Positions 1-64,000 of a stretch of 64,000 nucleotides of DNA are shown here, piece by piece. The notes under the pieces were generated by a model. The model worked only from the letters and a program-made list of their open reading frames with translations. It was not told where the DNA came from and searched no databases. The stretch comes from an uncultured Gemmatimonadota bacterium. Lineage in GTDB: Bacteria > JAAXHH01 > JABIQT01. How positions within the stretch are numbered: the first letter of the stretch is position 1; each line of letters starts with the position of its first letter. The DNA lies in the NCBI GenBank assembly GCA_964470965.1, contig CAYYIS010000001.1, forward strand, positions 79,247-143,246. The letters are read 5' to 3'. The position numbers were made by a program, and so were the translations under genes.

Positions 1-1
1 T

Positions 2-286
2 CTGGTATCAGATCGCTGGAAATATGCCTTTTATGAAACCGGCCATGAAGTGCTGTTCAACCTTCAGGAAGATCCATTCGAACAACACAACCTGGCAAAG
101 AATAATCCGGAAGCCTGTGAAAAGATGAGGCAGCTTCTGCTGGGTATGCTGTCCGAGGCCCGGGAACCTTATTTCGACATCTTGATCAAGCACGGCGTAA
201 CACCCGATGGCCCGGCGCTCAACTCCTCGACCCGCCGCCGTGATGGAATAGCGCCCTACTGGGACGACCTGATCGAGAATGTGTGA
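2..286 (+). CDS. sulfatase-family protein, C-terminal fragment (5' end outside window)
   Basis: Frame is open from the window edge. ...HEVLFNLQEDPFEQHNLAKNNPEACEKMRQ... resembles the conserved C-terminal segment of arylsulfatase-type enzymes. Confidence 0.65.
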   Translation: MVSDRWKYAFYETGHEVLFNLQEDPFEQHNLAKNNPEACEKMRQLLLGMLSEAREPYFDILIKHGVTPDGPALNSSTRRRDGIAPYWDDLIENV

Positions 287-299
287 TAAAGGAGAAAAC

Positions 300-1388
300 A
301 TGGCAGTCCCCAATTTTTACTATCCCGGTGAGCCGCTCGATTCCGACACTATGCGTATCACGGCGCTCGGCACGGGGATGCCGTTCTGCCGTCGTGCCCA
401 GAATTCACCCGGCTGGCTCGTAGAACTGGGTAACGGCGATGCCTTTATTTTCGACCTGGGTACCGGATCCAGTGCCAATCTGAACGCGTTCGGCGTGCCG
501 CATTCCAAGCTGGACAAAGTTTTTCTGACCCATTTGCACGTGGATCACTGGGGCGATCTGACATCGCTCTATGCGCTCGGCATGGTACGCGGCCGTTTTA
601 CCCCGCTACATGTATGGGGACCGTCGGCGATTGAGGAGCGTCTGGGCACAGCAGCGTTCGGAGTGGCGTTTCAGAAAATGATGGCCTGGGATATAGAGAG
701 TCGTATGGGTGTAGTGAATACCGGTGAAGGCCACCAGGTTATTTTTCATGAATTTGATTACGCCGCGCCGGTGAAAGAGGTATACAATGAAAATGGCGTT
801 GTGATAACCGCGTTTCCGGCGCTGCATTGCCTGGATGGCCCCAACAGCTACCGCCTCGATTGGAACGGGCTTTCATTCGTTTTTCTGGGTGACGGAAAAC
901 CGAGCCGGTATATGGTAGATAACGGACAGAATGCGGATGTGCTGATTCATGAAGCGTTCGTCCCTGCGCCGGCCTATGCTCAGAAGACTCACCTCCCGAT
1001 GCAGGTCGCCGCAAACATCGCCAACGGTGTCCATTGCCCACCCCGTTCCGCCGGTAAGATCTTCGATCTCACCAGACCCCGCCTGGCGGTGCTCTATCAC
1101 TTGATGCTCGGTGAAGATCTTATCACTCCGATAATGGACGACCTGCGCGTCACCTACGATGGACCGGTCGTTATTGCCCAGGATTTGATGGTGCTGGACG
1201 TCGCAAAAGATCGTATCACAGAGCGAAAGGCGGTCCTGCCGGATCTCGCTTGGCCTGTTCCCGCCCATCATGCCGGTACGCAGAAACGGCCTCCTATGGA
1301 TCCGGACAAAGTGGCCCACCTGTCACCGTTTCTTCAGGATGCGGAAATTCCGGTCGATGGCGTGGTCACGGAGATCAGCGAAGGATGA
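300..1388 (+). CDS. MBL-fold metallo-hydrolase (RNase Z / beta-lactamase-like)
   Basis: HxHxDH motif (THLHVDHWGDL). ATG at 300 is preceded by AGGAGAAAAC. Confidence 0.8.
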   Translation: MAVPNFYYPGEPLDSDTMRITALGTGMPFCRRAQNSPGWLVELGNGDAFIFDLGTGSSANLNAFGVPHSKLDKVFLTHLHVDHWGDLTSLYALGMVRGRFTPLHVWGPSAIEERLGTAAFGVAFQKMMAWDIESRMGVVNTGEGHQVIFHEFDYAAPVKEVYNENGVVITAFPALHCLDGPNSYRLDWNGLSFVFLGDGKPSRYMVDNGQNADVLIHEAFVPAPAYAQKTHLPMQVAANIANGVHCPPRSAGKIFDLTRPRLAVLYHLMLGEDLITPIMDDLRVTYDGPVVIAQDLMVLDVAKDRITERKAVLPDLAWPVPAHHAGTQKRPPMDPDKVAHLSPFLQDAEIPVDGVVTEISEG

Positions 1389-1724
1389 GGCCTGAATCCC
1401 GATCCGAGAAGTCATTCAACGGATCGTAGGAAGCACCTATGAAGCACCGCGCATCCTACCGTCCGGTAATCCCGCCCTGCAGCACCTCATGCCCAATATT
1501 CTATGTGGCTGTTGTCGTTCATCAAAATCCCCGATAATTATGACTACTATTCTCGGCCTCTGATTTCGTGGCCTGCTTGATATCACATAACCTGCTATGT
1601 CTCCTCAAAATCATACGTCATCAGGCTTTATTCCCGCTTGACCTCTGCAGGTTGGCAGCACACCTTCTGTTATCGTTTTATTGTTCTTTCAATCCACAGT
1701 TTTCTTCATCGATCGGAGTTTTTC

Positions 1725-2813
1725 ATGTCAACGCTCGGCATTCCCATCGAGGACATCGACACCCCCGCTCTTGTTATCGACCTGGATCTTATGGATGGCA
1801 ATATAGCCCGTATGGCTGAATTCTTTTCCGAACAGAAAGCGGTACTGCGTCCGCATACCAAAACACATAAAACGCCGGTTTTGGCGCACAAGCAGATCGC
1901 CGCTGGCGCCCAGGGTGTGACCTGCGCAAAGCTGGGAGAAGCGGAGGTGATGGCCGCGTCAGGCATTCGCAATATTCTGGTGGCAAACCAAGTGGTAGGC
2001 CCCTTGAAAATCAACCGTCTGGTGGCGTTGGCCCGCCACTCGGACGTCATAGTAGCAGCGGATTATGCGGATAATGTGCGAGAGATTTCGGAAGCCGCCA
2101 TGGCAACCGGGTCAAAGGTAGGTATGGTGGTCGAAGTGGATGTGGGCATGGCGCGATGTGGTGTGCCTCCAGGAGAACCGGCATTAAAACTGGCGCGGGT
2201 GATTGATCAGAGCCCGGGTGTCGTATTCCGAGGCGTGATGGGCTATGAAGGCCACATCATTGGGGAGCCGGACGATGAAACTCGCTATGCGGAATGCCGG
2301 AAGTCCATGACCATGCTGACAGAAACCGCAGATTATATACGCGAGAGCGGGCTGTCGGTGGAGATTGTCAGTGGCGGAGGGACCGGCACATACAAAGTCA
2401 CGGGCTCTTTTTCCGGCATAACCGAGGTGCAGGCCGGTTCCTACATTTTGATGGATGCCACATATCGGAAACGCATACCCGAATTCGACTGCGCGCTCAC
2501 TATTTACGCCTCCATCATCAGCCGTCCCGGCGATGAACTGGCGGTGGCGGACGCCGGTCTGAAGACTATGACGAACGATATGGGGCTACAGTCGGTGCGG
2601 GATGTTGAAGGTGCCTCGCTGATGCGTCAGTCGGAAGAACATGCGAAGATACAGCTACTCGGTGCGTCCTGCCCGCTCAGGCCGGGCGATAAGATTCATA
2701 TCATTCCGAGTCATGTGTGTACCACTATCAATCTACATGATCGGATGTACGGTGTGCGCAATGGTGCGCTGGAGGCCATCTGGGAGGTAGGGGCGAGAGG
2801 GCGAATACAGTAA
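1725..2813 (+). CDS. DSD1-family PLP enzyme (D-serine dehydratase / D-threonine aldolase-like, alanine-racemase N-terminal fold)
   Basis: N-terminus IEDIDTPALVIDLDLMDGNI, candidate PLP-Lys context RPHTKTHKTP, C-terminal SEEHAKI...GDKIHIIPSHVCTTINLH typical of the family. Confidence 0.7.
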   Translation: MSTLGIPIEDIDTPALVIDLDLMDGNIARMAEFFSEQKAVLRPHTKTHKTPVLAHKQIAAGAQGVTCAKLGEAEVMAASGIRNILVANQVVGPLKINRLVALARHSDVIVAADYADNVREISEAAMATGSKVGMVVEVDVGMARCGVPPGEPALKLARVIDQSPGVVFRGVMGYEGHIIGEPDDETRYAECRKSMTMLTETADYIRESGLSVEIVSGGGTGTYKVTGSFSGITEVQAGSYILMDATYRKRIPEFDCALTIYASIISRPGDELAVADAGLKTMTNDMGLQSVRDVEGASLMRQSEEHAKIQLLGASCPLRPGDKIHIIPSHVCTTINLHDRMYGVRNGALEAIWEVGARGRIQ

Positions 2814-2817
2814 TTGC

Positions 2818-3753
2818 CTACCCCATCATCCTTTCTACTTCTTCTGCCGAAGGCAGGGAAGGTTGGGCACCGGGACGTGTTGCCGAAACTGCACCGGCGT
2901 GATTGGCATATCGGATGGCTTCGGTCAGCGGGAGTCCACGGGCAAGGGCGACCGCCAAACCACCGTTGAAAGCATCGCCGGCAGCGGTCGTGTCGACCGA
3001 GTCTACAGTGGCGGTGGTTACCGATCCGCTGCTGTCAGGCGTCGCCCACCAGGCACCCTTGGCACCGAGGGTCAGAATCACGGTACTTACACCACGGGAC
3101 AGCAGAACACGCGCCGCGTGATCCGCGGAGGCGCCGTCCGTGACATCCACCCCGGTGAGGATCCGGGCTTCCGTTTCATTTGGGGTTAGATAGTCCACTT
3201 GCTGCAGGAGAACATTGTCCAAATCCCGTGCTGGCGCAGGGTTCAGGATGACCGGTACCCTGTGCTTCGCGGCCAGAGCGGCTGCATGTTGTACCGATTC
3301 ATACGACACCTCGAGCTGAAGAATCATAATATCGGCATCGGCGATAGCTTGTTCCGCACGGTCCACATCCTCAATTGTTAGTTTCATGTTGGCGCCTGAT
3401 GCCACCGCTATGGCGTTTTCGCCTGCCGCGTCTACCATGATCATTGCGATACCGGAAGGGGTATCTTCATCCCGGACGATATGGCTCGTATCGATTCGAT
3501 CGTTCCTATAATGATTTAACGCCTCATCCCCGAAGGTGTCGTTCCCAATCCGAGTCACGAATGTCACATCCGAACCAAGCCGAGCTGCCGCCACTGCCTG
3601 GTTGGCGCCCTTACCTCCAGGCATGACCGAGAACGAACCACCGAGAATGGTCTCACCGGGCACCGGTATTCTTGGGGCTGTGACCACCATGTCTGTATTC
3701 GAACTGCCGACAACGATGATAGACGGCACGTTTCTGCCTACCCGTTTTTCCAT
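2818..3753 (-). CDS. rbsK: ribokinase
   Basis: PfkB motifs [15 protein letters not shown] and [20 protein letters not shown]; 311 aa. Confidence 0.88.
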
Positions 3754-4252
3754 GGATAATCCCTACCTTGTCATGGTACCAGGCTAAATCAGCGATGGCC
3801 GGTTGACCCATATACAATCGTCCCCCGGTTTCTATCACAACAATGCCATTGCTGATCGTATTTCCTATGGATTCATAGTTAGTCTTCCACCCGGTTCAGT
3901 CACGGAAGAAGAGCAAGAAATAGCCGTGGTCCCGGACAGATAACGCATAATCTATATGGCGCTGTGGTTTGCGTCAATAATTTACAGAAACGTGGAGGTT
4001 CCTACGGTTATCAATGTACAGGCAGCTTTATGGCGTACGTTCCGTATCGGATCAACGCAGCAGACTCATCCCATATCAGGCGTTCGAATCCTTCGGTGTC
4101 CTTTCTGCGTTTAGAATTAAACAATTAATCACGAGTTATATATTTGAACGAATTACCTTGACAATATTTCCAAATAAATCCAAAATATCCCAAGTTTCCT
4201 ACCTCCCTATATAGGGACATACGAGAAAAAATGTGGTTCCGAACTGCTATTT

Positions 4253-4900
4253 ATGGAGTCCTTGATGCGCCGTAGAACGGTTGTCACAACCGGAGATGTT
4301 GCTGAACACTGTCAGGTTTCCTATGAAACGGTAAAGAACTGGATCAGGCATGGTAAATTACCGGCCTTTGAAACTCCTGGAGGCCATCATCGTATTTTGA
4401 TTGAGGATTTCAAGACTTTCCTTGCTTCTTACGGAATGCCGGATTATGACCACGAAGCGGAGCCTGTCGTACAAGCATTAGCCGGTAACAAAAGGCGGGT
4501 TTTGATTGTAGATCCTGATTCAGGCTTGGTTAGTATCTTGGTAGATTTCTGTACCGATGTCGAAGGCTACGAGTGTGCGTCTGCAGTGGATGGATTCGAA
4601 GCAGGCATGTTGATGGTTTCTTTTCGGCCGGACCTGGTGATTCTGGATATTCTTGCGCCGCAATTGAATGGATTCCAGGTATGCCGTACCATCAAAACGA
4701 ATCCCAATACCCGAGGGGCGCTGGTACTGGCTGTAACCGGGCATCCGGAAGACGGAAACATGAGTAATATATATGCGTGTGGCGCTGATGATGGTCTCGT
4801 TAAACCCTTTAAGCTTGAAGCGTTGAAAGAGCATATGGACAAGCTATTTGCAGCACGTCCGCATGCGGGATCAGTGCAGTCTGCATCGGCGAGAAGATAG
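4253..4900 (+). CDS. response regulator with N-terminal excisionase/MerR-type HTH and C-terminal receiver domain
   Basis: HTH: TTGDVAEHCQVSYETVKNWIRHGKLPAFETPGGHHRI. Receiver: RVLIVDPD...DLVILDILAPQLNG...AVTGH...KPF. Confidence 0.75.
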   Translation: MESLMRRRTVVTTGDVAEHCQVSYETVKNWIRHGKLPAFETPGGHHRILIEDFKTFLASYGMPDYDHEAEPVVQALAGNKRRVLIVDPDSGLVSILVDFCTDVEGYECASAVDGFEAGMLMVSFRPDLVILDILAPQLNGFQVCRTIKTNPNTRGALVLAVTGHPEDGNMSNIYACGADDGLVKPFKLEALKEHMDKLFAARPHAGSVQSASARR

Positions 4901-4914
4901 TGCGGGAGAATACG

Positions 4915-5352
4915 ATGGATAAAAGTGCCGCCACGAATGCCACGGGACAGTCCGAAAGTTCGAACAAAATGATCTGTCCGAAATGCGACGGAAGCCATGT
5001 TCATCGGTCACGGCGACGGAACCTGGAAAAATGGGTCTCGTGGCACCGGCACCGGTCAGGGCAGAAAACATTTCGGTGTTATGATTGTCAGCACAGATTC
5101 TGGGATTATAAAAATCTCGATCGTCCAATCCCGATGTCTTTGCCGTCACCGGGCACTCTTCCCGATGAAAACAAATCCGGACAAAAACGACGCGTACGGC
5201 ACAATTCTCAGGACGGTATTACCACTTATCATCGTTTTCAGGAATGGCTCTTTCGCAGACACAACCTGACGGTAGGGATACTGGTGATCCTTGTCATTCT
5301 GCTCGTTCTGAGTCTCTCTTTCATTGTTGTATTGATGGACCAGATGGGTTAG
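4915..5352 (+). CDS. hypothetical zinc-ribbon protein with C-terminal transmembrane helix
   Basis: CPKC...(x31)...CYDC motif. C-terminal hydrophobic stretch LTVGILVILVILLVLSLSFIVVL. ATG at 4915 after GGGAGA. Abuts the regulator gene. Confidence 0.5.
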   Translation: MDKSAATNATGQSESSNKMICPKCDGSHVHRSRRRNLEKWVSWHRHRSGQKTFRCYDCQHRFWDYKNLDRPIPMSLPSPGTLPDENKSGQKRRVRHNSQDGITTYHRFQEWLFRRHNLTVGILVILVILLVLSLSFIVVLMDQMG

Positions 5353-5892
5353 ATCCACCGCATAATCGAGCACCGTGGAATTTCGAAACCTAAAGGTCGT
5401 TCAGCGTGGGTATCCCCTGCTTCATCCTATCCCGTCCTTCCCCGTAGGGTCCGCCCGTTTGTATCCCGGTACGCCATGTCCCCACCAGCCCCGTTCCGTT
5501 TTTCGCAACGGTGTGCCGTCTTGACAGAGAACCCGGTAAGGCAGCTCAATACCCACGCCAATATCGGGTTAAGTCCTGTGCTGGAGACGCACGCGAATCT
5601 TAAAACGTCACAGGGCGTTGGTCGCTGAACCGACTGGTGAATAGTCCAGATCAACCTGACATCGGCGGGATTCAGGCTTCTGTCCGCGTCCGAAACGGGG
5701 AGCTAATCGTTGTAGGCCCATGTCATGGGTCCGAGGTTCAAAATGACGTTGTAGGAGCCTGCATCACTATCTACGGTCTGGCCATGTACTTTAGGTTGGA
5801 TTGATACGTCTGATGTAGTTGGTATTCCAACGGTCCGGCATCGAAGGAACCGTTGAGGTAGGGTTGAGACAATCAGGCTGTTGTATCGATTA

Positions 5893-6360
5893 TCAGCGAA
5901 CAAACGCTTCAGGCTGTTGCGCAAATATGTCCTTGATGCGTTCTATATGGTTCTTCATTACATCCAGCCCGGCGGCTTCCCGCTCTGAGAAATAGCCGTA
6001 GTCTGTGGTTTCATCGCTCAATCCCAACTTACCCCCTTCGACGAAGACTTCAAAGAGGATTGATACGAATTGATATTTGTTGATCTCACCGTAGGCGGTA
6101 ATGCGATGGGGTGTTGTGTAAATGCCGATGAGTTTTTGGGCCGTCCCCTGGAGACCAGTCTCCTCCATCACCTCCCGAACACAGGCTTCAGCCGCGCTCT
6201 CCCCCGGTTCCATACCGCCTCCTGGCAGGCACCATTGCCCATTGTCGGTTCGGCGTGTGAGCAGGAGTTTCGTACGTGATTCGTCGAATATGGCAGCCGC
6301 GCATCCCACCTTCAATGGGACGGTTTTTCCGATTCTATCACCTTCTATGATTTTTGCCAT
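5893..6360 (-). CDS. NUDIX hydrolase
   Basis: Nudix box [24 protein letters not shown]. Confidence 0.85.
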
Positions 6361-6399
6361 TGTGACTTTGTTCCTCTGGAAAACTCGTTTTGGCAGTTT

Positions 6400-8004
6400 T
6401 CACTCAAACGTACTTTGTCGCCGCAGCACCTGGCCCGCCATGGCGCCCGTAAACGCCCCATAAGCTATGGCCGCGTGCCCGTTCACGATGACGTGCACCA
6501 TGCCTTGCGAAAGTTGAAAAGGTGCCTCGAATGTGGCGCGGTCGCGCAGGCGGTCCAGGTCAAATACGAGCAGGTCGGCGAACGCGCCTTCCCGGATTGT
6601 TCCGCGGTCACGCAGGTTCAGAACCTGCGCGGGCAAGCCCGTCATGCTTCTTATGGCAGTAGCCAGATCGAGAATGCCTTTTTCCAGGTCATAAGTCCGT
6701 ATTTTTCGCGGGAACGTACCGAAAGCCCTCGGATGGGGCGTACCCCTGCCCCATTCGGGATAACCGCCGTCAGAGGCGGTCATGTTCCAGTGCTGCATCA
6801 TGAACGTCTGCAGATCTTTTTCATGCATATTGTATGAGATGATCCCCGGACTGGTCTGTTTGAGAATTTTGATAGAAGCGTCGACGGGCGTCATATTCCA
6901 TTCTGTGGCTATGTCTGAAAGCCAGCGTCCATCGATGGTGCTATCGAAGGCGCTGGACCGAATCCGAATCCGCTCCGCGCCGCCGCGCCTTGCAAGATTT
7001 TCGGCCATTGCATTCACGATCCGCTGCATAGTCTGAGGATCGTTAAAGCGGGCAAGCAACGAGTCTCTGCCACTCGCCTGTGCCCACCTGGGAAGAAGCG
7101 CCGGGGCGAGCCCGGTGGAGGAGGCGAGATAGGGGTACTGATCCGTGTAGATTTCCACACCTTCTTCACGTGCCCGTTTTATCCGTTCAACCACTGCCTG
7201 GGAATATCCCCATACGTTTGGTCCCAGCGCTTTAATATGCGTGACAACGCTAGGTATGTCGGCGCTTCGGGAAATCTCGATGACTTCCTCTACGGCTGAA
7301 ACCAACCCGATTGTGTAGTCGGATTCATCCCGGATATGGCTGGTGTAGATGCCGCCGTATTCGGATGCAACCTGGGCGAGTTCGACCAGCTCTCGGGTAT
7401 CTGCGTAGCTACCTGGAGGATAGAAAGGGCCGCTGGACAGTCCGAAAGCGCCGTTTTCCATGGCCTGCCGCATAAGCACTTTCATTCGCGTCAGCTCGTC
7501 TTTCGTGGCCAGGCGGTCCACCATCCCCATGACCTCGTTACGCATAGCGCCGTGGGCCGCCATCTGTATCACATGGATGCCGAGACCATCTTTCATCAAC
7601 TCGGCCCGCTGCCCCGCCAGATCCACCGGGCCGCCACCATCGGGATTGATCACCACAGTTGTAACGCCCTCTGCCAGCAGTGGGTGTGCATGACTGCGGT
7701 CGGATGAAACCAGGCCACCGGCAGCGTGAGAATGGGCGTCGATAAAACCGGGTGACACATAAAACCCCGTTGCATCAATCTCTCTGTCCCCCCGGGCACC
7801 CTCCAGTTGGCCAACTGCGACAATCCGGTCTTCACGGATCGCAATGTCGGAGTAGAACCAGGGATTGCCGGAACCATCAAAAACACGGCCGTTGCGTATG
7901 ACGGTGTCGTAACGTTCCTGGGCGACAGCTGGAACGATGACCAGCTTACATATCGTGCACAGGAGAAAAGCCCCGGTCGCATAACGCTTGAAGAGATTGA
8001 ACAT
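6400..8004 (-). CDS. N-acyl-D-amino-acid deacylase (D-aminoacylase) family amidohydrolase, secreted
   Basis: Signal-peptide-like N-terminus. GFIDAHSH metal motif. Length and overall architecture match D-aminoacylases. Confidence 0.75.
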   Translation of the reverse strand: MFNLFKRYATGAFLLCTICKLVIVPAVAQERYDTVIRNGRVFDGSGNPWFYSDIAIREDRIVAVGQLEGARGDREIDATGFYVSPGFIDAHSHAAGGLVSSDRSHAHPLLAEGVTTVVINPDGGGPVDLAGQRAELMKDGLGIHVIQMAAHGAMRNEVMGMVDRLATKDELTRMKVLMRQAMENGAFGLSSGPFYPPGSYADTRELVELAQVASEYGGIYTSHIRDESDYTIGLVSAVEEVIEISRSADIPSVVTHIKALGPNVWGYSQAVVERIKRAREEGVEIYTDQYPYLASSTGLAPALLPRWAQASGRDSLLARFNDPQTMQRIVNAMAENLARRGGAERIRIRSSAFDSTIDGRWLSDIATEWNMTPVDASIKILKQTSPGIISYNMHEKDLQTFMMQHWNMTASDGGYPEWGRGTPHPRAFGTFPRKIRTYDLEKGILDLATAIRSMTGLPAQVLNLRDRGTIREGAFADLLVFDLDRLRDRATFEAPFQLSQGMVHVIVNGHAAIAYGAFTGAMAGQVLRRQSTFE

Positions 8005-8431
8005 ACGGCACCCGTTGATATTAATTGAATCGAATTGTCATGAATTCAAAAAACATTGCCACCCCGGCGAATGCACGGGTTTTATCAGGACGATACTATC
8101 GGTATCAAAGCCGGGGGGTTCCGACCTCCGGCACCACCACTCGCGTAAAACCCGGAGGTCCAGCAAGGGATCCCGGTGTGCTATTCAGTGGCATGGACTG
8201 TCGGGACGAACAGGTCCATAACCTGCATGGAAATGCCTTTTATGGGCCGGACGCGCCCACTCGGCCAGGCCTCATATAACTCTATCGTAAGCATCCCGCG
8301 GGGCGGAATGGACCTACACGCGGAGATCAACCTTATCAGAGAATAACCATTACCACCGCCCCCCTAGGAGGGTGCCTGACTGGCGACGGGAACCAAGATT
8401 AAAAAGGCTGTCGCGTTTCAAAAGAAAAAAG

Positions 8432-9769
8432 CTAGTGAATATTCAGATAGTGATCGATTTCCCATTGTGACACGTTGTTGTGGTACTCCTTCCATTCCTC
8501 TCGCTTGGCATGGATGTAGGCTTTAGCGTATTCATCTCCTAAAGCGTTTTGGATCACCTCGTCTTTTTCCAGCTCATTCAGTGCATCGTAAAGGGTATCC
8601 GGTAGGATGTCCACATGGAGTTCTCGCAGTGTTTCCGTCGGCACTTCGTACATATTCAGATGGTTCGGCTCACCCGCCGGGAGCTCCCGGCGAATGCCGT
8701 CCAGACCCGCTGCCAGCGTTACGGCTGCTGCCAGGTAGGGATTGCAGGAGCCGTCGATGGTTCGGTCCTCCACACGGCCAGGTCCGGGCAGTCGCAGCAT
8801 CTGGGTTCGGTTATTGCCTCCATAGGAAATGTACACGGGTGCCCAGGAGGCACCTGAACGGGGCGTACCTGCGATCAAACGCTTGTAGGAGTTAACCGAT
8901 GGGGCGGTGACTGCGATGGCCGCTTTGGCATGCGCCTTGAGACCACCGATCCAGTGATAGGCCATCTTTGACAGACCGTTCGGGTCACTTTCATCGTAGA
9001 ACAAGTTGTTGCCCGATCCCTTATCCCACAGGCTCATATGAAAATGGGCACCGTTGCCGGTGAGGTGCGAGAACGGTTTGGCCATGAACGTAGCGGTCAG
9101 GCCGTGTTGCTCGGCTATGGTACGGACCATGTATTTAAAGAAAGTATGGCGGTCTGCCGTCTTCAGGCATTCGTCGAACTCCCAATTAATCTCGAACTGA
9201 CAGTTCGCATCTTCATGATCGTTGGCGAATGGATTCCAGTCCAACTCCTGCATATGTTTAATGATAGTAGTGAGTAGATCCAGGTTACGGCTGAGGGTGC
9301 GCTGGTCGTAGCATGGCTTGTCAAGTGTGTCCAGTGGATCCGCCAGGTCGATGCCCCCGGCTTCATTGCGCTTTACCAGGAAGAATTCTGGTTCGACCCC
9401 ATGCTTGTAGACATATCCCTCTGCTGCCGCCTTCTCCCGCATCCTGTTTAGAATCGAACGGGGGCAGAATCTCCAGGGATTCCCATCCACATGGATATTT
9501 CCTGCCAGCCAGGCGATATTTGGACGCCACGGTAGTATGGTTAGGCTGTCCAGATCCGGCATTCCGGCGATATCCGCATCGTGCGGTCCCAACCCCATCT
9601 CACCTGCCGCGTATCCCGCGAACCCGGCGCCGTCATTCACCAGAGCCTCAATATGCGTCGAAGGCACCAGCTTGGCCTTCGATGCCCCGTTCATCTCCAC
9701 AAAAGAAGCCAAAAAAAATTCGATTCCCTTAGTTTTGATAGTCTGTTGAACCTCGTCTAATGTCGGCAT
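8432..9769 (-). CDS. gmaS: type III glutamine-synthetase-like ligase, probable gamma-glutamylmethylamide synthetase
   Basis: 445 aa GS catalytic domain (EPEFFL, HFHMSLW, NSYKRL, NR...LR). Clustered with mgs-like and sox-like genes. Confidence 0.7.
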   Translation of the reverse strand: MPTLDEVQQTIKTKGIEFFLASFVEMNGASKAKLVPSTHIEALVNDGAGFAGYAAGEMGLGPHDADIAGMPDLDSLTILPWRPNIAWLAGNIHVDGNPWRFCPRSILNRMREKAAAEGYVYKHGVEPEFFLVKRNEAGGIDLADPLDTLDKPCYDQRTLSRNLDLLTTIIKHMQELDWNPFANDHEDANCQFEINWEFDECLKTADRHTFFKYMVRTIAEQHGLTATFMAKPFSHLTGNGAHFHMSLWDKGSGNNLFYDESDPNGLSKMAYHWIGGLKAHAKAAIAVTAPSVNSYKRLIAGTPRSGASWAPVYISYGGNNRTQMLRLPGPGRVEDRTIDGSCNPYLAAAVTLAAGLDGIRRELPAGEPNHLNMYEVPTETLRELHVDILPDTLYDALNELEKDEVIQNALGDEYAKAYIHAKREEWKEYHNNVSQWEIDHYLNIH

Positions 9770-9863
9770 TCTCTTCTCCCTGGTTTACGTAACCCCCAGC
9801 CCCATCCCTACAGGAATGGGGAGGAGACAGTGGTGTTTATTAACGACTGAACAAAACCGTCAA

Positions 9864-11078
9864 TCAATGCGATACCGCCGCCGCCGCTTTTTCGCCAACC
9901 AGTGCTTCTTCACGGAAACGGGACAGACGGAATGGGTAGATCAGGTCCGGTGTCCGATTTGTGGCGATTAGTTCCGCTGTCATCTTACCGGCGATGGGAC
10001 CGGCTTTAAAGCCATAGGTTCCCCAGCCCACATCCAACACGTAGCCTTCGACTTCGTCCACCGTGCTGATTATTGGACTGTAGTCCGGTGTCATGTCGCA
10101 CAAACCGGCCCATTGTCGTAGGATGCGGACTTCTTTCAGGCAGGGAAATAACTCAAGAATATGCGACGATGCATGTTCGAGGAACGGGAGCGTGGACCGC
10201 GTGCTGTAGGACGAATACGGATTGATTTCTTCGCCGATCACTAATTCGCCGCGATCGGACTGGCTGACATAAAGGTGCAGCGTGGCGGAAACAATTACCT
10301 TGTCCAGAAATGGCTTCAACGGCTCGGTCACCAAAGCTTGCAAGGGATGGGTCACGATTGGCAGATCAACGCCTACCATCCTGCTGATTGTGGAGCACCA
10401 CCCCGCCGTAGCGTTGACCACCGTCCGCGTTTTAATTACACCTCTGCTTGTATGAACCGCGGCAATCCTAGCGTCCTCCACCGCAATATCCTGCACTTCC
10501 GTAAGTGGGTGGATTTGTACACCCATCCGATCAGCAGCCCTCGCATAGCCCCACACGACTGCGTCATGGCGGATGATGCCCCCCGGTGGATGATACAATG
10601 CCGCAAGAATCGGATATCGGGCTGTGCGGCTAATGTCGATCGCGGGCACCATCTTCTTGATTTCTTCCGGATACACCATGCGGCTGTCCACATCGAGCAA
10701 TGCGTTGTTGTCCGCCCGGACCTGGAGGCCATTGATACCTGTATCCGTATGGGCGAGCGTCATATGGCCGTGTTGAGAGAACAAAAGATTAAAGTCCAGT
10801 TCCTTTCCCAGTTGTTCGTAGATCTTGACGCTTTTATCGTAGAAGGCCACACCTTCCGGTGTCCGGTAGTTGGAACGTATGATGGCGGTGTTCCGCCCGC
10901 TGGCTCCACTGCCTATGTACCACTTGTCCACCACCGCCACGTTTGTGATGCCTTGCTTTGCCAGATAATAGGCGGTCGCCAGGCCATGGAGGCCGCCGCC
11001 GATAATGACCACATCGTAGGTATCATCCAGATCGTAGGAACGCCACATGCGCTCCTTTCTAAAAAGTTGAAACATCAT
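9864..11078 (-). CDS. soxB: sarcosine-oxidase beta-like subunit (N-methylglutamate dehydrogenase mgdA-type)
   Basis: MWRS..YDVVIIGGGLHGLATAYYLAK dinucleotide fold; GGIIRHDAVVWGYARAA. AAGGAG lies before the ATG. Confidence 0.85.
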   Translation of the reverse strand: MMFQLFRKERMWRSYDLDDTYDVVIIGGGLHGLATAYYLAKQGITNVAVVDKWYIGSGASGRNTAIIRSNYRTPEGVAFYDKSVKIYEQLGKELDFNLLFSQHGHMTLAHTDTGINGLQVRADNNALLDVDSRMVYPEEIKKMVPAIDISRTARYPILAALYHPPGGIIRHDAVVWGYARAADRMGVQIHPLTEVQDIAVEDARIAAVHTSRGVIKTRTVVNATAGWCSTISRMVGVDLPIVTHPLQALVTEPLKPFLDKVIVSATLHLYVSQSDRGELVIGEEINPYSSYSTRSTLPFLEHASSHILELFPCLKEVRILRQWAGLCDMTPDYSPIISTVDEVEGYVLDVGWGTYGFKAGPIAGKMTAELIATNRTPDLIYPFRLSRFREEALVGEKAAAAVSH

Positions 11079-11398
11079 GTCTCCTTAGTCAGGAATATTG
11101 AATCCAGCTAATGCATTCCTGGCCAGTATGCTCTCTGACTTTCTGTACCAATTCTTATTTCGTCCGAAAGAATCCGGATCATCGGGAGTATCCGGTCCAG
11201 CGCCTCCCACAATTGCGCAAGCCCCACCTGAAATCAGGAATCATCAGTTCCATTCACATCTGGTGGCAGTCTCGTTGGCCCGATGAATGATTTCGTAAGG
11301 AAGCAAGACGGCAAACATCAATGCAGCATAGGAGTCGATTTCCGTCCCTTTTTCATAAATTTATACGGTTGATGTTGTGGGACATAGACGAGTACCCA

Positions 11399-12079
11399 TT
11401 AGGTATCCAACGTCTGATAGGCCATATATCCGATAGCCTGCAATCCGAAATCCTCTCCAGCATTGCAGACCGCTTTCCAGACGAATTCACCGTAAAAGCG
11501 CGGCACAAGAAGCCAGAATGCGGGCAGATCCGCCAGGTCGTCTCTGACCAGTAGTACGGATACCTTCATGGCAGAACCCTGAAGGCAGGCTCCCGAAGGC
11601 AGGCGCGAGGGCCGTACATCAAGTGGCGTTATCCTGTGCAGCACATCCAGACTGCGCGGCCCCAAAAGCTGCAGAGCGCAGTATACCGAGGTAACGTCCG
11701 TGATATGGAGCCGTTCCTCTCTACCATCAGCCAGTGCCGCCAAGGCGGCGTTGGTAGCGTCCGCTGGAACGATCATAAGCCCTTGGTCGCTACGCAGCCA
11801 GCAGCACAGACCGGTGACACCGTCCGCAACGGTAAGATAAGCCGTTTGTTGAGGCATAACCTCGGTTTTGTATACGCCCGATGACCAGGGGGCAAGTCCT
11901 TTACCGTTGAGTTCTATTTTCCCTACATCACTCCGATCGATCAGCCCTACGGAATCCCGTAACGCAGCTGACTCTTGCTCTGGAAACGTATATCGTTCCG
12001 GAACCAGCCAGCCAGCCCGTTCGGCCATAGTCGCCCCGTGAGTCATGTGGTGGGTATATACGGGGGAATGCTTATGCAA
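11399..12079 (-). CDS. soxG: sarcosine-oxidase gamma-like subunit (mgdD-type)
   Basis: GcvT-like fold, about 226 aa. TTG start 7 nt after AGGAG, 10 nt downstream of the alpha-subunit stop. Confidence 0.7.
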   Translation of the reverse strand: MHKHSPVYTHHMTHGATMAERAGWLVPERYTFPEQESAALRDSVGLIDRSDVGKIELNGKGLAPWSSGVYKTEVMPQQTAYLTVADGVTGLCCWLRSDQGLMIVPADATNAALAALADGREERLHITDVTSVYCALQLLGPRSLDVLHRITPLDVRPSRLPSGACLQGSAMKVSVLLVRDDLADLPAFWLLVPRFYGEFVWKAVCNAGEDFGLQAIGYMAYQTLDT

Positions 12080-12089
12080 AACGGATCTC

Positions 12090-14954
12090 CTATGCCCTTA
12101 ATCGTTCACCTTCCGGATCATAAAACGGCTTGTTGTAAACATGAGCAGACGCATAACCATGATCCAGATGAATCGTTAGCGGCTGCCCTTCCTCTGCCAA
12201 GCCGGATGGCACCCAGGCCATTCCTATACCCCTGCCTACGCCGGGGCTGTAACGGAAGCTGGTGACGCGGCCGACGGAATTACCATTCGCTACGATCGAG
12301 TTGCCGTCCACCACCTCTGCATCTTCGTCCACCATGATGCCCACCAGTTTATTTTTCAGGCCCCGCTCTTTCACTCGCATCAGCGCTGCTTTGCCTATAA
12401 AATCCTTTTTCCTGAAATGTACCACCCAGGACATATCCGCTTCAAGTGGGTTGGACAGCGCGTCCGTATCCTGTCCTACGATGATGTGCTTCTTCTCCAA
12501 ACGTAGCAGCCGTTGAGTATCCACACCAAACGGAGCGATGCCGTTGGGCCTGCCGGCTTCCATCAGCGCATTCCAGAGCGCCGGGCCGTGCGCGGCAGGC
12601 GTATGAATCTCGTACCCCAATTCCCCAACGAAGCCGATGCGCAGCATCAACGCCGGAATGCCCGCGATCTCGCCTTCCGGTGCATCCATGTAAGGGAAGG
12701 CTTTGGTGGACAGGTCCATATCCGTTACGGTAGCCAGTACTTCGCGCGATCGGGGCCCGGCCAGGTTTACAGCGGAATAGCCGGCGGTGACGTTGGTGAC
12801 CGCCACGTCCATATCGGTTCCTGCGGTCCACCACTCCAGCCATTCATGAACGAATTCAACATTGCCGCTCGTCGTGGTGATGAAAAAGTGATCATCCGAA
12901 AGCCGAGTGACGGTGCCATCGTCGACGATGATACCGCTGTCATCACACATCACTCCGTAGCGAACTCGGCCCGGTTTGAGAGTTTTTAAGCGGTTGGTAT
13001 AGACTTTGTCCAGCAGTCGCTCTGCGTCCTTCCCCTTGATGTCCAGTTTGCCCAGCGTTCCCACATCGATAAGGCCTACACGTTCGCGTACTGCTCTGTA
13101 TTCGTCTGTGACAGATGTATAAACCTTCGGTCGCATCCACTGTCCCATGCCCATCTGTTCGGCGCCCAACCCCACGTGCACATGGTGAAGCGGTGTATAC
13201 ATAACCGGCTCTTCGATGGCGCCGGCCAGAGCGCCAAACGAGATCGGTGTCACAGGTGGGCGGGATGTGGTGGTGCCGGTCTCATCGATTGTGCGTCCGG
13301 TCTGACGCGCACACAAGTGGATAGAAGCCATGGCGCACATTCGCCCTTGGCAAGGGCCCATGGACAGCGTGCTGTATCGCTTGAGCGTCTCGATGTGTTC
13401 ATATCCCTCTTCAATGGCGTCACAGATATCTTTTTCGGTTAGATCCTCGCATAGACAAACGAATTTTTTCTTGTCTTTATGGGAAATGGTTATGAGGGAT
13501 GGTGCCTTCTTCGGTTGCTCCTGAAGCTCGGCCGCACGACATCTGAGTTCGTCGCATCGTCCGATAGTCTCTTCATCCCCGAATCCTAGGTCATTCGCTG
13601 CCTGTAGTCCGGCCGCCTGTCCTTCACACTTGTGCGCGTCCGCTCCGTGAGTCCCGTTCACATCACCGGCTACGGCTACGGAAGGCGGTAGTGCACTCGG
13701 TACGAATCTACCGAGCTCCGGATCAAACTTTAATTTTCCGCCGGACTGGTAAATCAACCCCGCCGCCGCTTCAAAGCCAGTTGATACCACGATCAGGTCA
13801 CAGGCGATGTGCTGTTCCGTACCGGGCATTGTGTTCCCATCCGCATTGAGTTGCACGAGGGCTGCGCCATTCACATTTCGCCCCCCGCTGGCTTCAGATA
13901 TTGTATGGCCGTGGAGCATCCGCGCGCCTGATTGCTGCAATGCTTCGGTTACCGGATGATTCGGAAAAACCTCCCGTGCGTCTACCACGGCTTCGATGGT
14001 CACGCCTGCTTCCAGCAGGTCCGCCGCAACCGCCAGCCCGTAGTCGTTATTCGTCACGACCACGGCCCGTTCACCCGCCACGACGCCGTCCAGGTGTAGC
14101 ATCCGCTGTACGCCGCTGCCCAGCATGACGCCGGGGAGATCGTTGTTCTTGAAGATCAGCGGATGCTCGAACATCCCAGTCGCTATGATGGTTCGCTTTG
14201 TCCGGATCTGGATTACCCGTTCTCCCTGCACAACGCCGACCAGGTCACCTTCGTAGAAACCGAACGCGGTGGCATTCAGAAACGTCTCGATGTTCGGTTC
14301 TGTCGCCAACTCCGCTGCTAGCGCCCGTGCGCTGTCTTCCGTCCGTCCGAACCTGAGGTGTCCCCCAATTGACGTCTGATCGTCCACCAGCACCACTTCC
14401 GCCCCGGCCCGTGCCGCTTGCAGGGCCGCCGAGATGCCGGCTGGGCCGCCACCAATCACCATTACATCCGAATGTCGGTATTCTTTCCGATAATCATGCT
14501 CCGGTACCGTCTCTATGTCGACCTCTCCAAGCCCTGCTATTCGTCGGATAACCGACTCGTACACCGGCCAAAGCCACCGCGGCCGGATCATGCTCTTGTA
14601 GTAGAAACCCACCGGCATTAACGCTCCAAACGCCTGGATCGCCGAAAATACATCCGTCTCCACCGATGGCCAGGCGTTCTGCCCATGGATCTTCTGTCCT
14701 TCCTGCACCGGCGTCATACATGCCCGGACATTGGGTTCGCCATTCACGTTCACCATACAATTGGGACACCTACCGGCCATACAAAGTAACCCGCGCGGCC
14801 GATGGTATTTGAAACTTCGGCTGAATATCCGAACCCCAGCCCCATACATCGCCCCTGCGATCGTCTGCCCCTCTCGGGCAAGGATCTGGCGGCCTTCATA
14901 GGCGATGGAGACCGGTGCAGGATTTTCTACCTCTTTGTTCTCTAGGTGGTTCAA
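12090..14954 (-). CDS. soxA: sarcosine-oxidase alpha-like subunit (mgdC-type)
   Basis: 954 aa. N-terminal 2Fe-2S-like segment (HRPRGLLCMAGRCPNCMVNVNGEPNVRAC), FAD/NAD fold (VMVIGGGPAGISAAL), C-terminal aminomethyltransferase (GcvT) domain. Confidence 0.9.
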   Translation of the reverse strand: MNHLENKEVENPAPVSIAYEGRQILAREGQTIAGAMYGAGVRIFSRSFKYHRPRGLLCMAGRCPNCMVNVNGEPNVRACMTPVQEGQKIHGQNAWPSVETDVFSAIQAFGALMPVGFYYKSMIRPRWLWPVYESVIRRIAGLGEVDIETVPEHDYRKEYRHSDVMVIGGGPAGISAALQAARAGAEVVLVDDQTSIGGHLRFGRTEDSARALAAELATEPNIETFLNATAFGFYEGDLVGVVQGERVIQIRTKRTIIATGMFEHPLIFKNNDLPGVMLGSGVQRMLHLDGVVAGERAVVVTNNDYGLAVAADLLEAGVTIEAVVDAREVFPNHPVTEALQQSGARMLHGHTISEASGGRNVNGAALVQLNADGNTMPGTEQHIACDLIVVSTGFEAAAGLIYQSGGKLKFDPELGRFVPSALPPSVAVAGDVNGTHGADAHKCEGQAAGLQAANDLGFGDEETIGRCDELRCRAAELQEQPKKAPSLITISHKDKKKFVCLCEDLTEKDICDAIEEGYEHIETLKRYSTLSMGPCQGRMCAMASIHLCARQTGRTIDETGTTTSRPPVTPISFGALAGAIEEPVMYTPLHHVHVGLGAEQMGMGQWMRPKVYTSVTDEYRAVRERVGLIDVGTLGKLDIKGKDAERLLDKVYTNRLKTLKPGRVRYGVMCDDSGIIVDDGTVTRLSDDHFFITTTSGNVEFVHEWLEWWTAGTDMDVAVTNVTAGYSAVNLAGPRSREVLATVTDMDLSTKAFPYMDAPEGEIAGIPALMLRIGFVGELGYEIHTPAAHGPALWNALMEAGRPNGIAPFGVDTQRLLRLEKKHIIVGQDTDALSNPLEADMSWVVHFRKKDFIGKAALMRVKERGLKNKLVGIMVDEDAEVVDGNSIVANGNSVGRVTSFRYSPGVGRGIGMAWVPSGLAEEGQPLTIHLDHGYASAHVYNKPFYDPEGERLRA

Positions 14955-15036
14955 TATCGAATAACTCCGTGTTGTGATTGACGAATTGTACGATCATTCC
15001 GTGTCTTCTGGATTATCCCGGTAATCAAACAATCCG

Positions 15037-15294
15037 TCAACCCATTCGCTGTCTCTCTGACTCTATAATCTCATTCTTTGCCGTATCCCTCATCGCCTGA
15101 AACCAGATCTTACATCCCGATCGATGGTGCCACCACTCTGCCTGGCGCCCTGATTCGTTTTTTCGGATGTAGAGATAATCCGTCCACGTCTCCCCGGATG
15201 CGGACACATCAGGCCGTTCCTGCACCTCTCCGCCGAATCTGAATTCATAGACGTTGCGCGGTCCGCAGATGGGACAGGTAATTAGAAATGACAT
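15037..15294 (-). CDS. soxD: sarcosine-oxidase delta-like subunit (mgdB-type)
   Basis: MSFLITCPICGPRNVYEFRFGGE... zinc-ribbon N-terminus typical of SoxD. I chose the internal ATG over the longer ORF start. Confidence 0.8.
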   Translation of the reverse strand: MSFLITCPICGPRNVYEFRFGGEVQERPDVSASGETWTDYLYIRKNESGRQAEWWHHRSGCKIWFQAMRDTAKNEIIESERQRMG

Positions 15295-15434
15295 GACTGC
15301 CTTTCTGTTGGGATTAAACGGTAAAGCTAGACTGAAATTAAAGTGCGGTACGGTGTTTCCCCTGGAAGGAGGCCCCACCGTCTCGGGAGTGATAACGTAA
15401 TTTATACCGGGTAACGCGCCAATTCATCAGTCTG

Positions 15435-16805
15435 TTAATCATCTTTCTCGTTCCACCCCGGCCCGCCGCCGAACACCCTTCTCGTTCCTACCAGTGGGAT
15501 GCCCGTAATCATGGAGGCTTCCAGGGTGAGGGCGCGCATATCTTCAGGTTCCAGATCATGGACGTCCGCTTTACCGCAGGCGCGGGCGAGCATCTGGATT
15601 TCCATGATAGTGGCGGAGAGAAAGTTGGCGGCCCGTTCCGCGGCTTCATCGATAGGCAGGCGCTTCATTAATTCCGGATCTTGGGTGGCGATGCCTACCG
15701 GACACATGCCGGTGTGGCAGTGGTGACAGGCGTGGGGTTCCGCGCCGAGGGCGTGGTAGTCCTCTTCATAGATCGGCTTGTTGCAGTTCAAAGCGATGAG
15801 TGCCGCAGTCCCTACATATATGGCATCCGCACCAAGCGCCATGGCTTTGGCGGCATCGACACCGTTGCGTATGCCGCCTGCGATAATGAGCTGTACCTCT
15901 CCATACAGTTTCATGTCCTCCAGCGCCTCACGGGCCTCACAGACCGCTGCCAGCGTCGGGATGCCGGTATGGTCCATCAGGATATCCGGCGAGGCGCCGG
16001 TGCCGCCTTCCATGCCGTCTATCGCGATAATATCTGCCCCGGCTTTCGCCGCCAGCTTAACGTCATCATATACACGCGATGCGCCTATTTTTACGATGAT
16101 CGGTACCTGCCAGTCGGTGGCCTCCCGCAGTTCTTCAATTTTGATAATCATGTCGTCCGGCCCCAGCATATCCGGATGCCGGCACGGACTCCGCTGATCC
16201 ACGCCCACCGGTAAATCCCGCATTTCCGCGATTTGGTTCGACACTTTGGAGCCCAGGAGCAAACCACCGGTTCCTGGTTTGGCACCCTGGCCAATGGTTA
16301 ATTCAATCCCGTCCGCCATCTGCAGGTGATGGACGTTGCATCCGTATCTGCTTGGCAGCACCTCGTAGATCAGAATTTCCGAGTTCTCTCGCTCCGCCGG
16401 AAGCATGCCACCGTCACCGGTGGTGGTGGAGGTGCCCATTTTTGTGGCGGCCCGTCCCAGCGCCACCTTGGCGTTGTATGAAAGGGCGCCGAAACTCATG
16501 CCGGTTATCATAACCGGAATATCGAGCTCGATCGGTTGTTTCGCGTATCGAGTACCCAGGACTGTCTTTGTGTCGCAGCGCTCGCGGTATCCCTCTAGTG
16601 GAATGCGGGTCAGCGTACAGGGGATGAAAGTCAGGTCGTCCAACGAGGGCAGCGCCCGTTGCCGCAGTGTCCCGAACCCCCGTAACCGGTACCTTCCGAG
16701 ATCCGCTTTCTCCTGCACCTCCGCGATCGCCTGCGGACTCCATAGCGCTCCCTGCCGTAGGACCCTCACCTCCTCCGGTGTATGCTCTGTCTGGTGCTCA
16801 CTCAC
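15435..16805 (-). CDS. mgsC: glutamate-synthase FMN-domain protein (N-methylglutamate synthase subunit C-like)
   Basis: GltB domain-2 homology (GQGAKPGTGGLL, DGMEGGTGASP). Confidence 0.85.
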   Translation of the reverse strand: MSEHQTEHTPEEVRVLRQGALWSPQAIAEVQEKADLGRYRLRGFGTLRQRALPSLDDLTFIPCTLTRIPLEGYRERCDTKTVLGTRYAKQPIELDIPVMITGMSFGALSYNAKVALGRAATKMGTSTTTGDGGMLPAERENSEILIYEVLPSRYGCNVHHLQMADGIELTIGQGAKPGTGGLLLGSKVSNQIAEMRDLPVGVDQRSPCRHPDMLGPDDMIIKIEELREATDWQVPIIVKIGASRVYDDVKLAAKAGADIIAIDGMEGGTGASPDILMDHTGIPTLAAVCEAREALEDMKLYGEVQLIIAGGIRNGVDAAKAMALGADAIYVGTAALIALNCNKPIYEEDYHALGAEPHACHHCHTGMCPVGIATQDPELMKRLPIDEAAERAANFLSATIMEIQMLARACGKADVHDLEPEDMRALTLEASMITGIPLVGTRRVFGGGPGWNEKDD

Positions 16806-16851
16806 TTTGGGAAATCCCCTCTATTTTAGTTTGTTAGTCCGTCACTCCTGA

Positions 16852-17541
16852 TCACAGCGCCGATTTCCACACGTTCCACTCACGTTTATCAAAATTCCAC
16901 AATTTCCTGCCGGAGACAATCTTCCTGAATGCCCCGGGATGTTCGATGCCGAAGCTGGAGAGTTGGTTCGAAATCATAGACTGATCCTCGTCGCTCGGAG
17001 CCTCATCTACCGCGTCGTGCCCCAGCTCCGTGATGTGGCCGGCCACGAAGATGACGCCTTCGTACAGAGAATCGCCGATACCTTCACCGGCGTCGCCACA
17101 CACAATCATTGTTCCTTGCTGCATCATAAATCCGCTCATATAACCCACGTTGCCGCCGACGATCACAGTGCCGCCTTTCATGGCAATGCCGCACCGGGCC
17201 GCCGCGTTGCCGTTGATAACAACGCTGCCGCCCCTGATGGACGCGGCGGCGCCATTGCCGGCGTGTCCGTCGACCATGATGGTACCGTCCATCATACCTT
17301 CACCCACGCCCCATCCGGCACTGCCGTGGATTGCGACTGTTGGGCCGTCTATCAGTCCGGCGCAGTAATAGCCGACGCTGCCATCTATTTCCAGTTGTAC
17401 CGGCTGGACGAGTCCGACACCGATATTGTGCTGGGCGGAAGGGTTGGTAATGCGGACGGCTTCGGCTCCCTCCGCGATATGTTGTCTGATGCCGCGATTG
17501 ATTTCCCGAACGTTTGTGTCCGTACCGTCGATGGTATTCAT
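16852..17541 (-). CDS. mgsB: GXGXG-motif glutamate-synthase domain-3 protein (N-methylglutamate synthase subunit B-like)
   Basis: Repeated GxGxG beta-helix motifs (GSAGWGVGEG, GHAGNGAAAS, GNVGYMSGFMM, GDAGEGIGDSLYEG). Confidence 0.85.
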   Translation of the reverse strand: MNTIDGTDTNVREINRGIRQHIAEGAEAVRITNPSAQHNIGVGLVQPVQLEIDGSVGYYCAGLIDGPTVAIHGSAGWGVGEGMMDGTIMVDGHAGNGAAASIRGGSVVINGNAAARCGIAMKGGTVIVGGNVGYMSGFMMQQGTMIVCGDAGEGIGDSLYEGVIFVAGHITELGHDAVDEAPSDEDQSMISNQLSSFGIEHPGAFRKIVSGRKLWNFDKREWNVWKSAL

Positions 17542-18470
17542 GCGGCCTCCAGTTTTTCCGAGGGGCCGGTCAGCCGCCAGGTGCGGATGGCACCCGGCTG
17601 GGGTTCAAGCGCCTGTACGTCCTGTCCGAAAACAGCACACAATGCCTGCTCTTCGGTGGCTATGGCCACGTAGGCTTCTGTCTCAAGAACCGTCAACGGC
17701 TTTAAACCGAACGGATCTTTTGCGAACCCTAACTGATCACCTGAAGCAGCCAGGTAGCAGAACGACCCATCGAAGTCCTGCATGGATGCTTTCAGCGCTT
17801 CATCGAAACTCATTCCCTGCGACATGCACATTTTCAGATAGATGCCGATAATTTCGGAGTCGTTTTCGGTATAGAAGCGGATGCCCCGCATTTCATACTG
17901 ACGGCGCAGCTTATGGTAGTTTGTGATGTGTCCATTGTGCGCCACCGCTATATCGAGCGTGCCGTGAGCCCAGAACGGTTGTGAATGGCTCAGGTCGACT
18001 CTGCTCTCGGTAGAGAGACGCGTGTGTCCAATCGCGTGTGTGCCGGCAAAACCCTGTACGCCGTACGTCGAATCCAGATTCGCCGGAGACCCGACCTGCT
18101 TCACTATCTCCAAACTATGTCCCATGCTGACCACTTCAATCTCAGGATGCACGGCTTCCAGCGTCCGTTCCATCTCCATGGGATCCCCATTGAAAGAAGC
18201 TTCGATCCGCAGATATGAGCCTGTCACTGACGACTCAATCACATCCGCACACGCGGCCGCTTGTGCAATTACGGCCTCCGCCCTACCTGCCGGCGCTTCA
18301 TGGTCACTCAGTTTTACCCTTAGAAGGAGGCCCGAACCGCGAGTATTAAAGGCCGCAATTCCGGCTGAATCCGGTCCGCGGCGCCCCAGCGCATTTAGCA
18401 TGCCGAGCATGGTAGGTCCTATAGGACCTGCCGAGCCGGATCTGTCGATATATCCGACGATTCCGCACAT
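17538..18470 (-). CDS. mgsA: class II (Ntn) glutamine-amidotransferase-like protein (N-methylglutamate synthase subunit A-like)
   Basis: MCGIVGY N-terminal nucleophile Cys. 4-nt overlap with the downstream GXGXG gene. Confidence 0.85.
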   Translation of the reverse strand: MCGIVGYIDRSGSAGPIGPTMLGMLNALGRRGPDSAGIAAFNTRGSGLLLRVKLSDHEAPAGRAEAVIAQAAACADVIESSVTGSYLRIEASFNGDPMEMERTLEAVHPEIEVVSMGHSLEIVKQVGSPANLDSTYGVQGFAGTHAIGHTRLSTESRVDLSHSQPFWAHGTLDIAVAHNGHITNYHKLRRQYEMRGIRFYTENDSEIIGIYLKMCMSQGMSFDEALKASMQDFDGSFCYLAASGDQLGFAKDPFGLKPLTVLETEAYVAIATEEQALCAVFGQDVQALEPQPGAIRTWRLTGPSEKLEAA

Positions 18471-18639
18471 GTTTCAACTCCTGTAATTTGGGACAACTTT
18501 TATGATATCCAACACAGGTAAGTGTACGGCGGTGGAGGATCATTGTCAATACGAATTGTCATGATATTATCTCTGGTTGACAGCGTCTATTCCTGCCTGT
18601 ACCTTTGACACTGAAATCGTCACAATTAGGAAGGTGCAT

Positions 18640-19968
18640 TTGAAACGTTCAACACAAGCTAATATCATAACAGAACTACCGGGACCGAATGCCCGCTCCT
18701 GGATAGAGAAAGACGAGCAATACATCTCCCGGTCGTATACACGTTCCTACCCGTCCGTAATCGAACGCGGGGAGGGGGTAACCGTATGGGATGTGGACGG
18801 CAATCGATATCTCGATTTCAACGCGGGCATCGCGGTTTGCTCCACTGGCCATTGTCATCCCGATGTGGTGACGGCCATTCAGGAGCAAGCCGGGAAATTA
18901 ATCCATATGTCGGGCACCGACTTCTACTACCCGGTGCAGATTGAGCTGGCGGAGTTGCTGGCGGAGATAGCGCCCGGGGATCATGACAAGCGGGTTTTCT
19001 TCTCGAATTCAGGTGCGGAATCGATTGAGTGTGCGTTCAAGCTGGCCCGATATGCTACCGGGCGGGATAAGGTGATAGCATTCCATGGTGGATTCCATGG
19101 GCGCACGTTCGGCGCTTTGTCTCTCACCGACAGTAAGCCGGTACAGAAGAAAGGTTTTGGGCCTCTCATACCGGGTGTGATCCATATCCCTTACGGCTAC
19201 TGTTATAGATGTGCGTATCAGCAGACATATCCCTCTTGCGAACTGGCGTGTGTCTCACATCTTGAAAAGGTCATCTTCAAGCATGGTGTGGCGCCGGACG
19301 AGGTTGCTGCCATACTCGTGGAGCCGATTCAGGGTGAAGGTGGGTATGTGGCGCCGCCTGGGGATTATCATCAGGCGCTCAGAGACATCGCGGACCGGCA
19401 CGGGATTCTATTTATTGCCGATGAGGTGCAGACAGGCATCGGTCGTGCCGGAACCATGTTCGCTATTGAGCAGTGGGGGGTAGTGCCGGATATCATCACA
19501 CTGGCCAAAGGCATCGCCTCCGGCATGCCTTTGGGCGCTACAATCGCACGGTCGGACCTTATGAGCTGGGAGCCGGGTACCCACGCCAGCACCTTCGGCG
19601 GTAACCCGGTCGCGAGTGCTGCCGGTCTGGCGACCATCAGACTGATCCGAGATCGATATCTCGACAACGTCAATCGGATGGGGTCCAGGCTGATAGCCGG
19701 TCTCGAGGTCCTCAAGGGCCGGTTTGACTGTATCGGTGATATCCGCGGTAGGGGATTGATGGTTGGTGTAGAAATGGTCAAGAATCGTGACACCCGCCAG
19801 CCTGACGCCGAGCTGGTAGACCGTCTCCTGACCCGTTGCTTTGAAAAAGGCCTGCTTATCCTTAGCTGTGGCGCCAGCACCGTCCGCTTTATGCCCCCAC
19901 TGATCGTTGATGAGGCCGGAATTGATGAAGCGCTGAAGATATTTGGTGACGTCTTGAAAGAGGACTGA
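18640..19968 (+). CDS. class III PLP aminotransferase (GabT / acetylornithine aminotransferase-like)
   Basis: GIAVCSTGHCHP, FIADEVQTGIGRAG, PLP-Lys context DIITLAKGIASG. Start is uncertain: GTG 18634 or TTG 18640 after AGGAAGG; the ORF is open from 18577. Confidence 0.8.
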   Translation: MKRSTQANIITELPGPNARSWIEKDEQYISRSYTRSYPSVIERGEGVTVWDVDGNRYLDFNAGIAVCSTGHCHPDVVTAIQEQAGKLIHMSGTDFYYPVQIELAELLAEIAPGDHDKRVFFSNSGAESIECAFKLARYATGRDKVIAFHGGFHGRTFGALSLTDSKPVQKKGFGPLIPGVIHIPYGYCYRCAYQQTYPSCELACVSHLEKVIFKHGVAPDEVAAILVEPIQGEGGYVAPPGDYHQALRDIADRHGILFIADEVQTGIGRAGTMFAIEQWGVVPDIITLAKGIASGMPLGATIARSDLMSWEPGTHASTFGGNPVASAAGLATIRLIRDRYLDNVNRMGSRLIAGLEVLKGRFDCIGDIRGRGLMVGVEMVKNRDTRQPDAELVDRLLTRCFEKGLLILSCGASTVRFMPPLIVDEAGIDEALKIFGDVLKED

Positions 19969-20005
19969 TGTTTAAACAGTGAACCAGCCATCAAATGGAG
20001 TTTCC

Positions 20006-21016
20006 ATGGATAACGTAGTCGCCCGCTCCTGGCGGGGCGAGGTCATCGAAGGCCGTATCCGGGCGCATATAGCGGTGGTAGACACGACCGGCCGTTTAAT
20101 TTATTCGGTCGGTGATCCATCATACGTGACGTATTGGCGTTCGTCTTCCAAGCCCATTCAGGCCTTGCCGATGATCGAGACTGGCGCCGCCGATGTTTAC
20201 GGGCTATCGGACGAGGAGATATCGGTCGTTTGTGCTTCGCACAACGGCGAGGACTTTCATACGGATGCGGTACAATCGATTCTAGACAAGGCCGGTCTTT
20301 CCCAGGGTGACCTCCAATGCGGGGACCACCCCTTAGACCGTTCGTTTCATCGGCGTAACCTTCCGGACGATCAGCCTCCCAAGCGTATTCACAGTAATTG
20401 TTCCGGAAAACACGCTGGTATGCTAGCTACCAGTAAACACAATGGCTGGTCGACCGAAACGTACCGGGATTCCAAGCACCCGCTCCAGCAGCGCAATCTG
20501 AAAACGCTGGCCGACCTTTCGGATTATCCGGCTGAAGAGATCCGGATTGGTGTGGATGGATGTGGGGTACCTGTGTTCGCCATGCCCGTCAGGAACATCG
20601 CTTTGGCTTTTGCCCGTGTGGCACGTTCGGACGAACTGAATGCACCTCGTCATGAGGCATTAACACGTATCCGTAATGCAATGATGACATATCCCCACAT
20701 GGTCGGCGGCACCAATCGGTTTGATTCAGAGTTAATGCGTGAGGCGCAGGGGGAGGTTGTGTGCAAGGGCGGTGCAGCCGCGTTGCATGCTGTAGGATTG
20801 CCCGGCAGCGGAATCGGTATCGCCATAAAAATCGAAGATGCGGACGCCACCTATATCGCGCCAACCTCAATGGCGGTCTTGAATCACCTGGACGCGCTCC
20901 CGGATACCGTCCTGTCAGCTCTGGATTCCTACCGGCATTATCCACCCTACATCAACACCCACGATGAGGTGGTAGGACATACGGAGACGACCGTGTTGCT
21001 GCAACAGGCCCTTTAG
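20006..21016 (+). CDS. asparaginase-II-family (Rhizobium-type) protein
   Basis: RSSSKPIQALPMIETGA...VCASHNGEDFHT...NCSGKHAGML motif series. ATG follows GGAG. Confidence 0.65.
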   Translation: MDNVVARSWRGEVIEGRIRAHIAVVDTTGRLIYSVGDPSYVTYWRSSSKPIQALPMIETGAADVYGLSDEEISVVCASHNGEDFHTDAVQSILDKAGLSQGDLQCGDHPLDRSFHRRNLPDDQPPKRIHSNCSGKHAGMLATSKHNGWSTETYRDSKHPLQQRNLKTLADLSDYPAEEIRIGVDGCGVPVFAMPVRNIALAFARVARSDELNAPRHEALTRIRNAMMTYPHMVGGTNRFDSELMREAQGEVVCKGGAAALHAVGLPGSGIGIAIKIEDADATYIAPTSMAVLNHLDALPDTVLSALDSYRHYPPYINTHDEVVGHTETTVLLQQAL

Positions 21017-21047
21017 GAAAAAAGCCGGAGGAACTGCTCCGGCTTTT
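21017..21047. terminator. bidirectional rho-independent terminator between convergent genes
   Basis: GAAAAAA-AGCCGGAG-gaactg-CTCCGGCT-TTTAAA: 8-bp GC-rich stem flanked by A and T tracts. Confidence 0.7.
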
Positions 21048-21083
21048 AAACATCCTACCCTTCGCTGGTTCCCGGAATTGAAC

Positions 21084-21965
21084 TTAGTTCACCACCATGT
21101 CTTCCGGCCAAAAATACTGCTGCGGGTTGATCCCGTTACCGTAACGGCGAACTTCATAATGAAGATGGTACCCGTTTGCTCGTCCGGTTTTCCCCACTTT
21201 GCCTATAACATCCCGTCGTGAGACTTCCTTCCCGGATGCCACATCTATCGAGGACAGGTGGCCAAATCTGGTAATCAGACCGTTCTGATGATTGATTTCT
21301 ACATAGAGGCCCAGATAGGCATTTAACCCGGTTCTAGATACGATACCCTCTGCAGGGGCGTGTACCGGAGTGCCACGGGGGGCAGCTATGTCCACGCCGT
21401 TATGCATACGCCGCAGGCCGGTAAAAGGATCGTTACGCATACCGAACCGGCTCGTTGTCACACCGTTGACGGGCCTAACGGTTGGAATATGATTCCAGTA
21501 GGCCTGTGTTTCTGCGGCTTCCTGTTCGATTTCTTCCAGACTCGCGAGCGATAGCTCGGCTTCACGAATCAGTCTATCGAGAGTGTCCTGCAACTGGACC
21601 GACCTGGCAATCGGCGTACCCGGCCGTTCGAGCATGGGATCGTAGAACACACCCCCCACGCCGACCTGTCGTGTGTGGGGATGAATGTCCGGTAACCCGA
21701 CGATGATCCGGGCGTCCTGTTCCTCCTGGATTACCGAATCAAGCCGGGCCTTGTAGTGGTTACTGAGGAACTCCACTTCAATGAGCCGGTTCAGCAAATG
21801 GCTGTTTTTATATTGGTAATATATCGTTCCTACAGACCAGAATCCGACACCGACCAACCCAACGAGGCTGACCGCGAAAATGGTCAGCGCAATGTTACGC
21901 ATCCGATGTGATCTGCCGGAATGATGCGCCAGTAGCATCACCGTCACTCTGGGGAGTCTCGGCAC
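21084..21965 (-). CDS. M23 (LytM-type) metallopeptidase, membrane-anchored
   Basis: N-terminal TM helix, central coiled region, HNGVDIAAPRGTPV and GYHLHYEV zinc motifs. Confidence 0.85.
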   Translation of the reverse strand: MPRLPRVTVMLLAHHSGRSHRMRNIALTIFAVSLVGLVGVGFWSVGTIYYQYKNSHLLNRLIEVEFLSNHYKARLDSVIQEEQDARIIVGLPDIHPHTRQVGVGGVFYDPMLERPGTPIARSVQLQDTLDRLIREAELSLASLEEIEQEAAETQAYWNHIPTVRPVNGVTTSRFGMRNDPFTGLRRMHNGVDIAAPRGTPVHAPAEGIVSRTGLNAYLGLYVEINHQNGLITRFGHLSSIDVASGKEVSRRDVIGKVGKTGRANGYHLHYEVRRYGNGINPQQYFWPEDMVVN

Positions 21966-22100
21966 GTGATTAACTCCTGGATTAAGTACATCACTATATT
22001 ACGGAAATAATATTTAGCTAATATAACCGTGTATAATTGGCTGTCAACAGTAGAATAGGTGTTGAATTTAGATATTTGAAAAGCAATAATCTCGTTAAAT

Positions 22101-22132
22101 TGAAAAACCGGGTGCATAAACGATGCACCCGG
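22101..22132 (-). terminator. rho-independent terminator after the second M23 peptidase gene
   Basis: On the minus strand: CCGGGTGCAT-cgttt-ATGCACCCGG followed by TTTTTCA. Confidence 0.75.
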
Positions 22133-22157
22133 TTTCCAAGCAAAATAGTCTTCAGGA

Positions 22158-23105
22158 TTAGTCCACGATGTATTCTTCGGGGAAAAAATAGGATGAAGGA
22201 TCTACTATTCGGCCATTCTTTCTAACTTCATAATGAAGATGATAACTGGTCGCACGCCCGGTTTTACCAACCTGGCCGATCACCAAACCCCGTTCTACTT
22301 TTGCGCCGCGTTTTGTGCTGATGACTGAGAGGTGGCCATAACGAGTTGTGTATCCGTTTTGGTGGTCCACATCGACGAATCTACCATAATTGACGTCCAG
22401 TCCGGTTTTATATACGATGCCATTAGCGGTCACACGAACAGGTTCACCGCGATGCGCGGCGATATCGAAACCAGGGTGCAAACGGCGTAGTCCAGTAAAC
22501 GGATCATCACGCATACCGAACGGGCTGGAGGTCGGCCCGCCGACAGGTCGGACTGTCGGGATATGGAGCCAATACTCGCTATCTGCCTTTGCGCGTTCTT
22601 CTATTCCTTTCAAACTCGCTTTTTCCAACTGTACATCCCGGAGGAGGCGATCCAGTTTTTTACGAATAGAGGTGGCGTATGCTTCTGGTGATCCTGGTTC
22701 CTCTTGGGAAAGAAATAATTCCTTATAGCCACCAACACCCACCTCCCGTACGTCCGGATGGATATCCGGGAGACCGACCACGACCCGGGCGGCTTTTTCA
22801 CGCTCAACCAGTTCGGTCATCTTCTCTTCGAATGTTTCGGTTAGGGTGTCAAGCTCCTGAAGCCGAACCGTAAGCATTTCATTTTCCCGTTCCAGGTTCG
22901 CCAGTTTACCGCCATCGAAAATCGATACCACATAGGTGGATCCTATGCTCCAGACTCCCAGTACGAAGAGAAACGCCATCACCAGGATACAGCACAGCGC
23001 AAATGGCCCACCCAACTGTCGCGCACCATGCTTATTATGTGGAATCAGCAAAAGTGTAAAGCGTCTTCCTAGTGCCAAAAAAACAACCTCCTGCCTGTTA
23101 GTCAT
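22158..23105 (-). CDS. M23 (LytM-type) metallopeptidase, membrane-anchored (paralog)
   Basis: Same architecture as 21084-21965. HPGFDIAAHRGEPV and SYHLHYEV motifs. Confidence 0.85.
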   Translation of the reverse strand: MTNRQEVVFLALGRRFTLLLIPHNKHGARQLGGPFALCCILVMAFLFVLGVWSIGSTYVVSIFDGGKLANLERENEMLTVRLQELDTLTETFEEKMTELVEREKAARVVVGLPDIHPDVREVGVGGYKELFLSQEEPGSPEAYATSIRKKLDRLLRDVQLEKASLKGIEERAKADSEYWLHIPTVRPVGGPTSSPFGMRDDPFTGLRRLHPGFDIAAHRGEPVRVTANGIVYKTGLDVNYGRFVDVDHQNGYTTRYGHLSVISTKRGAKVERGLVIGQVGKTGRATSYHLHYEVRKNGRIVDPSSYFFPEEYIVD

Positions 23106-23666
23106 TTGCCTCGGAATATATACTTTACACGATGCACATATGACAAACAGTCATTAGAATCAAGGCAATTTCCCATAATTCGAGAATTCTATCGTACCAT
23201 TTTCGGTATCACATTCCTGGACAATCTTCACCTGTTCGGCTTATTATTTCACACCAAGAGCCCGTGATCGAGAATTCGAATATTGCATCCGCAAGTAATA
23301 TGTAGGATAATGTGCAAATATAGCGTTATAGGATAAAGGCTGTCAATATTTATTCTTTTCCCTTAACAATTGTGCTGTGCGGGTTTAAGAGATAGGCTGG
23401 CAAAAACATCATCTTACCAATGAACGGATAAGAAATTCTTTTTAAGATTAGAATCCATCAATGAAAATTTCAAAATAACAATTGAGTATGAATCGTCCTG
23501 ACACCACCTGTGGACAAAAGGAAATTTGCTTCTTCAAGCCGTGTTGCTGAAGAATTCGCACCTTTTTGCCGGTTTAGAAGAAGATTTCGGAAGGATGACA
23601 TATACCAAAGCAACATCACGACAATCGGTGAACGTGGCCTTGATTTAAGGAGGTCGATAGGCTTAT

Positions 23667-24524
23667 TCAGTTCATATATGAGCGTAAGCGCTGGCTGCGG
23701 GACGTGTGCCTGAGCCTTCGGATCGCCTTTTCTTTTATTTGGCGCACACGTTCCCGTGTCAGTCCGAACTGGGAGCCTATCTCTTCGAGGGTGAGGGAGC
23801 GGTCTGCGTTGATTCCAAAGTAGAGACTGATGACGTCGGCTTCCCGGTCTGTCAGGGAATCGAGAGCTCTGGTGATTTCTAATTTCAGAGATTCATCCAT
23901 CAATATCTCGTCTGGAGAGGTCTGCATATCGTCTTCGAGGATGTCCAGAAGTCGGTTGTCTTCACCTGGGGTAAACGGTGCGTCGAGCGACAGATGCCGG
24001 TTTGAGATCCGCATGGTGTCTACGATTTCAGATGGACTCATTTCAAGCGTTTCAGCGATTTCGTCCGCACTGGGTTCCCGTCCGTATTCCTGTTCCAAGT
24101 CGCTGGAGACCCGCCCGATCTTGTGCAGGGTCCCGACTCGGTTAAGAGGTAAGCGGACGATACGTGACTGCTCCGCGAGGGCCTGCAGGATTGCTTGCCG
24201 GATCCACCAGACAGCATAGGAAATGAATTTGAATCCTTTTGTCTCATCAAAACGCTTGGCGGCTTTGATAAGACCGAGATTGCCTTCGTTGATCAAATCC
24301 GTCAGATTAAGGCCCTGATTTTGGTACTGTTTGGCAACACTCACCACAAAGCGCAGGTTGGCCTTGGTAAGCTTCTCCAACGCATCTTCACTACCACCAT
24401 GAATGGAACGGGCTAACTCGATTTCTTCGTCTGCGGTCAGGAGGGGCACGTCCCCGATTTCCTGTAGATACTGATCCAGCGACTGTTCTTCTCTAGAATA
24501 TGTCTTATTCATAAATGTTGTCAC
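23667..24524 (-). CDS. rpoD: RNA polymerase sigma-70 family factor (short primary-like sigma)
   Basis: Regions 2-4 present: [59 protein letters not shown]. Confidence 0.85.
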
Positions 24525-24610
24525 GCGTTCTTTAAGCTCCTTTAAATTTCCACATCATACCGGAAACCGGGTCATGCCAGTCATCCGACAATAGCACATG
24601 GTTATCCGGG

Positions 24611-25060
24611 TTAAGACTGCAAAACTTTAGCAAGTTCCTGAATGAGCTCCTCCCTTTTGGCTTTCGATATTTGCCTGCCATGTAACGACAGTCCGGACGT
24701 CTGTCTGGCCAGGCGTCTCAAATTTACCACGGTCATTTGCTCCAGTTCCTTTAGCGAATGATCTGGAGAAACGGTATCCACCGCCGCCGGACGGGTATCC
24801 TGCATGGTGCGCAGCTCGTCATGCGGCCTTGGAATCACATGTTGCGCAATTAGCTCGCCGACTTGCTCCGCCGCGGCCGCACCGGCATCCACTGCCGCAC
24901 GGACCGCCGCCACATTACCCGCGAAGGACACGGTGATCATGGCCGGATCGACGCGCTCTGTACCGACCAGCTGAACCTGCGCCGTCTTCAGTGCCGCATC
25001 CGCAGCTGTTATGGCGCCCACAAGTCCACGTGTTTCTATTAAACCGAGTGCTTCAGACAT
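24611..25060 (-). CDS. BMC-H shell protein with C-terminal Rho_N/HeH-like extension
   Basis: N-terminal BMC domain (ALGLIETRGLVGAITAADAALKTA...VIPRPH). Pore loop reads RVDPAM instead of KVGGGY. The tail MTVVNLRRLARQTSGLSLHGRQISKAKREELIQEL resembles the Rho N-terminal/SAP-like motif. Confidence 0.8.
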   Translation of the reverse strand: MSEALGLIETRGLVGAITAADAALKTAQVQLVGTERVDPAMITVSFAGNVAAVRAAVDAGAAAAEQVGELIAQHVIPRPHDELRTMQDTRPAAVDTVSPDHSLKELEQMTVVNLRRLARQTSGLSLHGRQISKAKREELIQELAKVLQS

Positions 25061-25065
25061 TTGGT

Positions 25066-25338
25066 CTACTCACCCGCAGGAAGAATCGATTCTACGTCGG
25101 AATGAGGCCGCGGAATAACATGTACCGATACAACTTCGCCTACACGCTCCGCGGCCGCTGCTCCGGCATCCGTTGCTGCTTTAACCGCACCCACATCACC
25201 ACGTACCATCACGGTTACATAACCGCCGCCGACCTTTTCTTTACCAACCAGCGTCACCTGAGCTGCCTTGACCATCGCGTCCGCAGCTTCGATTGAAGCG
25301 GTGAGCCCCCTCGTTTCTATCATCCCCAGTGCTTCCAA
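25066..25338 (-). CDS. BMC-H shell protein (PduA/EutM-like)
   Basis: [12 protein letters not shown]...[21 protein letters not shown]...VIPRPH; 90 aa. Confidence 0.92.
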
Positions 25339-25568
25339 ATTCGTATCTCCCTTCTCAATGTCACGTTGTTGGCTATGCGCCGAATTCCTGTAATATCATA
25401 ACTGAAAAATATACGTTTGTGGCCAATAGTCAACCAACATAAATCTTCGAAGTCAGCAATAATACGATGTAACTGTTTGTTTGTCAACACTTTTTAGCAT
25501 AAAAATGATGTACGGGTTGTATTGTAACCTCCGTAGGGACAACAAATTGAACGTATCTCGCAGCACGT

Positions 25569-26822
25569 TTACAGAACCGGCAACATACCGGAAACATCGA
25601 ACGTCAACGGTTGAGGTTTACCGACAATTTCCAGATCGGCACGGGAATTGGCCTCATCCAGAAGAGCCTCCGAGACATCGACCTCCCCTACGTGAAGAGT
25701 ATCCATGATACGTACCATTCGGCTTTCAGCAGGCCGTTTCATTCCGATCGTAGAGAGCGCCGCTTCGATCACTTTTTCATCCGTATCGAAATAGACTGGA
25801 ATCCTGGACTTCTGCGGGCTCATACCGGTAATGGAGTTCACATAGGTGTACTCTGTATTGATCTGATCCACCAGTCGCTTCGTGGTGAAATCCGCCAGTC
25901 CGATCCCCACCGCATTGCCTTCACTTTCCGGTGTCAGGTCTCTTACAAATATACGCAGGATACGCGGTGTTGAGGGCTCGTCTTCAAAATTCTGCATGCG
26001 CCGGCCGATGACGTTGGTGTCCATGCCGGTGCCGCTGATATTTTTGCCCATCTTATCCACGACGAGAATGTCGATATCCTCAAACGGTAGTTTCGGCATC
26101 AATCGTTTCGACTCCTGAAAAAGTGCTCGTTCCCGAGCTTCCAGACCCTCCACCGGAATGCCGACTACATGGGCTGTCTGGTCGTATGCATTTTCTACGA
26201 TCGCCATCCCGAACGCTACCGGCGTCTTAACGATCACCTGGCGCGCCACCGAGGTGATCATTCGCTCGAATCCGTATTGGAACACAGCACCGTGGTAATA
26301 ACTGGCTCCCTTCTGCTTTCCGAGCCCGATGGCCATCATCTTCATCAGGCCGCTGCCGATGTCCCCTTCAAAATCGGTGTGCGGCTTGACCCGGTTGACA
26401 AACACTATATGGTCCGCCTGCAATGCATTGCGATCCACGAATACCGGGAGGCCGTCATCCGTCTCTGCGATCAGCTCAGGTTCGATGTCCGATTTCAACG
26501 GGCACCCCATGCCCGTTTCCGTGATTCCATAATGCGCCAACACCCGGAGTTGGCCTTCCGATGTTGCACCGCCGTGGCTGCCCATAGCCGGAACAATGAA
26601 AGGTTCCATGCCGGCGTTCTGAAGCGCGATGACCGTGTTGCGAACGATAGTGCCGTAATTAGTGATTCCCCGGCTTCCCGCGGCAACCGCTACGGTTCCT
26701 CCGGCCTTCATGCCGGCTTCCTTGATCATTCTGCCCGCTTCCGCCTGGGTGGTTCCCGGGATGTCCTGTACCACCGGTGCTTCAAAGTGCTGCCTTAAAC
26801 GGGCGATGTTAGGATACTCCAT
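25569..26822 (-). CDS. lactate-racemase N-terminal-domain-like (DUF2088-like) protein
   Basis: 417 aa. Motifs GSRGI, PAMGSHGGAT.EGQ, NRVKPHTDF.G..GSGLMKM.AIGLGKQKGA, recalled as typical of the LarA_N-like family. Assignment is from memory only. Confidence 0.45.
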   Translation of the reverse strand: MEYPNIARLRQHFEAPVVQDIPGTTQAEAGRMIKEAGMKAGGTVAVAAGSRGITNYGTIVRNTVIALQNAGMEPFIVPAMGSHGGATSEGQLRVLAHYGITETGMGCPLKSDIEPELIAETDDGLPVFVDRNALQADHIVFVNRVKPHTDFEGDIGSGLMKMMAIGLGKQKGASYYHGAVFQYGFERMITSVARQVIVKTPVAFGMAIVENAYDQTAHVVGIPVEGLEARERALFQESKRLMPKLPFEDIDILVVDKMGKNISGTGMDTNVIGRRMQNFEDEPSTPRILRIFVRDLTPESEGNAVGIGLADFTTKRLVDQINTEYTYVNSITGMSPQKSRIPVYFDTDEKVIEAALSTIGMKRPAESRMVRIMDTLHVGEVDVSEALLDEANSRADLEIVGKPQPLTFDVSGMLPVL

Positions 26823-26835
26823 AGTGTTTCCCTTC

Positions 26836-28206
26836 CTAAATTCCGTTAATGAACCGTCCCGGGTTTAACGTCCGTCGCGGGTCGAAGCGGTCCTTGATCT
26901 GTTTCATCATGCCCCCGTCGTTGCGGGGTGTTCCCCAGACGCTTATTCGTTCCTTGAGGGCCACCGGAGCGTGATCAATCGTCAGGCCGCCGGCCATGTC
27001 CGAAGCTGCTGCGGTCAATTCTGCAAGAATAGATGCCAGGATATCCACAGTTTTATCATCGAACGGTTTCTCAAGATAGAATACTAGTGTCATTGCACCG
27101 TTGCCGAAATGGGAGAGCATGGCGCAACCGACCGGCTGGTTTTTACAACGATCCTCGGCCGTCTGATATAGTCTACCAAGGTCTTCAGGTGGCACACTCG
27201 CCCGACAGACAATTCCCGGCAGCATACCATGCGGCACCGCCTGCCCTGTAGGAATATCCTGGATCACCTCCAGGGTGAGATCGTAAAGGGCGTCCTTAAC
27301 GGAAATTACCTGGGTCGCCCCCATGGTTTCACACAGTTTTCTGGCATCTGCCATCTGCCATTCGACCGATTCCTCCGGTCCGAAGGCACCGATTATGAGC
27401 GGAAACCCCGTATCTCCAAGGCCTCTGCCGGCGCGCCGTGCCAAGATCGCCACCGGTACCGGGTTGGCCATTTCTATAAAACCGGGCGTGATGTCCGAAT
27501 CCAGAACCTGCTGTGCCGCCTCCGTGGCAGTGGATATGGAAGGAAAACGGCCGATAACCGCCTGCCCGGTCTCTGGTTTCGGTTGCACTTTGAGCGTCAC
27601 CTCCACCAGGATACCCAGCGTACCCAGCGCCCCGATATACATCTTATTGAGGTCGTATCCAGCCACATTTTTAACCACTTTGCCGCCGGCTTTCACTACG
27701 GTACCATCCGCCTGCACCACTTTCGTTCCGATCACCAGATCCCTTGCCGTGCCGTACATCCAGCGAAGCGCACCGCTTGAATTGGTAGAGAGAACACCGC
27801 CAATAGTGCAAGTGTCAGAGTGGGGAGGGTCGAGCGGAAAATATTGACCTCCCTGTGCAAGATCCGCCTGCAGGTCTGCCAGCCGAATGCCAGCCTGCAC
27901 GGTTGCCGTCATATCCGCTGGTGCATATTCGATGACCTGGTTCAGTCGCTCCAGGGAAACAATCAGGTCCACCCTTTCCGGAGGCATGCCCAGATCCATC
28001 TTGGTGCCACCGCCCCGGGGCGCCACCTTCAGCCCCTTTTCCGATGCAAACCCTATCACTGCTGCCAGCGTCTCCACGCTATCCGGTGCCACGACCGCGT
28101 CGGGGGCAACACCGTCTATGGTCTGATCCGCCAGTGTGGCCTCATCAGCAGGAATGTAGTCGGAAACGATTGTTTTGAGATCTTTCTGGAGGTCTGCTAA
28201 TCTCAT
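26836..28206 (-). CDS. FAD-binding PCMH-type oxidoreductase (GlcE / FAD-linked oxidase-like)
   Basis: PRGGGTKMDLG and VKNVAGYDL motifs. Its start overlaps the stop of the upstream activase gene (ATGA). Confidence 0.75.
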   Translation of the reverse strand: MRLADLQKDLKTIVSDYIPADEATLADQTIDGVAPDAVVAPDSVETLAAVIGFASEKGLKVAPRGGGTKMDLGMPPERVDLIVSLERLNQVIEYAPADMTATVQAGIRLADLQADLAQGGQYFPLDPPHSDTCTIGGVLSTNSSGALRWMYGTARDLVIGTKVVQADGTVVKAGGKVVKNVAGYDLNKMYIGALGTLGILVEVTLKVQPKPETGQAVIGRFPSISTATEAAQQVLDSDITPGFIEMANPVPVAILARRAGRGLGDTGFPLIIGAFGPEESVEWQMADARKLCETMGATQVISVKDALYDLTLEVIQDIPTGQAVPHGMLPGIVCRASVPPEDLGRLYQTAEDRCKNQPVGCAMLSHFGNGAMTLVFYLEKPFDDKTVDILASILAELTAAASDMAGGLTIDHAPVALKERISVWGTPRNDGGMMKQIKDRFDPRRTLNPGRFINGI

Positions 28207-30149
28207 GTCAAGTCCATCGGCATCGGTTTAAACTGACAGGCTTCCACAAAGATCTCGAAGAAATCGGGCATGGTTTCAAGCTCTATATGTTCTACGGATT
28301 TGACCAGGCCCTCCAGCGCATTCCTTTTGCGTTGTGACAGCAGCACCTCTCGGGCGCCTTGCACTGCAGCGTTGCCTACCTTGACGATACGATTTTCAGG
28401 TACAGGCGCTAGGAAGCCGATGTCTATGGCGTTGGAGACATTCACGTAGTTTGCGAATCCTCCGGCCAGATGCAGTCGGTCCACATCGGCAGGAGAGATG
28501 CCGAACGCCCGCATGACTATATACTGACCACAGTAGTTGGCCGCCTTAGCCTGCGCCAGGTTGCTGGCGTCTTCACGGGACAACGTGAGGTTGTGGTCCG
28601 GAACGACGACCATTTCATATTGTTTCCGGTCGGCGAACACCCCTTTAGGTGTCATCTGCCCATGGCGACGCAATTCCGCCAGAAGATCGATCAGTCCGGA
28701 GCCACAGATACCTCGGGGTGGTAGGTCGCCAATGGTGCGCCAGTTGAAAATGCCATTATGCCATCGGATCGATTCGATGGCACCCTCGTAACCGGGCATA
28801 CCATATCGTATGCCCCCGCCTTCGAATGCAGGGCCAGCCGGACAGGATGCAGCGATAATGCGTCCACCGCCCGCCACGACTACCTCGGTGTTGGTTCCCA
28901 CATCCACCAGCATGGAAATTCCGTCCTGTTTGTCAAGGTCAGTGGCCGCCAGATCCGCGGCCACATCGCCGCCCACATGACTGGCGATCAGTGGCAGGCC
29001 GTAAGCCTTTGCTTTCGGATTAACCCGGATACCGATCCGCCGGGTGCTCTGAACGAGGGCCGTGGTGTCCCGCTCTCCCGCGAGGAACTCGTGCTCCACG
29101 ATCGACTTGTAGGGCTTCTGGCCTATGCTCTGGACGTCCAGTCTGAACAGGATATCACGCATGGTGGAATTGCCGGCTACCACCACTTCATAGATTTCCT
29201 GACGCACGAACCCCAGGCGTTCGGTTAGTTCCTGAATTTCATGGTTGATGGCATTGACCACGGATTTGCGCAGCTCTCCCTGAAACGAGCCGTCATAAGT
29301 AATCCGGTACATCACATCGCTGCCGCCAAACCGCTGCGGATTCTCGAAGGAACTGACATGGACGCTCCGGCCGGATTCCAGGTCCACCAGGTCCATCACT
29401 ATCGTGGTGGTGCCCAGGTCGATAGCCAGTCCGTACAAGCGGCCGCGATAGGTGTCGATCGGTCCACCCTCGTAGTACACCGTATCTCCTTCCCGAGTGA
29501 CTACCGGATCAATCGAGATCCGTTTGTCGTTTGTGAGCGTAAGGATTTTGGGGGTGCGCCGCAGAGGGGTGAACTCGATCAACGCGTCGGCGTCGGCGAC
29601 TTTTGCCTGGCAGGCGAGCCGGTAATTGTCCCGGAGAAACGACTCCGCTTCGGTCCGTGGTTCCAGCGCGTCGACGCCCTGGGTGATCTCGACGATACAC
29701 TCGTGGCAAAGAGCAGAACGCCCGCAGGAGGTAGGCACCTGGACCGCCAACTCGTCAGCATACTCGAAAACAGTGCGTCCTGCAGCCAGCTTTCGGAACG
29801 CACCGTCGTGGGATATGACACCTTCGCCGTAAACGATGGCCGCATCCTCGTGGCCTGGTAGGCCTTCCACGATAGCAGCTGTTCCCGTTTCCCAGGCCTT
29901 ACGGTAATCCAGCTTGTCGTCCCCGCCGCAAAGCATCCGCCCATCCTTCTCACGGGGTTTGCGCTGATTCCGACATCCAAATTTGGCCGTGCATTCATCG
30001 AACCGATTCTTGTACGGACAACGGTACGTCGCCTGCTCGTCCGCATGCACCATCATCTCCGAGAACAGCTCTGTGATCCGGTCCAGGCGCTTCTGGTATT
30101 CGTCTTTGTCTATTTTTTGCATGGGGATATATATTTTTTGAATTTCCAA
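28203..30149 (-). CDS. corrinoid reductive activase (RACo/RamA-type: [2Fe-2S] ferredoxin plus ASKHA ATPase, DUF4445) with Cys-rich N-terminal extension
   Basis: Ferredoxin motif SCGRSALCHECIVEI...RLACQAKV. ASKHA motifs GLAIDLGTTTIV, VAGNSTM, LVDVGTNTEVV, SCPAGPAFEGGGI, GICGSGLIDL, LAGGFANY. About 95 extra N-terminal residues carry 5 Cys. Confidence 0.85.
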   Translation of the reverse strand: MEIQKIYIPMQKIDKDEYQKRLDRITELFSEMMVHADEQATYRCPYKNRFDECTAKFGCRNQRKPREKDGRMLCGGDDKLDYRKAWETGTAAIVEGLPGHEDAAIVYGEGVISHDGAFRKLAAGRTVFEYADELAVQVPTSCGRSALCHECIVEITQGVDALEPRTEAESFLRDNYRLACQAKVADADALIEFTPLRRTPKILTLTNDKRISIDPVVTREGDTVYYEGGPIDTYRGRLYGLAIDLGTTTIVMDLVDLESGRSVHVSSFENPQRFGGSDVMYRITYDGSFQGELRKSVVNAINHEIQELTERLGFVRQEIYEVVVAGNSTMRDILFRLDVQSIGQKPYKSIVEHEFLAGERDTTALVQSTRRIGIRVNPKAKAYGLPLIASHVGGDVAADLAATDLDKQDGISMLVDVGTNTEVVVAGGGRIIAASCPAGPAFEGGGIRYGMPGYEGAIESIRWHNGIFNWRTIGDLPPRGICGSGLIDLLAELRRHGQMTPKGVFADRKQYEMVVVPDHNLTLSREDASNLAQAKAANYCGQYIVMRAFGISPADVDRLHLAGGFANYVNVSNAIDIGFLAPVPENRIVKVGNAAVQGAREVLLSQRKRNALEGLVKSVEHIELETMPDFFEIFVEACQFKPMPMDLT

Positions 30150-30212
30150 TCTTGTATATTGATAATTTGTTTCAGCACGTCTTCAAGAGTTGGCATATCA
30201 GCTTCAACGGTG

Positions 30213-30240
30213 TCAAAACGCAGGAGTCTCTGCGTTTTGA
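30213..30240. repeat. perfect 11-bp inverted repeat (possible bidirectional terminator or operator)
   Basis: TCAAAACGCAG-gagtct-CTGCGTTTTGA inside an AT-rich spacer, about 65 nt upstream of the activase start. Confidence 0.35.
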
Positions 30241-30876
30241 AAGGAAAAGGTGGTTTGTGCTGTGCATCATTACTTCTGAAAATCAATAGGTAGTCAATAT
30301 CTTGACAATGATATCTGGAAAATAACCTTATGGCCCGCGCCGTTTTCCATATCGATATTTCAAATATATTGCAGAGTGGCCCATCCACAAACACCAGGGA
30401 GCCACACTCATTTGACTGGCCTAAAGGCCGGACTCGATTGCGGCATCTCTTGTGATCCGGCTTCTGGTGTGACGATATTTGGACTCCTTCCGGCTGTCTA
30501 TGTAGGACTGAATGTCCATCCGCGGCATGTTCCACGAAATGATGTGATTTGAGTTGTGTTACCCCTTGATGGTTTCACGGTGTTGCCCAACGGCTGCGTC
30601 GTCAGGCCGGAAGCGCATCAGGCGCTCCGGGTGGTTGCGCAGATTTCCGGAAGAGATTTTTGTGGCGGTCCATCGCTTGAGGCGGGTGGGTTCAGCGAAG
30701 TGGACTCGCTCCATACTAACGGCGCACAGGAGGCGGCGAATAGTGTTGTGGGCCGAGGTGTATGAGGCCGTGAGTGTTATCTTAAAATTTTACCGAGGGG
30801 ACGTTGTAAATATTTTGAGTCGTCACAGCCGGATCAAATCGTCTCAAATGTCACCCTCCCGCCTTCATCCATGCTT

Positions 30877-31641
30877 CTATCCGCCTTGCTCCTCTTTCAA
30901 TTCTTCCAGCAGGCGCTTGGCCAGGTCTACGCAGGCGACGGCGTCCTTACCGGTGCCGTCGGCGCCCATGTCGTCGGCGAATTCCTGCGTTACCGAGGCG
31001 CCACCGACCATGATTTTTACATCGTCGCGCAAATCCGCGTCGATGAAGGCGTCAATGGTTTTACCCATGTTGGGCATGGTGGTGGTGAGCAGGGCCGACA
31101 TACCGACCAGCGGTGCTTCGTGCTCTTCCACTGCGTCGATGAATTCGTCCTCGGAGGTATCCACGCCTAGATCGTGTACCTCCATGCCAGAGCCGCGCAG
31201 CATCATGATGCACAAGTTTTTTCCGATGTCATGCAGGTCACCTTTGACCGTCCCCATGATGACCGTCCCGATGGGCTTGATGCCCGAGGCGGACAGTATC
31301 GGTTCGATGTAGGCCATGCCGGCCTTCATGGCCCGGGCGCAGGCAAGGACTTCCGGGACGAATATGAAGTTCTCCCGGAACTTGATCCCTACGATACTCA
31401 TTCCGGCGATGAGCCCGTCATCCATGATCTCCAACGCGTCGGTGCCCGCATCGAGAGCAGCACCGGTCATTTCATCTACACTGTTGTTGTCACCATCAAT
31501 GAGTGCCGCGGCTATTTCCTGCATGGCCGGCGACGTTCCGGAAAATACATTGATGATACGCTCCCGGTCAGCGGGAGCTTCAATAAATTCCTCTATCTCA
31601 TCCCTGATAAACTCATTCTCTATCGCGTTTATGTCCGGCAT
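30877..31641 (-). CDS. corrinoid (cobalamin-binding) methyltransferase carrier protein
   Basis: B12-binding cap helix bundle followed by a Rossmann domain with the DxHxxG motif (KGDLHDIGKNL) and MSALLTTT. GAGGAAG lies before the ATG. About 35 extra N-terminal residues. Confidence 0.88.
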   Translation of the reverse strand: MPDINAIENEFIRDEIEEFIEAPADRERIINVFSGTSPAMQEIAAALIDGDNNSVDEMTGAALDAGTDALEIMDDGLIAGMSIVGIKFRENFIFVPEVLACARAMKAGMAYIEPILSASGIKPIGTVIMGTVKGDLHDIGKNLCIMMLRGSGMEVHDLGVDTSEDEFIDAVEEHEAPLVGMSALLTTTMPNMGKTIDAFIDADLRDDVKIMVGGASVTQEFADDMGADGTGKDAVACVDLAKRLLEELKEEQGG

Positions 31642-31667
31642 TACTTCCTCTCATTCTGTGCTTGTTT

Positions 31668-32711
31668 TTACGCCGCATGCTCCATATGCCATTCCCGGAC
31701 TGCGATCGGAATTTCTTTGAGGTTTTCGATTGAGGTTTGCAGCGGGATGGCACATTCCGGACCTACCAGCTGTACACCGGAATCCAGGTTCTTGTAGACT
31801 TCGGCACGTACCTCTTCTGGCCCGCGGGCGAACAGCGTTTCGGGATTGTTAATGTTTCCCACCAGCGAAATGCGTTCCTTCACCACATCCATAGATTCGT
31901 CCGGTTCGTTCTTGGAGTCGTAGTGAAAAGCGGCAAAACCCGTCTGTGCGATGTAATCCATCCGGTCCACGGTCCGACCACAGATATGCATAATCAACGG
32001 TATAGGAATCCGCTCTACAAGTTCAATGTGCAGGTCGAGTAAAAACCGTTTGTAGTACTCACCGCTGACCAGATCGCCGGTTGCATGGTCCGGTAGCGTC
32101 AGGGCGTCAGCGCCGGCCTCTATCTGTGCGATGCCGAATTCTATGGTGGCTTCTTTCATGCGGTCCAGCGCCAGCTTGGTCCTGCCGGGATCGTCCAGGG
32201 ACAGGAGCAGAAACGGTTCGACGCCGAAGCAATGGTAGCCCAGTGACCACGGTCCCATTGTTTTGCCAATGACGGCCACTTCATCACCGTATTCTTTCTT
32301 AAGCTTTGTAATAGCGTCAAGTACACACTTTGTATCTTGATGGGTCAGATAGTCCGATGGGATCTTGATGTCGTCCGCATCTTCCCAGATAGGCTCACCC
32401 ATTTTCACGGTCGGCCAGTTGTCCTTTTGCTCCCACTGAATATTGCAGCCCAGGGCCGATGACTCCTGTATAATAGTAAATACCGGCATGATGGAATCAA
32501 ACCCGAGTTCGGTGTATCCGGTCGCAGCCAGGCGGGCCATCAGTTCGGGATTCCGGTTGGCTTCCGGAAACGGCGCGTCTACCAGGTCCATCAGTTCCAC
32601 GGTGGCGACGGACGTGGGATTGCACACGGGCGTACGATCCACCGGTTTCCTGTCAAGCGCAGCCAGCACGCGTTCGCGTCCTGTCATAGGGGGTACGGTT
32701 GTTATGGTCAT
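31668..32711 (-). CDS. URO-D-family methyltransferase (MtaA/MtbA/CmuA-like methylcobamide methyltransferase)
   Basis: N-terminus MTGRERVLAALDRKPVDRTPV, 347 aa TIM-barrel family pattern, HICG motif. Sits next to the corrinoid protein gene. Confidence 0.75.
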   Translation of the reverse strand: MTITTVPPMTGRERVLAALDRKPVDRTPVCNPTSVATVELMDLVDAPFPEANRNPELMARLAATGYTELGFDSIMPVFTIIQESSALGCNIQWEQKDNWPTVKMGEPIWEDADDIKIPSDYLTHQDTKCVLDAITKLKKEYGDEVAVIGKTMGPWSLGYHCFGVEPFLLLSLDDPGRTKLALDRMKEATIEFGIAQIEAGADALTLPDHATGDLVSGEYYKRFLLDLHIELVERIPIPLIMHICGRTVDRMDYIAQTGFAAFHYDSKNEPDESMDVVKERISLVGNINNPETLFARGPEEVRAEVYKNLDSGVQLVGPECAIPLQTSIENLKEIPIAVREWHMEHAA

Positions 32712-32760
32712 GGTTGTCCTTATTTTCCAAGGGTTGTACCTGATGAATTTTATCCTTGAT

Positions 32761-33399
32761 TTACCTGTCCTGCTGACTCGGGGCGGCTAAAACGCCCCGG
32801 GAGGTGGTGGCTTCCTGTTCCCGCAGGGCAGCTCGGACATTTGGGGCACGCACTAGCAGGAGTCCGAGCATGGCATCATGAGGCTGGCCACACGGAAAAC
32901 TGATCAGGTCGAGACGCTGTCCCTCCTCTTTCATCTGTCCCAGCTTCATCAGGCCGCCGGCAATGAACGAGATGCGTTTTACCTTATCTTTCCCTTCGCC
33001 CTCCGCGATGACCTGATACCGGCCGTTTTCTTGGCTGACGATTTTCATCGTGTCCCCGGACTTCTTATCAAAAACCTGCAATGGCCGTGGTGTCAGTTTC
33101 TTATCCGAAGGCAGTTTGCAGGCTTCCAGGAATACGCGTTTTATCGCCAGTTCATGTTCCTGGCCGCACGGGAATCGGAGCAACCCGTCTGAATCGACGT
33201 CCATGCCACCCAGGAAACACATGGCGTTGTTCAGGAATGCGACGCGTCCCGATGCGGCTTCCAGGCCGCTGTACGTATGCACCAGGTACGCAGGTCCCGC
33301 ATCCTGAGACTGACGGTACAGAGCGATAGAGATATCATGACAGTGCGGATCCATGGGCACCAGTTCGATACGTCTGCCTATTTCAAGGGTCTGACCCAT
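32761..33399 (-). CDS. hypothetical protein with internal two-fold repeat (FPCGQxH motif twice)
   Basis: Repeat 1: RVAFLNNAMCFLGGMDVDSDGLLRFPCGQEHELAIKRVFLEA. Repeat 2: RISFIAGGLMKLGQMKEEGQRLDLISFPCGQPHDAMLGLLLVRA. I chose ATG 33399 (GAGG upstream) over the 33453 ORF start. I recognise no family. Confidence 0.55.
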   Translation of the reverse strand: MGQTLEIGRRIELVPMDPHCHDISIALYRQSQDAGPAYLVHTYSGLEAASGRVAFLNNAMCFLGGMDVDSDGLLRFPCGQEHELAIKRVFLEACKLPSDKKLTPRPLQVFDKKSGDTMKIVSQENGRYQVIAEGEGKDKVKRISFIAGGLMKLGQMKEEGQRLDLISFPCGQPHDAMLGLLLVRAPNVRAALREQEATTSRGVLAAPSQQDR

Positions 33400-33412
33400 A
33401 CGGTATACCTCG

Positions 33413-33688
33413 CTAATTGATACAGAACCATTTACTATTGTACTCGCGCTCAATTTCCTCTATTAGTGCTTCCATAACGATTTCGGCACTGCCGGACCGT
33501 TCCTTTTTTTCCGTCCATCGCCACTGATCCAGGTATGCATCTGTGCCGGCCAGACCTTCCGCCATGGCTACCCGGTCGATTTCAAACTGGAACCATTCCG
33601 GCATCTGGCGGTTCACCGGCCGCTTGCCATGGTAGACTCTAACTTGCGCGGGTATGTCTCTCCAATAGAGAACCTGATAGACCGTCAT
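33413..33688 (-). CDS. small corrinoid-cluster-associated protein ('virulence factor' domain-like, YWRDIP motif)
   Basis: 91 aa, MTVYQVLYWRDIPAQVRV... I recall this small domain family as co-occurring with or fused to B12-binding domains. From memory, unverified. Confidence 0.5.
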   Translation of the reverse strand: MTVYQVLYWRDIPAQVRVYHGKRPVNRQMPEWFQFEIDRVAMAEGLAGTDAYLDQWRWTEKKERSGSAEIVMEALIEEIEREYNSKWFCIN

Positions 33689-33748
33689 TGAACGTCTTAC
33701 CTATTAATTCATCGATCATTAGAAAAGGCGGTAGACCTATGGATCAAT

Positions 33749-34765
33749 CTAATCCGCCTGCACGATTCTGGACCGTTCGTCCACCACCTGGCGGAACGCA
33801 CGGATATGCTCAGGGCCAGTGCCGCAGCAACCCCCTACCATAAACGCGCCTGCGTCAAGGAGTTCAGGGAGATAGCTTGCCATCTCCTCCGGGCTTTGTG
33901 AATAGTAGGTGTTGTGGTTTTCGTCGAGTTGGGCTTTGCCCGCGTTGGGGTGAGTCATCATGTGCTTCGGTTTCATGCCTCGCTGTTCCATTGCAGCGCT
34001 CAGCTGCCGGGTGCCGATGATCGCATAGGGCATACCTGTATGCTCATCCCGTCTCGACTCCGCGCCGCAGTTAAGGCCCAGAAGCTGGACGCTGTCCAGG
34101 AGGTCCACGCCATCGGACAACTCTCCACTGGCGAGAATGTCCAGAAGATCCACCGCGGAATTGCCCCAGTCTGTCTTGTAGATCACGTTTCCGGTATCGC
34201 GGTCCTTTGTGTATTTGTATGTCAGGTTCACCGCAATAGGGAGACCGAACTGGCGGATCATATCAACTGCTATGGCCGCCTCTTTGGCAGAAAACATGGT
34301 TTCTATGCAGAAAAAATCCACACCGCTTTCCGCGAGGATGGCCGCCACCTTCTCATGGGCGTCTCTGGCCACTTGGTTTGGGATGCCGAATACCGTGTCG
34401 CCGCTATCCGCCTCGATGGCGCCCGGCAGCGGACCGATCGAACCGCCCAAATACACCTCTTTCTCACTTCGTTCGATGGCTGCCCTGGCCAATTCCACCG
34501 AACGCCTCACAAGGTTATCCGACTCCGATGGGTCTTTGTCGGCCATCTCTAGATGTGGGAAAGACGCCACGAACGTGTTGGTTTCTATAGCATCCGATCC
34601 CGCTTCGATATAATCAAAATGGATATCCGTCACTGCTTCCGGATGCAGCTCATTCGCAAGTGCGCTGTTCGCCAGTTCGATCCCCCTGGCAAACAACTGA
34701 GATCCGAATCCCCCGTCGAAAATAATCGGATCGGGATCGTTTAGTCTATCTATGAATGACTTCAT
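33749..34765 (-). CDS. homocysteine S-methyltransferase-domain protein (MetH module-1-like)
   Basis: FDGGFGSQL, ETNTF, zinc-ligand Cys motifs GLNCG and GGCCGTGPEHI; 338 aa, single domain. Confidence 0.85.
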   Translation of the reverse strand: MKSFIDRLNDPDPIIFDGGFGSQLFARGIELANSALANELHPEAVTDIHFDYIEAGSDAIETNTFVASFPHLEMADKDPSESDNLVRRSVELARAAIERSEKEVYLGGSIGPLPGAIEADSGDTVFGIPNQVARDAHEKVAAILAESGVDFFCIETMFSAKEAAIAVDMIRQFGLPIAVNLTYKYTKDRDTGNVIYKTDWGNSAVDLLDILASGELSDGVDLLDSVQLLGLNCGAESRRDEHTGMPYAIIGTRQLSAAMEQRGMKPKHMMTHPNAGKAQLDENHNTYYSQSPEEMASYLPELLDAGAFMVGGCCGTGPEHIRAFRQVVDERSRIVQAD

Positions 34766-35727
34766 GATGCCGTTGCCTGTCCTTCAAAATTGATCTCGCC
34801 TCTTACGTTCATCTCCATCGGACGCAGGCTGTGATATATGAATGTATTGATCGGTGTCTCTACGCCAGTTTCCTGTCCCATCCGTACTACGGCACCCACC
34901 TGGTTTTCGAGTTCCGAGTATCGGCCGGCCATCACGTCCCGTTGCATGGATGCTGTACCGCCGTATTCCACGCTGTCCAGGATAGCCATGGTTTTAGCCA
35001 CGATATCTTCGGGCAGCGCTATGTTCCTGGCCTTCGCCACCGCATGAATTTCTTCCATAGCCCTCTCCAACAGACGGCGCGTGCCGGGCTGGCTGCGCAC
35101 CGCACCGATGGGTGCCCGGGTCACACCGCCTACGCCGCTCCACGAGGCGATGAGAATGTATTTGCGCCACATAGCCGCCTGGATGTCCTGGGGTGCATCC
35201 ACGATCAGGCCCTTTGCACGGGAAAATGCCTCATGCAATTTATCGACCCGACCGCTCCGTCGGTTGTCCCATTCCCCGAAGTTGACAAACGGTTCATAAG
35301 CCACATGCTGAATATAGCCGGGACCGGCTTTGAACGAAACGATACCGCATACGCCGCCCAACACGTGTTTCCATCCCAGCACCTCGGCCAGTTGGCCCGG
35401 TGCTTCCACGCCATTTTCCATAGGGAGCACGTAAGTATCCGGGCCGATCATCGGGCGTATGGCCTCCGCCGCCTCAGATACCTGCCAGCATTTAACGCAG
35501 ACGATAACCACATCGACGATGCCTGCCTCAACCGGGTCATCGGTAGCATCTACCGGCTTTACTACGAAGTCACCTTTGGTGCTCTCGACCTTTAACCCAT
35601 GTTTCCGCATCGTCTGAAGATGCTCTCCACGGGCTATAAACACCACATCTTCACCTGCTTCGGCAAGACGACCGCCATAGTAGCCTCCGACACCGCCTGC
35701 ACCGAACACCGCAATCCGCACGTTCAC
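34762..35727 (-). CDS. ketopantoate-reductase-family (PanE/ApbA) NAD(P)H oxidoreductase
   Basis: IAVFGAGGVGGYYGGRLAEAG Rossmann motif, 321 aa. 4-nt overlap with the downstream Hcy-methyltransferase gene. Confidence 0.75.
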   Translation of the reverse strand: MNVRIAVFGAGGVGGYYGGRLAEAGEDVVFIARGEHLQTMRKHGLKVESTKGDFVVKPVDATDDPVEAGIVDVVIVCVKCWQVSEAAEAIRPMIGPDTYVLPMENGVEAPGQLAEVLGWKHVLGGVCGIVSFKAGPGYIQHVAYEPFVNFGEWDNRRSGRVDKLHEAFSRAKGLIVDAPQDIQAAMWRKYILIASWSGVGGVTRAPIGAVRSQPGTRRLLERAMEEIHAVAKARNIALPEDIVAKTMAILDSVEYGGTASMQRDVMAGRYSELENQVGAVVRMGQETGVETPINTFIYHSLRPMEMNVRGEINFEGQATAS

Positions 35728-35794
35728 CTCCTGGACAAATTACACCATTATCGGTCCGTCAATATATAGGTTGCCATCTATTATCGCAACACCA

Positions 35795-36784
35795 TCATTC
35801 TTCCAGCCATGATTTGACTCGGGGATGGTGCATTACTTCCGGATTGAGGATGTGCTCCGGGCGTCGTCCCTGGATAGCATCCGTGACCTGTTCGATGCCC
35901 TTGGCATCCAGACGCATGGTTGACTCTACCGTGATGCCGGCGTTATGGTTGGTACATATAATTCGTGGGTGACCCTTGTGTACCTCGCGGCTACCGTTAA
36001 CGGGATCATCCACAACATAATAATGGAGTTTCTCTTCTTTTATCGCCCTGTTGACACCATCATCGTCCACAAGGTTGCCACGCGATGGGTTTATCAGGGA
36101 TGCGTGCGGTTTCATCCTGCTGAGTAGGTCATAATGGATGATGGTGTCATCGCCCGAGACATGCAGGCAGACGGTGTCGCATGCCTGGAAGAGTGCCTCC
36201 GGCGTGTCGACAACTTCCGCGTCGTATTTTGCGGCCACTTCAGCGATATCAGGCCGGACGTCATACATGAGCAGACGGCCTTTTTTGCCGAGAAGAGGCC
36301 TGGCTCTCATTGCCACCTCCTGGCCTATGCGGCCGCAACCGTAAAGTCCCAGCGTCGTATGCTGCGCTTCGTAGGTGCGGATGATGGAGAAATCGCCCCG
36401 GTGGGAGAGGTAGTTGAGTGTATACAACCGCTTGAGAGTGGCCATCCACTGGGCGATAGTGTATTCAGCCACGGCGTCCATATGCACCGGCGTTACCGTG
36501 ACGATCACCCCGTAACGTGTAGCCGCCGGTATGTTTACCTGGTCGAATCCTACGCCCCAGCGAGCCACGACGCGCAGATCTGAAGCGGCTTCATAGAATT
36601 CATCCGAATAATATGAAGAACTGGCGATCGAAGCGATAACGCCGGGGGCGTGCTCTGCCCCTAGTGTTTTCGGCTCATCCATCAGCTCTCCCAGGGTACT
36701 CAGGTGGGCCAGCCCCCGCTGCCGTTCCTCCGAAGCAAACTCATCATTCCTGAACTGTGCCGTGAGCATTATTTTATATGGCAT
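35795..36784 (-). CDS. D-isomer-specific 2-hydroxyacid dehydrogenase family protein
   Basis: GLYGCGRIGQEVA NAD motif, NPSRGNLVD, C-terminal catalytic His region. Confidence 0.8.
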   Translation of the reverse strand: MPYKIMLTAQFRNDEFASEERQRGLAHLSTLGELMDEPKTLGAEHAPGVIASIASSSYYSDEFYEAASDLRVVARWGVGFDQVNIPAATRYGVIVTVTPVHMDAVAEYTIAQWMATLKRLYTLNYLSHRGDFSIIRTYEAQHTTLGLYGCGRIGQEVAMRARPLLGKKGRLLMYDVRPDIAEVAAKYDAEVVDTPEALFQACDTVCLHVSGDDTIIHYDLLSRMKPHASLINPSRGNLVDDDGVNRAIKEEKLHYYVVDDPVNGSREVHKGHPRIICTNHNAGITVESTMRLDAKGIEQVTDAIQGRRPEHILNPEVMHHPRVKSWLEE

Positions 36785-36822
36785 AAATTCTTCGCTCTCT
36801 TTCGTTTCGTGTCAACCCTCGA

Positions 36823-38298
36823 TCACATAGCCGCCTGACGTTTCATGGCTTTTAGTTCCTCAACGCCGCATCCGATACAGGAGCGATCGGTTGGGAAGAC
36901 TTTACCCGGATTGCACAGGTTGGCTTCGTCGAACGCATGTTTTACATTTTCCATAGCCTGTATGTCGTTTTCCGAAAATAGAAGCGGCATAAAATCCATC
37001 TTCTCTGCGCCGATACCATGCTCCCCCGTGACCGAACCGCCCATCTCAATGCAGGCTTTTAGGATTTCAGTGCTGGCATCCAAGACCTTCTTCACCATCT
37101 CCGGATTGTTTTCATCGTAGCAGATACAGGGATGAATATTGCCGTCACCCGCATGGAAGACATTGCCGATCATCAGATCGTATTTCTCCTGAACGGACTT
37201 GATAACCCGCATGATATCAGGCAATCTGGTCCGAGGTACAACACCGTCCTGTGTGTAATAACTAGGACTCAATCGCCCGAGTGCGCCGAATGCTCGTTTC
37301 CGACTCTTCCAGATAAGATCCCGCTCTCTGCTGTCCCGAGTCTTCCGTAGGTCACGCAGATTGTTTTGCTTACACACCTCGATCACCCGCTCTGCCTGCG
37401 ATTCCATGCCGGCCTCCAATCCATCCAGTTCAATAATCAGTACCGCCTCTGCATCGAGGGGAAAACCGACCTGAAATGCTTCTTCAACCGCTCCGATAAC
37501 CACCTGGTCGATCATCTCAAGCGCTGCCGGCACGATACCCCGCCCGATCAGTCCGGATACCGTGTTAGTGGCGTCTTCGATGGTGTCGAATACCGCCAGG
37601 AACGTTCTGAACGTCTGCGGTAGTTTTACCAAACGGACCCAGGCGCGGGTCACGATCCCCAGCATGCCTTCCGAGCCGATCAATATGCCGCGCAAGTCGT
37701 AGCCGGGCGTATCGTCCGACTTTCCGCCGAACCAGACCACCTCTCCATCTGGCAGAACCACTTCCATACCCAGGGTGTGGTTTGTCGTCACGCCGTATTT
37801 CAGAGTATGGGGGCCGCCGGAATTTTCAGCGATGTTGCCGCCTATTGTACAAGAATACTGGCTGGAAGGGTCCGGAACGTAGTGGTATCCGAAGTCGGTC
37901 ACCGCGTTAGACAGATGCAGGTTGACCACACCCGGTTCCACCAGCGCACGTCGATTTCCGATATCGATTTCCACGATTTTGTTCATACGGGTCAATGCGA
38001 TCATGACCCCGCCGTCCGGGGGAAGACTGCCGCCGCTGAGCCCCGTTCCGGCACCTCGGGCCACGAACGGGATCTGTTTCCCATGAAGCAGCCGGACCAC
38101 CGCGGATACCTGTTCGGTGGAGGTGGGAAACACCACTGCGTGCGGCATATTTTTTCCGATCGTCAGTCCATCGCATTCGTAAACGATGAGCTCATCCGGA
38201 GCATCGATCACGCCGTCCTGCCCCAAGATCTCTACGAGTGCATCTCTCAACTGATTATCAGTGATGGGACACGCCGAATACGACCTGGTTTTTAACAT
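36823..38298 (-). CDS. FAD-linked oxidase (GlcD / D-lactate dehydrogenase-like)
   Basis: ARGAGTGLSGGS, PCMH FAD-binding domain, C-terminal GEHGIG motif; 491 aa. Confidence 0.85.
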   Translation of the reverse strand: MLKTRSYSACPITDNQLRDALVEILGQDGVIDAPDELIVYECDGLTIGKNMPHAVVFPTSTEQVSAVVRLLHGKQIPFVARGAGTGLSGGSLPPDGGVMIALTRMNKIVEIDIGNRRALVEPGVVNLHLSNAVTDFGYHYVPDPSSQYSCTIGGNIAENSGGPHTLKYGVTTNHTLGMEVVLPDGEVVWFGGKSDDTPGYDLRGILIGSEGMLGIVTRAWVRLVKLPQTFRTFLAVFDTIEDATNTVSGLIGRGIVPAALEMIDQVVIGAVEEAFQVGFPLDAEAVLIIELDGLEAGMESQAERVIEVCKQNNLRDLRKTRDSRERDLIWKSRKRAFGALGRLSPSYYTQDGVVPRTRLPDIMRVIKSVQEKYDLMIGNVFHAGDGNIHPCICYDENNPEMVKKVLDASTEILKACIEMGGSVTGEHGIGAEKMDFMPLLFSENDIQAMENVKHAFDEANLCNPGKVFPTDRSCIGCGVEELKAMKRQAAM

Positions 38299-38305
38299 GG
38301 AACGC

Positions 38306-38881
38306 TCAGACTTTCTTTTTTATCAATTCCAGGAATTCCGCCCGAGTCGCGCGGTTCTCTCGGAACCAGCCGTGCATGGCGCTCGTAGTCGCATTCGAGT
38401 TCTGTTTCTGGACGCCCCGCATCATCATACACAGGTGTGAAGCCTCTATTACTACCCCCACTCCCTTAGGGTTCAGCCATTCCTGAAGGGTCTGCGCGAT
38501 CTGTGTGGTCAGCCGCTCCTGAACTTGAAGGCGACGTGCATAGATCTCCACAAGTCGGGCCACTTTACTCAGTCCTATGATCTTACGTTCCGGCAGATAG
38601 GCGATGTGGCACTTTCCGAAGAACGGTAGCATATGGTGTTCACAGAGCGAATAGAACTCGATATCCTTTACAACCACCATCTCATCATAGCCTTCGTCCT
38701 CGAAAATCGCGCCGTTCAGGACGGAGTTCGGCTCTTCCTGATAACCTTTGGTTAAAAACCTCATGGATTGCGCCACTCGGTCCGGAGTTCTCCTCAGGCC
38801 TTCCCGCTCAGGGTCTTCCCCTATCTCCGTGAGGAGTGAACGGGTAAATGCTTCAATAGGGTCTGCCATCGATTTCTCCAT
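38306..38881 (-). CDS. folE: GTP cyclohydrolase I
   Basis: [51 protein letters not shown]. Start taken at an internal ATG so it does not overlap the upstream gene. Confidence 0.9.
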
Positions 38882-39683
38882 AGTATTCAAACGCGTTGTT
38901 CGATGTCTCCACAAGCCGGATTTTATACAGTTCCGGTGAAGTAAAATGCGGCACCAGTCGATTCCAGATAACCCTGGCGAACTCTTCCGATGTCGGGTTT
39001 ACCGATCGAAATTCTTCTAGATCTTCGTTCAGGTTCTTGTGATCAAACCGGTTCAGGACCTCGGATTCGATAACACGATCCAGTTCCCCCAGCGCCATGA
39101 CCGTTCCGGTCTTCATGTCGATCGTACCTCTTACCGTGACTTCGAGCTGATAGTTGTGCCCGTGCCCGTTCGGGTTGTTGCATTTACCAAATAGGAGGGC
39201 ATTTTCTTCATCGCTGAGCATCGGGCTGTGAAGCCGGTGCGCCGCGTTGAATTCAATCTGCCGTGTTACATACATCATATCATCTCCTCCGTAATATTCT
39301 ATGTATCTTGTTCTGCTTTCATGGAGGCGAACCCGAAAAAGCGTACAACCTCTCACCCCCGGATACAACCTGTTCCAAAGTGCGTAGGTGAGTATCTCCG
39401 ATGACGGTACCAAGCCCTGGAACTCCATGACATCGTGGTTCAGGTGCGTCATATCCAGCACACCGACCGTATCGTTGAGGATCTGCTTGATGTCGACCAG
39501 GTTGACGACAATACTGGACTCTGCCCGAATCACTCCTTTTACGGTAACTTCACAAATATAATCATGTCCATGGCCGGATCCCATCGCGCAGGCACCGTAC
39601 TGCCGAAGGTTCTGCTGTTCCGTCCAACGGATGTTTCGGCATGCGTGGGCTGCGGAGAACCTGATTTTCCGGGTGAGATACAT
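38853..39683 (-). CDS. tandem (duplicated) 6-pyruvoyl-tetrahydropterin synthase / QueD-family protein
   Basis: Two PTPS domains in one 276-aa ORF: FSAAHAC...[11 protein letters not shown] and FNAAHRL...[13 protein letters not shown]. Confidence 0.85.
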
Positions 39684-39710
39684 TTTAGTCTATTAAGATC
39701 CCATTTTAAT

Positions 39711-40640
39711 TTATTTTCGCTCAAATGCTTGGGCCAGGGCCTTAGGCGGTTGTGATCGGTTGGCGAATATCACCAGAACCACCAGGGTCAGAACATACGG
39801 GAGCATCAGGAAGAACTGATACGGAACCGTCGAACCGACCGCCTGTAACTGGAATTGCACCGCGTTGGCTAGTCCGAACACTAGCGCGGCACCCATGACA
39901 CCTGTCGGATGCCAGCGTCCGAATATCACGATGGCCAGGGCGATAAAGCCTCGGCCAGACGACATACCTTCGATGAATGTATTGGCATGGGCGAGAGACA
40001 GGTAGCCGCCCCCGGCACCTGCCAGCGCGCCGCTGACGAGAATGCAGCAGAAGCGTACCTTCTGAACCGGAATACCGGCGCTGTCTGCCGCCCCCGGTTG
40101 TTCCCCTGCCGCCCGAATGATAAGGCCGAGGGAAGTGTAGTAAAGCAACCAGGCGGAAACCGGTACAAGCATGAAGCCAATGTACACAGGTGCTGTATGC
40201 CCCGAGATAACATCGCCAAGAAATGGGACAGACGCAATACCCGGGATCGCAAGGGGTTCGAATGTCTGTACGGCCAGGGTGGAGCCGGTTACTCCGAAGA
40301 TTTGCCGGTAAATCACTCCCGTTAGGCCCAGCGCCAGGATGTTGATCGCTGCACCGGCGACGATCTGATCGGCGCCCACGTATATAGCGACCAGTGAAAA
40401 AACACCTGCCAGTACCAAACCGGCAGCCATGCCTACCATCAAGCCGATCCACGCGCTGCCGGTGAAATATGATCCGACCATTCCACCCAGGGCGCCGGTA
40501 AGCATCATACCCTCGAGACCAATATTGACAACTCCGGAACGTTCCGCAAAGATTTCACCGATCGAGGTTACCAAAAGCGGTAGAGACAGTTTGATGCCCG
40601 CCCGAATGAGGCTGACTATGAGAATGAGGTCCAAACTCAT
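39711..40640 (-). CDS. ABC transporter permease (BMP/nucleoside-type system)
   Basis: Multi-TM protein. ATGA overlap with the upstream permease gene. Confidence 0.8.
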   Translation of the reverse strand: MSLDLILIVSLIRAGIKLSLPLLVTSIGEIFAERSGVVNIGLEGMMLTGALGGMVGSYFTGSAWIGLMVGMAAGLVLAGVFSLVAIYVGADQIVAGAAINILALGLTGVIYRQIFGVTGSTLAVQTFEPLAIPGIASVPFLGDVISGHTAPVYIGFMLVPVSAWLLYYTSLGLIIRAAGEQPGAADSAGIPVQKVRFCCILVSGALAGAGGGYLSLAHANTFIEGMSSGRGFIALAIVIFGRWHPTGVMGAALVFGLANAVQFQLQAVGSTVPYQFFLMLPYVLTLVVLVIFANRSQPPKALAQAFERK

Positions 40641-41659
40641 ACCGCCTTCCTCCATCGTTTTTCATAGACCGCGCCCATCACCACGAAAAGCAGAATCAGC
40701 GCTTGGACAATATAGACCATACCGCTTGAAACTCCGGCCACGCGTTGCATGCCGCTCGTGCCTGTGGCCAGTGTACCGAACAGAAGCGCAGCAGGGACAA
40801 CTGCCACCGGGTGCAGCCGGGCTAGCAACGCTACGGCAATGGCAGTATAGCCGTAGCCGCTGCCAAACTGTTCGTACAACCTGTAGGTTACCCCCGACAA
40901 TTCCACGGCACCGGCCAATCCGGCCAAACCACCGCTCAGGCACATGGTCTGCACCATAGAGGCTCGGATGTCTATACCTGCCGAGTCAGCCGCTTCCATG
41001 TTCATGCCGACCGCCCGAACACGGTATCCGAATACGGACCGGAACAGTATTAGCCAGATCAGTCCGGCACAGCACACGGCTAATATGATTCCAGTGTGTA
41101 ACCGGGACGGCGGAAACCAGCGGGAGAGCCGAAAGCCATCTGCCAGTGGATCGGTCTGAGGGAACTGCTCGGAAGCTTCCATCAGAGGACCGTGTACCGC
41201 ATATCCGACCAGTTGGATCGCCACGAAGTTCAACATGATCGTACTGATGATTTCCTGTACATGCCTTTCGATTTTCAAATAGCCGGCCAGCCCGCCCCAT
41301 AAAGCCCCCGCGGCAATACCTGTCAGCAGAAGAGCAGGCGTTGCTATATAGTTCGGCCAGGCGACCAAAAAAGGCGCCGCACCCGCGGCCGCCAGGGCTC
41401 CCATCAGAAATTGCCCTTCTGCGCCGATATTCCATATTCCGCACCGGAATGCTAAAGACACCGCCAATCCGGTGAGGATCAGCGGGCAGCTCCTTAATAA
41501 GGTTTCGCCCAGGCTGTATGGGCTCCCGAACGCTCCGTCGACAAACGCGGCGCCTGCAAGCACGGGATCGTATCCGGACAGAATGATTATCATTCCACCG
41601 GCTGTCAGCGCAGTGAAAATAGCGATCAGGGGGATGAACCAGACGGTGGTATGTGACAT
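40637..41659 (-). CDS. ABC transporter permease (BMP/nucleoside-type system)
   Basis: Multi-TM protein of 340 aa, lying between the ATPase and the second permease. Confidence 0.8.
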   Translation of the reverse strand: MSHTTVWFIPLIAIFTALTAGGMIIILSGYDPVLAGAAFVDGAFGSPYSLGETLLRSCPLILTGLAVSLAFRCGIWNIGAEGQFLMGALAAAGAAPFLVAWPNYIATPALLLTGIAAGALWGGLAGYLKIERHVQEIISTIMLNFVAIQLVGYAVHGPLMEASEQFPQTDPLADGFRLSRWFPPSRLHTGIILAVCCAGLIWLILFRSVFGYRVRAVGMNMEAADSAGIDIRASMVQTMCLSGGLAGLAGAVELSGVTYRLYEQFGSGYGYTAIAVALLARLHPVAVVPAALLFGTLATGTSGMQRVAGVSSGMVYIVQALILLFVVMGAVYEKRWRKAV

Positions 41660-41668
41660 GACACCTTA

Positions 41669-43159
41669 TTACCCAACCATCAATTTGCCTATCACCTGTC
41701 GAGGGGTTCCGGATGGAAAAATATGCACGAGACGCCCGTTGAACATCACCGCGATTCGATCGCTCAGGGCTAGCACTTCGTCCAGTTCCGTGGAAATGAG
41801 AAGAATGCTCGCACCCGCTTCACGTCGTTCCAGTAATCGTCGATGAATGGCGTTTGTAGCATGGATATCGATGCCTCGCGCGGGATTGAAAGCTACGAGA
41901 AAGTCCGGATCCCGGGCAAGTTCACGGGCGAACACTACTTTCTGCTGGTTGCCGCCCGATAGTGTTGACGCCGCTGCACCGCTGCCCTGACTCCGTATGT
42001 CAAATCGTTCCATGAGTTCCCGGGCGTGCGACCTGATACCGGTGGTGTCGAGTACTCCGCAACGACTGTACGCGTTCAGATATTCTTCGTTTAGAATCAA
42101 GTTTTCTTCAACGGAAAAACCCAGTATGAGGCCCGTTGCCTGACGGTCCTGTGGAATATAGGAAACGCGCTGTGCGTAGCGTTCTCTGATTGATTGGTCG
42201 GTGATATCTTTGCCACGCAGCGTCACAGACCCCTCATGCACCCGGCACAACCCCGTCAATGCTTCGGCCAATTCCCGCTGACCGTTTCCGTCAACACCCG
42301 CAACACCAAGAATCTCACCGGCGTGAATTTCAAATGAGACATCTACTAACGCATCCAACCCCTGTTTATCCTTAACCGAGAGGTTTTGCACGGCAACCAC
42401 CGCTTCTTTCGATGGAGGATTGTCCTGGCGTCGTACCCTATCTATTTCGTGTCCCACCATCATTCTTGTCAGATCGTCCGGTGAGGTGTCTACCGTATCC
42501 ATCACACCAACTTCTTTGCCGTGGCGCAGCACGGTTACTCGGTCACAGAGAGCCATAACCTCGCCCAATTTGTGGCTTATGAATATGACGGAATTTCCGT
42601 CCTCCCGGAATTTCCGGAGGATAACAAACAGGTTCTCCGTTTCCTGCGGAGAAAGCACTGCGGTTGGTTCATCAAGGATTAGCGTTCGGGCACCGCGCCA
42701 CAGTGCTTTCAGGATCTCCAAGCGCTGCTGCGCGCCAACCGGAAGTTGGCGAACCGGGACATCAGGGTCTACATCGAAACCATGCTGTTGTGCAAATGTC
42801 CGGACTTCCTCGGAAAGGGCTCGCCGATCAAGCCACCAACGGTCAGCGCGCTGTTCTCCCAGAATCAAATTTTCTGCAACCGTAAAGTCCGGCGTCAGCA
42901 TGACATGCTGGTGAATCATTCCGATCCCTAGGTCGATCGCATCCCTGGGCGACTGAATATTCACAGCTTTCCGGCTTACGGTTATACGGCCAGAATCCGC
43001 ATGATGCAGACCGTATAGAATATTCATGAGAGTGGTTTTACCTGCGCCGTTTTCACCGAGTAACGCATGGATCTGGCCGGGGCGCAATTCTAATGAAACG
43101 TCCTCAACCGCGGCTGCAGCATTGAAATACTTGTGTATGCCGCGCATGGAAATTTGCAC
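41669..43159 (-). CDS. ABC transporter ATP-binding protein with two ATPase domains
   Basis: Walker A GENGAGKTT, signature LSGGNQQK, duplicated NBD architecture; 496 aa. Confidence 0.9.
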   Translation of the reverse strand: MQISMRGIHKYFNAAAAVEDVSLELRPGQIHALLGENGAGKTTLMNILYGLHHADSGRITVSRKAVNIQSPRDAIDLGIGMIHQHVMLTPDFTVAENLILGEQRADRWWLDRRALSEEVRTFAQQHGFDVDPDVPVRQLPVGAQQRLEILKALWRGARTLILDEPTAVLSPQETENLFVILRKFREDGNSVIFISHKLGEVMALCDRVTVLRHGKEVGVMDTVDTSPDDLTRMMVGHEIDRVRRQDNPPSKEAVVAVQNLSVKDKQGLDALVDVSFEIHAGEILGVAGVDGNGQRELAEALTGLCRVHEGSVTLRGKDITDQSIRERYAQRVSYIPQDRQATGLILGFSVEENLILNEEYLNAYSRCGVLDTTGIRSHARELMERFDIRSQGSGAAASTLSGGNQQKVVFARELARDPDFLVAFNPARGIDIHATNAIHRRLLERREAGASILLISTELDEVLALSDRIAVMFNGRLVHIFPSGTPRQVIGKLMVG

Positions 43160-43162
43160 GGC

Positions 43163-44152
43163 TTAAAATTCTTTCGGTACGACCAGGTCGCCGCTCAATA
43201 TCTGTTGACGGTAGGCCTCCAACTCGTCCCGGATTTCTTTGTTGATTCGGTCGTGCAGTTTCTCATTGACTGCCAGATGAACCACACCTTCTTTCATGCC
43301 CAGACGGCGTATGTCAGCAATGAAAGTATCGGTCCAGACCTCTTTTGCCACTGCGAGCATTGCGTTGGGAATGTTTAGAACTGCGCTCGCGAGAATTACA
43401 TCCGGTGCAACCTCATTTTGGTTTTTATTGGAACCGAAAACGAAGACGGAATCCCGTTCCTGTGCCGCCTGGAACACCCCGAGACCTGCTGCATCGGCAT
43501 TATGAAAGATTAAATCCACTCCCTGGTCGATCAGGGCAAGGGTGGCTTCTTTCGCGGCGCCTACATCGTCCCAGTTACCGATATAAGACGCCACAAACTG
43601 AATCCCCGGGTTTACCGCTTTGGCACCGGCATTAAATGCGTCGAAGCTACTCTTTACGGATGGAATTTCCAAACCACCTACTGCACCGATTTTTCCGGTT
43701 TTCGACTGTCGTGCCGCCAGCATTCCTAGCAGGTAGGTAGCCTGTTCGATTTCGAATACGATTGCCGCCACGTTATCTCTCACGGTGGTGCCTGAAGTCG
43801 TGATGAATACGGTTTCAGGAAATTCCCTGGATACAGTTGCCGCCGCATCCTGAAATTCAAAGCCGTGACCGAAAACTAAATCGTAGCCGTCGCTGGCATA
43901 GTCTCTAAATCCCTGTTCGAATTCCGCAGGTGTTTTGGTTTCTACCTGACTGATGTCTGCACCGAGTTCTGCTTTGATCAATTGCAGGCCTTCATATGCA
44001 CCGGCGTTCCAACCTGCGTCACTCACCGGACCAGGTGTCAGCAGGGCAACCTTGAAGGTGTTCGGTGTGTTGTCAGGGGCCGGCCCGCAGAAGGAAAAAA
44101 GAACGAGGATGGCGGTGGAGAAAGCCAGGTGAGATTTGCGAAGCAGATTCAT
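43163..44152 (-). CDS. BMP-family (PnrA/Med-like) substrate-binding lipoprotein
   Basis: Lipobox LFSFC. Conserved VALLTPGPVSDAGWN and GHGFEF patterns of basic-membrane-protein family binding proteins. Confidence 0.8.
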   Translation of the reverse strand: MNLLRKSHLAFSTAILVLFSFCGPAPDNTPNTFKVALLTPGPVSDAGWNAGAYEGLQLIKAELGADISQVETKTPAEFEQGFRDYASDGYDLVFGHGFEFQDAAATVSREFPETVFITTSGTTVRDNVAAIVFEIEQATYLLGMLAARQSKTGKIGAVGGLEIPSVKSSFDAFNAGAKAVNPGIQFVASYIGNWDDVGAAKEATLALIDQGVDLIFHNADAAGLGVFQAAQERDSVFVFGSNKNQNEVAPDVILASAVLNIPNAMLAVAKEVWTDTFIADIRRLGMKEGVVHLAVNEKLHDRINKEIRDELEAYRQQILSGDLVVPKEF

Positions 44153-44153
44153 C

Positions 44154-45131
44154 CTACAACGCCTTTACGGCCTCTGCCGTCACGACGGAAATAGCGTCGG
44201 AAAGCAAACCCTTGAACACGACACCCGAGGCATTGCGATGTCCGCCGCCACCGAGATTTCCCGCTACTCTGTTCACGTCTTTATTGCCCCGGGACCGTAG
44301 GCTGATGCGGATTCTGTCATCCGACGCTTCGACGAATATGATGCCGATTTCGACACCCGCAATTGCCATAGTAGAATCCACGAAACCGCTGGTATCTTCC
44401 GGTGTGGCGCCGGCCTCTGCGATCATGTCCAGGGATACCGAAAGCCAGGCAACCTGACCATCGCCGGCGAAAGATATTCCTGACAGCACGCGCCCCATGA
44501 GGCGCGTGCGTGCTTCTGAATTCTGGTTATACACGAGATCGTAGACGCCAGCGGGCTCGACGCCGGCAGAAAGCAAGCTGGAAGTGATTTTATGGGTGAC
44601 CGGTGATGTATTTGCGAAGCGAAAGGAGCCGGTATCCGTCAGAATGCCCGTATACAGGCCATCCGCGGCTCTTCGGGACAGTGGTCCGCCATGGGCGGTG
44701 ATAAGGTTAAAGATTAGTTCAGCGGTCGAACAGGCGCCAGTGTCAACGATGGTTATGGGAGTTATCTCGTCCCGGAACGGATGATGATCGATGACTGCTT
44801 TGACCGCCGCCGCTTCACGTATCACTTCACCTATGATGCCGAGACGTTCCCAGCTGTTGACGTCCAGAATAAAAACAGCGTCCGCAGACGTGATTGTACT
44901 GAAATCGTCTTCTGTGGCCGGGGCAATCATTTCGCCGTCCGGGTCGAGCCACTGGTAGACCATCGGTATAGCATCGCTCGTCATGACTACAGCTTCTTTT
45001 CCGCGGGCTTTCAGAAATTCACAGAGCGCCAGCGCCGAACCGACGGAATCGCCATCCGGATTCACATGACTGGTGACCACGAACGTCTGGTTCGATTCGA
45101 TAACCCGTTCAATTTCAGTCCACATAAACAC
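44154..45131 (-). CDS. nrnA: DHH/DHHA1 phosphoesterase (NrnA-like oligoribonuclease / pAp phosphatase)
   Basis: SHVNPDGDSVGS, VIDHHP, GGGHRNASG motifs. Confidence 0.75.
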   Translation of the reverse strand: MFMWTEIERVIESNQTFVVTSHVNPDGDSVGSALALCEFLKARGKEAVVMTSDAIPMVYQWLDPDGEMIAPATEDDFSTITSADAVFILDVNSWERLGIIGEVIREAAAVKAVIDHHPFRDEITPITIVDTGACSTAELIFNLITAHGGPLSRRAADGLYTGILTDTGSFRFANTSPVTHKITSSLLSAGVEPAGVYDLVYNQNSEARTRLMGRVLSGISFAGDGQVAWLSVSLDMIAEAGATPEDTSGFVDSTMAIAGVEIGIIFVEASDDRIRISLRSRGNKDVNRVAGNLGGGGHRNASGVVFKGLLSDAISVVTAEAVKAL

Positions 45132-45153
45132 CCCTCATGACAATACCCGATCC

Positions 45154-45990
45154 TCAAGCGGCGGGAATGTCCTTACCTTCCCCGATCAACACACAGGCCG
45201 CACCCAGCCCAACAATACCGGGAACGTTAAGCGTTCCGGAACGCCAACCTTTTTCCTGGCCGCCACCATCGATCAGTGGCACAAGGTTTATTCTGGGCTT
45301 TCGGCTTCGAACGTACAACGCGCCGACACCGGGCGGTCCGCCTATGCCGTTTCCATCAATGGATAGTAGATGGATATCATTTGCCTGCACATCTATCGTA
45401 TGATGCTCTACGATATCCGTGGCATCGACATGGAAGAAGACATCCGCGCTCTTCGCCAGTCTGCCAGTGGTCACGATCCGCTCCGGAATATCGTGTCCGT
45501 TTGGCCGGAGCGAAAGGGTGATAAAATTGGTGCAGTCTGTAATCGCAGCCCGTAACGTATCCGGGTCAGGGCACCCGGTTTCATCCGCTTCAAGCCGGGT
45601 GACGTAATAGTTCCCTTCTTCTTCCAGGACCAGACATGTTTCGAGAATGGACGGATGGGCGCAGGTTGTCGTTATGATGTGATTACCGCGATGGGCGTAT
45701 GTTTCCGCAACCCCGTTGACAGCCAAAATGTTGGACTCGCCACCACCGCTCGAAAAAATTATCTCCCGCCCTGCCCGTGCGTGGATCATGCCCGCGATTT
45801 GTTGCCGCGCGTAATCACAGGCGTCCTGTGCCGCCCAGCCGAAGGAGTGGTTCAGACTGGCCGGGTTGCCGAATCGATCCGTCAAATAGGGCAGCATGGC
45901 ATCGAACACGCGGGGGTCCGTCCGCCGAGGATCATGACCCGGTGTGAAATCATATGTTGCTGCCATGGCCATATATCCTCTCGCCCACAC
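45154..45990 (-). CDS. truncated, PLP-lysine-less cysteine-desulfurase (NifS/IscS)-like ORF (pseudoenzyme or gene remnant)
   Basis: Aligns by eye with IscS residues about 1-280 (FGNPAS..H.FGW, HVDAT, GPPGVGALYVR, RSGTLNVPGIVGLG). SGHK is replaced by DGNG, and the C-terminal third with the catalytic Cys loop is absent; the next gene starts 22 nt downstream. Confidence 0.7.
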   Translation of the reverse strand: MWARGYMAMAATYDFTPGHDPRRTDPRVFDAMLPYLTDRFGNPASLNHSFGWAAQDACDYARQQIAGMIHARAGREIIFSSGGGESNILAVNGVAETYAHRGNHIITTTCAHPSILETCLVLEEEGNYYVTRLEADETGCPDPDTLRAAITDCTNFITLSLRPNGHDIPERIVTTGRLAKSADVFFHVDATDIVEHHTIDVQANDIHLLSIDGNGIGGPPGVGALYVRSRKPRINLVPLIDGGGQEKGWRSGTLNVPGIVGLGAACVLIGEGKDIPAA

Positions 45991-46190
45991 CCCAATTCCT
46001 TCTCAAAGCCCTCAATAATATGATTTAAACAGTCCACAGTCAAGTCAAATCTTAACCATAACATAAGGATTTGATTAAAGGTTATGCTATGTTTACGACC
46101 GTGATTTTTCAGGTCAGGATTGACACGGTACTCTACAGACCCTATTGTAAAGAAGCTTTTAGACCATGCGACCGTTATGAGGAGCCTGTC

Positions 46191-46904
46191 TTGAATTCAA
46201 TAGTGGTATTTGCAAAGGATCCACGGCCCGGATCCGTTAAGACGCGCCTCACGCCGTTTCTATCGCCGGAAGAAGCGGCTGATCTCTATAAGGCGTTGAT
46301 CCGGGACACGCTTCGGACAGCATTATGCGTGCCCGGGGCGCAAACCAGGGTCGCGTTCACGCCGGAAGAAGCGGAGACGTCCCTCTGGTCGCTGGCCGAA
46401 AGCAAAGCGATCGAATGGTTTCCTCAGTCCGGCGATTCTTTAGGCTCTCGGCTTCAGGCAGCATTCCACCATGCTTTTCAACATGGTGCCTCCCGGGTGG
46501 TGACGATCGGCAGTGACTGCCCGTCCTTACAGCCTTCCGTACTGTCATTGGCTCTCGATGCTCTGTCGGGATCGGATGTGGTGCTGGGACCTGCCACGGA
46601 CGGTGGCTATTATCTAATTGGATTGGCCAACAAGGGATCCGAAAACGATCGGTATAGAACGCTATTCAAGGATATCGCCTGGAGTACGGAAACAGTCTAT
46701 GAGCAGACACTCGAGGCCATTGACGACCTTAGGCTTTCGCTCATGGAACTCCCGGAGTGTTCCGATGTGGATCAGCCGGCGGATCTCCTGCGGCTGATCC
46801 GTCAGATTCGGTCGCACAGGGATGCCGGTGATCTGGAATTCGCAATGCATACGGAGCCCAAGCTTCACGCCCTCCGCGCTAGAATCGAAACGGCATCAAT
46901 ATGA
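46191..46904 (+). CDS. DUF2064-family (nucleotidyl/glycosyl-transferase-like) protein
   Basis: IVVFAKDPRPGSVKTRLTP...A..LY.A...DT pattern. TTG start 6 nt after GAGGAG. Stop overlaps the next start (ATGA). Confidence 0.65.
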   Translation: MNSIVVFAKDPRPGSVKTRLTPFLSPEEAADLYKALIRDTLRTALCVPGAQTRVAFTPEEAETSLWSLAESKAIEWFPQSGDSLGSRLQAAFHHAFQHGASRVVTIGSDCPSLQPSVLSLALDALSGSDVVLGPATDGGYYLIGLANKGSENDRYRTLFKDIAWSTETVYEQTLEAIDDLRLSLMELPECSDVDQPADLLRLIRQIRSHRDAGDLEFAMHTEPKLHALRARIETASI

Positions 46905-48283
46905 ACGACGATCACCAAATAAAGCGAATTCTCTCGAGACTTCCCTCCGTCAACACTCTCCTGCAACATCCGGTGCTTGCTGCAATCAGTGACGATCACC
47001 CTCGGCCCTTCATAACCGACTCGGTGCGGTTTGTACTGAACGAAGTCCGTTCCGGCATCCTTGGGCGCTCGGATCCACCGGCCGATATTTCAGAAGAGGC
47101 ACTTGTTCAGAAGGTTATAGCTAACATCGGAAAACATGGCGCATCGACTGTACGACCTGTGATAAACGCTACTGGTATTGTATTGCATGATGCGGTGCGT
47201 GCCGCCATGGTCACAGACGCCGCGCGGAATGCAATGATTGAAGCACTGCACCCGGGTATTTCAGATACAGAGACCCGGGCGGAAAAGGCACTCTGTGAGA
47301 TTACCGGTGCCGATGCTGCGTGTCTCCTGCACAGCGACCTGGCTGCGTTGTGGGTTGCGATCGATACGTTTGGGCGCGGAATGGAAGTTGTAATATCCCG
47401 CAGCCATATGGGAGCGCAAGGGACGATACGCATGATGGATCTCTTCGATCGCTGCGGGGTGCATGTGATTGAAGTCGGCGCTACGAACAAGACCCATCTG
47501 AAAGACTACCGGGCGGCCCTGAACGATCGTACCGGCGCCATAGTAAGTATTCAGCCTGCGACCTATGCATTCCGGGGTTTTGCCCAGGATGTTGCTCCGG
47601 AAGATCTGGCTGCTCTTGGCACAAAATATGATGTGCCAGTGTTGCTCGCGGCAGGCCTGACAACATTGACCGCCCCGCCAGTTTCATCCTGGCAGCCGGC
47701 TCTTACGTTAGAGAAAGCGGTCCGATCCGGTGTGTCGATAACGTTAACCGGCAGTGGATTGACCGGCGCACCGCCGTGCGGTATTGCTATCGGGCAATCT
47801 GCTATGATAGTACGTATGAAGCAAAACCCTATGGCCCATTTCCAGGGGGGCGGTCCGGCGGTCTATGCCGGTATGGAAGCGGCATTGCAATCTTTCGATT
47901 TTGCCACGGCAGGCCTTGACCAGCATCCTGCCGGTCGTATGATTCTGGCATCTTCCGATCATGTAAGAGCCAAAGCGGAGCGACTTATGAATCTATGCTG
48001 CGCCGAGCTTGGTCATACAACAACGCTGGATCTCATCGAGACCACCTCCCACCTGACCGGCGTGCGCCTCCCTTCCGAATCCCTCCCCGGATATGGAATT
48101 TCAATACGTCCCGACGCGACAAAGGCGGCATCCCTCTCAAAACTGTTCTATAAATGTACTCCGGTCCTTCTCACGAACTTCGAGGGTGATCGTATCATAT
48201 TAGATCTACGTACGGTTGAAGACACAGAGTTGGAGACCGTAAGCCGTCTCTTAACATCTGTTCTTAAAAACACTTGTATATAA
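46901..48283 (+). CDS. SelA (selenocysteine synthase)-like protein lacking the PLP lysine and other catalytic motifs
   Basis: Colinear with SelA (LPSVNTLL, RPVINATG.VLH, EVGATNKTHLKDY). HTNLGRA becomes HDAVRAA, NNNAAA becomes HSDLAA, and FSGDKLLGGPQAG becomes LTGSGLTGAPPCG. The ORF is intact at 460 codons. Confidence 0.75.
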   Translation: MNDDHQIKRILSRLPSVNTLLQHPVLAAISDDHPRPFITDSVRFVLNEVRSGILGRSDPPADISEEALVQKVIANIGKHGASTVRPVINATGIVLHDAVRAAMVTDAARNAMIEALHPGISDTETRAEKALCEITGADAACLLHSDLAALWVAIDTFGRGMEVVISRSHMGAQGTIRMMDLFDRCGVHVIEVGATNKTHLKDYRAALNDRTGAIVSIQPATYAFRGFAQDVAPEDLAALGTKYDVPVLLAAGLTTLTAPPVSSWQPALTLEKAVRSGVSITLTGSGLTGAPPCGIAIGQSAMIVRMKQNPMAHFQGGGPAVYAGMEAALQSFDFATAGLDQHPAGRMILASSDHVRAKAERLMNLCCAELGHTTTLDLIETTSHLTGVRLPSESLPGYGISIRPDATKAASLSKLFYKCTPVLLTNFEGDRIILDLRTVEDTELETVSRLLTSVLKNTCI

Positions 48284-48358
48284 AAACACGGTACCGTATA
48301 TTACTCGTCTGTGTTTTTAAATATGCAACGGATCTGCTGACATACGAAGGGGAATACC

Positions 48359-49222
48359 ATGACTCTGCAGCAGGCCAAAGCTGATATTATCCATGTGGGC
48401 CGGCGCATGTACGACCGGGCCTATGTTGCGTCCAATGACGGCAATATCAGCGTGCGGCTTTCGGATGATCGCCTTCTGGTGACTATGACCGGTGTTAGTA
48501 AAGGCTTCCTTACACCCGATCAGCTTATCGTCATCGACTATGACGGGAATGTAGTCTCCGGCAAGTACAAACCCTCCTCCGAGATCAAGATGCACCTGAT
48601 GGTGTATCAGGAACGGCCGGATGTCCACGGTGTCGCCCATGCCCATCCACCTACTTCTACCGGATTTTCGGTTGCGGGGATACCGCTCGTAGATTGTCTG
48701 TTGCCGGAAGTGGTCGTAACGCTCGGGTCCGTACCGATCGTCGAATACGGCCTGCCCGGTTCGATGGAACTGGTAGAGCCGATCCGGAAGTACGTCCACG
48801 ACTATGACGCCTTTCTCCTGGAAAACCATGGTGCCCTGACCATAGGCCCCAATGTGATCAATGCATATCACAAGATGGAAACCATGGAACATTTCGCTAA
48901 CATCTCCCTTACGGCGCGCCTTCTCGGTAACGTAAACGTTTTTGGACAAGAAGACGCGGAGAAATTGATGGGCCTGCGTGAGCGCTTCGGCGTGACGACC
49001 AAAGCGGTCTGTCAGTTTCGGGAAGGTCAGAGTATCAGTCAACCCCCTTCTCCTTCTTCGGTACCCATCATGCCCTCAAATAAAGGCGCGGATCCGGAGA
49101 ATGAACCATCTCAGGAAGAACTGGTCCGACGCATTACGCAGGAAGTTGTGAGTCGTCTGCGAGACACGGACGGCGGTGCCGGTGAGGATGGAGGGCAGGC
49201 GAAGATTATCCCTGTTAGGTGA
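48359..49222 (+). CDS. class II aldolase (fuculose/rhamnulose-1-phosphate aldolase-like) with C-terminal encapsulation-peptide extension
   Basis: Zn motif GVAHAHPP and LENHGALTIG. About 65 aa tail: a Pro/Ser linker, then the amphipathic helix EELVRRITQEVVSRLR. Confidence 0.88.
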   Translation: MTLQQAKADIIHVGRRMYDRAYVASNDGNISVRLSDDRLLVTMTGVSKGFLTPDQLIVIDYDGNVVSGKYKPSSEIKMHLMVYQERPDVHGVAHAHPPTSTGFSVAGIPLVDCLLPEVVVTLGSVPIVEYGLPGSMELVEPIRKYVHDYDAFLLENHGALTIGPNVINAYHKMETMEHFANISLTARLLGNVNVFGQEDAEKLMGLRERFGVTTKAVCQFREGQSISQPPSPSSVPIMPSNKGADPENEPSQEELVRRITQEVVSRLRDTDGGAGEDGGQAKIIPVR

Positions 49223-49236
49223 CTGGCGCCAACTCC

Positions 49237-50436
49237 ATGTACATTCTCATCGCCAATGTCGGCAGTACATCATTCAAATTTCAGCTATTCGACAGTGTCA
49301 GCCTATTAGCAATTGCCCAGGGGCGTCTGGAGCGGATCGGAGCTTCATGTGCACCGGTGCAGTACCGGACGACCGGCGGGGATGAGATTGTCAGGACTGT
49401 GGATCTGCCTGATTTTGCATCGGCAATCCGATATAGCATGGAATTGATGGCGGACTCTGATATTGGGGTCTTATCCGATCTGTCGGAAATTGCGGCCGTG
49501 GGTTTCAAACCGGTACACGGCCAGGAGGTCACCGGCTGCCGGGAATTGACAGAGGATATTCTGACGAAAATGGAGGCAGCGAACCCGTTGGCTCCGGCGC
49601 ACAATCCGCCTTATATCGAGGCAGTCCGTCTGTTCGCCGAATTGATGCCGGTTCTGCCGCTGTACGGTCTGTTTGAACCGACCTTTCACCAGACCATGCC
49701 GCTCCATGCTCAGATATATGGTGTGCCGTACGAGTGGGCCGAGCAATACGGTATTCGGCGCTATGGTTTTCACGGCGCTTCCCACCGTTACATTGCCGAA
49801 CGGACACCTGTTTTACTGGGACGCGCCGCTGATGCGCTCAAGATCGTGTCCTGCCATCTGGGTGGAAGCTCATCCCTCTGCGCCGTCGACAGCGGCAGGT
49901 CGGTAGACACCACCATGGGGCTGTCACCTCAGTCAGGCCTGATGCAGTCCTCCCGAAATGGCGAACTGGACCCGTTCGCGGTTTTATACGTGATGGATAG
50001 AACCGGTATGACGACAGATGAGATGCGTACGGTTCTGTGCAAACAAAGTGGCCTAAAGGGCCTCTCGGGCGTGGACAGCGGTGATATGCGCGACTTACTG
50101 GAAGCCGAACAGAATGGCGATGCCCGGGCACATTTGGCGGCGGATGCCTTTGTTTATGAGATCAAGAAACATATTGGCGCCTATGCCGCTGCTATGGGAG
50201 GGTTAGACGCCATCATCTTCACTGGCGGAATCGGCGAACGGAGCCCAGTGATTCGTGAACGTATCTGTAACGGCCTCGGCTTTCTCGGTGTGGTCATCGA
50301 CAGAACTAAAAATCACATGGTAGATGGCGAGGCCATTGTTTCAGAAGCGCACGCCCAAGTAACTGTCGCTGTAGTGCCCGCCAATGAGGAACTGGTGGTC
50401 GCCCGGGAAGTGGTGAAGGCGCTTGGTGAGGTGTGA
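49237..50436 (+). CDS. ackA: acetate (acyl) kinase
   Basis: ILIANVGSTSFKF, GFHGASHRY, CHLGGSSS, PANEELVVAREV. Confidence 0.92.
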   Translation: MYILIANVGSTSFKFQLFDSVSLLAIAQGRLERIGASCAPVQYRTTGGDEIVRTVDLPDFASAIRYSMELMADSDIGVLSDLSEIAAVGFKPVHGQEVTGCRELTEDILTKMEAANPLAPAHNPPYIEAVRLFAELMPVLPLYGLFEPTFHQTMPLHAQIYGVPYEWAEQYGIRRYGFHGASHRYIAERTPVLLGRAADALKIVSCHLGGSSSLCAVDSGRSVDTTMGLSPQSGLMQSSRNGELDPFAVLYVMDRTGMTTDEMRTVLCKQSGLKGLSGVDSGDMRDLLEAEQNGDARAHLAADAFVYEIKKHIGAYAAAMGGLDAIIFTGGIGERSPVIRERICNGLGFLGVVIDRTKNHMVDGEAIVSEAHAQVTVAVVPANEELVVAREVVKALGEV

Positions 50437-50478
50437 CGTGTACAGGAGGGGCGAACTTGATGATAACCTGGAGTACCG

Positions 50479-51213
50479 GTGAGCATAAAATCATTTAGAG
50501 AAAATCCTTGTTCCCAGTGTGAAGACTGTCGGCTCTGTGAAGCGGTGAGCCATCAGTCGGAGGAGGAACGCATTAAGGCGGTTGTACGGGAGACGGTGGT
50601 TCGAGTGCTGGATCAGCAGGTCGGTCCGAGCCCCGGCTTCGAGCTACCAGTAGGGGTATCCGCCCGGCACTTGCATGTTACGCAAGAGGATTTGGACGCC
50701 ATTTACGGACCCGGGCATCGACTGACGAAAATGCGGGAATTGCAGGGCCCCGGTGAATTCGCTGCTGAGGAGACTGTGACGCTTGTAGGACCGAATATGC
50801 GGGCGTTGCAGGGCGTTCGCATATTGGGGCCGTGCAGGAGTGTCACACAGGTGGAACTTGCGCCCACAGACGGTGTCTATCTGGGCATCGCACTTCCTCT
50901 ACGTGCCTCCGGGGATATCGAAGGCTCGGCTCCGATCACCATCATTGGTCCCAAGGGGGGACTGACGCTCAGTCAAGGCGCAATCCGGGCCGATCGGCAT
51001 CTACATATCGATCCGAAACTGGCGGCGCAGTATGGTGTATCCGACGGTCAGTACCTCCGTGCTGAAGTGCCTGGTCCCGTAGGACTGACGTTTAACCACG
51101 TTCGGATCCGCGTCAACGACGGCTTCGATCCGCCCGCCATGCATATTGATACCGACGATGGTAATGCTGCCGGCCTTCGATGTGGAGACATCGTACGTGC
51201 AATTGTGGGGTAA
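50479..51213 (+). CDS. pduL: PduL-type phosphotransacylase with N-terminal Cys motif and encapsulation peptide
   Basis: Two PduL repeats (VSARHLHVTQEDLDAIYG; ADRHLHIDPKLAAQYG). N-terminus has CSQCEDCRLC, then the helix EERIKAVVRETVVRVLDQ. Confidence 0.88.
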   Translation: MSIKSFRENPCSQCEDCRLCEAVSHQSEEERIKAVVRETVVRVLDQQVGPSPGFELPVGVSARHLHVTQEDLDAIYGPGHRLTKMRELQGPGEFAAEETVTLVGPNMRALQGVRILGPCRSVTQVELAPTDGVYLGIALPLRASGDIEGSAPITIIGPKGGLTLSQGAIRADRHLHIDPKLAAQYGVSDGQYLRAEVPGPVGLTFNHVRIRVNDGFDPPAMHIDTDDGNAAGLRCGDIVRAIVG

Positions 51214-51361
51214 GGGTTTCTGAAACTACGGACACCCCACTGATAAAAAAGACAGTAAATGTAGTTATTTTAATAATAAAGAGTTGATATTTTCCCCAGA
51301 TTGCATATTTTATCTGGTTCCGGATTCTACCGAATGACAATAGGATTAGAGAGGATTTTCC

Positions 51362-51628
51362 ATGGAAGCCTTAGGTATGATTGAAACCCGTGGCCTCGTC
51401 GCCCTTGTCGAAGCCGCGGACGCGATGGCCAAAGCTGCTGAGGTCAAGCTGGTGAAATACGAAAAGGTAGGCGGCGGTTATGTAACGGTCATGTGCCGTG
51501 GCGATGTAGCTGCAGTCAAGGCGTCGGTTGATGCCGGCGCAGCGGCAGCGGAAAGAGTCGGTGAAGTTGTGTCCACACATATCATTCCGCGTCCTCATTC
51601 TGATGTGGACGATGTACTGCTGAAGTAA
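51362..51628 (+). CDS. BMC-H shell protein (PduA/EutM-like)
   Basis: [12 protein letters not shown]...[21 protein letters not shown]...IIPRPH; 88 aa. Confidence 0.93.
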
Positions 51629-51685
51629 GACCCCGGATGTTATATTGGAATTGTATCACAAACAGCCCTACACTATGAGGTAGTC

Positions 51686-51991
51686 TTGGAACTTGGACGA
51701 ATTGCAGGCACAGTTGTCGCTACTCAGAAAAGCGAAGGTCTCGTCGGCTATAAACTGTTGGTCGTAGACCTGCTCAAAACGGATGGCGAAATCACCGGTA
51801 CCAATCTGGTGGCGCTGGACACGGTAGGTGCCGGCATGGGGGAGACGGTGATTGTCGTACGCGGTAGTTCCGCACGCCAGGCGGAAGGTATGACCGCCGT
51901 TCCGGTGGATGCCTCGATCATCGCGATTGTCGATTCCATAGAGGTGGAAGGTAAAGTCAGGTTCAAGAAATCAAAAGACGAATGGGATTGA
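51686..51991 (+). CDS. BMC-P pentameric vertex protein (EutN/CcmL family)
   Basis: MELGRIAGTVVATQK...VALDTVGAGMGETVIVVRGSSAR; TTG start after GAGG. Confidence 0.9.
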   Translation: MELGRIAGTVVATQKSEGLVGYKLLVVDLLKTDGEITGTNLVALDTVGAGMGETVIVVRGSSARQAEGMTAVPVDASIIAIVDSIEVEGKVRFKKSKDEWD

Positions 51992-52018
51992 TCAAAGCAC
52001 CGATTATGGGAGTCGGTA

Positions 52019-53449
52019 GTGAATATGAATGAACGTCAAATCCAGGCAATTGTTCAAGAGGTTATCGCGGAACTTGGCGGACGGAAAAACGGATCGGTGT
52101 CGCCTGTTCCTTCCGGTGGACGATATGGTCAGTTCGCGGGGATTGATGATGCTATCGCGGCGGCGGAACGATCGTTTCACCTTCTGCAGGAAACATCGCT
52201 CGAAATCCGCGAAAAAATGATCGCTGCCATGCGTCAGATAATCTTGGAAAACAAAGAAACCCTGGCCAAGATGGGCGCAGAAGAAACCGGCATTGGCAAC
52301 TGGGAAGATAAGATCAACAAACATATCGTCGCAGCGACCAAGACGCCGGGATTGGAAGATATCTCCCCGGAAGCCGTAACCGGAGACCACGGACTGACGG
52401 TCACCGAGCGGGCGCCGTACGGCGTCATTGGCTCTATCACACCGATGACCAACCCGTCCGAGACTATTGTCAACAATGGTATTTGTATGATCGCCGCCGG
52501 AAACGCAGTCGTCTTCAACGCGCACCCGAGCGCCAAACGTGTGACCATGAAGGCCGTGGAGCTGATGAACCGGGCTATCGTCAACGCCGGTGGCCCCGAT
52601 AATATTCTGGTCGGTGTAGCGGATCCGACGCTCGATACCGCCCGGGTTCTGATGACGGATCCCAGAATCCGCCTGCTTGTGGTGACCGGTGGTCCCGGTG
52701 TCGTCAAGGCGGCGATGGCCAGCGGAAAAAAGGTGATCGCCGCCGGTCCCGGTAATCCTCCTGTAGTGGTGGATGAGACTGCGGATCTGGAAAAAGCGGC
52801 CAAATCGATCGTGGATGGCGCAACGATTGACAACAATATCTGCTGCATGTCCGAAAAAGAGATTATCGTTGTCGATTCGGTGGCTGACGAACTCAAACGA
52901 CATTTAGAGAATTACAAAACAGTGGAACTGACAGGCGGACAGGTCAAGGCTGTCACGAATCTGATATTCGACGAGTGGGAGGGTGTGGGGTGTAAGGATG
53001 CGGTGTTGAACCGAAAATTCATAGGTCAACCGGCATTGAGCATATTGAAAGAACTCGGAATTCCCGCTCCGCCGGATACACGGTTGATATTGATAGAGAC
53101 GGCGGAAGACCATCCGCTGGTCTGGAAAGAACAGATGATGCCGGTGATGCCGCTCGTACGTGTAATTGATGTAGATCAGGCCATAGAATTTGCGAAAGAA
53201 GTCGAACAGCAGTGCTATCATACCGCACTCATGCATTCCCGCAACGTTGAGAAATTGAGCAAAATGGCTCGGTATATGAACACTACCCTTTTTGTCAAAA
53301 ATGGGCCGTCCTATGCGGGTCTCGGCTTCGGAGGTGAAGGCCCGACCGCGTGGACGCTCGCCAGTCCGACCGGCGAAGGTCCGACCATGCCGCGCACTTA
53401 CACGCGGCCGCGTCGTTGTGTATTGGTCGATTCATTCAGGATCGTATAG
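52019..53449 (+). CDS. CoA-acylating aldehyde dehydrogenase (PduP/EutE family) with N-terminal encapsulation peptide
   Basis: N-terminal helix ERQIQAIVQEVIAELGG plus linker. Catalytic Cys context IDNNICCMSEKEIIV. Confidence 0.9.
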   Translation: MNMNERQIQAIVQEVIAELGGRKNGSVSPVPSGGRYGQFAGIDDAIAAAERSFHLLQETSLEIREKMIAAMRQIILENKETLAKMGAEETGIGNWEDKINKHIVAATKTPGLEDISPEAVTGDHGLTVTERAPYGVIGSITPMTNPSETIVNNGICMIAAGNAVVFNAHPSAKRVTMKAVELMNRAIVNAGGPDNILVGVADPTLDTARVLMTDPRIRLLVVTGGPGVVKAAMASGKKVIAAGPGNPPVVVDETADLEKAAKSIVDGATIDNNICCMSEKEIIVVDSVADELKRHLENYKTVELTGGQVKAVTNLIFDEWEGVGCKDAVLNRKFIGQPALSILKELGIPAPPDTRLILIETAEDHPLVWKEQMMPVMPLVRVIDVDQAIEFAKEVEQQCYHTALMHSRNVEKLSKMARYMNTTLFVKNGPSYAGLGFGGEGPTAWTLASPTGEGPTMPRTYTRPRRCVLVDSFRIV

Positions 53450-53469
53450 CGCAGGATTACCGGGTTCTC

Positions 53470-53760
53470 GTGGACATAGAACGCCTTATCGCTATTATCG
53501 TGAAGACGGTCGTTGAAGAGCTCGCACGTCAGGGTTTCATCAAGGCTACCGGGCGCCCGAACCCTCCTGGCGTATCGAATACCGTTTCAGATGCGGCAAC
53601 AGAAACCGCAAAGAGCCGAAAAAGGGTTGTTTCCGCTGAGATGGTTCTGGAGGTCGCCAGGGCTGGCCATATTGAGCTCGAAGTGGCCTCGGACGCACTG
53701 ATCACGCCGCTGGCGCGGGACACGGCGAAGGAAAAAGGCCTCACCATACGACGAACATGA
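53470..53760 (+). CDS. small BMC-locus protein with N-terminal encapsulation-peptide-like helix
   Basis: GTG start. MDIERLIAIIVKTVVEELARQG, a low-complexity linker, then a roughly 45-aa C-terminal domain (VVSAEMVLEVARAGHIELEVASDALITPLARDTAKEKGLTI). Confidence 0.55.
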   Translation: MDIERLIAIIVKTVVEELARQGFIKATGRPNPPGVSNTVSDAATETAKSRKRVVSAEMVLEVARAGHIELEVASDALITPLARDTAKEKGLTIRRT

Positions 53761-53773
53761 TACAGGATGGCAT

Positions 53774-54049
53774 ATGCGGCTCGGGAGAATAACAGGTAAA
53801 GTCTGGGCAACGAAAAAAGAGGCCTCCCTGCATGGCCTGAAACTCTATGTCATGCAGCCACTCGACCACCAACAGGTTCCGCAGGGATCGCCGCTGATCG
53901 CTGTCGATGCTATCGGCGCGGGAGAAGGCGAGATGGTGTTCTGGGTCGCCGGGGTCGAAGCCACCCTCGGGTTTGAAGGGCGGACCATCTCGTCTGATGC
54001 CACCATCATTGGCATCGTCGACAGCGTACATGCGCAGGGCGTTGCTTAA
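53774..54049 (+). CDS. BMC-P pentameric vertex protein (EutN/CcmL family)
   Basis: MRLGRITGKVWATKK...IAVDAIGAGEGEMV. Confidence 0.9.
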   Translation: MRLGRITGKVWATKKEASLHGLKLYVMQPLDHQQVPQGSPLIAVDAIGAGEGEMVFWVAGVEATLGFEGRTISSDATIIGIVDSVHAQGVA

Positions 54050-54069
54050 TTGCTGCGAGGAGGCGGGAG

Positions 54070-54357
54070 ATGGTGATCGGTCGCGTAGTCGGCAATATAG
54101 TTTCTACTGTAAAACACATGCTCTACGAGGGCAAGAAATTACTGCTTGTGCAGCCGCTGAAAACCGATAGAAAGTCACCGCAGGGTAACACAATGGTCGC
54201 TGTAGATACCGTTGGCGCTGGGATCGGCGAGATCGTCCTGGTGGCCGCGGAAGGTAAAGCAGCCTCAGAAATCCTCGACGTACCGCGAGGTCCGGTGCGT
54301 TCCATAATTGTGGGCATAATAGACACGGAAAAGGTCTTAGACAATAACCATTTTTAA
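54070..54357 (+). CDS. BMC-P pentameric vertex protein (EutN/CcmL family)
   Basis: MVIGRVVGNIVSTVK...VAVDTVGAGIGEIVLV. Confidence 0.9.
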   Translation: MVIGRVVGNIVSTVKHMLYEGKKLLLVQPLKTDRKSPQGNTMVAVDTVGAGIGEIVLVAAEGKAASEILDVPRGPVRSIIVGIIDTEKVLDNNHF

Positions 54358-54368
54358 GAGGAATTAGC

Positions 54369-54671
54369 ATGACAACCACCCGTAAAGAACTTGTGAATGA
54401 AATCAGCGAAGCGCTTGGTATGAAGAAGACGCACATCGATCCGATCATCGACAGTCTGTTCGATATCATGCGCGAAAACCTGGTGGAGGGCAACCGCATC
54501 GAAATCAGAGGTTTCGGTGCTCTTGAGATCAAGGACACCAATCCGAAACCCTCAGCCAGGAATCCCCGCACTGGAGACAAGATCGCAGTCCCGGCGCGAC
54601 GCAAGGCCAAGTTTAAACCCGGTAAAATCCTGAAAGAAGCCCTCCGCGCTCAACGCAAACATACAGACTAA
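54369..54671 (+). CDS. HU/IHF-family DNA-binding protein
   Basis: RIEIRGFGALEIKD...ARNPRTGDKIAVPARRKAKFKPGK; 100 aa. Starts 11 nt after the last BMC-P gene. Confidence 0.88.
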   Translation: MTTTRKELVNEISEALGMKKTHIDPIIDSLFDIMRENLVEGNRIEIRGFGALEIKDTNPKPSARNPRTGDKIAVPARRKAKFKPGKILKEALRAQRKHTD

Positions 54672-54685
54672 AGTGGGCGTCCCGT

Positions 54686-55705
54686 ATGGATGATGTTTAT
54701 CCGGTCGGCAAGCTGCCCGCCAGGGATTTGGAACGCCTCCTTTCCCGCTTCACCGGTGAAGAGGATGACCGTATTGTTGTCGGCCCCGGTATCGGTGAAG
54801 ATGCGGCAGTCATCTCGTTTGGGAACACTGCGCTGGTCGCCAAGACCGACCCCATTACTTTCGCCACCGACCATATCGGATGGTACGCCGTACATATCAA
54901 TGCCAACGACATAGCGTCCATGGGCGCCGTACCTAAATGGTTTCTGGCAACCCTCCTACTGCCGGAGGGGAGGACAACACCTTCGCTTGTAAACACCATC
55001 TTCACCGGTCTGACCGATGCGTGTGCTGACCTGAATGTCACATTGTGCGGCGGACACACCGAGATCACCCACGGGTTATCGCGTCCCATCATCATAGGTC
55101 AAATGCTGGGTGAAGCCGACGCAGACCGGGTTGTATCCGCCGCCGGCACACAGGTCGGCGATGAAATCATCCTCACCAAGGGTATCGCGATTGAAGCTAC
55201 CGCATTGATAGCGATCGAGAAAGGAGAACAGCTGGCCGGCGAGTATCCGGAATCTTTCCTTTCACGATGTAACAACTACCTCAAGGATCCTGGCATAAGC
55301 GTGGTAAAAGATGCCCGTGTCGCTGTTGAAACCGGCGGTGTGCACGCCATGCATGATCCCACCGAGGGTGGCCTCGCCAGCGGTCTTCACGAACTGGCCA
55401 AAGCCTCCGGCACCGGTCTTCTGCTCGAAGCGGACCGGGTGCGAATCCTTCCGGAAGCCGAGATTCTGTGTCGGAGATATGGCCTGGATCCACTGGGAAC
55501 CATCGCTTCCGGAGCGTTATTGATCACGTCCGATCCGTCTTTTACCTCTTCTATCATCGAACAGCTGAAGGAGGCAAATATCGCCGCGGAAAAAATCGGA
55601 GTGATCCAGGAGGCGAAATTCGGTTGTAAGATGAAACGCCGCGGAAAAGTCACCGAGTTGCCGATGTTTAATCGGGATGAGATTGGAAAAATCTTTGAGC
55701 AGTAA
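54686..55705 (+). CDS. AIR-synthase-related (PurM/HypE/ThiL superfamily) protein
   Basis: GIGEDAAV, NDIASMGA, GGHTE, DPTEGGL motifs. Lacks the SelD N-terminal Cys/Lys motif and the HypE C-terminal Cys. Confidence 0.75.
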   Translation: MDDVYPVGKLPARDLERLLSRFTGEEDDRIVVGPGIGEDAAVISFGNTALVAKTDPITFATDHIGWYAVHINANDIASMGAVPKWFLATLLLPEGRTTPSLVNTIFTGLTDACADLNVTLCGGHTEITHGLSRPIIIGQMLGEADADRVVSAAGTQVGDEIILTKGIAIEATALIAIEKGEQLAGEYPESFLSRCNNYLKDPGISVVKDARVAVETGGVHAMHDPTEGGLASGLHELAKASGTGLLLEADRVRILPEAEILCRRYGLDPLGTIASGALLITSDPSFTSSIIEQLKEANIAAEKIGVIQEAKFGCKMKRRGKVTELPMFNRDEIGKIFEQ

Positions 55706-55984
55706 CTGCGGTTCGGTAATTTCTTATCTATACAATGACAGCTATCATTCGAGACGCACCACCGGGTCGTCTCTATCGGTACCGCTGTATGGAAGTTGTG
55801 GTCCTACGGGCCCTTATCCCAGGAGATTTGTGCAGCCATGGCGTTGTAAAAAGCGCTTGCATTACGAATAGGAGGTCGTTAGATTGCGGCTCATAGGGAA
55901 TCGGTTGTCGGCCTATCCGAGTTTATTTCCTTAAGTAATAATAGGCTGAAACTGAACAATACAGACATCGGGAGGGCGCATCAT

Positions 55985-56464
55985 ATGTCTGAAAAAATCA
56001 TGGAGATTCTCGTGCTACTGATGCAGCATATGCAGGAGGAGCAGGGACACTTTGACGATATTTCGGATGTTTCACAGATTCTTACAGGCCAGGGTTATAC
56101 ACACCAGGAAGTGACCACCGCGCTGTCCTGGCTTTTTGAAAGACTCCATGAACGGGCAGAACCATTGATCGACACCGCCCAACCGTTACGATCCAAACCA
56201 AATCGCATACTTCATTCGATTGAAAAATTAGTCATCAGCCCGGAAGCCTACGGCTTTCTGATTCAATTGCGGGGCCTCGGTTTGATTGACGATGTACAGA
56301 TGGAGATGCTCATCGAGCGCGCCATGCTTACCGGCGCCCGTCACATCTCACAGAACGATATGAAATCCATAGCCGCTTCTATTCTCCTCAACTCGGAAGG
56401 GGCAACATGGTTACCGCTTCCTGATGCATCGGACGATATGAATGATGCGATGCCATTTAATTAA
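55985..56464 (+). CDS. smg: Smg (DUF494) protein
   Basis: Similar in length and pattern to E. coli Smg. Conserved position immediately upstream of topA. Confidence 0.75.
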   Translation: MSEKIMEILVLLMQHMQEEQGHFDDISDVSQILTGQGYTHQEVTTALSWLFERLHERAEPLIDTAQPLRSKPNRILHSIEKLVISPEAYGFLIQLRGLGLIDDVQMEMLIERAMLTGARHISQNDMKSIAASILLNSEGATWLPLPDASDDMNDAMPFN

Positions 56465-56479
56465 GAATAATCTTATATC

Positions 56480-58756
56480 ATGCCAAAATCATTAGTAATA
56501 GTGGAGTCCCCGGCCAAGGCCAAGACCATTAAGAAATTTCTTGGAAAAGATTTTGATATCAAAGCGTCCGTAGGACATGTACGCGACCTTCCGGAAAAAG
56601 GCCTTGGCATCGATCTGCACAATAATTTCAAACCCGAATACGTCACCATAAAAGGCAAAGAAAAAGTCCTGAAAGATCTGCGCAGCGCTGCAAAATCTGC
56701 GGATCAGATCTTTCTGGCAACGGATCCTGACCGGGAAGGAGAGGCCATCGCCTGGCATGTTGCGAGCCAGCTAGGTAAACGGAAAGAGGCCGTGGGCCGG
56801 GTCCTGTTTCATGAGATTACGGCACAGGCGGTCCGAACCGCCATCGAAACACCTTCGCCGATCGATGAGAAAAAGGTAAACGCCCAGCAAGCTCGGCGGG
56901 TGATGGATCGTATCATAGGGTATCAGGTAAGTCCGTTTCTTTGGAAAACCATCGCCGGAGGGCTGGCCGCAGGGCGTGTACAGTCAGTCGCTCTGCGTCG
57001 TATCAATGATCGGGAAGCCGAGATTAACGCCTTTGAGGCGGAAGAATACTGGTCGATCACAGCCTTGGTGCAGGGCGAAAAAGGTGATCCGTTCCCGATG
57101 AAGCTTTTTAAGGTCGGCTCGAAAAAAGCCGAAATTTCAGACGAGCAGACCGCTGCCGCGCTGGTCGATGCCATTCGGATGCAACCGCTTATCGTGGACA
57201 GCATCAAGAAAAAAGAAATGCAACGGCATCCAGCGCCACCGTTCATCACGAGCACCCTCCAACAGGACGCGGCTCGCCGCCTCCGGTTTTCCGCCCAAAA
57301 AACCATGATGATCGCCCAGCAGCTCTATGAAGGTTTAGAGGTGGGAGAGGAAGGCAGTACCGGCCTGATAACCTATATGCGGACAGATTCTACACGCATC
57401 GCGGATGAAGCGATCAACGGTGTTCGGTCTTATATAGGTGATGAATATGGCAAAGACTATGTGCCGACCCGACCCAGGGTTTTCAAAACGAAAGCCGGCG
57501 CCCAGGACGCGCATGAAGCCATCCGGCCGACTTCGGCTCAACTTGTTCCCTCCAATATCAAGAGTGATCTTACAGATGATCAACTCAAGTTGTACGAGCT
57601 TATCTGGTGCCGGTTCGTGGCGTCCCAGATGAAGTCCGCAGTGTTCGACGTAACGACCGTAGACGCATCCGCCGGAAACCACTTGTTTCGGGCCACGGGA
57701 TCCACGCCGAGATTCGCCGGCTTTTTGAAAGTCTACGGAGAAGTAGCGGACGAAGATGCAGAGCAGGAGGACAACAACGCAGTGCCCCCGCTTCAGGAAA
57801 AAGAACGGCTCTCATTGCAGGAACTGACGCCCAAACAACATTTCACACAGCCGCCGCCTCGTTACACAGAAGCGACGTTGGTAAAAGAGCTCGAGGCCAA
57901 GTCCATCGGTCGGCCCAGTACTTACGCACAGATCATCAGCACCCTGCGCATGCGAAAGTATGTTACGATAAAGCGGGGACGCTTCATGCTTACAGAGCTG
58001 GGAACGGCGGTTAACAAGATCCTGGTGCAGGCATTTCCCAATATATTCGAAGTGGCTTTCACGGCCAAAATGGAAGATGCACTAGATAGGATAGAGACCG
58101 GGGAACTGGACTGGGTAGGTACATTGACCGATTTCTACGAGCCCTTTAGCATCCGGTTGCAGGAGGTGAACGCACAGCGTTCCGAGTTGAAGCAGACGCT
58201 GATAGAAAAGACGGACGAAGTCTGTGAGAAATGTGATAAAGAGATGATCGTCCGCTGGGGACGCAACGGTCGGTTTCTGGCCTGTTCCGGTTATCCTGCC
58301 TGTAAGAACACCAAACCCCTCGAAGCCTCCGATCCCGAGATGCAGCAGACCAAGGAGGTCTGTGATAAATGTAGTTCGGCTATGGTCGTCAAAAAAGGCC
58401 GTTTCGGCGCCTTTTTGGCCTGCAGCGCCTATCCGGAGTGCAAACGTACTCGTCCGATCAGCCTGGGCATAACGTGTCCGGAAGACGGATGCGGCGGTTA
58501 TATGACGCGTCGCCGCTCACAGAAAGGGCGTACGTTCTACGGATGCAGTAACTATCCTGACTGTAAGTTCGTCGTATGGGATCAGCCGGTTGCAGGAACT
58601 TGTCCCGCCTGCGGATTGAAGATGATGGTCGAAAAGACCGATAAATCCGGCAACACGACGCATCAGTGCCCCCAATGCAAATTCCGAACTCAGGCAGTGG
58701 AGACTGCGGAAGACGCGAATGAGGCGCAGCCGGCCATAGCGCCCCAGTCAGTCTGA
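56480..58756 (+). CDS. topA: DNA topoisomerase I
   Basis: TOPRIM N-terminus (LVIVESPAKAKTI, ATDPDREGEAI), active-site region YMRTDS, four C-terminal C4 zinc ribbons. Confidence 0.96.
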   Translation: MPKSLVIVESPAKAKTIKKFLGKDFDIKASVGHVRDLPEKGLGIDLHNNFKPEYVTIKGKEKVLKDLRSAAKSADQIFLATDPDREGEAIAWHVASQLGKRKEAVGRVLFHEITAQAVRTAIETPSPIDEKKVNAQQARRVMDRIIGYQVSPFLWKTIAGGLAAGRVQSVALRRINDREAEINAFEAEEYWSITALVQGEKGDPFPMKLFKVGSKKAEISDEQTAAALVDAIRMQPLIVDSIKKKEMQRHPAPPFITSTLQQDAARRLRFSAQKTMMIAQQLYEGLEVGEEGSTGLITYMRTDSTRIADEAINGVRSYIGDEYGKDYVPTRPRVFKTKAGAQDAHEAIRPTSAQLVPSNIKSDLTDDQLKLYELIWCRFVASQMKSAVFDVTTVDASAGNHLFRATGSTPRFAGFLKVYGEVADEDAEQEDNNAVPPLQEKERLSLQELTPKQHFTQPPPRYTEATLVKELEAKSIGRPSTYAQIISTLRMRKYVTIKRGRFMLTELGTAVNKILVQAFPNIFEVAFTAKMEDALDRIETGELDWVGTLTDFYEPFSIRLQEVNAQRSELKQTLIEKTDEVCEKCDKEMIVRWGRNGRFLACSGYPACKNTKPLEASDPEMQQTKEVCDKCSSAMVVKKGRFGAFLACSAYPECKRTRPISLGITCPEDGCGGYMTRRRSQKGRTFYGCSNYPDCKFVVWDQPVAGTCPACGLKMMVEKTDKSGNTTHQCPQCKFRTQAVETAEDANEAQPAIAPQSV

Positions 58757-58788
58757 CAAAAGGAAACTCCCATTTCTCCGGGGTTCAC

Positions 58789-59694
58789 ATGTTAATACAA
58801 GATCTTATCGTTAGATTTCTGGATCATTTGGAGATCGAACGTAATTATTCAGCGCATACCCGCCAGGCGTATACGCGCGATCTCAATCAATTTTCGGAAT
58901 TCCTCCACGCCCGATCCGATGATGAGGGGCTGGTGCATCCCGGGCAGATAGATAAATCAGCCATTCGTAGTTTTCTAGGTTACCTTAATCAGAAAAGCTA
59001 TTCCAAACGGACCGTAGCGCGCCGCTTTGCCGCGATTCGGTCCTGGTTTCACTATTTGCACCGAGAGAGTATCATTACTTCAAATCCGACGCTGTACCTG
59101 ACCTCCCCCCGGTTGGACCAACGACTACCCAAGTTTTTGGACCAGTCCCAAATAGAGACGCTCATGGATCTGCCGGACCGTACAACGGTACTCGGCACGC
59201 GGGACGCCGCACTCATTGAGCTTCTGTATGGAACCGGAATGAGACTGTCCGAGCTGGTTGATCTGAACGTACAGTCCGTGGATTTCACCGGTGAACGGAT
59301 ACGGGTGCTGGGCAAAGGGGAGAAGGAGCGAATCGTGCCACTGGGAGGGCATGCCCTTGCCGCACTGCAGGTCTACATTCAAACAAGGGAAAATCTGCTG
59401 AAAAAGGGACGTAAAACGGAAACATCGCTCTTCGTCAACCAGCAGGGCAAACGGCTGACAGGCCGTGGAGTCCAGAAAATCCTTGACCGGTATGCTATGG
59501 AAATTGGCGAGGAACATCTTAGCCCTCATACACTCCGGCACACCGCCGCAACACACCTGCTGGACGCGGGCGCAGACCTGATCGCGGTTAAAGAGATCTT
59601 AGGTCACGAGCGGCTGTCGACCACTCAGGTGTACACACACGTTGCCCTCGACCGCCTGAAACGAACGTACGAGAAAGCACATCCGAGATCGTAA
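58789..59694 (+). CDS. xerC: tyrosine recombinase XerC/XerD family
   Basis: GTGMRLSEL, HTLRHTAATHLL, GHERLSTTQVYTHV catalytic R-H-R-Y residues. Confidence 0.88.
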   Translation: MLIQDLIVRFLDHLEIERNYSAHTRQAYTRDLNQFSEFLHARSDDEGLVHPGQIDKSAIRSFLGYLNQKSYSKRTVARRFAAIRSWFHYLHRESIITSNPTLYLTSPRLDQRLPKFLDQSQIETLMDLPDRTTVLGTRDAALIELLYGTGMRLSELVDLNVQSVDFTGERIRVLGKGEKERIVPLGGHALAALQVYIQTRENLLKKGRKTETSLFVNQQGKRLTGRGVQKILDRYAMEIGEEHLSPHTLRHTAATHLLDAGADLIAVKEILGHERLSTTQVYTHVALDRLKRTYEKAHPRS

Positions 59695-59732
59695 GGTATT
59701 TTTCATCTTATCTTCAATAATACAGTGGCCCA

Positions 59733-60276
59733 ATGAATAAAATCCGATATACGACGATTATCGGGTTAAGGGATGCAGAACATTTGATGCTCGGGAGAGA
59801 TGGACAGGTTTCTCTTGGGATACAGTGATGAAGAGGAATGCCAACAGAATCCAGCGAATATATGAGGACCGGGTGCTGACAGAGTTTGCAGGATCGCCAG
59901 GGGACGGGTTGACATTGTTTATACAGTTTGAGTCCAAACTGAAAGAACACCGTGGAAATTTGGTGCGGTCGGCGGCTTGAATTAGCCAAAGACTGGCGAT
60001 CAGATCGGTACCTGTGGCGCCTCGAGGCGCTTCTGGTGGTACTGGACGCGGGTCATTCTCTTGTAAAATCCGGTAGCGGCGATGTTATTGAAACGGATGA
60101 CGGAATCGTCGCAATCGGGTCGGGCGGTCCCTGTGCGTTGTCGGCTGCCCGGGCACTCCAGACGTATACGTCTCGCGGTGTCCATGCCATGGTTGGGGCG
60201 ACGTCAAAAAATCAATGCCCATCTCTGTGTCTTTACCAACGATAATCTTACCATAGAAGAATTTTTCAAAACGTAA
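59733..60276 (+). pseudogene. hslV: hslV (ATP-dependent protease peptidase subunit) pseudogene with three frameshifts
   Basis: HslV-like peptides occur in frames 0, 2, 0 and 1: TTIIGLRD..GRDGQVSLG / [50 protein letters not shown] / [38 protein letters not shown] / [13 protein letters not shown]. Total length is about that of a normal hslV. Confidence 0.88.
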
Positions 60277-60285
60277 TTGATTTAT

Positions 60286-60840
60286 ATGCAGATATTTACG
60301 TCAAAACAAATCGTTGAGGCGGTTGATAAGTATATCATCGGTTAGAAGCAGGCCAAGCGCCGGATGAGCACCGTGAAGAAATCATGCCTAAGACTCTCCT
60401 CATAATAGGTTCCACCGGAATCGGGAAAACCGGAATCTCTTGACGCCTGACCGAGGTCGCACCCGTACCTTTTATCAAGCTCGAGGCGTCGAAATTCGCC
60501 GAAGTAGGCTATGTCGGCCGTGATGTGGAAGCCATATCCTGCCCGAGCCGCGAAATCCGTTGATTAAGCGGTACACCGCGTTTCAGAAGATGGACGGTAG
60601 AACCATATCCTTCGTCAAAGAAAACATAAAAGAAATCGCGTTAACCGTTATGGCGGTAAACGATTCGCCTTAGAATATCAGAGCCCGGCGGTCCCATATG
60701 ATTATGACGACTCTTTTGGAGGATATCCTTTTCGCGGTTCCCGACGGCTATCCAAAACGTGTCCGATCACAAAATTTCAGGTTCAAAGTACGCTCAAGGA
60801 TATCGTTTCCGACGAAGACCTGAGCCGTTGTATCCTATAG
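60286..60840 (+). pseudogene. hslU: hslU (ATP-dependent protease ATPase subunit) pseudogene: nonsense codons, frameshifts and large internal deletions
   Basis: SKQIVEAVDKYIIG-stop-KQAKR (TAG where family members have Gln). Walker A remnant GSTGIGKTGIS-stop-[25 protein letters not shown]-terminal remnant NIRARR..MTTLLEDILF and DEDLSR.IL. Only about 555 nt remain of a gene that normally encodes roughly 440-450 aa. Confidence 0.85.
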
Positions 60841-60853
60841 GTCGATCCTGCCG

Positions 60854-62569
60854 ATGAATAGGTCCCTTCAACGTGACGCCTCGCTCATCCCGATCCTGTT
60901 GGCTCTGTCCCTTGCCTGTGCACAGGAGGGAATTCCGCCGGGTGGTCCTCAGGACACTTTCCCCCCGTACATAGTTTCCACGACGCCAGAAACCGGAAAA
61001 ACTAATATCTCCTCTGATGTATCACCGCGGTTTGTATTCAATGAACGTATGGATGAGCGATCGGTGGAGGAGTCTCTCTTTATTTCGCCCGTGATCCCGT
61101 TCGAGTTGGACGCCAACTGGAGTGGCACGGCATTCACCCTTCTTTTCGAACAACCGCTACTGGAGGAGCGAACGTACGTTATCACCATGGCATCCGGAGC
61201 ACGGGACGTCCGTGGCAACGCTATGACCGAATCGGTTGTTCTTGCCTTGTCCACTGGTGCAGAGATAGACCAGGGAGAGATAGCAGGCGTGGTTGCCACC
61301 GGAGGGCTCAGCGTGACCGGCGCTTACGTGTGGGCATATAATCTCCGCACGCCCGAAGACCCTAACCCCCGGATTAGGCTGCCGGACTATATCGGGCAGA
61401 CCGGTCAGGGTGGGCGGTTTAAATTTACCAACCTGTCTCCTGGAGTGTATCGAATATTCGCATTTTTGGACAGGGCGCGCGACAGACGCTACAGCGCCGG
61501 TGAGGATCCATTCGCCGTCCCCACGTCCGATGTCACGCTGACCCCTGGACAGACTAAAGTTAAGAACAGGCGTCTAGAGCTGGCACTTCGTCATACCGCG
61601 TCCCTGGCCCTGCGCTCCGCCCGGGCCGACCACCGGTCCCGTGTCGCCCTGCGTTTCAGCAAGCCGCTTGATTTTCAAAATATACCCAAGCCCGCTTCTT
61701 TCCGCATCGGGACACTGGATGGCGGAACCGCGCTGCCAGTAATCACGGCGTATCCGATGCCGTTGGATTCCTCGTCGATCGTCCTGGTCACCGCACCCCA
61801 GGTAGCCGGACAGAAATACAGGGTGACAGTCTCGGGCCTGAGGGACGAATCCGTCAATCTGCTCGCATCCGACAGTGTTTCGGCTTCTTTTTCCGGGAGC
61901 GGTGAGCCGGATGTGGTGCCCCCCTCGCTTGTACGTAGCGTACCGGCTGACAGCGCAGGAGATGTGCTGCTCGCGTCCGATGTCCGTTTCACGTTTAACG
62001 AGCCGGTGCGTGCAGACAGCGCGGCTATCGTACTGTTTGATCGGGATGGGCAATCGATAGAAGCCACGTTACTGTGGGTTGATTCCTTGCATGTAAGGCT
62101 GATTCCTGCAGCCGCGCTTCTTAGGGACGAGGCGTATACAGCCCAGGTGCACACAGGGCTTGTCCGGGACCGGGCAGGCAATACCATGAACCTTCCTGAG
62201 ACAATTCCAGACACGTTGAAGGTAACGTTTTACACTGTGGACCCCCAAAACTTCGGTATGGTTACCGGTGTTGTCACGGATGAAGCTCCGGATAGCACCG
62301 GTGAAATTATCATAACATTAACAAATGCGGAAGACGATGGGCATCGGTATCGCACTGTAGTCCCGTTCCCCGGCACGTATCGTTTCAATGCGATGCTGCC
62401 TGGATTGTATCTCGCCTTCGCGTTTCGTGATTCAGACGGAAACGGTCGTTTATCGCATGGCAGGTCGGTTCCTTTCCTGCCTGCCGAACGCACCACTGCC
62501 CGGGCGGACACGATCCTCGTTCGGTCCGGCTGGGAAACGGAGCAGGTGGACCTGGTATTTGACCCATGA
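60854..62569 (+). CDS. lipoprotein with repeated bacterial Ig-like (SbsA/Big_5-like) domains
   Basis: Lipobox LALSLAC. DTFPPYIVSTTPETGKTNIS..PRFVFNERMDERSVE and PDVVPPSLVRSVPADSAGDV..VRFTFNEPV repeats. Confidence 0.7.
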   Translation: MNRSLQRDASLIPILLALSLACAQEGIPPGGPQDTFPPYIVSTTPETGKTNISSDVSPRFVFNERMDERSVEESLFISPVIPFELDANWSGTAFTLLFEQPLLEERTYVITMASGARDVRGNAMTESVVLALSTGAEIDQGEIAGVVATGGLSVTGAYVWAYNLRTPEDPNPRIRLPDYIGQTGQGGRFKFTNLSPGVYRIFAFLDRARDRRYSAGEDPFAVPTSDVTLTPGQTKVKNRRLELALRHTASLALRSARADHRSRVALRFSKPLDFQNIPKPASFRIGTLDGGTALPVITAYPMPLDSSSIVLVTAPQVAGQKYRVTVSGLRDESVNLLASDSVSASFSGSGEPDVVPPSLVRSVPADSAGDVLLASDVRFTFNEPVRADSAAIVLFDRDGQSIEATLLWVDSLHVRLIPAAALLRDEAYTAQVHTGLVRDRAGNTMNLPETIPDTLKVTFYTVDPQNFGMVTGVVTDEAPDSTGEIIITLTNAEDDGHRYRTVVPFPGTYRFNAMLPGLYLAFAFRDSDGNGRLSHGRSVPFLPAERTTARADTILVRSGWETEQVDLVFDP

Positions 62570-62741
62570 AGAAATGAAAATTCCGGTTACTGGCCCGTTT
62601 TAATATTGACACCATATGGGTGACAGTCCATATTGCAGGGCGTTAGTTCGCATTATCGAAACCCATGATTTTATGTTGGACGCAAGATACTGGCATTTTA
62701 TTACTGCAGTTCCAGAAATGGTGATTAAACGGGAGTACGGT

Positions 62742-63599
62742 ATGAATTGCGCATTGGATGAAGTGGTGGACACGCTGAATAGAGACGGTGTAGTAACCGT
62801 AGAAGGGGTGTTTACCGACAGTGAGATGGATCAGTTCCGCGGGCACCTGAGACAGACGATCGACGAAGCCTCTCAGGTTGAGATGTACAAAGGCCGTCCA
62901 ACAGACAAACTTCTGGGTAGGTCGAACGATACGATCTGGTTGCTTTGGGATTTGTATGCCGTCTGCGAGGAAGGGCTCAAATTCACCCGTCACCCTGCGA
63001 TCCTGGCGTTTTTGGAGGCTGCACTAGGGGAACCGATAGTACATGCCAGCATGGGCACTATGTTCGATAAGGTTGCCGGCGGTGATGCGGCAATCGGATG
63101 GCACCAGGATACGTTTTTCATTCTCGTACCGCCGGAAGGGAAGGACATAAACCTGGATGATTACTGGCATCAGTTCGGGCATGTCAACGTGCGACCAAAC
63201 CAGATGAGATTCGAAGAGGATTATTATAAAAAGACCATCATCGTCCGTATTAACGTGGACCCGCAGACACTGCAGAACGGATGCATGCGCGTCATCCCAG
63301 GCTCGTATCTTGAAGGGCCGATGGAACTCAAAGGGGGGCAAGACGAATACCTGGCCACCCATGAGGCGGAGGCGATTGACTGCACTGCGGGGCAGGGTAG
63401 TGTAACGTTCTATTATCCGACTACGTTTCATGCCTCCTCAATCAGTACAGCGCCTACTGGCACCCACCGTTGTGCGGCGGCGCACCGGGTCCGGGCGCAG
63501 AACCTGAAAATTCCGGAATGGGACTGGCCTTCCGATTGGGAACCGGGATGCGTCCCGGCCATACCCGAATCCGGATTTGCGCTCAATCCATTTATATAG
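62742..63599 (+). CDS. phytanoyl-CoA dioxygenase (PhyH) family Fe(II)/2-oxoglutarate oxygenase
   Basis: GWHQDTFF (HxD) motif. ATG follows GGGAG. The upstream part of the 62616 ORF is probably not translated. Confidence 0.7.
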   Translation: MNCALDEVVDTLNRDGVVTVEGVFTDSEMDQFRGHLRQTIDEASQVEMYKGRPTDKLLGRSNDTIWLLWDLYAVCEEGLKFTRHPAILAFLEAALGEPIVHASMGTMFDKVAGGDAAIGWHQDTFFILVPPEGKDINLDDYWHQFGHVNVRPNQMRFEEDYYKKTIIVRINVDPQTLQNGCMRVIPGSYLEGPMELKGGQDEYLATHEAEAIDCTAGQGSVTFYYPTTFHASSISTAPTGTHRCAAAHRVRAQNLKIPEWDWPSDWEPGCVPAIPESGFALNPFI

Positions 63600-63620
63600 A
63601 CGAACCGACCGTTAATGGCA

Positions 63621-63659
63621 AACCCCACTCAAGTAAATCAGAGTGGGGTTTCTTTTTTG
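63621..63659 (+). terminator. rho-independent terminator
   Basis: AACCCCACTC-aagtaaatca-GAGTGGGGTT followed by TCTTTTTTG. Confidence 0.8.
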
Positions 63660-63699
63660 TACTATATGAACTGCTAACTAATCCTGATCGTTACTTGTT

Positions 63700-64000
63700 C
63701 TACCGCTTGTTGTTCCCGATATAATACATCGCATAGGATGGGGTCAGGCCGCTCCAGCGTCTGTCGCCGTATTTGTTGGGTATCAGACCCTTCAACCAGG
63801 GTTTGTTAAGGCTCGAATTGACAAGGTTATAGAGAAAGACACCTGCGGCATCTCGCGCCAGAATTTCCTCCGCGTTCTGGTACATGGCGATTCTTTTTCC
63901 TTCATCAAATTCCTGCGCAGCAGCATCCACCAGACGGTCGAACTCATCGTTCTGCCAGTCCTGTCGTCCGGATCCTGGCGGTTGTGACCGCCAGGGAACC
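63700..64000 (-). CDS. ABC transporter family-5 (peptide/nickel-type) substrate-binding protein, C-terminal fragment (5' end outside window)
   Basis: Frame is open to the window edge. ...NDEFDRLVDAAAQEFDEGKRIAMYQNAEEILARDAAGVFLY... is typical of the C-terminus of OppA/DppA-family binding proteins. Confidence 0.7.
   Translation of the reverse strand, partial: VPWRSQPPGSGRQDWQNDEFDRLVDAAAQEFDEGKRIAMYQNAEEILARDAAGVFLYNLVNSSLNKPWLKGLIPNKYGDRRWSGLTPSYAMYYIGNNKR

Follow-up and report, generated by a model that had tools for sequence, protein, structure and literature searches.

A satellite pair of BMC-H shell genes encodes a hexamer protein with a conserved Rho_N/SAP-like C-terminal tail: distribution, genomic contexts, and possible function

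The analyzed DNA, herein referred to as the window, is a 64-kb stretch that contains a main microcompartment (BMC) locus and, apart from it, a pair of genes for BMC-H shell proteins. The pair is located approximately 23 kb from the main locus, which begins at position 48359, and lies at the downstream end of an array of corrinoid and lactate-type genes, behind an AT-rich spacer of 230 nt. This arrangement was proposed in a preliminary description made from the sequence alone and was confirmed here. The GC content of the spacer is 0.39-0.41, compared with 0.52-0.65 within both genes. The two open reading frames were also found as described, a canonical protein of 90 aa with the pore motif KVGGGY and a protein of 149 aa in which translation of positions 24938-24955 gives RVDPAM. 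The 149-aa protein and its gene are herein referred to as tailed. The following features were identified in the window:

25066-25338, minus strand: canonical BMC-H gene, 90 aa, TTG start, pore KVGGGY, edge motifs KAAQ and PRPH
24611-25060, minus strand: tailed BMC-H gene, 149 aa, ATG start, pore RVDPAM
24800-25060, minus strand: BMC domain of the 149-aa protein, aa 1-87, Pfam BMC, edge residues K25 and R78-P79-H80 retained
24938-24955, minus strand: altered pore loop RVDPAM, replacing KVGGGY, from translation
24755-24799, minus strand: predicted disordered linker, aa 88-102, DTRPAAVDTVSPDHS, low pLDDT, variable in orthologs
24614-24754, minus strand: predicted C-terminal helix-extended-helix (HeH; Rho_N/SAP-like) domain, aa 103-149, LKELEQMTVVNLRRLARQTSGLSLHGRQISKAKREELIQELAKVLQS, based on conservation, AlphaFold, Pfam, and Foldseek
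25339-25568, minus strand: AT-rich spacer, 230 nt, between the LarA-family isomerase gene and the BMC-H pair, with predicted promoter and RBS
25459-25487, minus strand: predicted near-consensus sigma-70-type promoter of the shell-gene pair, TTGACA-17-TATTAT, 11 of 12 consensus positions
23667-24524, minus strand: sigma-70 family gene, 285 aa, regions 1.2-4 (Pfam 1.2, 2, 3, and 4), directly downstream of the pair
25569-28206, minus strand: LarA-family nickel-pincer isomerase (group 22) and GlcD/GlcE-like FAD oxidase genes, conserved upstream neighbors
48359-54357, plus strand: main BMC locus with genes for aldolase II, AckA, PTAC, BMC-H, BMC-P, AldDh, a small ORF, BMC-P, and BMC-P

The corrinoid genes of the upstream array encode RACo, a B12-binding protein, and a URO-D/MtaA-like methyltransferase, and the lactate-type genes encode the LarA-family nickel-pincer isomerase and GlcD/GlcE-like FAD oxidases. 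The isomerase was recognized by the NCBIfam model NF052515 (517.6 bits, cutoff 400), and the oxidase contains the Pfam domains FAD_binding_4 and FAD-oxidase_C. The order of the isomerase and oxidase genes is identical in the related loci L001, L002, and L005-L009. The main locus fits an aldolase-type metabolosome (PVM, PVM-like, MUF2, or MIC4), having genes for a pfam00596 aldolase, an acylating AldDh (PRK15398, 641.7 bits, cutoff 403), PTAC, acetate kinase, and BMC-H, together with a BMC-P triplet comprising three EutN/CcmL-like pentamer genes.

Both proteins of the satellite pair belong to the Pfam BMC family (PF00936, cutoff 24.5), with scores of 105.5 bits for the 90-aa protein and 92.9 bits for the 149-aa one. 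The 90-aa protein additionally passes the NCBIfam EutM model (140 bits, cutoff 133) and shares 80% identity with the BMC-H of the main locus (51362-51628). The BMC domain of the 149-aa protein shares 60% identity with its 90-aa neighbor and was modeled by AlphaFold, as a monomer, with pLDDT of 90-98. Residues known from facet tiling are kept at the edges of both proteins, namely K25 in LKTAQ and R78-P79-H80 in the 149-aa protein and the KAAQ and PRPH motifs in the 90-aa one. In an alignment of 26 family sequences, K25, H74, and R78 do not vary, and P79 hardly does.

The canonical G-[GS]-G pore loop is present in the 90-aa protein and replaced in the 149-aa one. This loop is common among BMC-H proteins without being strictly defining for them. 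Close relatives of the 149-aa protein keep RVDPA[LM] or R[VTA]D[PA][AG]L at this position. The preliminary description had noted the altered pore and the tail in one protein; a coupling of these two features was rejected here because the pore loops of 96 tail-bearing representatives are diverse: 57 different four-residue motifs were found among them, with xPA in 19 proteins and GG in 30.

The tail itself is not a chance extension of the reading frame and is predicted by AlphaFold to be an ordered helical domain (pLDDT 87-94). In 24 full-length homologs, at 57-89% identity, the tail is conserved and the linker is not. AlphaFold assigned pLDDT below 50 to residues 90-98 of the linker, with a full-length pTM of 0.56. 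Neither the length nor the sequence of the linker is conserved among orthologs, and in the wider family its length varies from 10 to 337 aa. The linkers of the long forms are highly acidic; these could be an intramolecular partner of the tail, which would count against a reading of the tail as an anchor.

With an E-value limit of 1e-3, a profile of the tail matched 704 clusters of proteins grouped at 50% identity; with a limit of 1e-10, it matched 161. Among the best 150 representatives, a BMC domain was found in 105, while the other 45 have no detectable BMC domain. The tail is nearly always located at the C-terminus of a BMC-H protein, and an extra amphipathic-looking helix motif, [IL][SAE][RK]L[RKQ]xEA, was found in 32 of the 150 representatives. 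Homologs were named as belonging to Latescibacteria/Latescibacterota, Gemmatimonadota, and Ignavibacteriaceae. The preliminary description would have been undermined by a tail lacking conservation in orthologs; the opposite was found, and on these profile matches the tail is a hallmark of a large BMC-H subfamily distributed across several BMC types. Free-standing mini-proteins consisting of the tail were considered and found unsupported: in L022, the single long-contig case inspected, the synteny is unchanged but the assembly is frameshifted, so that several genes are split. Other short tail-only matches are possibly fragments of gene calls.

The tails are basic, with a net charge of approximately +4 in the 149-aa protein and a mean of +2.9 over 151 tails. 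Two arginines, R15 and R19 in the numbering of the tail alignment, are invariant, and R29 is nearly so. In the 149-aa protein, the three conserved arginines of the tail are residues 115, 119, and 129, in LR, AR, and GR motifs. The tail of the 149-aa protein contains no cysteine.

The tail had been proposed to resemble the Rho_N and SAP domains. In Pfam searches, Rho_N matched the tail of the 149-aa protein at 14.6-16 bits, below the gathering cutoff of 24.9. Such sub-threshold matches recur in the family: Rho_N was found in 11 of 22 close tails and in 30 of 45 diverse ones, being the top family in these 30, and SAP was found in 7 of the 22 and 15 of the 45, with a best E-value of 4.4e-4. For the tail of the 149-aa protein and 14 inspected BMC-linked tails, the Rho_N scores are 13.5-19.3 bits (cutoff 24.9); five further BMC-linked tails have no Rho_N match at E<=0.1. 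A bridge to the threshold is provided by the protein P0152, retrieved by the tail profile with an E-value of 1.7e-12, one repeat of which passes the Rho_N gathering score (31.4 vs. 24.9 bits). Searches of the tail profile against PDB sequences returned nothing with one alignment of the tails and only a weak irrelevant match (1uhp_A, E 0.25) with another. When the profile was compared by hhalign with an approximate sequence of the E. coli Rho N-terminus, no significant similarity emerged (probability 0.4%).

The AlphaFold model of the tail (pLDDT 93.7) has two main helices, residues 10-19 and 35-47, which flank a loop and a short helix. The best Foldseek match of this model in PDB is the Rho chain 9ff7_A (TMq 0.68, rmsd 1.7 A over 44 columns), followed in the ranking by many other Rho chains, and the top matches in BFVD are viral Rho_N-like/SAP proteins (probability 0.96-0.99, TMq 0.7-0.8). 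All of these matches have E-values above 0.1, because the query is only 48 residues long. Thus, the recurrent sub-threshold Pfam matches, the P0152 bridge, and the Rho and viral proteins as best structural matches support the prediction that the tail is an HeH domain of the Rho_N/SAP kind, in agreement with the earlier proposal.

A near-consensus promoter belonging to the pair alone, and conserved in relatives, is predicted in the upstream spacer. Its -35 hexamer and the preceding A-tract (AAAAAG-TGTTGACAAA) are invariant in six relatives; the -10-like box, the RBS AAGGGAG, and the TTG start are also conserved in the alignment of relatives. An Rfam search for a riboswitch or other known RNA in the spacer returned no match at gathering thresholds anywhere in the 64-kb window. 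In eight related loci, the sigma-70 gene likewise adjoins the pair. A search for terminator-like sites between the pair and this gene gave none, and in the gap only the RBS and start codon are conserved; of six sequences, five start with GTG and that of L006 with ATG. The gap measures 21 nt in L005. The sigma-70 gene is possibly co-transcribed with the pair. A specific functional tie of the pair to the sigma-70 gene or to the lactate-type enzymes was rejected. This synteny is strict in one lineage (eight loci) and absent in the other lineages examined, so it was treated as context and not as mechanism, and it may therefore be an inherited gene order.

A standard BMC-H gene is located directly upstream of the tailed gene in the window and in loci L001-L010, L017, and L018. 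Outside the lineage of the window, the contexts of the tailed gene vary. It was found beside housekeeping genes (relA-ruvX...ybbR-tmk), directly upstream of the AldDh gene and adjoining PTAC (L004 and L021), together with PduS/PduT (L019 and L021), and alone. Across the lineages examined, no co-occurring gene was found except the standard BMC-H, nor did any of the inspected loci show a gene of the ParA type. Such variety, ranging from housekeeping genes, AldDh/PTAC, and PduS/PduT to the sigma-70 gene or no partner at all, favors a generic, substrate-independent role of the tailed protein.

The satellite transcription unit would supply the aldolase-type (PVM/MUF2/MIC4-like) metabolosome, whose main locus is 23 kb away, with two shell hexamers. 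The 90-aa protein would serve as an ordinary facet tile and the 149-aa protein as a specialized minor tile. The pair would be expressed apart from the substrate-responsive main locus, probably jointly with the downstream sigma-70 gene. In solved shells, the concave face of BMC-H points to the cytosol. The C-terminus of canonical BMC-H is located on this concave face (PMC5534457). If the same orientation applies here, six HeH domains per hexamer would therefore be displayed outside the compartment. The analogy to SAP, LEM-like, and Rho_N modules suggests that these tails may bind a cytosolic polyanion or protein. The most likely partner would be chromosomal DNA, and such binding could tether compartments to the nucleoid and thereby contribute to their spacing and inheritance. 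We tentatively prefer to regard the 149-aa protein as a minor shell tile whose basic HeH anchor is exposed to the cytosol, for instance as a nucleoid tether, an assignment that the analogy makes possible rather than probable.

A far-reaching form of this reading appears rather unlikely. It would make the tailed proteins an unnamed large subfamily of BMC shell proteins with a DNA-binding HeH anchor, by which metabolosomes would be tethered to the nucleoid and inherited without ParA/McdAB, with the pair being constitutive. The carriers in this case would be lineages of Latescibacterota, Gemmatimonadota, and Ignavibacteriota, and beyond. The promoter would be shared with the sigma-70 gene here, and elsewhere the gene would be located between relA-ruvX and ybbR-tmk.

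Alternatively, the tail could be a protein-protein docking module on the outer surface of the shell. Candidate partners in the cytosol would include an ATPase or adaptor for positioning, a component of the cytoskeleton, enzymes acting on the product of the compartment, such as the adjacent LarA-family isomerase and FAD oxidase in the case of lactate, or neighboring compartments, which would be clustered in this way. HeH-type domains include protein binders, being able to bind proteins instead of DNA, as in the LEM-BAF interaction, and long flexible linkers of the kind carried by the tails are tether-like. A compartment with aldolase, AldDh, PTAC, and AckA would release lactate by the PVM pathway, and in the lineage of the window the pair always adjoins the genes for the LarA-family isomerase and GlcD-like oxidases. 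Additionally, the tailed gene lies immediately 5' of the AldDh gene in L004, L019, and L021. However, the pair has its own predicted promoter, separate from the lactate genes, and across lineages the standard BMC-H is the only partner that co-occurs, in contexts as different as housekeeping genes and full loci. With its invariant surface arginines and positive charge, the tail suits a polyanion at least as well as a protein. Docking of a protein partner is thus considered somewhat unlikely.

Distinctly unlikely is an explanation in which the altered pore is the main feature and the tail an accessory or regulatory one. Under this explanation, RVDPAM would tune permeability, as proposed for the satellite proteins CcmK3/K4, and the tail might regulate expression by binding RNA or DNA, a role once put forward speculatively for EutK. 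In its favor, the motif departs from GGG and is kept by close relatives, co-transcription of the pair with a sigma factor is probable, and permeability tuning was proposed as a general role of satellite shell genes (PMC8217296). Against this, the loop is highly variable across tail-bearing BMC-H proteins, in which the tail is the conserved element, and the linkage to the sigma factor is restricted to one lineage.

Finally, a lumen-facing tail that organizes or recruits cargo, as a shell-borne counterpart of encapsulation peptides, is very unlikely: cargo recruitment was one of two functional ideas in the preliminary description, and the three loci with AldDh directly downstream and the helix motif of the 32 representatives would agree with it, but it is the less likely of the two because the C-terminus is on the concave face, which is cytosolic in solved shells, while six tails on linkers that reach 337 aa could hardly pass through a facet or find room beneath it, the tail forms an ordered 45-aa domain and not an 18-aa amphipathic helix, and FRAG genomes have no encapsulation-peptide matches according to the published catalog (PMC8217296).

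To our knowledge, little is known of how metabolosomes are positioned and inherited, beyond the McdAB system of carboxysomes. The "fragmented" BMC types of uncultured phyla are not known to have an assigned function. With the extension recognized as one conserved domain of the HeH (Rho_N/SAP) kind, a functional hypothesis is gained for it, namely an outward-facing anchor for nucleic acid or protein. The tail could also be used in BMC engineering as a natural module for display on the shell surface, with native linkers of 10-337 aa.

The preliminary description knew of no characterized example of such a fusion, and in this respect it has to be revised: the fusion was found in 704 clusters, EutK is characterized, and extended BMC-H proteins were cataloged in FRAG1, FRAG3, FRAG8, and MUF2 (Sutter et al., 2021, Supplementary Data 2; PMC8217296). 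One of the outcomes that the preliminary description named as refuting, a fusion that is common and already classified in BMC catalogs, therefore largely applies. [quoted passage not shown]" The window shares with these types a pair of standard and C-terminally extended BMC-H, a satellite or fragmented location, and an ordered C-terminal extension of approximately 50 aa or more. The phyla also agree, the cataloged ones being Ignavibacteria, Gemmatimonadetes, and candidate phyla. The 149-aa protein is likely H_darkrose. The 64-kb window contributes only one more member of the cataloged extension class. The catalog assigns the extension neither fold, family, nor function and describes it as occurring "by itself" (PMC8217296), whereas here the satellite pair includes a standard BMC-H and stands beside lactate-type enzymes. 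As judged from the profile and Pfam searches, the cataloged extension is one conserved domain, having no Pfam family of its own, that travels with BMC-H across BMC types. Searches of the openly accessible literature on microcompartment shell proteins found no description of this tail domain.

The tail resembles Rho_N and SAP (PF07498 and PF02037) in the sequence pattern L..M.V..LR.LAR...G....GR.IS.A.R..LI..L and in its two main helices linked by an extended loop, and these families are its only recurrent Pfam matches. It differs from them by a longer loop, an extra short helix, and an invariant G-R, as well as by its fusion to a shell protein, the known domains being fused to an OB-fold or nuclear protein. 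EutK has a similar architecture: its N-terminal BMC-H is joined through a linker to a C-terminal domain that is small, basic, and helical and for which nucleic-acid binding has been suspected. The C-terminal domain of EutK is of the helix-turn-helix or winged-helix type, whereas the tail is predicted to be helix-extended-helix, and the organisms and BMC types also differ. Membership in the EutK type was rejected, as EutK_C (PF16365) has no match in the 149-aa protein and 22 close tails (E<=10) or in 45 diverse tails (E<=1), and the NCBIfam EutK model matches only the BMC domain (residues 1-84, 75 bits, cutoff 218). An encapsulation peptide is an amphipathic helix of approximately 15-20 aa, attached by a flexible linker to a cargo enzyme. 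The tail was rejected as such a peptide, being an ordered multi-helix domain of approximately 45 aa on a shell protein.

PduK and the GRM6 protein H_pumpkin are likewise specialized minor BMC-H proteins with a C-terminal appendage, encoded beside a standard BMC-H, but their extensions hold Cys motifs for metal binding (PMC8217296), which the cysteine-free tail lacks. CcmK3/CcmK4 of beta-carboxysomes are also a two-gene BMC-H pair located off the main locus, separately regulated, and proposed to modify the shell; unlike the pair described here, they have no appended domain and belong to another BMC type. CcmK3/CcmK4 form heterohexamers. A possible functional analog is McdB of the carboxysome positioning system McdAB, through which compartments are spaced and inherited by linkage of their shell to the nucleoid (PMC8262871; PMC8359340). 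As an adaptor, McdB is separate from the shell and acts via the ParA-type ATPase McdA, whereas the putative anchor described here would be covalently attached to a shell tile.

The two satellite BMC-H genes lie on the minus strand with a gap of 5 nt between their ORFs. The preliminary description of this pair was correct in every element, including the ORFs, pore loops, tail, spacer, and main locus. Both proteins match the Pfam BMC domain over its full length, with scores of 105.5 bits for the 90-aa protein and 92.9 bits for the 149-aa protein (cutoff 24.5), and the 90-aa BMC-H also passes the NCBIfam EutM cutoff. The elements of the pair are as follows:

24611-25060, minus: tailed BMC-H, 149 aa, an ORF with a full-length Pfam BMC domain
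24614-24754, minus: C-terminal tail of the tailed BMC-H, 47 aa
24755-24799, minus: linker between its BMC domain and tail, 15 aa
24938-24955, minus: its pore loop RVDPAM, at the canonical pore position
25066-25338, minus: standard BMC-H, 90 aa, TTG start, canonical pore loop KVGGGY
25339-25568: upstream spacer, 230 nt, GC 0.39-0.41 vs. 0.52-0.65 in both genes
25487-25459, minus: predicted promoter TTGACA-17-TATTAT, upstream of the pair

Conservation and modelling show the tail to be a genuine domain. It is kept in all of the approximately 25 full-length relatives found by homolog search (148-165 aa, 57-89% identity), with the consensus LExMTVVxLRRLARQTxGxxLxGREISxAxRExLIxELARxL, and the linker is free to vary in both length and sequence. 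In the AlphaFold2 model of the full-length protein, the BMC fold (pLDDT 90-98) is followed by disordered residues 90-98 (pLDDT <50) and a helical C-terminal domain (pLDDT 87-94). Modelled alone, the tail has a pLDDT of 93.7 and helices at residues 2-6, 10-19, 28-32, and 35-47. The homolog list also contains many proteins of ~186-194 aa (among P0015-P0120) from Latescibacterota, Gemmatimonadetes, and Bryobacteraceae, which score like orthologs, cover ~55% of the query, and are CcmO-like in some annotations; these are probably tandem two-domain BMC-T proteins.

The preliminary assignment of the tail to the helix-extended-helix (HeH) type is supported by recurrent sub-threshold Pfam matches, a bridging protein, and structural matches. 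The window tail matches Pfam Rho_N with 14.6-16 bits (E 0.012-0.034), under the 24.9-bit cutoff. Rho_N was matched by 11 of 22 close and 30 of 45 diverse tails, and SAP by 7 and 15, respectively; no other Pfam family recurred among these tails. Scores were 13.5-19.3 bits in the 14 inspected BMC-linked tails with a Rho_N match, and five further tails had none at E<=0.1. Thus, the sub-threshold signal is systematic across tails. Only one sequence of the set matches Rho_N strongly, with 31.4 bits and E 1.9e-7: P0152, a lysine-rich library protein of 240 aa with three tandem HeH repeats, one of them above the Rho_N threshold, and without a BMC domain. Since the profile of the BMC tails retrieves this protein at E 1.7e-12, it forms a bridge from these tails to proteins passing the Rho_N threshold.

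In a Foldseek search of the PDB, the top match of the tail model was Rho (9ff7_A, TMq 0.68, rmsd 1.7 A, 44 columns), with many more Rho chains ranked below. Among predicted viral structures, the top matches were Rho_N-like and SAP-domain proteins (probability 0.96-0.99, TMq 0.7-0.8). Every Foldseek E-value was above 0.1, which is to be expected with a query of only 48 residues. Nothing relevant was found by a sequence-profile search of the PDB with the tail, and hhalign of the tail profile against the E. coli Rho N-terminus gave nothing. The evidence supports an HeH domain of the Rho_N/SAP kind, representing a divergent subfamily that is distinguished by a longer loop and an invariant G-R and lacks a dedicated Pfam model. 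The EutK C-terminal domain was rejected as a candidate, PF16365 never being matched by the window protein, the 22 close tails, or the 45 diverse tails.

A search with the tail profile against 1.84 billion representative proteins matched 704 clusters at E<=1e-3, of which 161 remained at E<=1e-10, and nearly all matches lay at the very C-terminal end of the protein. A BMC domain was recognisable in 105 of the best 150 matches, and the matches without it were mostly short ORFs. The one free-standing tail inspected on a long contig (L022; GCA_964269045.1, CAXWMP010000001.1) lies in a locus of fragmented genes (ruvX, BMC-H, tailed BMC-H, ybbR-like, and tmk), which points to assembly indel errors rather than to genuine stand-alone tail genes; free-standing tails are therefore regarded as mostly gene-call fragments. 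Linkers in the wider family are Glu/Lys-rich and 10-337 aa long (median 102), and 32 of the best 150 representatives carry a further conserved helix in the linker, with a DTI[SA]RLRxEALG-type sequence. This element, found in long-linker proteins (e.g., P0126, P0148, P0162, P0223, P0230, P0237, and P0253), looks like an amphipathic helix, somewhat resembling an encapsulation peptide, and is absent from the window protein; some of its carriers are fragments without a BMC domain. Tails are basic (mean net charge +2.9 in the wider family), with R15 and R19 invariant and R29 nearly so in the diverse tail alignment.

The genes neighboring the pair in the window include:

21084-21965 and 22158-23105, minus: two M23 peptidase paralogs, after the sigma-70 gene
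23667-24524, minus: sigma-70 family protein, 285 aa, regions 1.2-4, after the tailed BMC-H in 8/8 related loci
28203-36784, minus: corrinoid/methyltransferase block between two GlcD-like FAD oxidase genes

A strict gene order was found in 8 loci of the window's lineage, one of them in the Latescibacteria MAG GCA_018667995.1: FAD oxidase(s), LarA-family nickel-pincer isomerase (NCBIfam group 22, 517.6 bits), BMC-H, tailed BMC-H, sigma-70 (285 aa), and M23 peptidase. A cluster-mate of the window protein (90% identity) is labelled Gemmatimonadota. In NCBIfam, the short sigma-70 protein comes closest to RpoD C-terminal and RpoS models, with every score under cutoff, and one M23 peptidase gene follows the sigma-70 gene in 6 of the 8 loci. 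The corrinoid block encodes RACo, a B12-binding protein, a URO-D/MtaA-like protein, a 230-aa ORF without a family, a homocysteine S-methyltransferase-like protein, ApbA/PanE, and a 2-hydroxyacid dehydrogenase. Because the two oxidase genes adjoin each other in the relatives L001, L008, and L009, the block gives the impression of having been inserted in this genome.

In other lineages, the same dyad of BMC-H and tailed BMC-H is located between relA-ruvX and ybbR-tmk-ctpB (L017, L018, and L022) or heads an AldDh-PTAC cluster (L004). Outside the dyad, the tailed gene directly precedes AldDh in full loci with PduS and PduT (L019 and L021) and stands alone in L020. Given this variety of contexts, the module is not tied to one substrate pathway.

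The -35 box of the predicted promoter and the preceding A-tract are invariant in six relatives, and the RBS and unusual TTG start are also conserved. No terminator-like site was found after the tailed gene. In the gap before the sigma-70 gene, which measures 21 nt in L005, only the RBS and start codon are kept (GTG in 5/6, ATG in L006). Taken together, these features make the pair an independent unit with a strong predicted promoter and probable read-through into the sigma-70 gene. No Rfam families were found in the window.

The main BMC locus, whose BMC-H shares 80% identity with the 90-aa protein of the satellite pair, and its flanks contain:

46071-48283, plus: TIGR04282-family gene (arsenosugar-biosynthesis glycosyltransferase-like, DUF2064) and SelA-like gene
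48359-54357, plus: main locus (class II aldolase, acetate kinase, PTAC, BMC-H, acylating AldDh, three BMC-P)
48359-49222, plus: aldolase, exceeds the length of typical FucA models by ~70 aa
50479-51213, plus: PTAC, N-terminal extension EERIKAVVRETVVRVLDQQ with an amphipathic-helix look
52019-53449, plus: AldDh, N-terminal extension MNMNERQIQAIVQEVIAELGG with an amphipathic-helix look
53350-53760, plus: small ORF between AldDh and the second BMC-P; its listed coordinates share 100 nt with the 3' end of AldDh
54369-54671, plus: IHF/HU-family nucleoid-associated protein, 100 aa, 12 nt past the third BMC-P
54686-55705, plus: AIR-synthase-related gene, weak SelD, HypE, and ThiL matches

As judged from their sequences, the three cargo enzymes AldDh, PTAC, and aldolase likely carry encapsulation peptides. 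The C-terminal 56 residues of the small ORF weakly match TIGR02536 eut_hyp (23.4 bits vs. cutoff 152.6), and its true start is probably further downstream. The SelA-like gene scores 240.5 bits vs. a cutoff of 267.9; no tRNA-Sec was found in the window, where the sole tRNA is tRNA-Gly(CCC) at 63482-63569. The IHF/HU-family protein scores 76 bits for IHF-alpha and 73 bits for IHF-beta, both under the equivalog cutoffs; in view of the HeH tail on the satellite shell protein, it is curious that a BMC locus ends with a gene for a DNA-bending protein. It is plausible that the LarA-family isomerase and GlcD-like oxidases flanking the pair could process lactate released by the aldolase/AldDh/PTAC/AckA compartment.

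The analysis shows a tile-competent BMC-H with a flexible linker and a basic, ordered HeH-type domain, conserved in several BMC types, and a separate promoter for the pair; a mechanism for the tail would start from these features. In solved shells, the concave face of the hexamers is turned to the cytosol. Both termini of canonical BMC-H are located on this face (PMC5534457). With this geometry, six HeH domains per hexamer would be displayed outside the compartment. The usual ligands of HeH-type modules are DNA or RNA, with proteins in some cases, which favors an external anchor. We tentatively prefer this reading, in which the tail would attach compartments, most likely to the nucleoid, for their positioning or partitioning. 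Protein binding by some HeH modules would suit an external protein-docking module, a possible but less probable role. As for the pore, the loops of tail-bearing proteins are very diverse (xPA in 19/96, GG in 30/96), so the altered pore is a lineage feature and not part of the module; a tail secondary to pore tuning or regulation seems improbable. Organisation of luminal cargo, which would place the tail on the opposite side of the shell from that predicted here, is the least probable role.

The external anchor proposed here concerns a class of proteins that has been listed before. In the catalogue of Sutter 2021 (PMC8217296), BMC-H of FRAG3 and FRAG8 (Gemmatimonadetes) have C-terminal extensions of ~50 aa (Supplementary Data 2), and extension-bearing BMC-H cluster on the tree (main text). 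Together with the wide tail family, this listing shows that the fusion is common and already catalogued, the very outcome against which the preliminary description had set its claim of novelty, which was thus overstated. Neither a fold assignment nor a function for the tail domain was found in the open-access literature searched. The window therefore contains one new member of a widespread, catalogued but uncharacterised class, to which the present analysis adds a probable fold assignment, the family size and occurrence in several BMC types, a conserved promoter, and a housekeeping gene context.

Follow-up and report, generated by a model that had tools for sequence, protein, structure and literature searches.

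The MtaA-type enzyme MtsA is able to demethylate thioethers as well as to methylate a thiol. In the UroD superfamily, a His-Cys-Cys triad marks S-/Se-methyltransferases, whereas the cysteines are replaced in O-methyltransferases (Kountz & Balskus, PMC10418091). A split MetH in P. inhibens is served by a RamA-like activase (Price 2018, PMC5764234), in line with the first-pass annotation of the DNA studied here, and in R. pomeroyi MtgBCDE one corrinoid protein is used both by a demethylase and for methionine synthesis (PMC12478193).

The locus described here lies in a window of 64,000 nucleotides from an uncultured Gemmatimonadota bacterium (contig CAYYIS010000001.1) and represents a conserved, uncharacterised B12 methyl-transfer gene set of marine bacteria and sponge symbionts. 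As judged from the sequence, the cassette (28203-34765, minus strand) combines a MetH-type homocysteine module, a methanogen-type (MtaA-like) methyltransferase and a new partner of 212 residues. Domain and motif searches corroborated every component previously listed, together with its position and minus-strand orientation:

28203..30122 (or 30149), minus strand: RACo/RamA-type ATP-dependent reductive activase, 639 aa from the ATG at 30122 (Fer2 + Raco_middle + RACo_C_ter, E=1e-65)
30123..30876, no strand: gap of 754 bp between the corrinoid and RACo genes, no similarity found
30877..31641, minus strand: corrinoid methyl-carrier (B12-binding cap + Rossmann), 254 aa (PF02607 + PF02310)
31668..32711, minus strand: MtaA/CmuA-family zinc methyltransferase, 347 aa, 339 in some gene calls (PF01208, E=8.6e-65)
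32761..33399, minus strand: Unk212, 212 aa; homologues and gene calls start at M19 of the listed ORF, which extends to 33453
33413..33688, minus strand: PF13769 ('Virulence_fact') protein, 91 aa (E=1.9e-18)
33749..34765, minus strand: HcyMT, stand-alone homocysteine S-methyltransferase, 338 aa (PF02574, E=1e-52)
34762..35727, minus strand: ApbA/PanE-family 2-oxoacid reductase (PF02558 + PF08546; TIGR00745 250 bits, above cut-off)

Stop and start codons overlap in the window between RACo and the next gene and between ApbA/PanE and HcyMT, in the latter case by 4 bp. The ApbA/PanE gene also directly precedes that of HcyMT in six relatives of the same gene order (L018, L019, L028, L031, L077 and L079; 70-73% identity). 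Across 159 related loci, which form two deeply divergent clades (main and pelagic), the cassette is strongly syntenic, its five core genes (HcyMT, Unk212, MtaA-like, corrinoid protein and RACo) travelling together in both.

The URO-D-fold protein is of the MtaA type and not HemE, as the first-pass annotation had maintained. It reaches 254 bits with TIGR01463 (cut-off 235) and 258 bits with PRK06252 (cut-off 244), whereas the hemE model yields only 69 bits at a cut-off of 303. Likewise, the M. mazei MtaA structure (4AY7) is matched with E=9e-53 and 32% identity, HemE structures with 1e-12 or worse. Residues H242, C244 and C320 align with the zinc ligands of MtaA and are invariant in 121 sequences. 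That a genuine uroporphyrinogen decarboxylase, as the Pfam assignment (PF01208) would permit, has accidentally become clustered with these genes is practically inconceivable; this identity is refuted by the model scores, the structures, the conserved zinc triad and the conserved synteny with the corrinoid protein and RACo.

The zinc site also bears on the nature of the methyl donor, for which a methylamine, a methoxylated aromatic, a halomethane or a non-folate pterin had originally been considered. Some MT1 enzymes that use methoxy or halomethane donors do belong to the URO-D family, and the neighbouring genes taken as hints at the donor are present in the window:

8432-18470: N-methylglutamate (NMG) genes
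38306-39683: FolE/PTPS

However, neither group is conserved with the cassette, as no NMG, FolE, PTPS, ABC-transporter or selenium gene was seen again near it in the 80 genome loci searched for them, and a methylamine or non-folate pterin thereby gains no support from the neighbourhood. The window contains no MttB-family gene, and around the cassette loci no conserved transporter or catabolic gene pointing to a methyl donor was found. Methoxy and halomethane donors are disfavoured by the invariant His-Cys-Cys site, which is of the S/Se type; CdmB, which acts on haloalkanes, lacks zinc, and a plasmid search did not bring up CmuA as a relative. We consider this whole group of donors very improbable.

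Unk212 is evidently a new protein family and the obligate upstream partner of the MtaA-like gene, which it directly precedes in 136 of 138 testable loci (80/80 main, 56/58 pelagic), even where Unk212 identity has dropped to 28%. The protein has no Pfam, NCBIfam or PDB sequence match; among the matches listed, all 120 homologues are devoid of a Pfam domain and annotated as hypothetical, and only 268 representatives occur among 1.84 billion proteins. The AF2 model (pLDDT 87.9, pTM 0.85) has no match in the PDB either, the best Foldseek E-value being 0.17. Unk212 is internally duplicated with two FPCxxxH motifs and ends in an invariant C-terminal tail, RGVLAAPSQQ. In 33 sequences C78, H82, C170 and H174 do not vary. 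As two divergent members (P0377 and P0385) have lost part of the C/H motifs, a catalytic metal site is doubtful. The pseudo-dimeric protein, encoded between the genes of two barrel methyltransferases, might act as a specificity subunit or scaffold. The PF13769 protein, whose 120 homologues among the matches listed are all stand-alone proteins of ~90 aa, was modelled by AF2 with a pLDDT of 88.7, and this fold has no PDB match. Its gene, which occurs in 31 loci of the main and 34 of the pelagic clade, travels with the Hcy and pterin modules.

HcyMT carries three zinc cysteines in GLNCG (aa 230-234) and GGCCG (aa 311-315) and the further motifs DGGFG, IETNTF and CIETM. By sequence alone it could be classed as either MetH-like or MmuM/BHMT-like: the best match among solved structures is the Hcy domain of T. 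maritima MetH (E=1.4e-23), with MmuM (2e-18) and BHMT behind, whereas among the NCBIfam models the N-terminal half of the bifunctional YitJ-type enzyme comes first (164 bits), followed by rhizobial 'BHMT' (123), MmuM (120) and MetH (89). Because every curated model stays below its cut-off, synteny is the sole argument for corrinoid dependence of HcyMT. These scores would suit a juxtaposition of two unrelated systems, in which a corrinoid-independent SAM/SMM Hcy enzyme (MmuM/YitJ/BHMT type) adjoins a separate demethylase made of the MtaA-like protein, the corrinoid protein and RACo that passes the methyl group to folate via a MeTr encoded elsewhere. The lack of an Hcy gene within 10 kb in 55 of 80 main-clade loci points in the same direction. 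Against it, HcyMT is syntenic with corrinoid genes in 25 main-clade loci and lies directly upstream of the Unk212 gene in 48 of 55 pelagic-clade loci, where stop and start codons overlap for HcyMT/Unk212 as well as for the MtaA/pterin genes. The HcyMT-corrinoid linkage persists in three gene orders across clades with only 26-30% HcyMT identity, and the rhizobial 'BHMT' family is now itself read as the Hcy module of a split MetH. Two unrelated systems are improbable.

The corrinoid protein contains the motifs DLHDIG (aa 135-140), SAL (182-184) and VGG (212-214); its nearest NCBIfam models, MtgC_2 (196 bits) and pyl_corrinoid (181 bits), do not reach their cut-offs. The adjoining gap of 754 bp is probably non-coding and lineage-specific, with no Rfam match even at E<=1 and no similarity to the related loci in blastx/tblastx; such a gap is missing from relatives that share the gene order. 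An ORF of 141 aa at 30110-30535, with only a weak sub-threshold match, is unsupported as a gene. RACo, scored by the AcsV model with 283 bits (below cut-off), has a 2Fe-2S domain with CGRSALCHEC at aa 142-151 and a fused N-terminal Cys-rich module of ~90 aa (RCPYKN, about 29880-30122), which is a separate ORF of 80-115 aa in 9 main-clade and 23 pelagic-clade loci and fused in 18.

The reported absence of MeTr/pterin-binding and SAM-reactivation domains from the window was borne out. Neither a pterin-binding nor a long MTHFR homologue was detected in the window by tblastn with the proteins of three relatives (E<=1e-3), and PF00809 and PF02965 gave no match among the ~50 window ORFs scanned with Pfam. 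The idea that the URO-D partner stands in place of a pterin module, in contrast, did not hold across relatives, as a MeTr-like pterin-binding gene, often beside an MTHFR/MetF gene, lies inside the cassette in 26 of 68 main-clade and 7 of 19 pelagic-clade well-flanked loci. The URO-D module is therefore, with a pterin gene in about a third of the well-flanked loci, an addition to split MetH and not a general substitute for the pterin module of the latter. Methyl-THF may be the main donor in the loci with the MeTr-like gene, and the source genome of the window may carry a pterin module elsewhere.

These findings also suit an ordinary split MetH (CH3-THF to corrinoid to homocysteine) with the pterin module elsewhere in the genome, to which the MtaA-like protein and Unk212 would add an output or accessory branch, either for methylation of thiols, sulfide or selenide (detoxification/volatilisation) or as a structural part of the synthase. 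The pelagic context resembles a methionine regulon, the cassette being neighboured by genes for a bona fide MetF (above its cut-off with 327 bits), an ArsR-HTH/methyltransferase-fold regulator and a PGDH-like dehydrogenase. The neighbours of some Unk212-MtaA pairs are housekeeping genes, with the pair placed between MraW/PBP and Rieske/cytochrome b. Since MtaA, by its family names, is the methyl-acceptor-side enzyme in methanogens, the module could be an exit and not an entry; an MtaA homologue from a clostridium was able to methylate selenide in vitro (PMC10418091). However, cassettes that are complete but lack a pterin gene within 10 kb are common (e.g. L149-L155 and L164-L167), the split MetH of P. 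inhibens and R. pomeroyi functions without any MtaA-like component, and a B12-dependent S-methylation offers no evident benefit. We regard an ordinary split MetH with such a branch as rather unlikely.

Our best explanation, put forward tentatively, is a corrinoid hub that would move a methyl group from a putative thioether or selenoether donor to homocysteine. In view of the many complete pterin-less cassettes, the originally proposed direct route from donor via corrinoid to homocysteine, or the reverse thiol chemistry, is still the most economical. The roles in the following mechanism are assigned by homology, while domain identities, motifs and synteny were computed here. RACo with its Cys-rich module would restore the Co(I) state of the corrinoid protein, consuming ATP and an electron. 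The zinc site of the MtaA-type enzyme, assisted by Unk212, would handle the S/Se atom and exchange the methyl group between the methyl-thioether or -selenoether and cobalt, and the MetH-type Hcy module would transfer it from CH3-Co(III) to homocysteine, giving methionine. The net reaction in the window would be R-S-CH3 + homocysteine -> R-SH + methionine, whereas in many relatives the MeTr-like module and the MTHFR gene would link folate-bound C1 units to the same corrinoid protein. If true, the cassette would allow methionine synthesis or methyl salvage that depends on B12 but not on folate.

Compared with canonical MetH, the Hcy motifs (DGxxG, NTF, ET and three zinc cysteines) and the B12 cap and Rossmann domains with DxHxxG are retained, but the modules are separate proteins, a SAM reactivation domain and, in the window, the pterin module are missing, and an MtaA-type module is added. 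Roseobacter MtgBCDE and split MetH (PMC12478193, PMC5764234) share with the cassette the separate Hcy (PF02574), corrinoid (PF02607 + PF02310) and pterin (PF00809) proteins, a RamA/RACo-type ATP-dependent reactivation replacing the SAM domain, a nearby MTHFR paralogue and an aerobic marine background; with MtgBCDE it has in common a corrinoid protein serving both a substrate methyltransferase and methionine synthesis. In contrast to MtgBCDE, the substrate enzyme is an MtaA-type URO-D-fold zinc protein plus Unk212 instead of the MttB-family MtgB, no DUF1638 was found, the PF13769 protein and the Cys-rich RACo-N module are extra, and neither the corrinoid nor the Hcy protein reaches the cut-off of its model, MtgC and 'BHMT' respectively. 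The pterin module of the roseobacter split MetH is missing in the window and in many cassettes.

The Cmu chloromethane pathway (CmuA/CmuB/MetF2) of an aerobe is organised along similar lines, with a single locus for an MtaA-like MT1, a corrinoid module, a pterin-binding MT2 and an MTHFR paralogue. In CmuA, however, MT1 and the corrinoid module are fused, and the protein branched off early within the superfamily; the zinc S-type site of the cassette, moreover, points away from halides. In type 1 mlp clusters (PMC10418091), too, His-Cys-Cys MtaA homologues are encoded alongside a bacterial RACE/RACo and a corrinoid protein. These clusters often lack a folate methyltransferase, and methyl-sulfur/-selenium chemistry was proposed for them. 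Their hosts are strict anaerobes, for the most part Firmicutes, and the clusters have two or three Mlp paralogues, whereas the present cassette has a single URO-D gene, Unk212 and an Hcy module and occurs in marine and sponge-associated phyla. The Methanosarcina systems MtsA/MtsB, MtaABC and MtpCA correspond in their MtaA-type His-Cys-Cys zinc enzyme, small corrinoid protein and RamA-type activase. They differ in that the hosts here are bacteria, identity to M. mazei MtaA is only 32%, Unk212 is an obligate partner and MtaB is absent, and the likely acceptor is homocysteine via a MetH-type module and not CoM. The proposed net reaction formally resembles that of methanogen methylthiol:CoM methyl transfer, with homocysteine replacing CoM.

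The corrinoid methyl-transfer genes of the window form a compact minus-strand cassette of about 7.5 kb, located in a region (25.5–46 kb) in which nearly every gene lies on the minus strand. The first-pass annotation had placed a split methyl-transfer system of six genes at 28203–34765; all six were found there by their domains and motifs, and an ApbA/PanE-like gene continues the cassette to 35727.

Genes of the cassette, listed 5′ to 3′
34762–35727, minus strand: ApbA/PanE-like reductase, overlapping the start of the next gene by 4 bp
33749–34765, minus strand: stand-alone homocysteine S-methyltransferase (HcyMT; PF02574, E=1e-52) with the zinc cysteines of GLNCG and GGCCG
33413–33688, minus strand: 91-aa PF13769 "Virulence_fact" protein (E=1.9e-18)
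32761–33399, minus strand: Unk212, a 212-aa protein without a Pfam or NCBIfam match
31668–32711, minus strand: MtaA/CmuA-family protein of the URO-D fold (MtaA-like; TIGR01463, 254 bits, cut-off 235)
30877–31641, minus strand: corrinoid protein with B12 cap and B12-binding domains and the motif DLHDIG
28203–30122, minus strand: RACo, a RamA-type reductive activase (Fer2, Raco_middle and RACo_C_ter)

The starts of Unk212 (M19) and RACo (ATG at 30122) follow the gene calls on identical metagenome contigs. RACo is composed of 2Fe-2S ferredoxin, middle and ASKHA ATPase domains, carries the cysteine motif CGRSALCHEC and is predicted to be ATP-dependent. Its N-terminus is a Cys-rich module of ca. 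90 residues (RCPYKN; 29880–30122, minus strand), which is fused to RACo in 18 related loci and encoded as a separate ORF of 80–115 aa in 32 others (e.g. L110, L142 and L149). The 754-bp gap that separates the corrinoid gene from RACo is without an Rfam match. It resembles no related locus either, so that nothing visible marks it as a decayed gene; a 141-aa ORF inside it was rejected as lacking support. Riboswitches or other RNAs were found by Rfam neither in this gap nor elsewhere in the window, and 14 related loci yielded two tRNAs and nothing else. Close behind RACo (25569–28206, minus strand) lie a GlcE-like FAD oxidase, whose start is overlapped by the RACo stop by 4 bp, and, after a 13-bp gap, a LarA-like nickel-pincer isomerase (NCBIfam "group 22", 518 bits), an arrangement found only in the lineage of the window.

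The earlier view that the URO-D-fold protein is not a genuine uroporphyrinogen decarboxylase (HemE) holds. Besides TIGR01463, the protein passes PRK06252 (258 bits, cut-off 244), whereas it reaches only 69 of the 303 bits required by the hemE model TIGR01464. Its match to the structure of Methanosarcina mazei MtaA (pdb-code: 4AY7; E=9e-53, 32% identity) is far better than that to any HemE structure (1e-12 or worse), and the HemE reading is thereby refuted. The equivalog models of MtaA (NF040654, 238 bits, cut-off 400) and MtbA (205 bits, cut-off 600) were both missed, and the placement as MtaA-type rests on the HMM scores together with the zinc ligands His242, Cys244 and Cys320. In 4AY7 their aligned counterparts lie in the HICG and PGCG motifs, and none of the three residues varies among 121 sequences. 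A His-Cys-Cys triad marks the S- and Se-methyltransferases of the superfamily, while O-demethylases substitute the cysteines (Kountz & Balskus, PMC10418091), and the haloalkane enzyme CdmB is zinc-free (PMC13222342). Methoxy and halomethane donors for the MtaA-like enzyme are therefore disfavoured, as judged from its sequence. On plasmids, a tblastn search for CmuA and further annotated relatives returned HemE-like matches only (≤27% identity).

Homologues of the MtaA-like protein number more than 2,600, the best of them being 82–97% identical. A genome scan provided 80 loci (L001–L080, the main clade, with the MtaA-like match at about 10001–11040 of each) in metagenome-assembled genomes of Poribacteria, Latescibacterota, Gemmatimonadota, Acidobacteriota and Opitutales, many of them presumably from sponge metagenomes, judging by the bin names. 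Across these loci, which span at least five phyla, the MtaA-like proteins are 82–90% and the Unk212 proteins 45–65% identical. This pattern suggests either a very strong constraint or a recent horizontal spread among co-resident marine and sponge bacteria. Unk212 is encoded directly 5′ of the MtaA-like gene in all 80 loci. In the 68 loci with large flanks the other partners are the corrinoid protein (41), RACo (39), the PF13769 protein (30), a 534-aa MTHFR+DUF5981 protein (28) and HcyMT (25).

Gene orders of the cassette
Order I: GntR regulator gene (opposite strand), Unk, MtaA, corrinoid, RACo, (PhyH), MTHFR, pterin, then either HcyMT-PF13769 or PF13769-Ldh_2-HcyMT
Order II (that of the window): ApbA, HcyMT, PF13769, Unk, MtaA, corrinoid, RACo
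Orders III and IV (some Poribacteria): Unk-MtaA pairs standing alone
Pelagic order: (pterin)-PF13769-HcyMT-Unk-MtaA-(pterin)-corrinoid-small Cys-rich ORF-RACo

Order II loci (L013, L018, L019, L028, L031, L032, L077 and L079) contain no pterin-binding or MTHFR gene within 10 kb. The solitary pairs of Poribacteria (L015, L022, L036, L038, L040, L044 and L054; L035 and L042–L080 in part) have no corrinoid gene within 10 kb; in one group the pair has MraW/FtsL/PBP cell-division genes on one side and Rieske/cytochrome b genes on the other, and in a second group it follows genes for a PQQ-like β-propeller and a β-lactamase-fold protein. The Acidobacteriota contig CBDFLD010000014.1 carries two cassettes ca. 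60 kb apart, of which one (L029) is complete and the other (L026) meets the contig end after RACo, so that any pterin, MTHFR and HcyMT genes would be out of view.

A second, divergent clade, termed pelagic, became visible on the contigs of divergent Unk212 relatives and in 80 further marine-metagenome loci. Here, Unk precedes MtaA in 56 of the 58 loci with sufficient room, and in 48 of 55 it is itself directly preceded by HcyMT, the stop codon of which overlaps the Unk start. The gene orders of both clades thus define a conserved core consisting of HcyMT, Unk212, the MtaA-like enzyme, the corrinoid protein and RACo, and the synteny of these genes is maintained in either clade, as the neighbourhood check proposed at the outset had asked. 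In the pelagic clade, the cassette is often followed by genes for a regulator of the ArsR-HTH/methyltransferase-fold type, a genuine MetF (327 bits for TIGR00676, which exceeds the cut-off) and a dehydrogenase that is PGDH-like and may be part of a serine and C1 supply. We take the regulator to have the same domain architecture as SahR, the SAH-responsive methionine regulator. The region further 3′ repeatedly contains an N-methyl-L-tryptophan-oxidase-like gene (470 bits, above cut-off), an uncharacterised 230-aa ORF and another 2-hydroxyacid dehydrogenase, namely in L137 (17908–19730), L124, L128, L148 and L171.

The proposal that the URO-D-family partner stands in place of a pterin-binding module agrees with the window, in which neither tblastn over the 64 kb nor Pfam scans of about 50 ORFs detected a pterin-binding or long MTHFR homologue. 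It does not extend to the cassette in general, as a MeTr-like pterin-binding gene accompanies 26 of 68 main-clade and 7 of 19 pelagic loci with large flanks; the pterin module is frequent yet optional. The model that comes nearest to the cassette pterin protein is the one for methyl-THF:corrinoid methyltransferase (210 bits, under the cut-off of 259). These data bear on the main rival explanation, according to which CH3-THF is the true methyl donor, the pterin module being encoded elsewhere where it is missing, and the MtaA-like enzyme and Unk212 constitute a branch with an exit or a structural function. In the pelagic clade the methionine-regulon context agrees with this explanation, but the many cassettes devoid of a pterin gene argue against it.

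Unk212 has no relatives in Pfam, NCBIfam or the PDB sequences, and a profile search against 1.84 billion representatives detected only 268. Its AlphaFold2 model is confident (pLDDT 88, pTM 0.85). The sequence consists of an internally duplicated strands-plus-helix unit with an FPCxxxH motif in each half; Foldseek found no PDB match at E<0.1 for either Unk212 or the PF13769 protein. Cys78, His82, Cys170 and His174 do not vary within the main clade and may form a Cys2His2 metal site. Because the motifs are partly missing in two divergent members, a structural role of this site is more likely than a catalytic one. The best-conserved part of Unk212 is the C-terminal helix and tail; one branch, ca. 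28% identical to the window protein, has its own conserved tail, RGQMTTxTLGFS. Within the main clade, the evolution of Unk212 outpaces that of the MtaA-like protein (mean pairwise identity 64% vs 86.5%), and the pairwise identities of the two are correlated (r=0.81). Among the 120 homologues listed, PF13769 proteins are invariably stand-alone and of ca. 90 aa, and hhalign indicated no kinship with Unk212.

The N-methylglutamate genes and the FolE/PTPS pair, which the first-pass annotation had pointed out as neighbours, recur in none of the 80 main-clade loci, nor do the ABC-transporter, microcompartment and selenium genes. GTP cyclohydrolase I and a double-domain PTPS (38306–39683, minus strand), whose genes follow those of a Bmp-type (nucleoside-like) ABC transporter and a DHH phosphoesterase, are conserved as a pair only on contigs of the window lineage (L081–L085). 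SelA, an AIRS/SelD-like protein, a class-V aminotransferase and DUF2064 are encoded at 45154–48283 and 54686–55705, 12–20 kb from the cassette. Methylselenide use has been connected with homologues of MtaA, but a link to selenium was rejected upon the absence of SelA/SelD-like genes from the 80 genome loci. A microcompartment gene set of the Planctomycetes/Verrucomicrobia type is split around the cassette:
24611–25338, minus strand: two BMC shell genes
48359–53449, plus strand: class II aldolase, acetate kinase, PduL/PTAC and aldehyde dehydrogenase
The LarA-like and GlcD/E-like genes of the window are lineage-specific and lie in this locus, which may account for them and for the nearby 2-hydroxyacid dehydrogenase gene. 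The oxidoreductases recurring beside the cassette itself are of three families, namely ApbA, Ldh_2 and a D-2-hydroxyacid or PGDH-like dehydrogenase; a link to 2-hydroxyacid metabolism was considered on their account without being adopted.

In the pterin-less order of the window, two thiol-type zinc enzymes would operate on one common corrinoid protein, and the simplest net reaction would be the transfer of a methyl group from a thioether (or selenoether) to homocysteine, to which the methylthiol:CoM system of methanogens offers a formal parallel. Both the donor and the direction of this transfer are putative. Related loci contain no conserved transporter or catabolic gene that would identify the donor, which is compatible with a membrane-permeant or intracellular compound and proves nothing. 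We advance, as a long shot, that Unk212 and the MtaA-like enzyme might form a cobalamin-dependent methyltransferase for dimethyl sulfide (DMS), methanethiol or methylmercaptopropionate in aerobic marine bacteria, which would pass the methyl group via one corrinoid protein to methionine and, where MeTr is present, to the folate C1 pool, with Unk212 as a specificity or scaffold subunit of new fold. The existence of a "DMS methyltransferase" was suggested decades ago, and a 2019 study of Methylophaga thiooxydans was unable to identify it (PMC6548844). With a methylated sulfur compound as donor, the marine organosulfur cycle would be tied to B12-dependent methionine synthesis, and the cassette would be a concrete candidate for the missing enzyme. 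Its small size is suited to complementation and in vitro reconstitution, and two or three small families (Unk212, PF13769 and the Cys-rich N-terminal module of RACo) become accessible to study.

A literature search retrieved no paper describing the cassette or Unk212. The HcyMT scores below the cut-offs of curated models (MmuM 120 bits, cut-off 215; PRK07534 123, cut-off 338; YitJ 164, cut-off 453), with 89 bits for MetH, and PDB structures rank in the order MetH, MmuM, BHMT. Such scores would permit a SAM- or SMM-dependent enzyme unconnected to the corrinoid genes; this is unlikely in view of the tight and repeated synteny with them, which favours corrinoid dependence of HcyMT. Price et al. 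(PMC5764234) described a three-part MetH with a RamA-like activase in Phaeobacter inhibens. The cassette shares with such split systems the separate PF02574 and B12 proteins and the RACo activase, but a separate PF00809 pterin protein is absent from the 64-kb window. Type 1 mlp clusters possess, in addition to a corrinoid protein and RACE, at least the Mlp2 and Mlp3 paralogues, and membership fails because the window and the related cassettes contain a single URO-D gene. In Ruegeria pomeroyi, glycine-betaine demethylation (MtgB) and methionine synthesis (MtgE) share one corrinoid protein and one pterin module, accompanied by a MetF paralogue (Mausz et al., PMC12478193). The cassette is not an MtgBCD system, as no MttB-superfamily protein (PF06253) occurs among the scanned window ORFs and its corrinoid protein misses both MtgC equivalog models (196 bits vs 370, 166 vs 310). 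The precedent of a RamA-reactivated split methionine synthase and a demethylase on one corrinoid protein is recent and limited to glycine betaine and roseobacters; the cassette would carry this hub idea over to an MtaA-type sulfur/selenium methyltransferase and widen its hosts to Poribacteria, Latescibacterota, Gemmatimonadota, Acidobacteriota, Verrucomicrobiota and pelagic lineages. It follows the same logic as the Mtg/split-MetH hub, with an MtaA-type S/Se methyltransferase and Unk212 in the place of MtgB.

Follow-up and report, generated by a model that had tools for sequence, protein, structure and literature searches.

The LCB1/SPTLC1 subunit of serine palmitoyltransferase is a paralog of PLP enzymes that lacks the Schiff-base lysine and is kept as the non-catalytic partner of LCB2. 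The SelA family offers a different case, in which the catalytic residues stay and other modules go. In the SelA of Helicobacter pylori, the N-terminal tRNA domain and the contacts between dimers are gone, yet Lys285 and R86/R312/R315 remain (PMC4607533), and an alternative PLP enzyme activity has therefore been proposed for it (PMC4607533). A literature search found no description of a SelA that lacks the lysine itself.

The window, which is the whole 64-kb stretch of DNA analyzed here, encodes such a protein. The ORF call places its gene at 46901–48283 on the forward strand (460 codons). Pfam profile searches match its product to the SelA family (PF03841, 184.8 bits, residues 87–439) and to the SelA N-terminal domain (PF12390, 35.9 bits, residues 11–50). 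The score against the TIGR00474 equivalog model is 240.5 bits, below the cut-off of 267.9, and an ortholog from a second locus, L094, scores 178.7 bits against the same cut-off. An AF2 model (pLDDT 90.8, pTM 0.80) displays the complete SelA fold, including a helical N-terminal domain, and aligns to Aquifex aeolicus SelA (3W1H_A) with a TM score of 0.84. A reading of the window from its letters alone (hereafter the sequence-only reading) had described this frame as intact and derived from SelA, and the domain matches and modeled fold agree with that description. Taken together with the alignments, selection estimates, and phylogeny described below, these data identify the 460-aa product as a SelA-derived pseudoenzyme, neither a selenocysteine synthase nor a decaying pseudogene: its catalytic residues are lost, its ORF is intact across diverged orthologs, and its dN/dS is well below 1.

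Loss of the catalytic site was assessed by aligning the protein residue by residue with two SelA structures, 8UZW from Escherichia coli and 3W1H from A. aeolicus, and with a set of 105 non-redundant true SelAs. The lysine that forms the Schiff base with PLP (K285 in A. aeolicus, K295 in E. coli) is Gly286 in the window protein, as FSGDK has become LTGSG. This position holds Gly, Ala, Glu, or Ser in all examined members of the clade to which the protein belongs and Lys in 99% of the 105 true SelAs. HTNLGRA reads HDAVRAA, NNNAAA reads HSDLAA, and KVHxSNY reads SIQPATY, so that the missing lysine and the four motif replacements listed in the sequence-only reading are all borne out by the alignment. 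The damage extends to the selenophosphate site, where both arginines of the RxxR pair are replaced (R312 by His313 and R315 by Gly316). The GGGSLP motif and S282 of true SelA are also replaced. Of the two positioning residues, D284 has become Ser285 and R119 is gone, because the 11-residue active-site loop that carries it within the invariant GxRGxR is deleted. The residues lost (K, R, R, NNN, H, and N) are each at least 92% conserved among the 105 true SelAs, and most are 99–100% conserved. Next to the position of R86, the third selenophosphate-binding arginine of the A. aeolicus enzyme, an Arg is retained, as in E. coli.

Features associated with ring assembly fared better. The pentamerization residues D199, T192, and R174 of the Aquifex protein are present as D202, T195, and R177, and the ring-contact motif EVGATNKTxxxDY is kept in the clade. 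Two other ring-contact positions, T191 and Y220 in Aquifex numbering, have changed to Ala. In the N-terminal region, P15, V17, R43, and R50 are conserved both in the clade and in true SelA; roles of the retained ring and N-terminal residues are described elsewhere (PMC4607533, PMC11047290). One stretch, EVGATNKTHLKDY, is not a catalytic motif; its residues mediate dimer-dimer (pentamer) contacts (Itoh et al. 2014, cited in PMC4607533). Because the pentamerization residues are retained, a role as a ring scaffold is conceivable. RNA binding is uncertain, since constraint on the protein in the window's own lineage is weakest in the N-terminal domain (dN/dS 0.37–0.51) and Pfam does not detect PF12390 in the large L094-type subclade.

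The clade of the window protein, which is found in uncultured marine bacteria, comprises over 60 protein clusters; these come from MAGs labeled Latescibacteria or Gemmatimonadetes, and none of them has the lysine. Variants at the lysine motif include GDG, GSG, GGG, and RSE. The clade is monophyletic and separates from true SelA with a neighbor-joining bootstrap of 60/60, which points to a single origin. The mean distance within the clade is 1.26, compared with 0.87 among true SelAs drawn from many phyla. The SelA-like ORF is undisrupted in 13 of 13 loci inspected (the window and 12 others), whose proteins are 25–81% identical, and neither frameshifts nor stops were found across these loci and the more than 60 clusters (25–99% identity). 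Estimates of dN/dS range from 0.19 to 0.40 overall and stay below 1 in every domain, the core being the most constrained in the window's lineage (0.11–0.21). These values indicate purifying selection, as had been argued from the length of the open frame; the frameshifted orthologs of a true pseudogene were not seen. The dN/dS estimates are also 4- to 8-fold above those of the aldolase gene next door (0.03–0.10).

A gene for a DUF2064 (TIGR04282) protein lies immediately 5′ of the SelA-like gene in all 13 loci, and the pairing noticed in the window is thus recurrent. The window copy (46191–46904, forward strand, 237 aa) begins at a TTG codon at 46191, preceded by a ribosome-binding site, GAGGAG, at 6-nt spacing. 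Its product scores 196.5 bits against TIGR04282 (cut-off 134) and 114.8 bits against PF09837, and all 21 family-invariant residues are present. An AF2 model (pLDDT 94.8) has a CofC/FbiD-like nucleotidyltransferase fold; in Foldseek searches it matches 3CGX with a TM score of 0.86, followed by FbiD/CofC structures (6BWG, 7P97) at 0.64–0.68. Its dN/dS is 0.16–0.35. The protein is a bona fide member of TIGR04282 and appears intact. Its stop codon and the SelA-like start codon overlap as ATGA (46901–46904, forward strand), since the upstream ORF ends at 46904 and the SelA-like ORF starts at 46901, as first reported. The two genes overlap by 4–17 nt in 10 of the 12 other loci and are separated by 19 nt in L002 and 87 nt in L091. 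The overlap suggests translational coupling of the pair.

TIGR04282 proteins are called "rSAM/selenodomain-associated transferase 1" or "arsenosugar biosynthesis glycosyltransferase" in databases, names that link them to radical-SAM/ArsS-type neighbors. The sequence-only reading gave the family as linked to selenium- or radical-SAM-associated loci. This is right in name only (JGI lists TIGR04282 as "rSAM/selenodomain-associated transferase 1"), as a DUF2064 neighbor was present at 0 of 80 true selA loci. These loci came from a scan of species-representative genomes with the clade alignment, in which the 600 rows listed were filled by true SelAs and held no clade members. The "selenodomain" of the name refers to a radical-SAM neighbor with a selenocysteine-containing domain, not to SelA. 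A literature search on "DUF2064" returned no papers and no demonstrated activity for the family.

The pair has a predicted promoter of its own. A consensus scan identifies a sigma-70-type site, TTGACA-17 nt-TATTGT, at 46120–46148 on the forward strand. The same site precedes the DUF2064 gene in L001, L002, and L091, and L094 has a close variant. A longer ORF that extends mechanically upstream to 46071 was considered as the DUF2064 gene and rejected, because the promoter-like site falls inside the extension (46071–46190) and the TTG start with its ribosome-binding site lies downstream of it.

Conserved under selection and always in an operon with a transferase gene, the SelA-like protein probably has a new, non-catalytic job. 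On balance, we favor the view that it is a SelA-derived pseudoenzyme that works as the partner of the CofC-like transferase. The data indicate that glycine took the place of the Schiff-base lysine in one ancestral event. The remainder of the PLP and selenophosphate site drifted or was remodeled afterward, and purifying selection kept the fold of SelA, its three-helix domain at the N terminus, and the contact motif between dimers. The gene is transcribed from the predicted sigma-70-type promoter as a bicistron with the upstream DUF2064 gene. The two products may form a stoichiometric complex. In such a complex the transferase would be the catalytic subunit. The SelA-like protein would serve as a non-catalytic, probably oligomeric adaptor, ranging from a dimer to a decameric ring, that presents or binds a substrate, possibly RNA or a phosphorylated small molecule.

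The clade has conserved residues of its own at the former active site. Most clade members have gained Arg218, which replaces a His that is 95% conserved in true SelA, together with Thr221 in place of an invariant Asn and Cys293 in place of Ala in the GGPQAG loop, 7 residues past the lost lysine. In a set of 20 non-redundant clade members, each of the three reaches 90% conservation or more. These gains may reflect a ligand site or chemistry that is new, instead of a purely structural role, and the strong constraint on the core domain in the window's lineage is consistent with this. The former PLP pocket would then be a new binding or catalytic site built around Cys293 and Arg218/Thr221, making the protein a PLP-independent enzyme or a metabolite sensor. 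This proposal is unlikely as the main explanation: the window protein itself has Gln at position 218, other active-site positions, such as the lysine motif, are free to vary within the clade, and no ligand or chemistry can be named.

The gene 3′ of the pair (48359–49222, forward strand) encodes a class II aldolase (PF00596, 163.8 bits) and is the first gene of a PVM-like bacterial microcompartment (BMC) operon. The 75-nt gap given in the sequence-only reading is correct: the SelA-like gene ends at 48283, and the aldolase start codon (ATG) begins at 48359. In each of the 11 loci that extend far enough, the aldolase is the invariant 3′ neighbor of the pair. The window aldolase has a C-terminal extension resembling an encapsulation peptide, and those of L093 and L094 (210 aa) are without it. 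Because wide synteny is common to all 13 loci, the co-occurrence with the DUF2064 and aldolase genes could be a gene order passed down by descent, in which case it would say nothing independent about function.

The predicted promoter of the aldolase/BMC operon overlaps the end of the SelA-like gene. This conserved promoter spans 48252–48302 (forward strand), with its −35 hexamer (TTGTAT, 48274–48279) in the last SelA-like codons and its −10 hexamer (TATATT) at 48297–48302; the consensus form of the hexamers is TTGTRY-17-TATATT. The motif GAAAAAC[AG]CTTGT[GA][TC]A-17 nt-TATATT occurs in 13 of 13 loci, as determined by a scan of the window and 11 others and by eye in L094. A second match to the upstream motif, at 31209–31222 on the reverse strand, lies within a coding region, is without a −10 hexamer, and was set aside as a chance match. 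Over the final 33 nt of the ORF, the window and L001 agree at 29 positions, compared with 48% identity across the gene and 29% at third codon positions. The conserved tail of the SelA-like protein, VLKNTC[VI], is explained by this arrangement, since its codons are the upstream element and −35 hexamer of the aldolase promoter. The C terminus LTSVLKNTC[VI] was considered as a BMC encapsulation peptide or a source of a reactive Cys and was rejected, as in L086, L091, L093, and L094 this DNA does not code for protein and lies 30–80 nt past the stop codon. In the AF2 model, the C-terminal helix of the SelA-like protein is the one that ordinarily closes the SelA fold. That of the DUF2064 protein was likewise dismissed as an encapsulation peptide, because it is family-wide and recurs throughout the wider TIGR04282 branch, including proteins labeled Poribacteria and Gemmatimonadota.

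These findings bear on the suggestion that a ring-shaped SelA-like protein is a cargo organizer, scaffold, or regulator of the PVM-like microcompartment. In the BMC-bearing loci (the window, L001, L086, L090, and L091), the pair always sits directly 5′ of the aldolase/BMC operon in the same orientation, and it remains attached to the operon in L090, where the upstream region is rearranged. There is no terminator-like site between the pair and the operon, and the BMC-less lineage has a somewhat raised dN/dS (0.40, compared with 0.19–0.28 elsewhere). However, the L094 locus (16.7 kb) keeps the pair and the aldolase with an HU gene directly after the aldolase and has no shell, AldDH, PduL, or AckA genes, and the 48-cluster subclade that it represents keeps the ORF with the lysine still lost. 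The presence of the SelA-like gene is thus not tied to shell genes at the L094 locus. In addition, a separate conserved promoter precedes the BMC operon, DNA-level conservation accounts for the C-terminal tail, the DUF2064 helix is a family trait, no encapsulation peptide marks the SelA-like protein as cargo, and SelA is absent from the BMC catalogue (PMC8217296). A BMC accessory role is thus doubtful, and the functional tie to the BMC locus implied by the sequence-only reading is not supported, the pair having a promoter-like site separate from that of the operon. The SelA-like unit is inherited with the class II aldolase gene and is probably independent of the microcompartment, whose operon simply begins at a predicted promoter embedded in the SelA-like 3′ end.

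An adaptor partnered with the CofC-like transferase, the reading favored here, admits a bolder version. A SelA-like ring with an RNA-binding N terminus and a pocket rebuilt around Cys and Arg, acting with the CofC-like nucleotidyltransferase, might form a new two-protein machine that nucleotidylates or otherwise modifies either the 3′ end of a tRNA or other RNA or a phosphorylated metabolite (a C3 compound or a sugar), genetically tied to a fuculose/rhamnulose-phosphate aldolase pathway in Latescibacterota-like bacteria. This version is speculative and has little chance of being right in full.

As the sequence-only reading stated, selB, selD, and selC are not visible in the window. A tblastn search with a query from a true selA locus did not find SelB in the 64 kb, ARAGORN found no tRNA-Sec there, and an Rfam scan of the window gave no hits. 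The sole tblastn match to SelD in the window was a generic AIR-synthase-like ORF (31%). This ORF (54686–55705, 66–70% conserved) was considered as a third dead selenium protein and rejected, being equidistant from the HypE, ThiL, and SelD models, below cut-off for all, and without the SelD N-terminal GCGCK. None of selB, selC, or selD was found in the flanks of the 13 loci either.

An IscS-like gene lies upstream of the pair in divergent orientation (45154–45990, reverse strand, 278 aa) and is a facultative neighbor, not a core part of the unit. Its truncated product has no PLP lysine (SISGHK reads SIDGNG) and no catalytic Cys loop, and its alignment to IscS/NFS1 ends at approximately residue 268 of 404. 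In relatives the gene is full-length but dead (L086), truncated (L001, L002, and L089), or absent (L090, L091, and L094), with a dN/dS of 0.19–0.24. A 170-aa upstream ORF in L090 was considered as an IscS remnant and proved to encode a TPR protein.

A dead copy could in principle mix with a canonical SelA encoded elsewhere in the genome or sequester Ser-tRNA(Sec), much as LCB1/SPTLC1 accompanies the active LCB2, an instance of the known theme of pseudoenzymes that partner active paralogs. Such a regulatory role is very unlikely, as the window contains no selB, selC, selD, or second selA, the invariant partner is the DUF2064 gene and not a sel gene, and the N-terminal domain is weakly constrained. 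Finally, a functionless relic of an ancestral selenium cluster of selA and a NifS/IscS-like gene would fit the fast evolution of the clade, the decay of the adjacent IscS-like gene across lineages, and an SDR gene in fragments in L001, but it is effectively refuted by dN/dS and ORF integrity and sits poorly with the conserved residues specific to the clade.

A SelA-derived pseudoenzyme paired with a transferase has consequences for annotation. NCBI (MBI4551757.1) and JGI list clade members as "L-seryl-tRNA(Sec) selenium transferase", and this SelA label is wrong. Because of it, surveys that take selA hits as a proxy for the selenocysteine trait would go astray in these lineages. Similarly, a conserved tail that is encoded by a promoter could be mistaken for an encapsulation peptide. 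The obligate pairing also provides an experimental entry to DUF2064/TIGR04282, a family with more than 7000 hits and no demonstrated activity.

Compared with known systems, the SelA-like protein is closest to true SelA (TIGR00474; 3W1H, 8UZW), with which it shares the N-terminal three-helix domain, linker, fold-type-I core, and C-terminal domain, as well as the VINATG and EVG(A/T)TNKTxxxDY motifs that include the pentamerization residues. It differs in lacking the PLP lysine and the R119 loop, in the replacement of S282, D284, R312, and R315, in a score below the equivalog cut-off, and in the absence of nearby sel genes. DgaE, archaeal MJ0158, and Cap15-type proteins also belong to PF03841, but these are PLP enzymes that lack the N-terminal domain, the opposite of the SelA-like protein. 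It scores 16 bits against the DgaE model (cut-off 385), and its modeled structure reaches TM scores of ∼0.55–0.59 to 7LC0 and 8T7J. LCB1/SPTLC1 resembles it in the loss of the lysine but pairs with an active paralog, whereas the SelA-like partner is an unrelated protein with a nucleotidyltransferase fold. The orphan SelAs of H. pylori, Helicobacter acinonychis, and some Frankia share with it retention under relaxed purifying selection and annotation as SelA; their dN/dS of 0.24 (Cravedi et al. 2015, PMC4607533) compares with 0.19–0.40 here, both in organisms or contexts without selenocysteine decoding. The H. pylori protein is otherwise its mirror image, since the clade described here keeps the N-terminal domain and ring contacts and loses the lysine and arginines. 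Considered side by side, the two suggest that the RNA-binding/ring and PLP modules of SelA are separable once selenocysteine synthesis is lost.

The DUF2064 gene (46191-46904, with a TTG start and GAGGAG 6 nt upstream) and the 460-codon SelA-like ORF (46901-48283) overlap by an ATGA; the ORF listing and direct reading both uphold the coordinates that the sequence-only reading had given them. The 460-residue SelA-like protein matches PF03841 (SelA) at 184.8 bits and PF12390 (SelA N-terminal domain) at 35.9 bits, and falls under the cut-off of the TIGR00474 equivalog (240.5 versus 267.9 bits). Its active site was compared by alignment with E. coli SelA (8UZW), A. aeolicus SelA (3W1H), and 105 non-redundant true SelAs, taking the functional residues from PMC4607533, which summarises Itoh et al. 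Aquifex K285, which forms the PLP Schiff base, is Gly286 in the window protein, confirming at residue level the earlier view of a SelA derivative that has lost its lysine. D284, which positions R86, is Ser285; S282, a PLP phosphate contact, is Thr283; the selenophosphate-binding R312 and R315 are His313 and Gly316; and the GxRGxR loop, which holds R119 and positions R312, is deleted. The conserved motifs NNN and VHxSN read HSD and IQPAT. By these alignments, the protein is predicted to be unable to use PLP or selenophosphate in the manner of SelA. An AlphaFold2 model (79-sequence alignment, pLDDT 90.8, pTM 0.80) aligns with the whole of A. aeolicus SelA, including the N-terminal domain, at a TM of 0.84. 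Alignment and model together indicate a protein in which the fold is kept and the SelA chemistry is gone.

The DUF2064 partner appears intact. It passes TIGR04282 (196.5 versus a cut-off of 134) and retains 21 of 21 residues invariant across 73 family members. Its model (pLDDT 94.8) best matches 3CGX (TM 0.86) and then the FbiD/CofC guanylyltransferases (TM 0.64-0.68), whose substrates are PEP, 3-phosphoglycerate, and 2-phospholactate. The family is named "rSAM/selenodomain-associated transferase 1" by JGI and "arsenosugar biosynthesis glycosyltransferase" by NCBI, and a literature search on DUF2064 found no paper. Recurrence of the pair is borne out, as DUF2064 lies directly upstream of the SelA-like gene in all 13 loci, with stop/start overlaps of 4-17 nt in most of them. 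This arrangement suggests that pairing with a nucleotidyltransferase-fold DUF2064 protein is obligate and, given the overlaps, mostly translationally coupled. The best explanation, favored with moderate confidence, is a SelA-derived pseudoenzyme serving as a non-catalytic adaptor: the two proteins would act as a complex in which the SelA-like member is probably oligomeric.

A second reading, possible but doubtful, is that the former SelA active site has been remodelled as a ligand site. The clade of lysine-less relatives has conserved residues of its own, including Thr221 in place of an invariant Asn of true SelA, Cys293 in the loop past the lost lysine, Cys185, His342, and the motif xLTxxRLPxE in place of GGGSLPxE. 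A clade-specific Arg also replaces a 95%-conserved His at position 218, where the window protein has Gln.

Downstream, 75 nt beyond the SelA-like ORF, a class II aldolase gene begins at 48359 and is followed by genes for acetate kinase, PduL, one BMC-H, three BMC-P (EutN), and an acylating aldehyde dehydrogenase, a set that constitutes a PVM-like microcompartment locus. The aldolase directly follows the SelA-like gene in every one of the 11 loci that extend far enough, and in a Latescibacteria MAG (locus L090) with a rearranged upstream region the pair is still joined to the aldolase operon. Synteny extends across the whole neighborhood, with DHH, Bmp, and ABC transporter genes on the upstream side and HU, an AIR-synthase-like gene, DUF494, topA, and xerC on the downstream side, so adjacency by itself is weak evidence of function. 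On a 4.2-Mb contig (L094), the order is DUF2064, SelA-like, aldolase, HU, and genes for acetate kinase, PduL, shell proteins, and aldehyde dehydrogenase are absent from the locus. L094 represents a 48-cluster subclade nested among BMC-bearing branches; most likely, this lineage lost the BMC and kept the pair. The pair thus persists without adjacent BMC genes, which undercuts the functional tie to the BMC locus implied earlier and leaves a role as BMC accessory improbable.

In BMC-bearing loci, the aldolase carries an extension of ∼75 residues (its C-terminus, 49000-49222 in the window) that includes an amphipathic helix, EELVRRITQEVVSRL, and ends in the conserved GQAKIIPV[RK]. The aldolases of L093 (1831-2463) and L094 (10212-10844) end at 210 residues without this C-terminal encapsulation-peptide-like extension. 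A similar helix, EERIKAVVRETVVRVL, is found at the PduL N-terminus. Between the aldehyde dehydrogenase and last two EutN genes lies an ORF (53350-53760, + strand) with zero Pfam matches and a weak 23-bit match to TIGR02536, an ethanolamine-utilisation hypothetical protein; other BMC loci have a gene of 90-99 codons, also without Pfam matches, at the equivalent position. The L090 operon has an insertion between acetate kinase and PduL (13428-15688) comprising a DUF4432 gene, a protein-kinase fragment, a 78-residue ORF, and a PemK-family toxin gene.

The pair has its own predicted promoter, TTGACA-17-TATTGT (46120-46148), a site also present in L001, L002, and L091 and as a close variant in L094. 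A second motif, GAAAAAC[AG]CTTGT[GA][TC]A, 17 nt, TATATT, lies between the SelA-like gene and aldolase in 13 of 13 loci (12 by scan, L094 checked separately); in the window it is the putative aldolase/BMC operon promoter (48252-48302, + strand; TTGTAT 48274-48279, 17 nt, TATATT 48297-48302). At nine loci, the window among them, the motif's upstream half codes for the final SelA-like residues, ...L-K-N-T/A-C; at six of these loci V/I and the stop codon come immediately after. At the other four (L086, L091, L093, and L094), the motif lies 30-80 nt past the SelA-like stop codon. The last 33 nt of the gene are identical between the window and L001 at 29 positions, versus 48% for whole genes and 29% at third positions. 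Because the motif is non-coding in four loci and these 33 nt are so alike, the conserved "VLKNTC[VI]" tail is best read as promoter DNA; an encapsulation peptide or reactive cysteine tail is ruled out, the same DNA being non-coding in those four loci. No terminator-like site was found between the pair and the aldolase/BMC unit in the window, making read-through into the BMC operon possible. Past the -10 hexamer, most loci share the stretch AGGCGTCTGTGTTT, which could be a transcript start or operator.

Less probable still than a BMC accessory is a SelA-like protein that regulates a canonical SelA; a DUF2064 neighbor occurs at none of 80 true selA loci.

In a word-indexed search, eight SelA-like relatives were 36-99% identical, after which identity fell to ∼30% with true SelA. 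More came from a profile search across 1.84 billion representatives, and starting a search from the most divergent branch brought in another 48 clusters (90% identity). The lysine is missing from every member, the motif there being GDG, GSG, GGG, GGS, or RSE. A neighbor-joining tree splits the clade from true SelA in 60/60 bootstraps, supporting a single evolutionary origin; mean distance is 1.26 inside the clade versus 0.87 among true SelAs from many phyla. In L084 and L090, the members nearest true SelA, the Asp, both arginines, and part of the loop persist, consistent with a K-to-G change having come first and the remaining site having drifted later. The labels Latescibacteria and Gemmatimonadetes were assigned by the MAG depositors. 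MBI4551757.1 (P0121) and the JGI members of clusters P0123 and P0124 are lysine-less, yet publicly annotated as "L-seryl-tRNA(Sec) selenium transferase"; other members are annotated "hypothetical protein". Nei-Gojobori dN/dS for four pairs with unsaturated dS is 0.19-0.40 for SelA-like, 0.16-0.35 for DUF2064, and 0.03-0.10 for the aldolase, and the SelA-like ratio stays under 1 whether taken over the N-terminal, core, or C-terminal part. These ratios bear out the selection proposed for this ORF, at a strength 4- to 8-fold below that on the aldolase. The gene belongs to a conserved clade and is neither a one-off nor a pseudogene; a decaying relic is effectively excluded.

A second dead PLP protein, IscS/NFS1-like, is divergently transcribed nearby (45154-45990, - strand). 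It ends at about residue 268 of 404, lacks the catalytic Cys loop, and has SIDGNG for SISGHK. The full-length 388-residue form in L086 (2593-3759) has lost both Lys (GPA) and Cys (SGSAC to AGVFR). Depending on lineage the gene is full-length, truncated, or absent (further copies: L001 8250-9065, L089 176-988); for its truncated form, dN/dS comes to 0.19-0.24. The SDR gene past it is intact in L086, in two fragments in L001, and gone in the window. A 339-residue AIR-synthase-related protein (54686-55705, + strand; 66-70% conserved) is equidistant from the HypE, ThiL, and SelD models, under cut-off for all, and lacks the SelD N-terminal Cys motif; its gene follows the HU/IHF-like gene in every locus, BMC-less L094 included. 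ARAGORN calls an 88-nt tRNA-Gly(ccc) at 63482-63569 (- strand), which may be a false positive or an atypical tRNA; a gathering-threshold Rfam scan of the whole window gave zero matches, tRNA included.

The residues retained by the clade can be set beside those of known SelAs. VINATG and EVG(A/T)TNKTxxxDY are common to the clade and true SelA, the latter motif including T192 and D199 (Aquifex numbering). R174, T192, and D199 make dimer-dimer contacts, and their mutation depentamerises A. aeolicus SelA (PMC4607533). Within the clade D202 (Aquifex D199) is invariant and R177 (Aquifex R174) mostly kept; in the N-terminal domain, the clade and true SelA alike conserve P15, V17, R43, and R50. The orphan SelAs of H. 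pylori and Frankia have lost the N-terminal domain and ring contacts and kept the lysine and arginines; the SelA-like clade is their mirror image.
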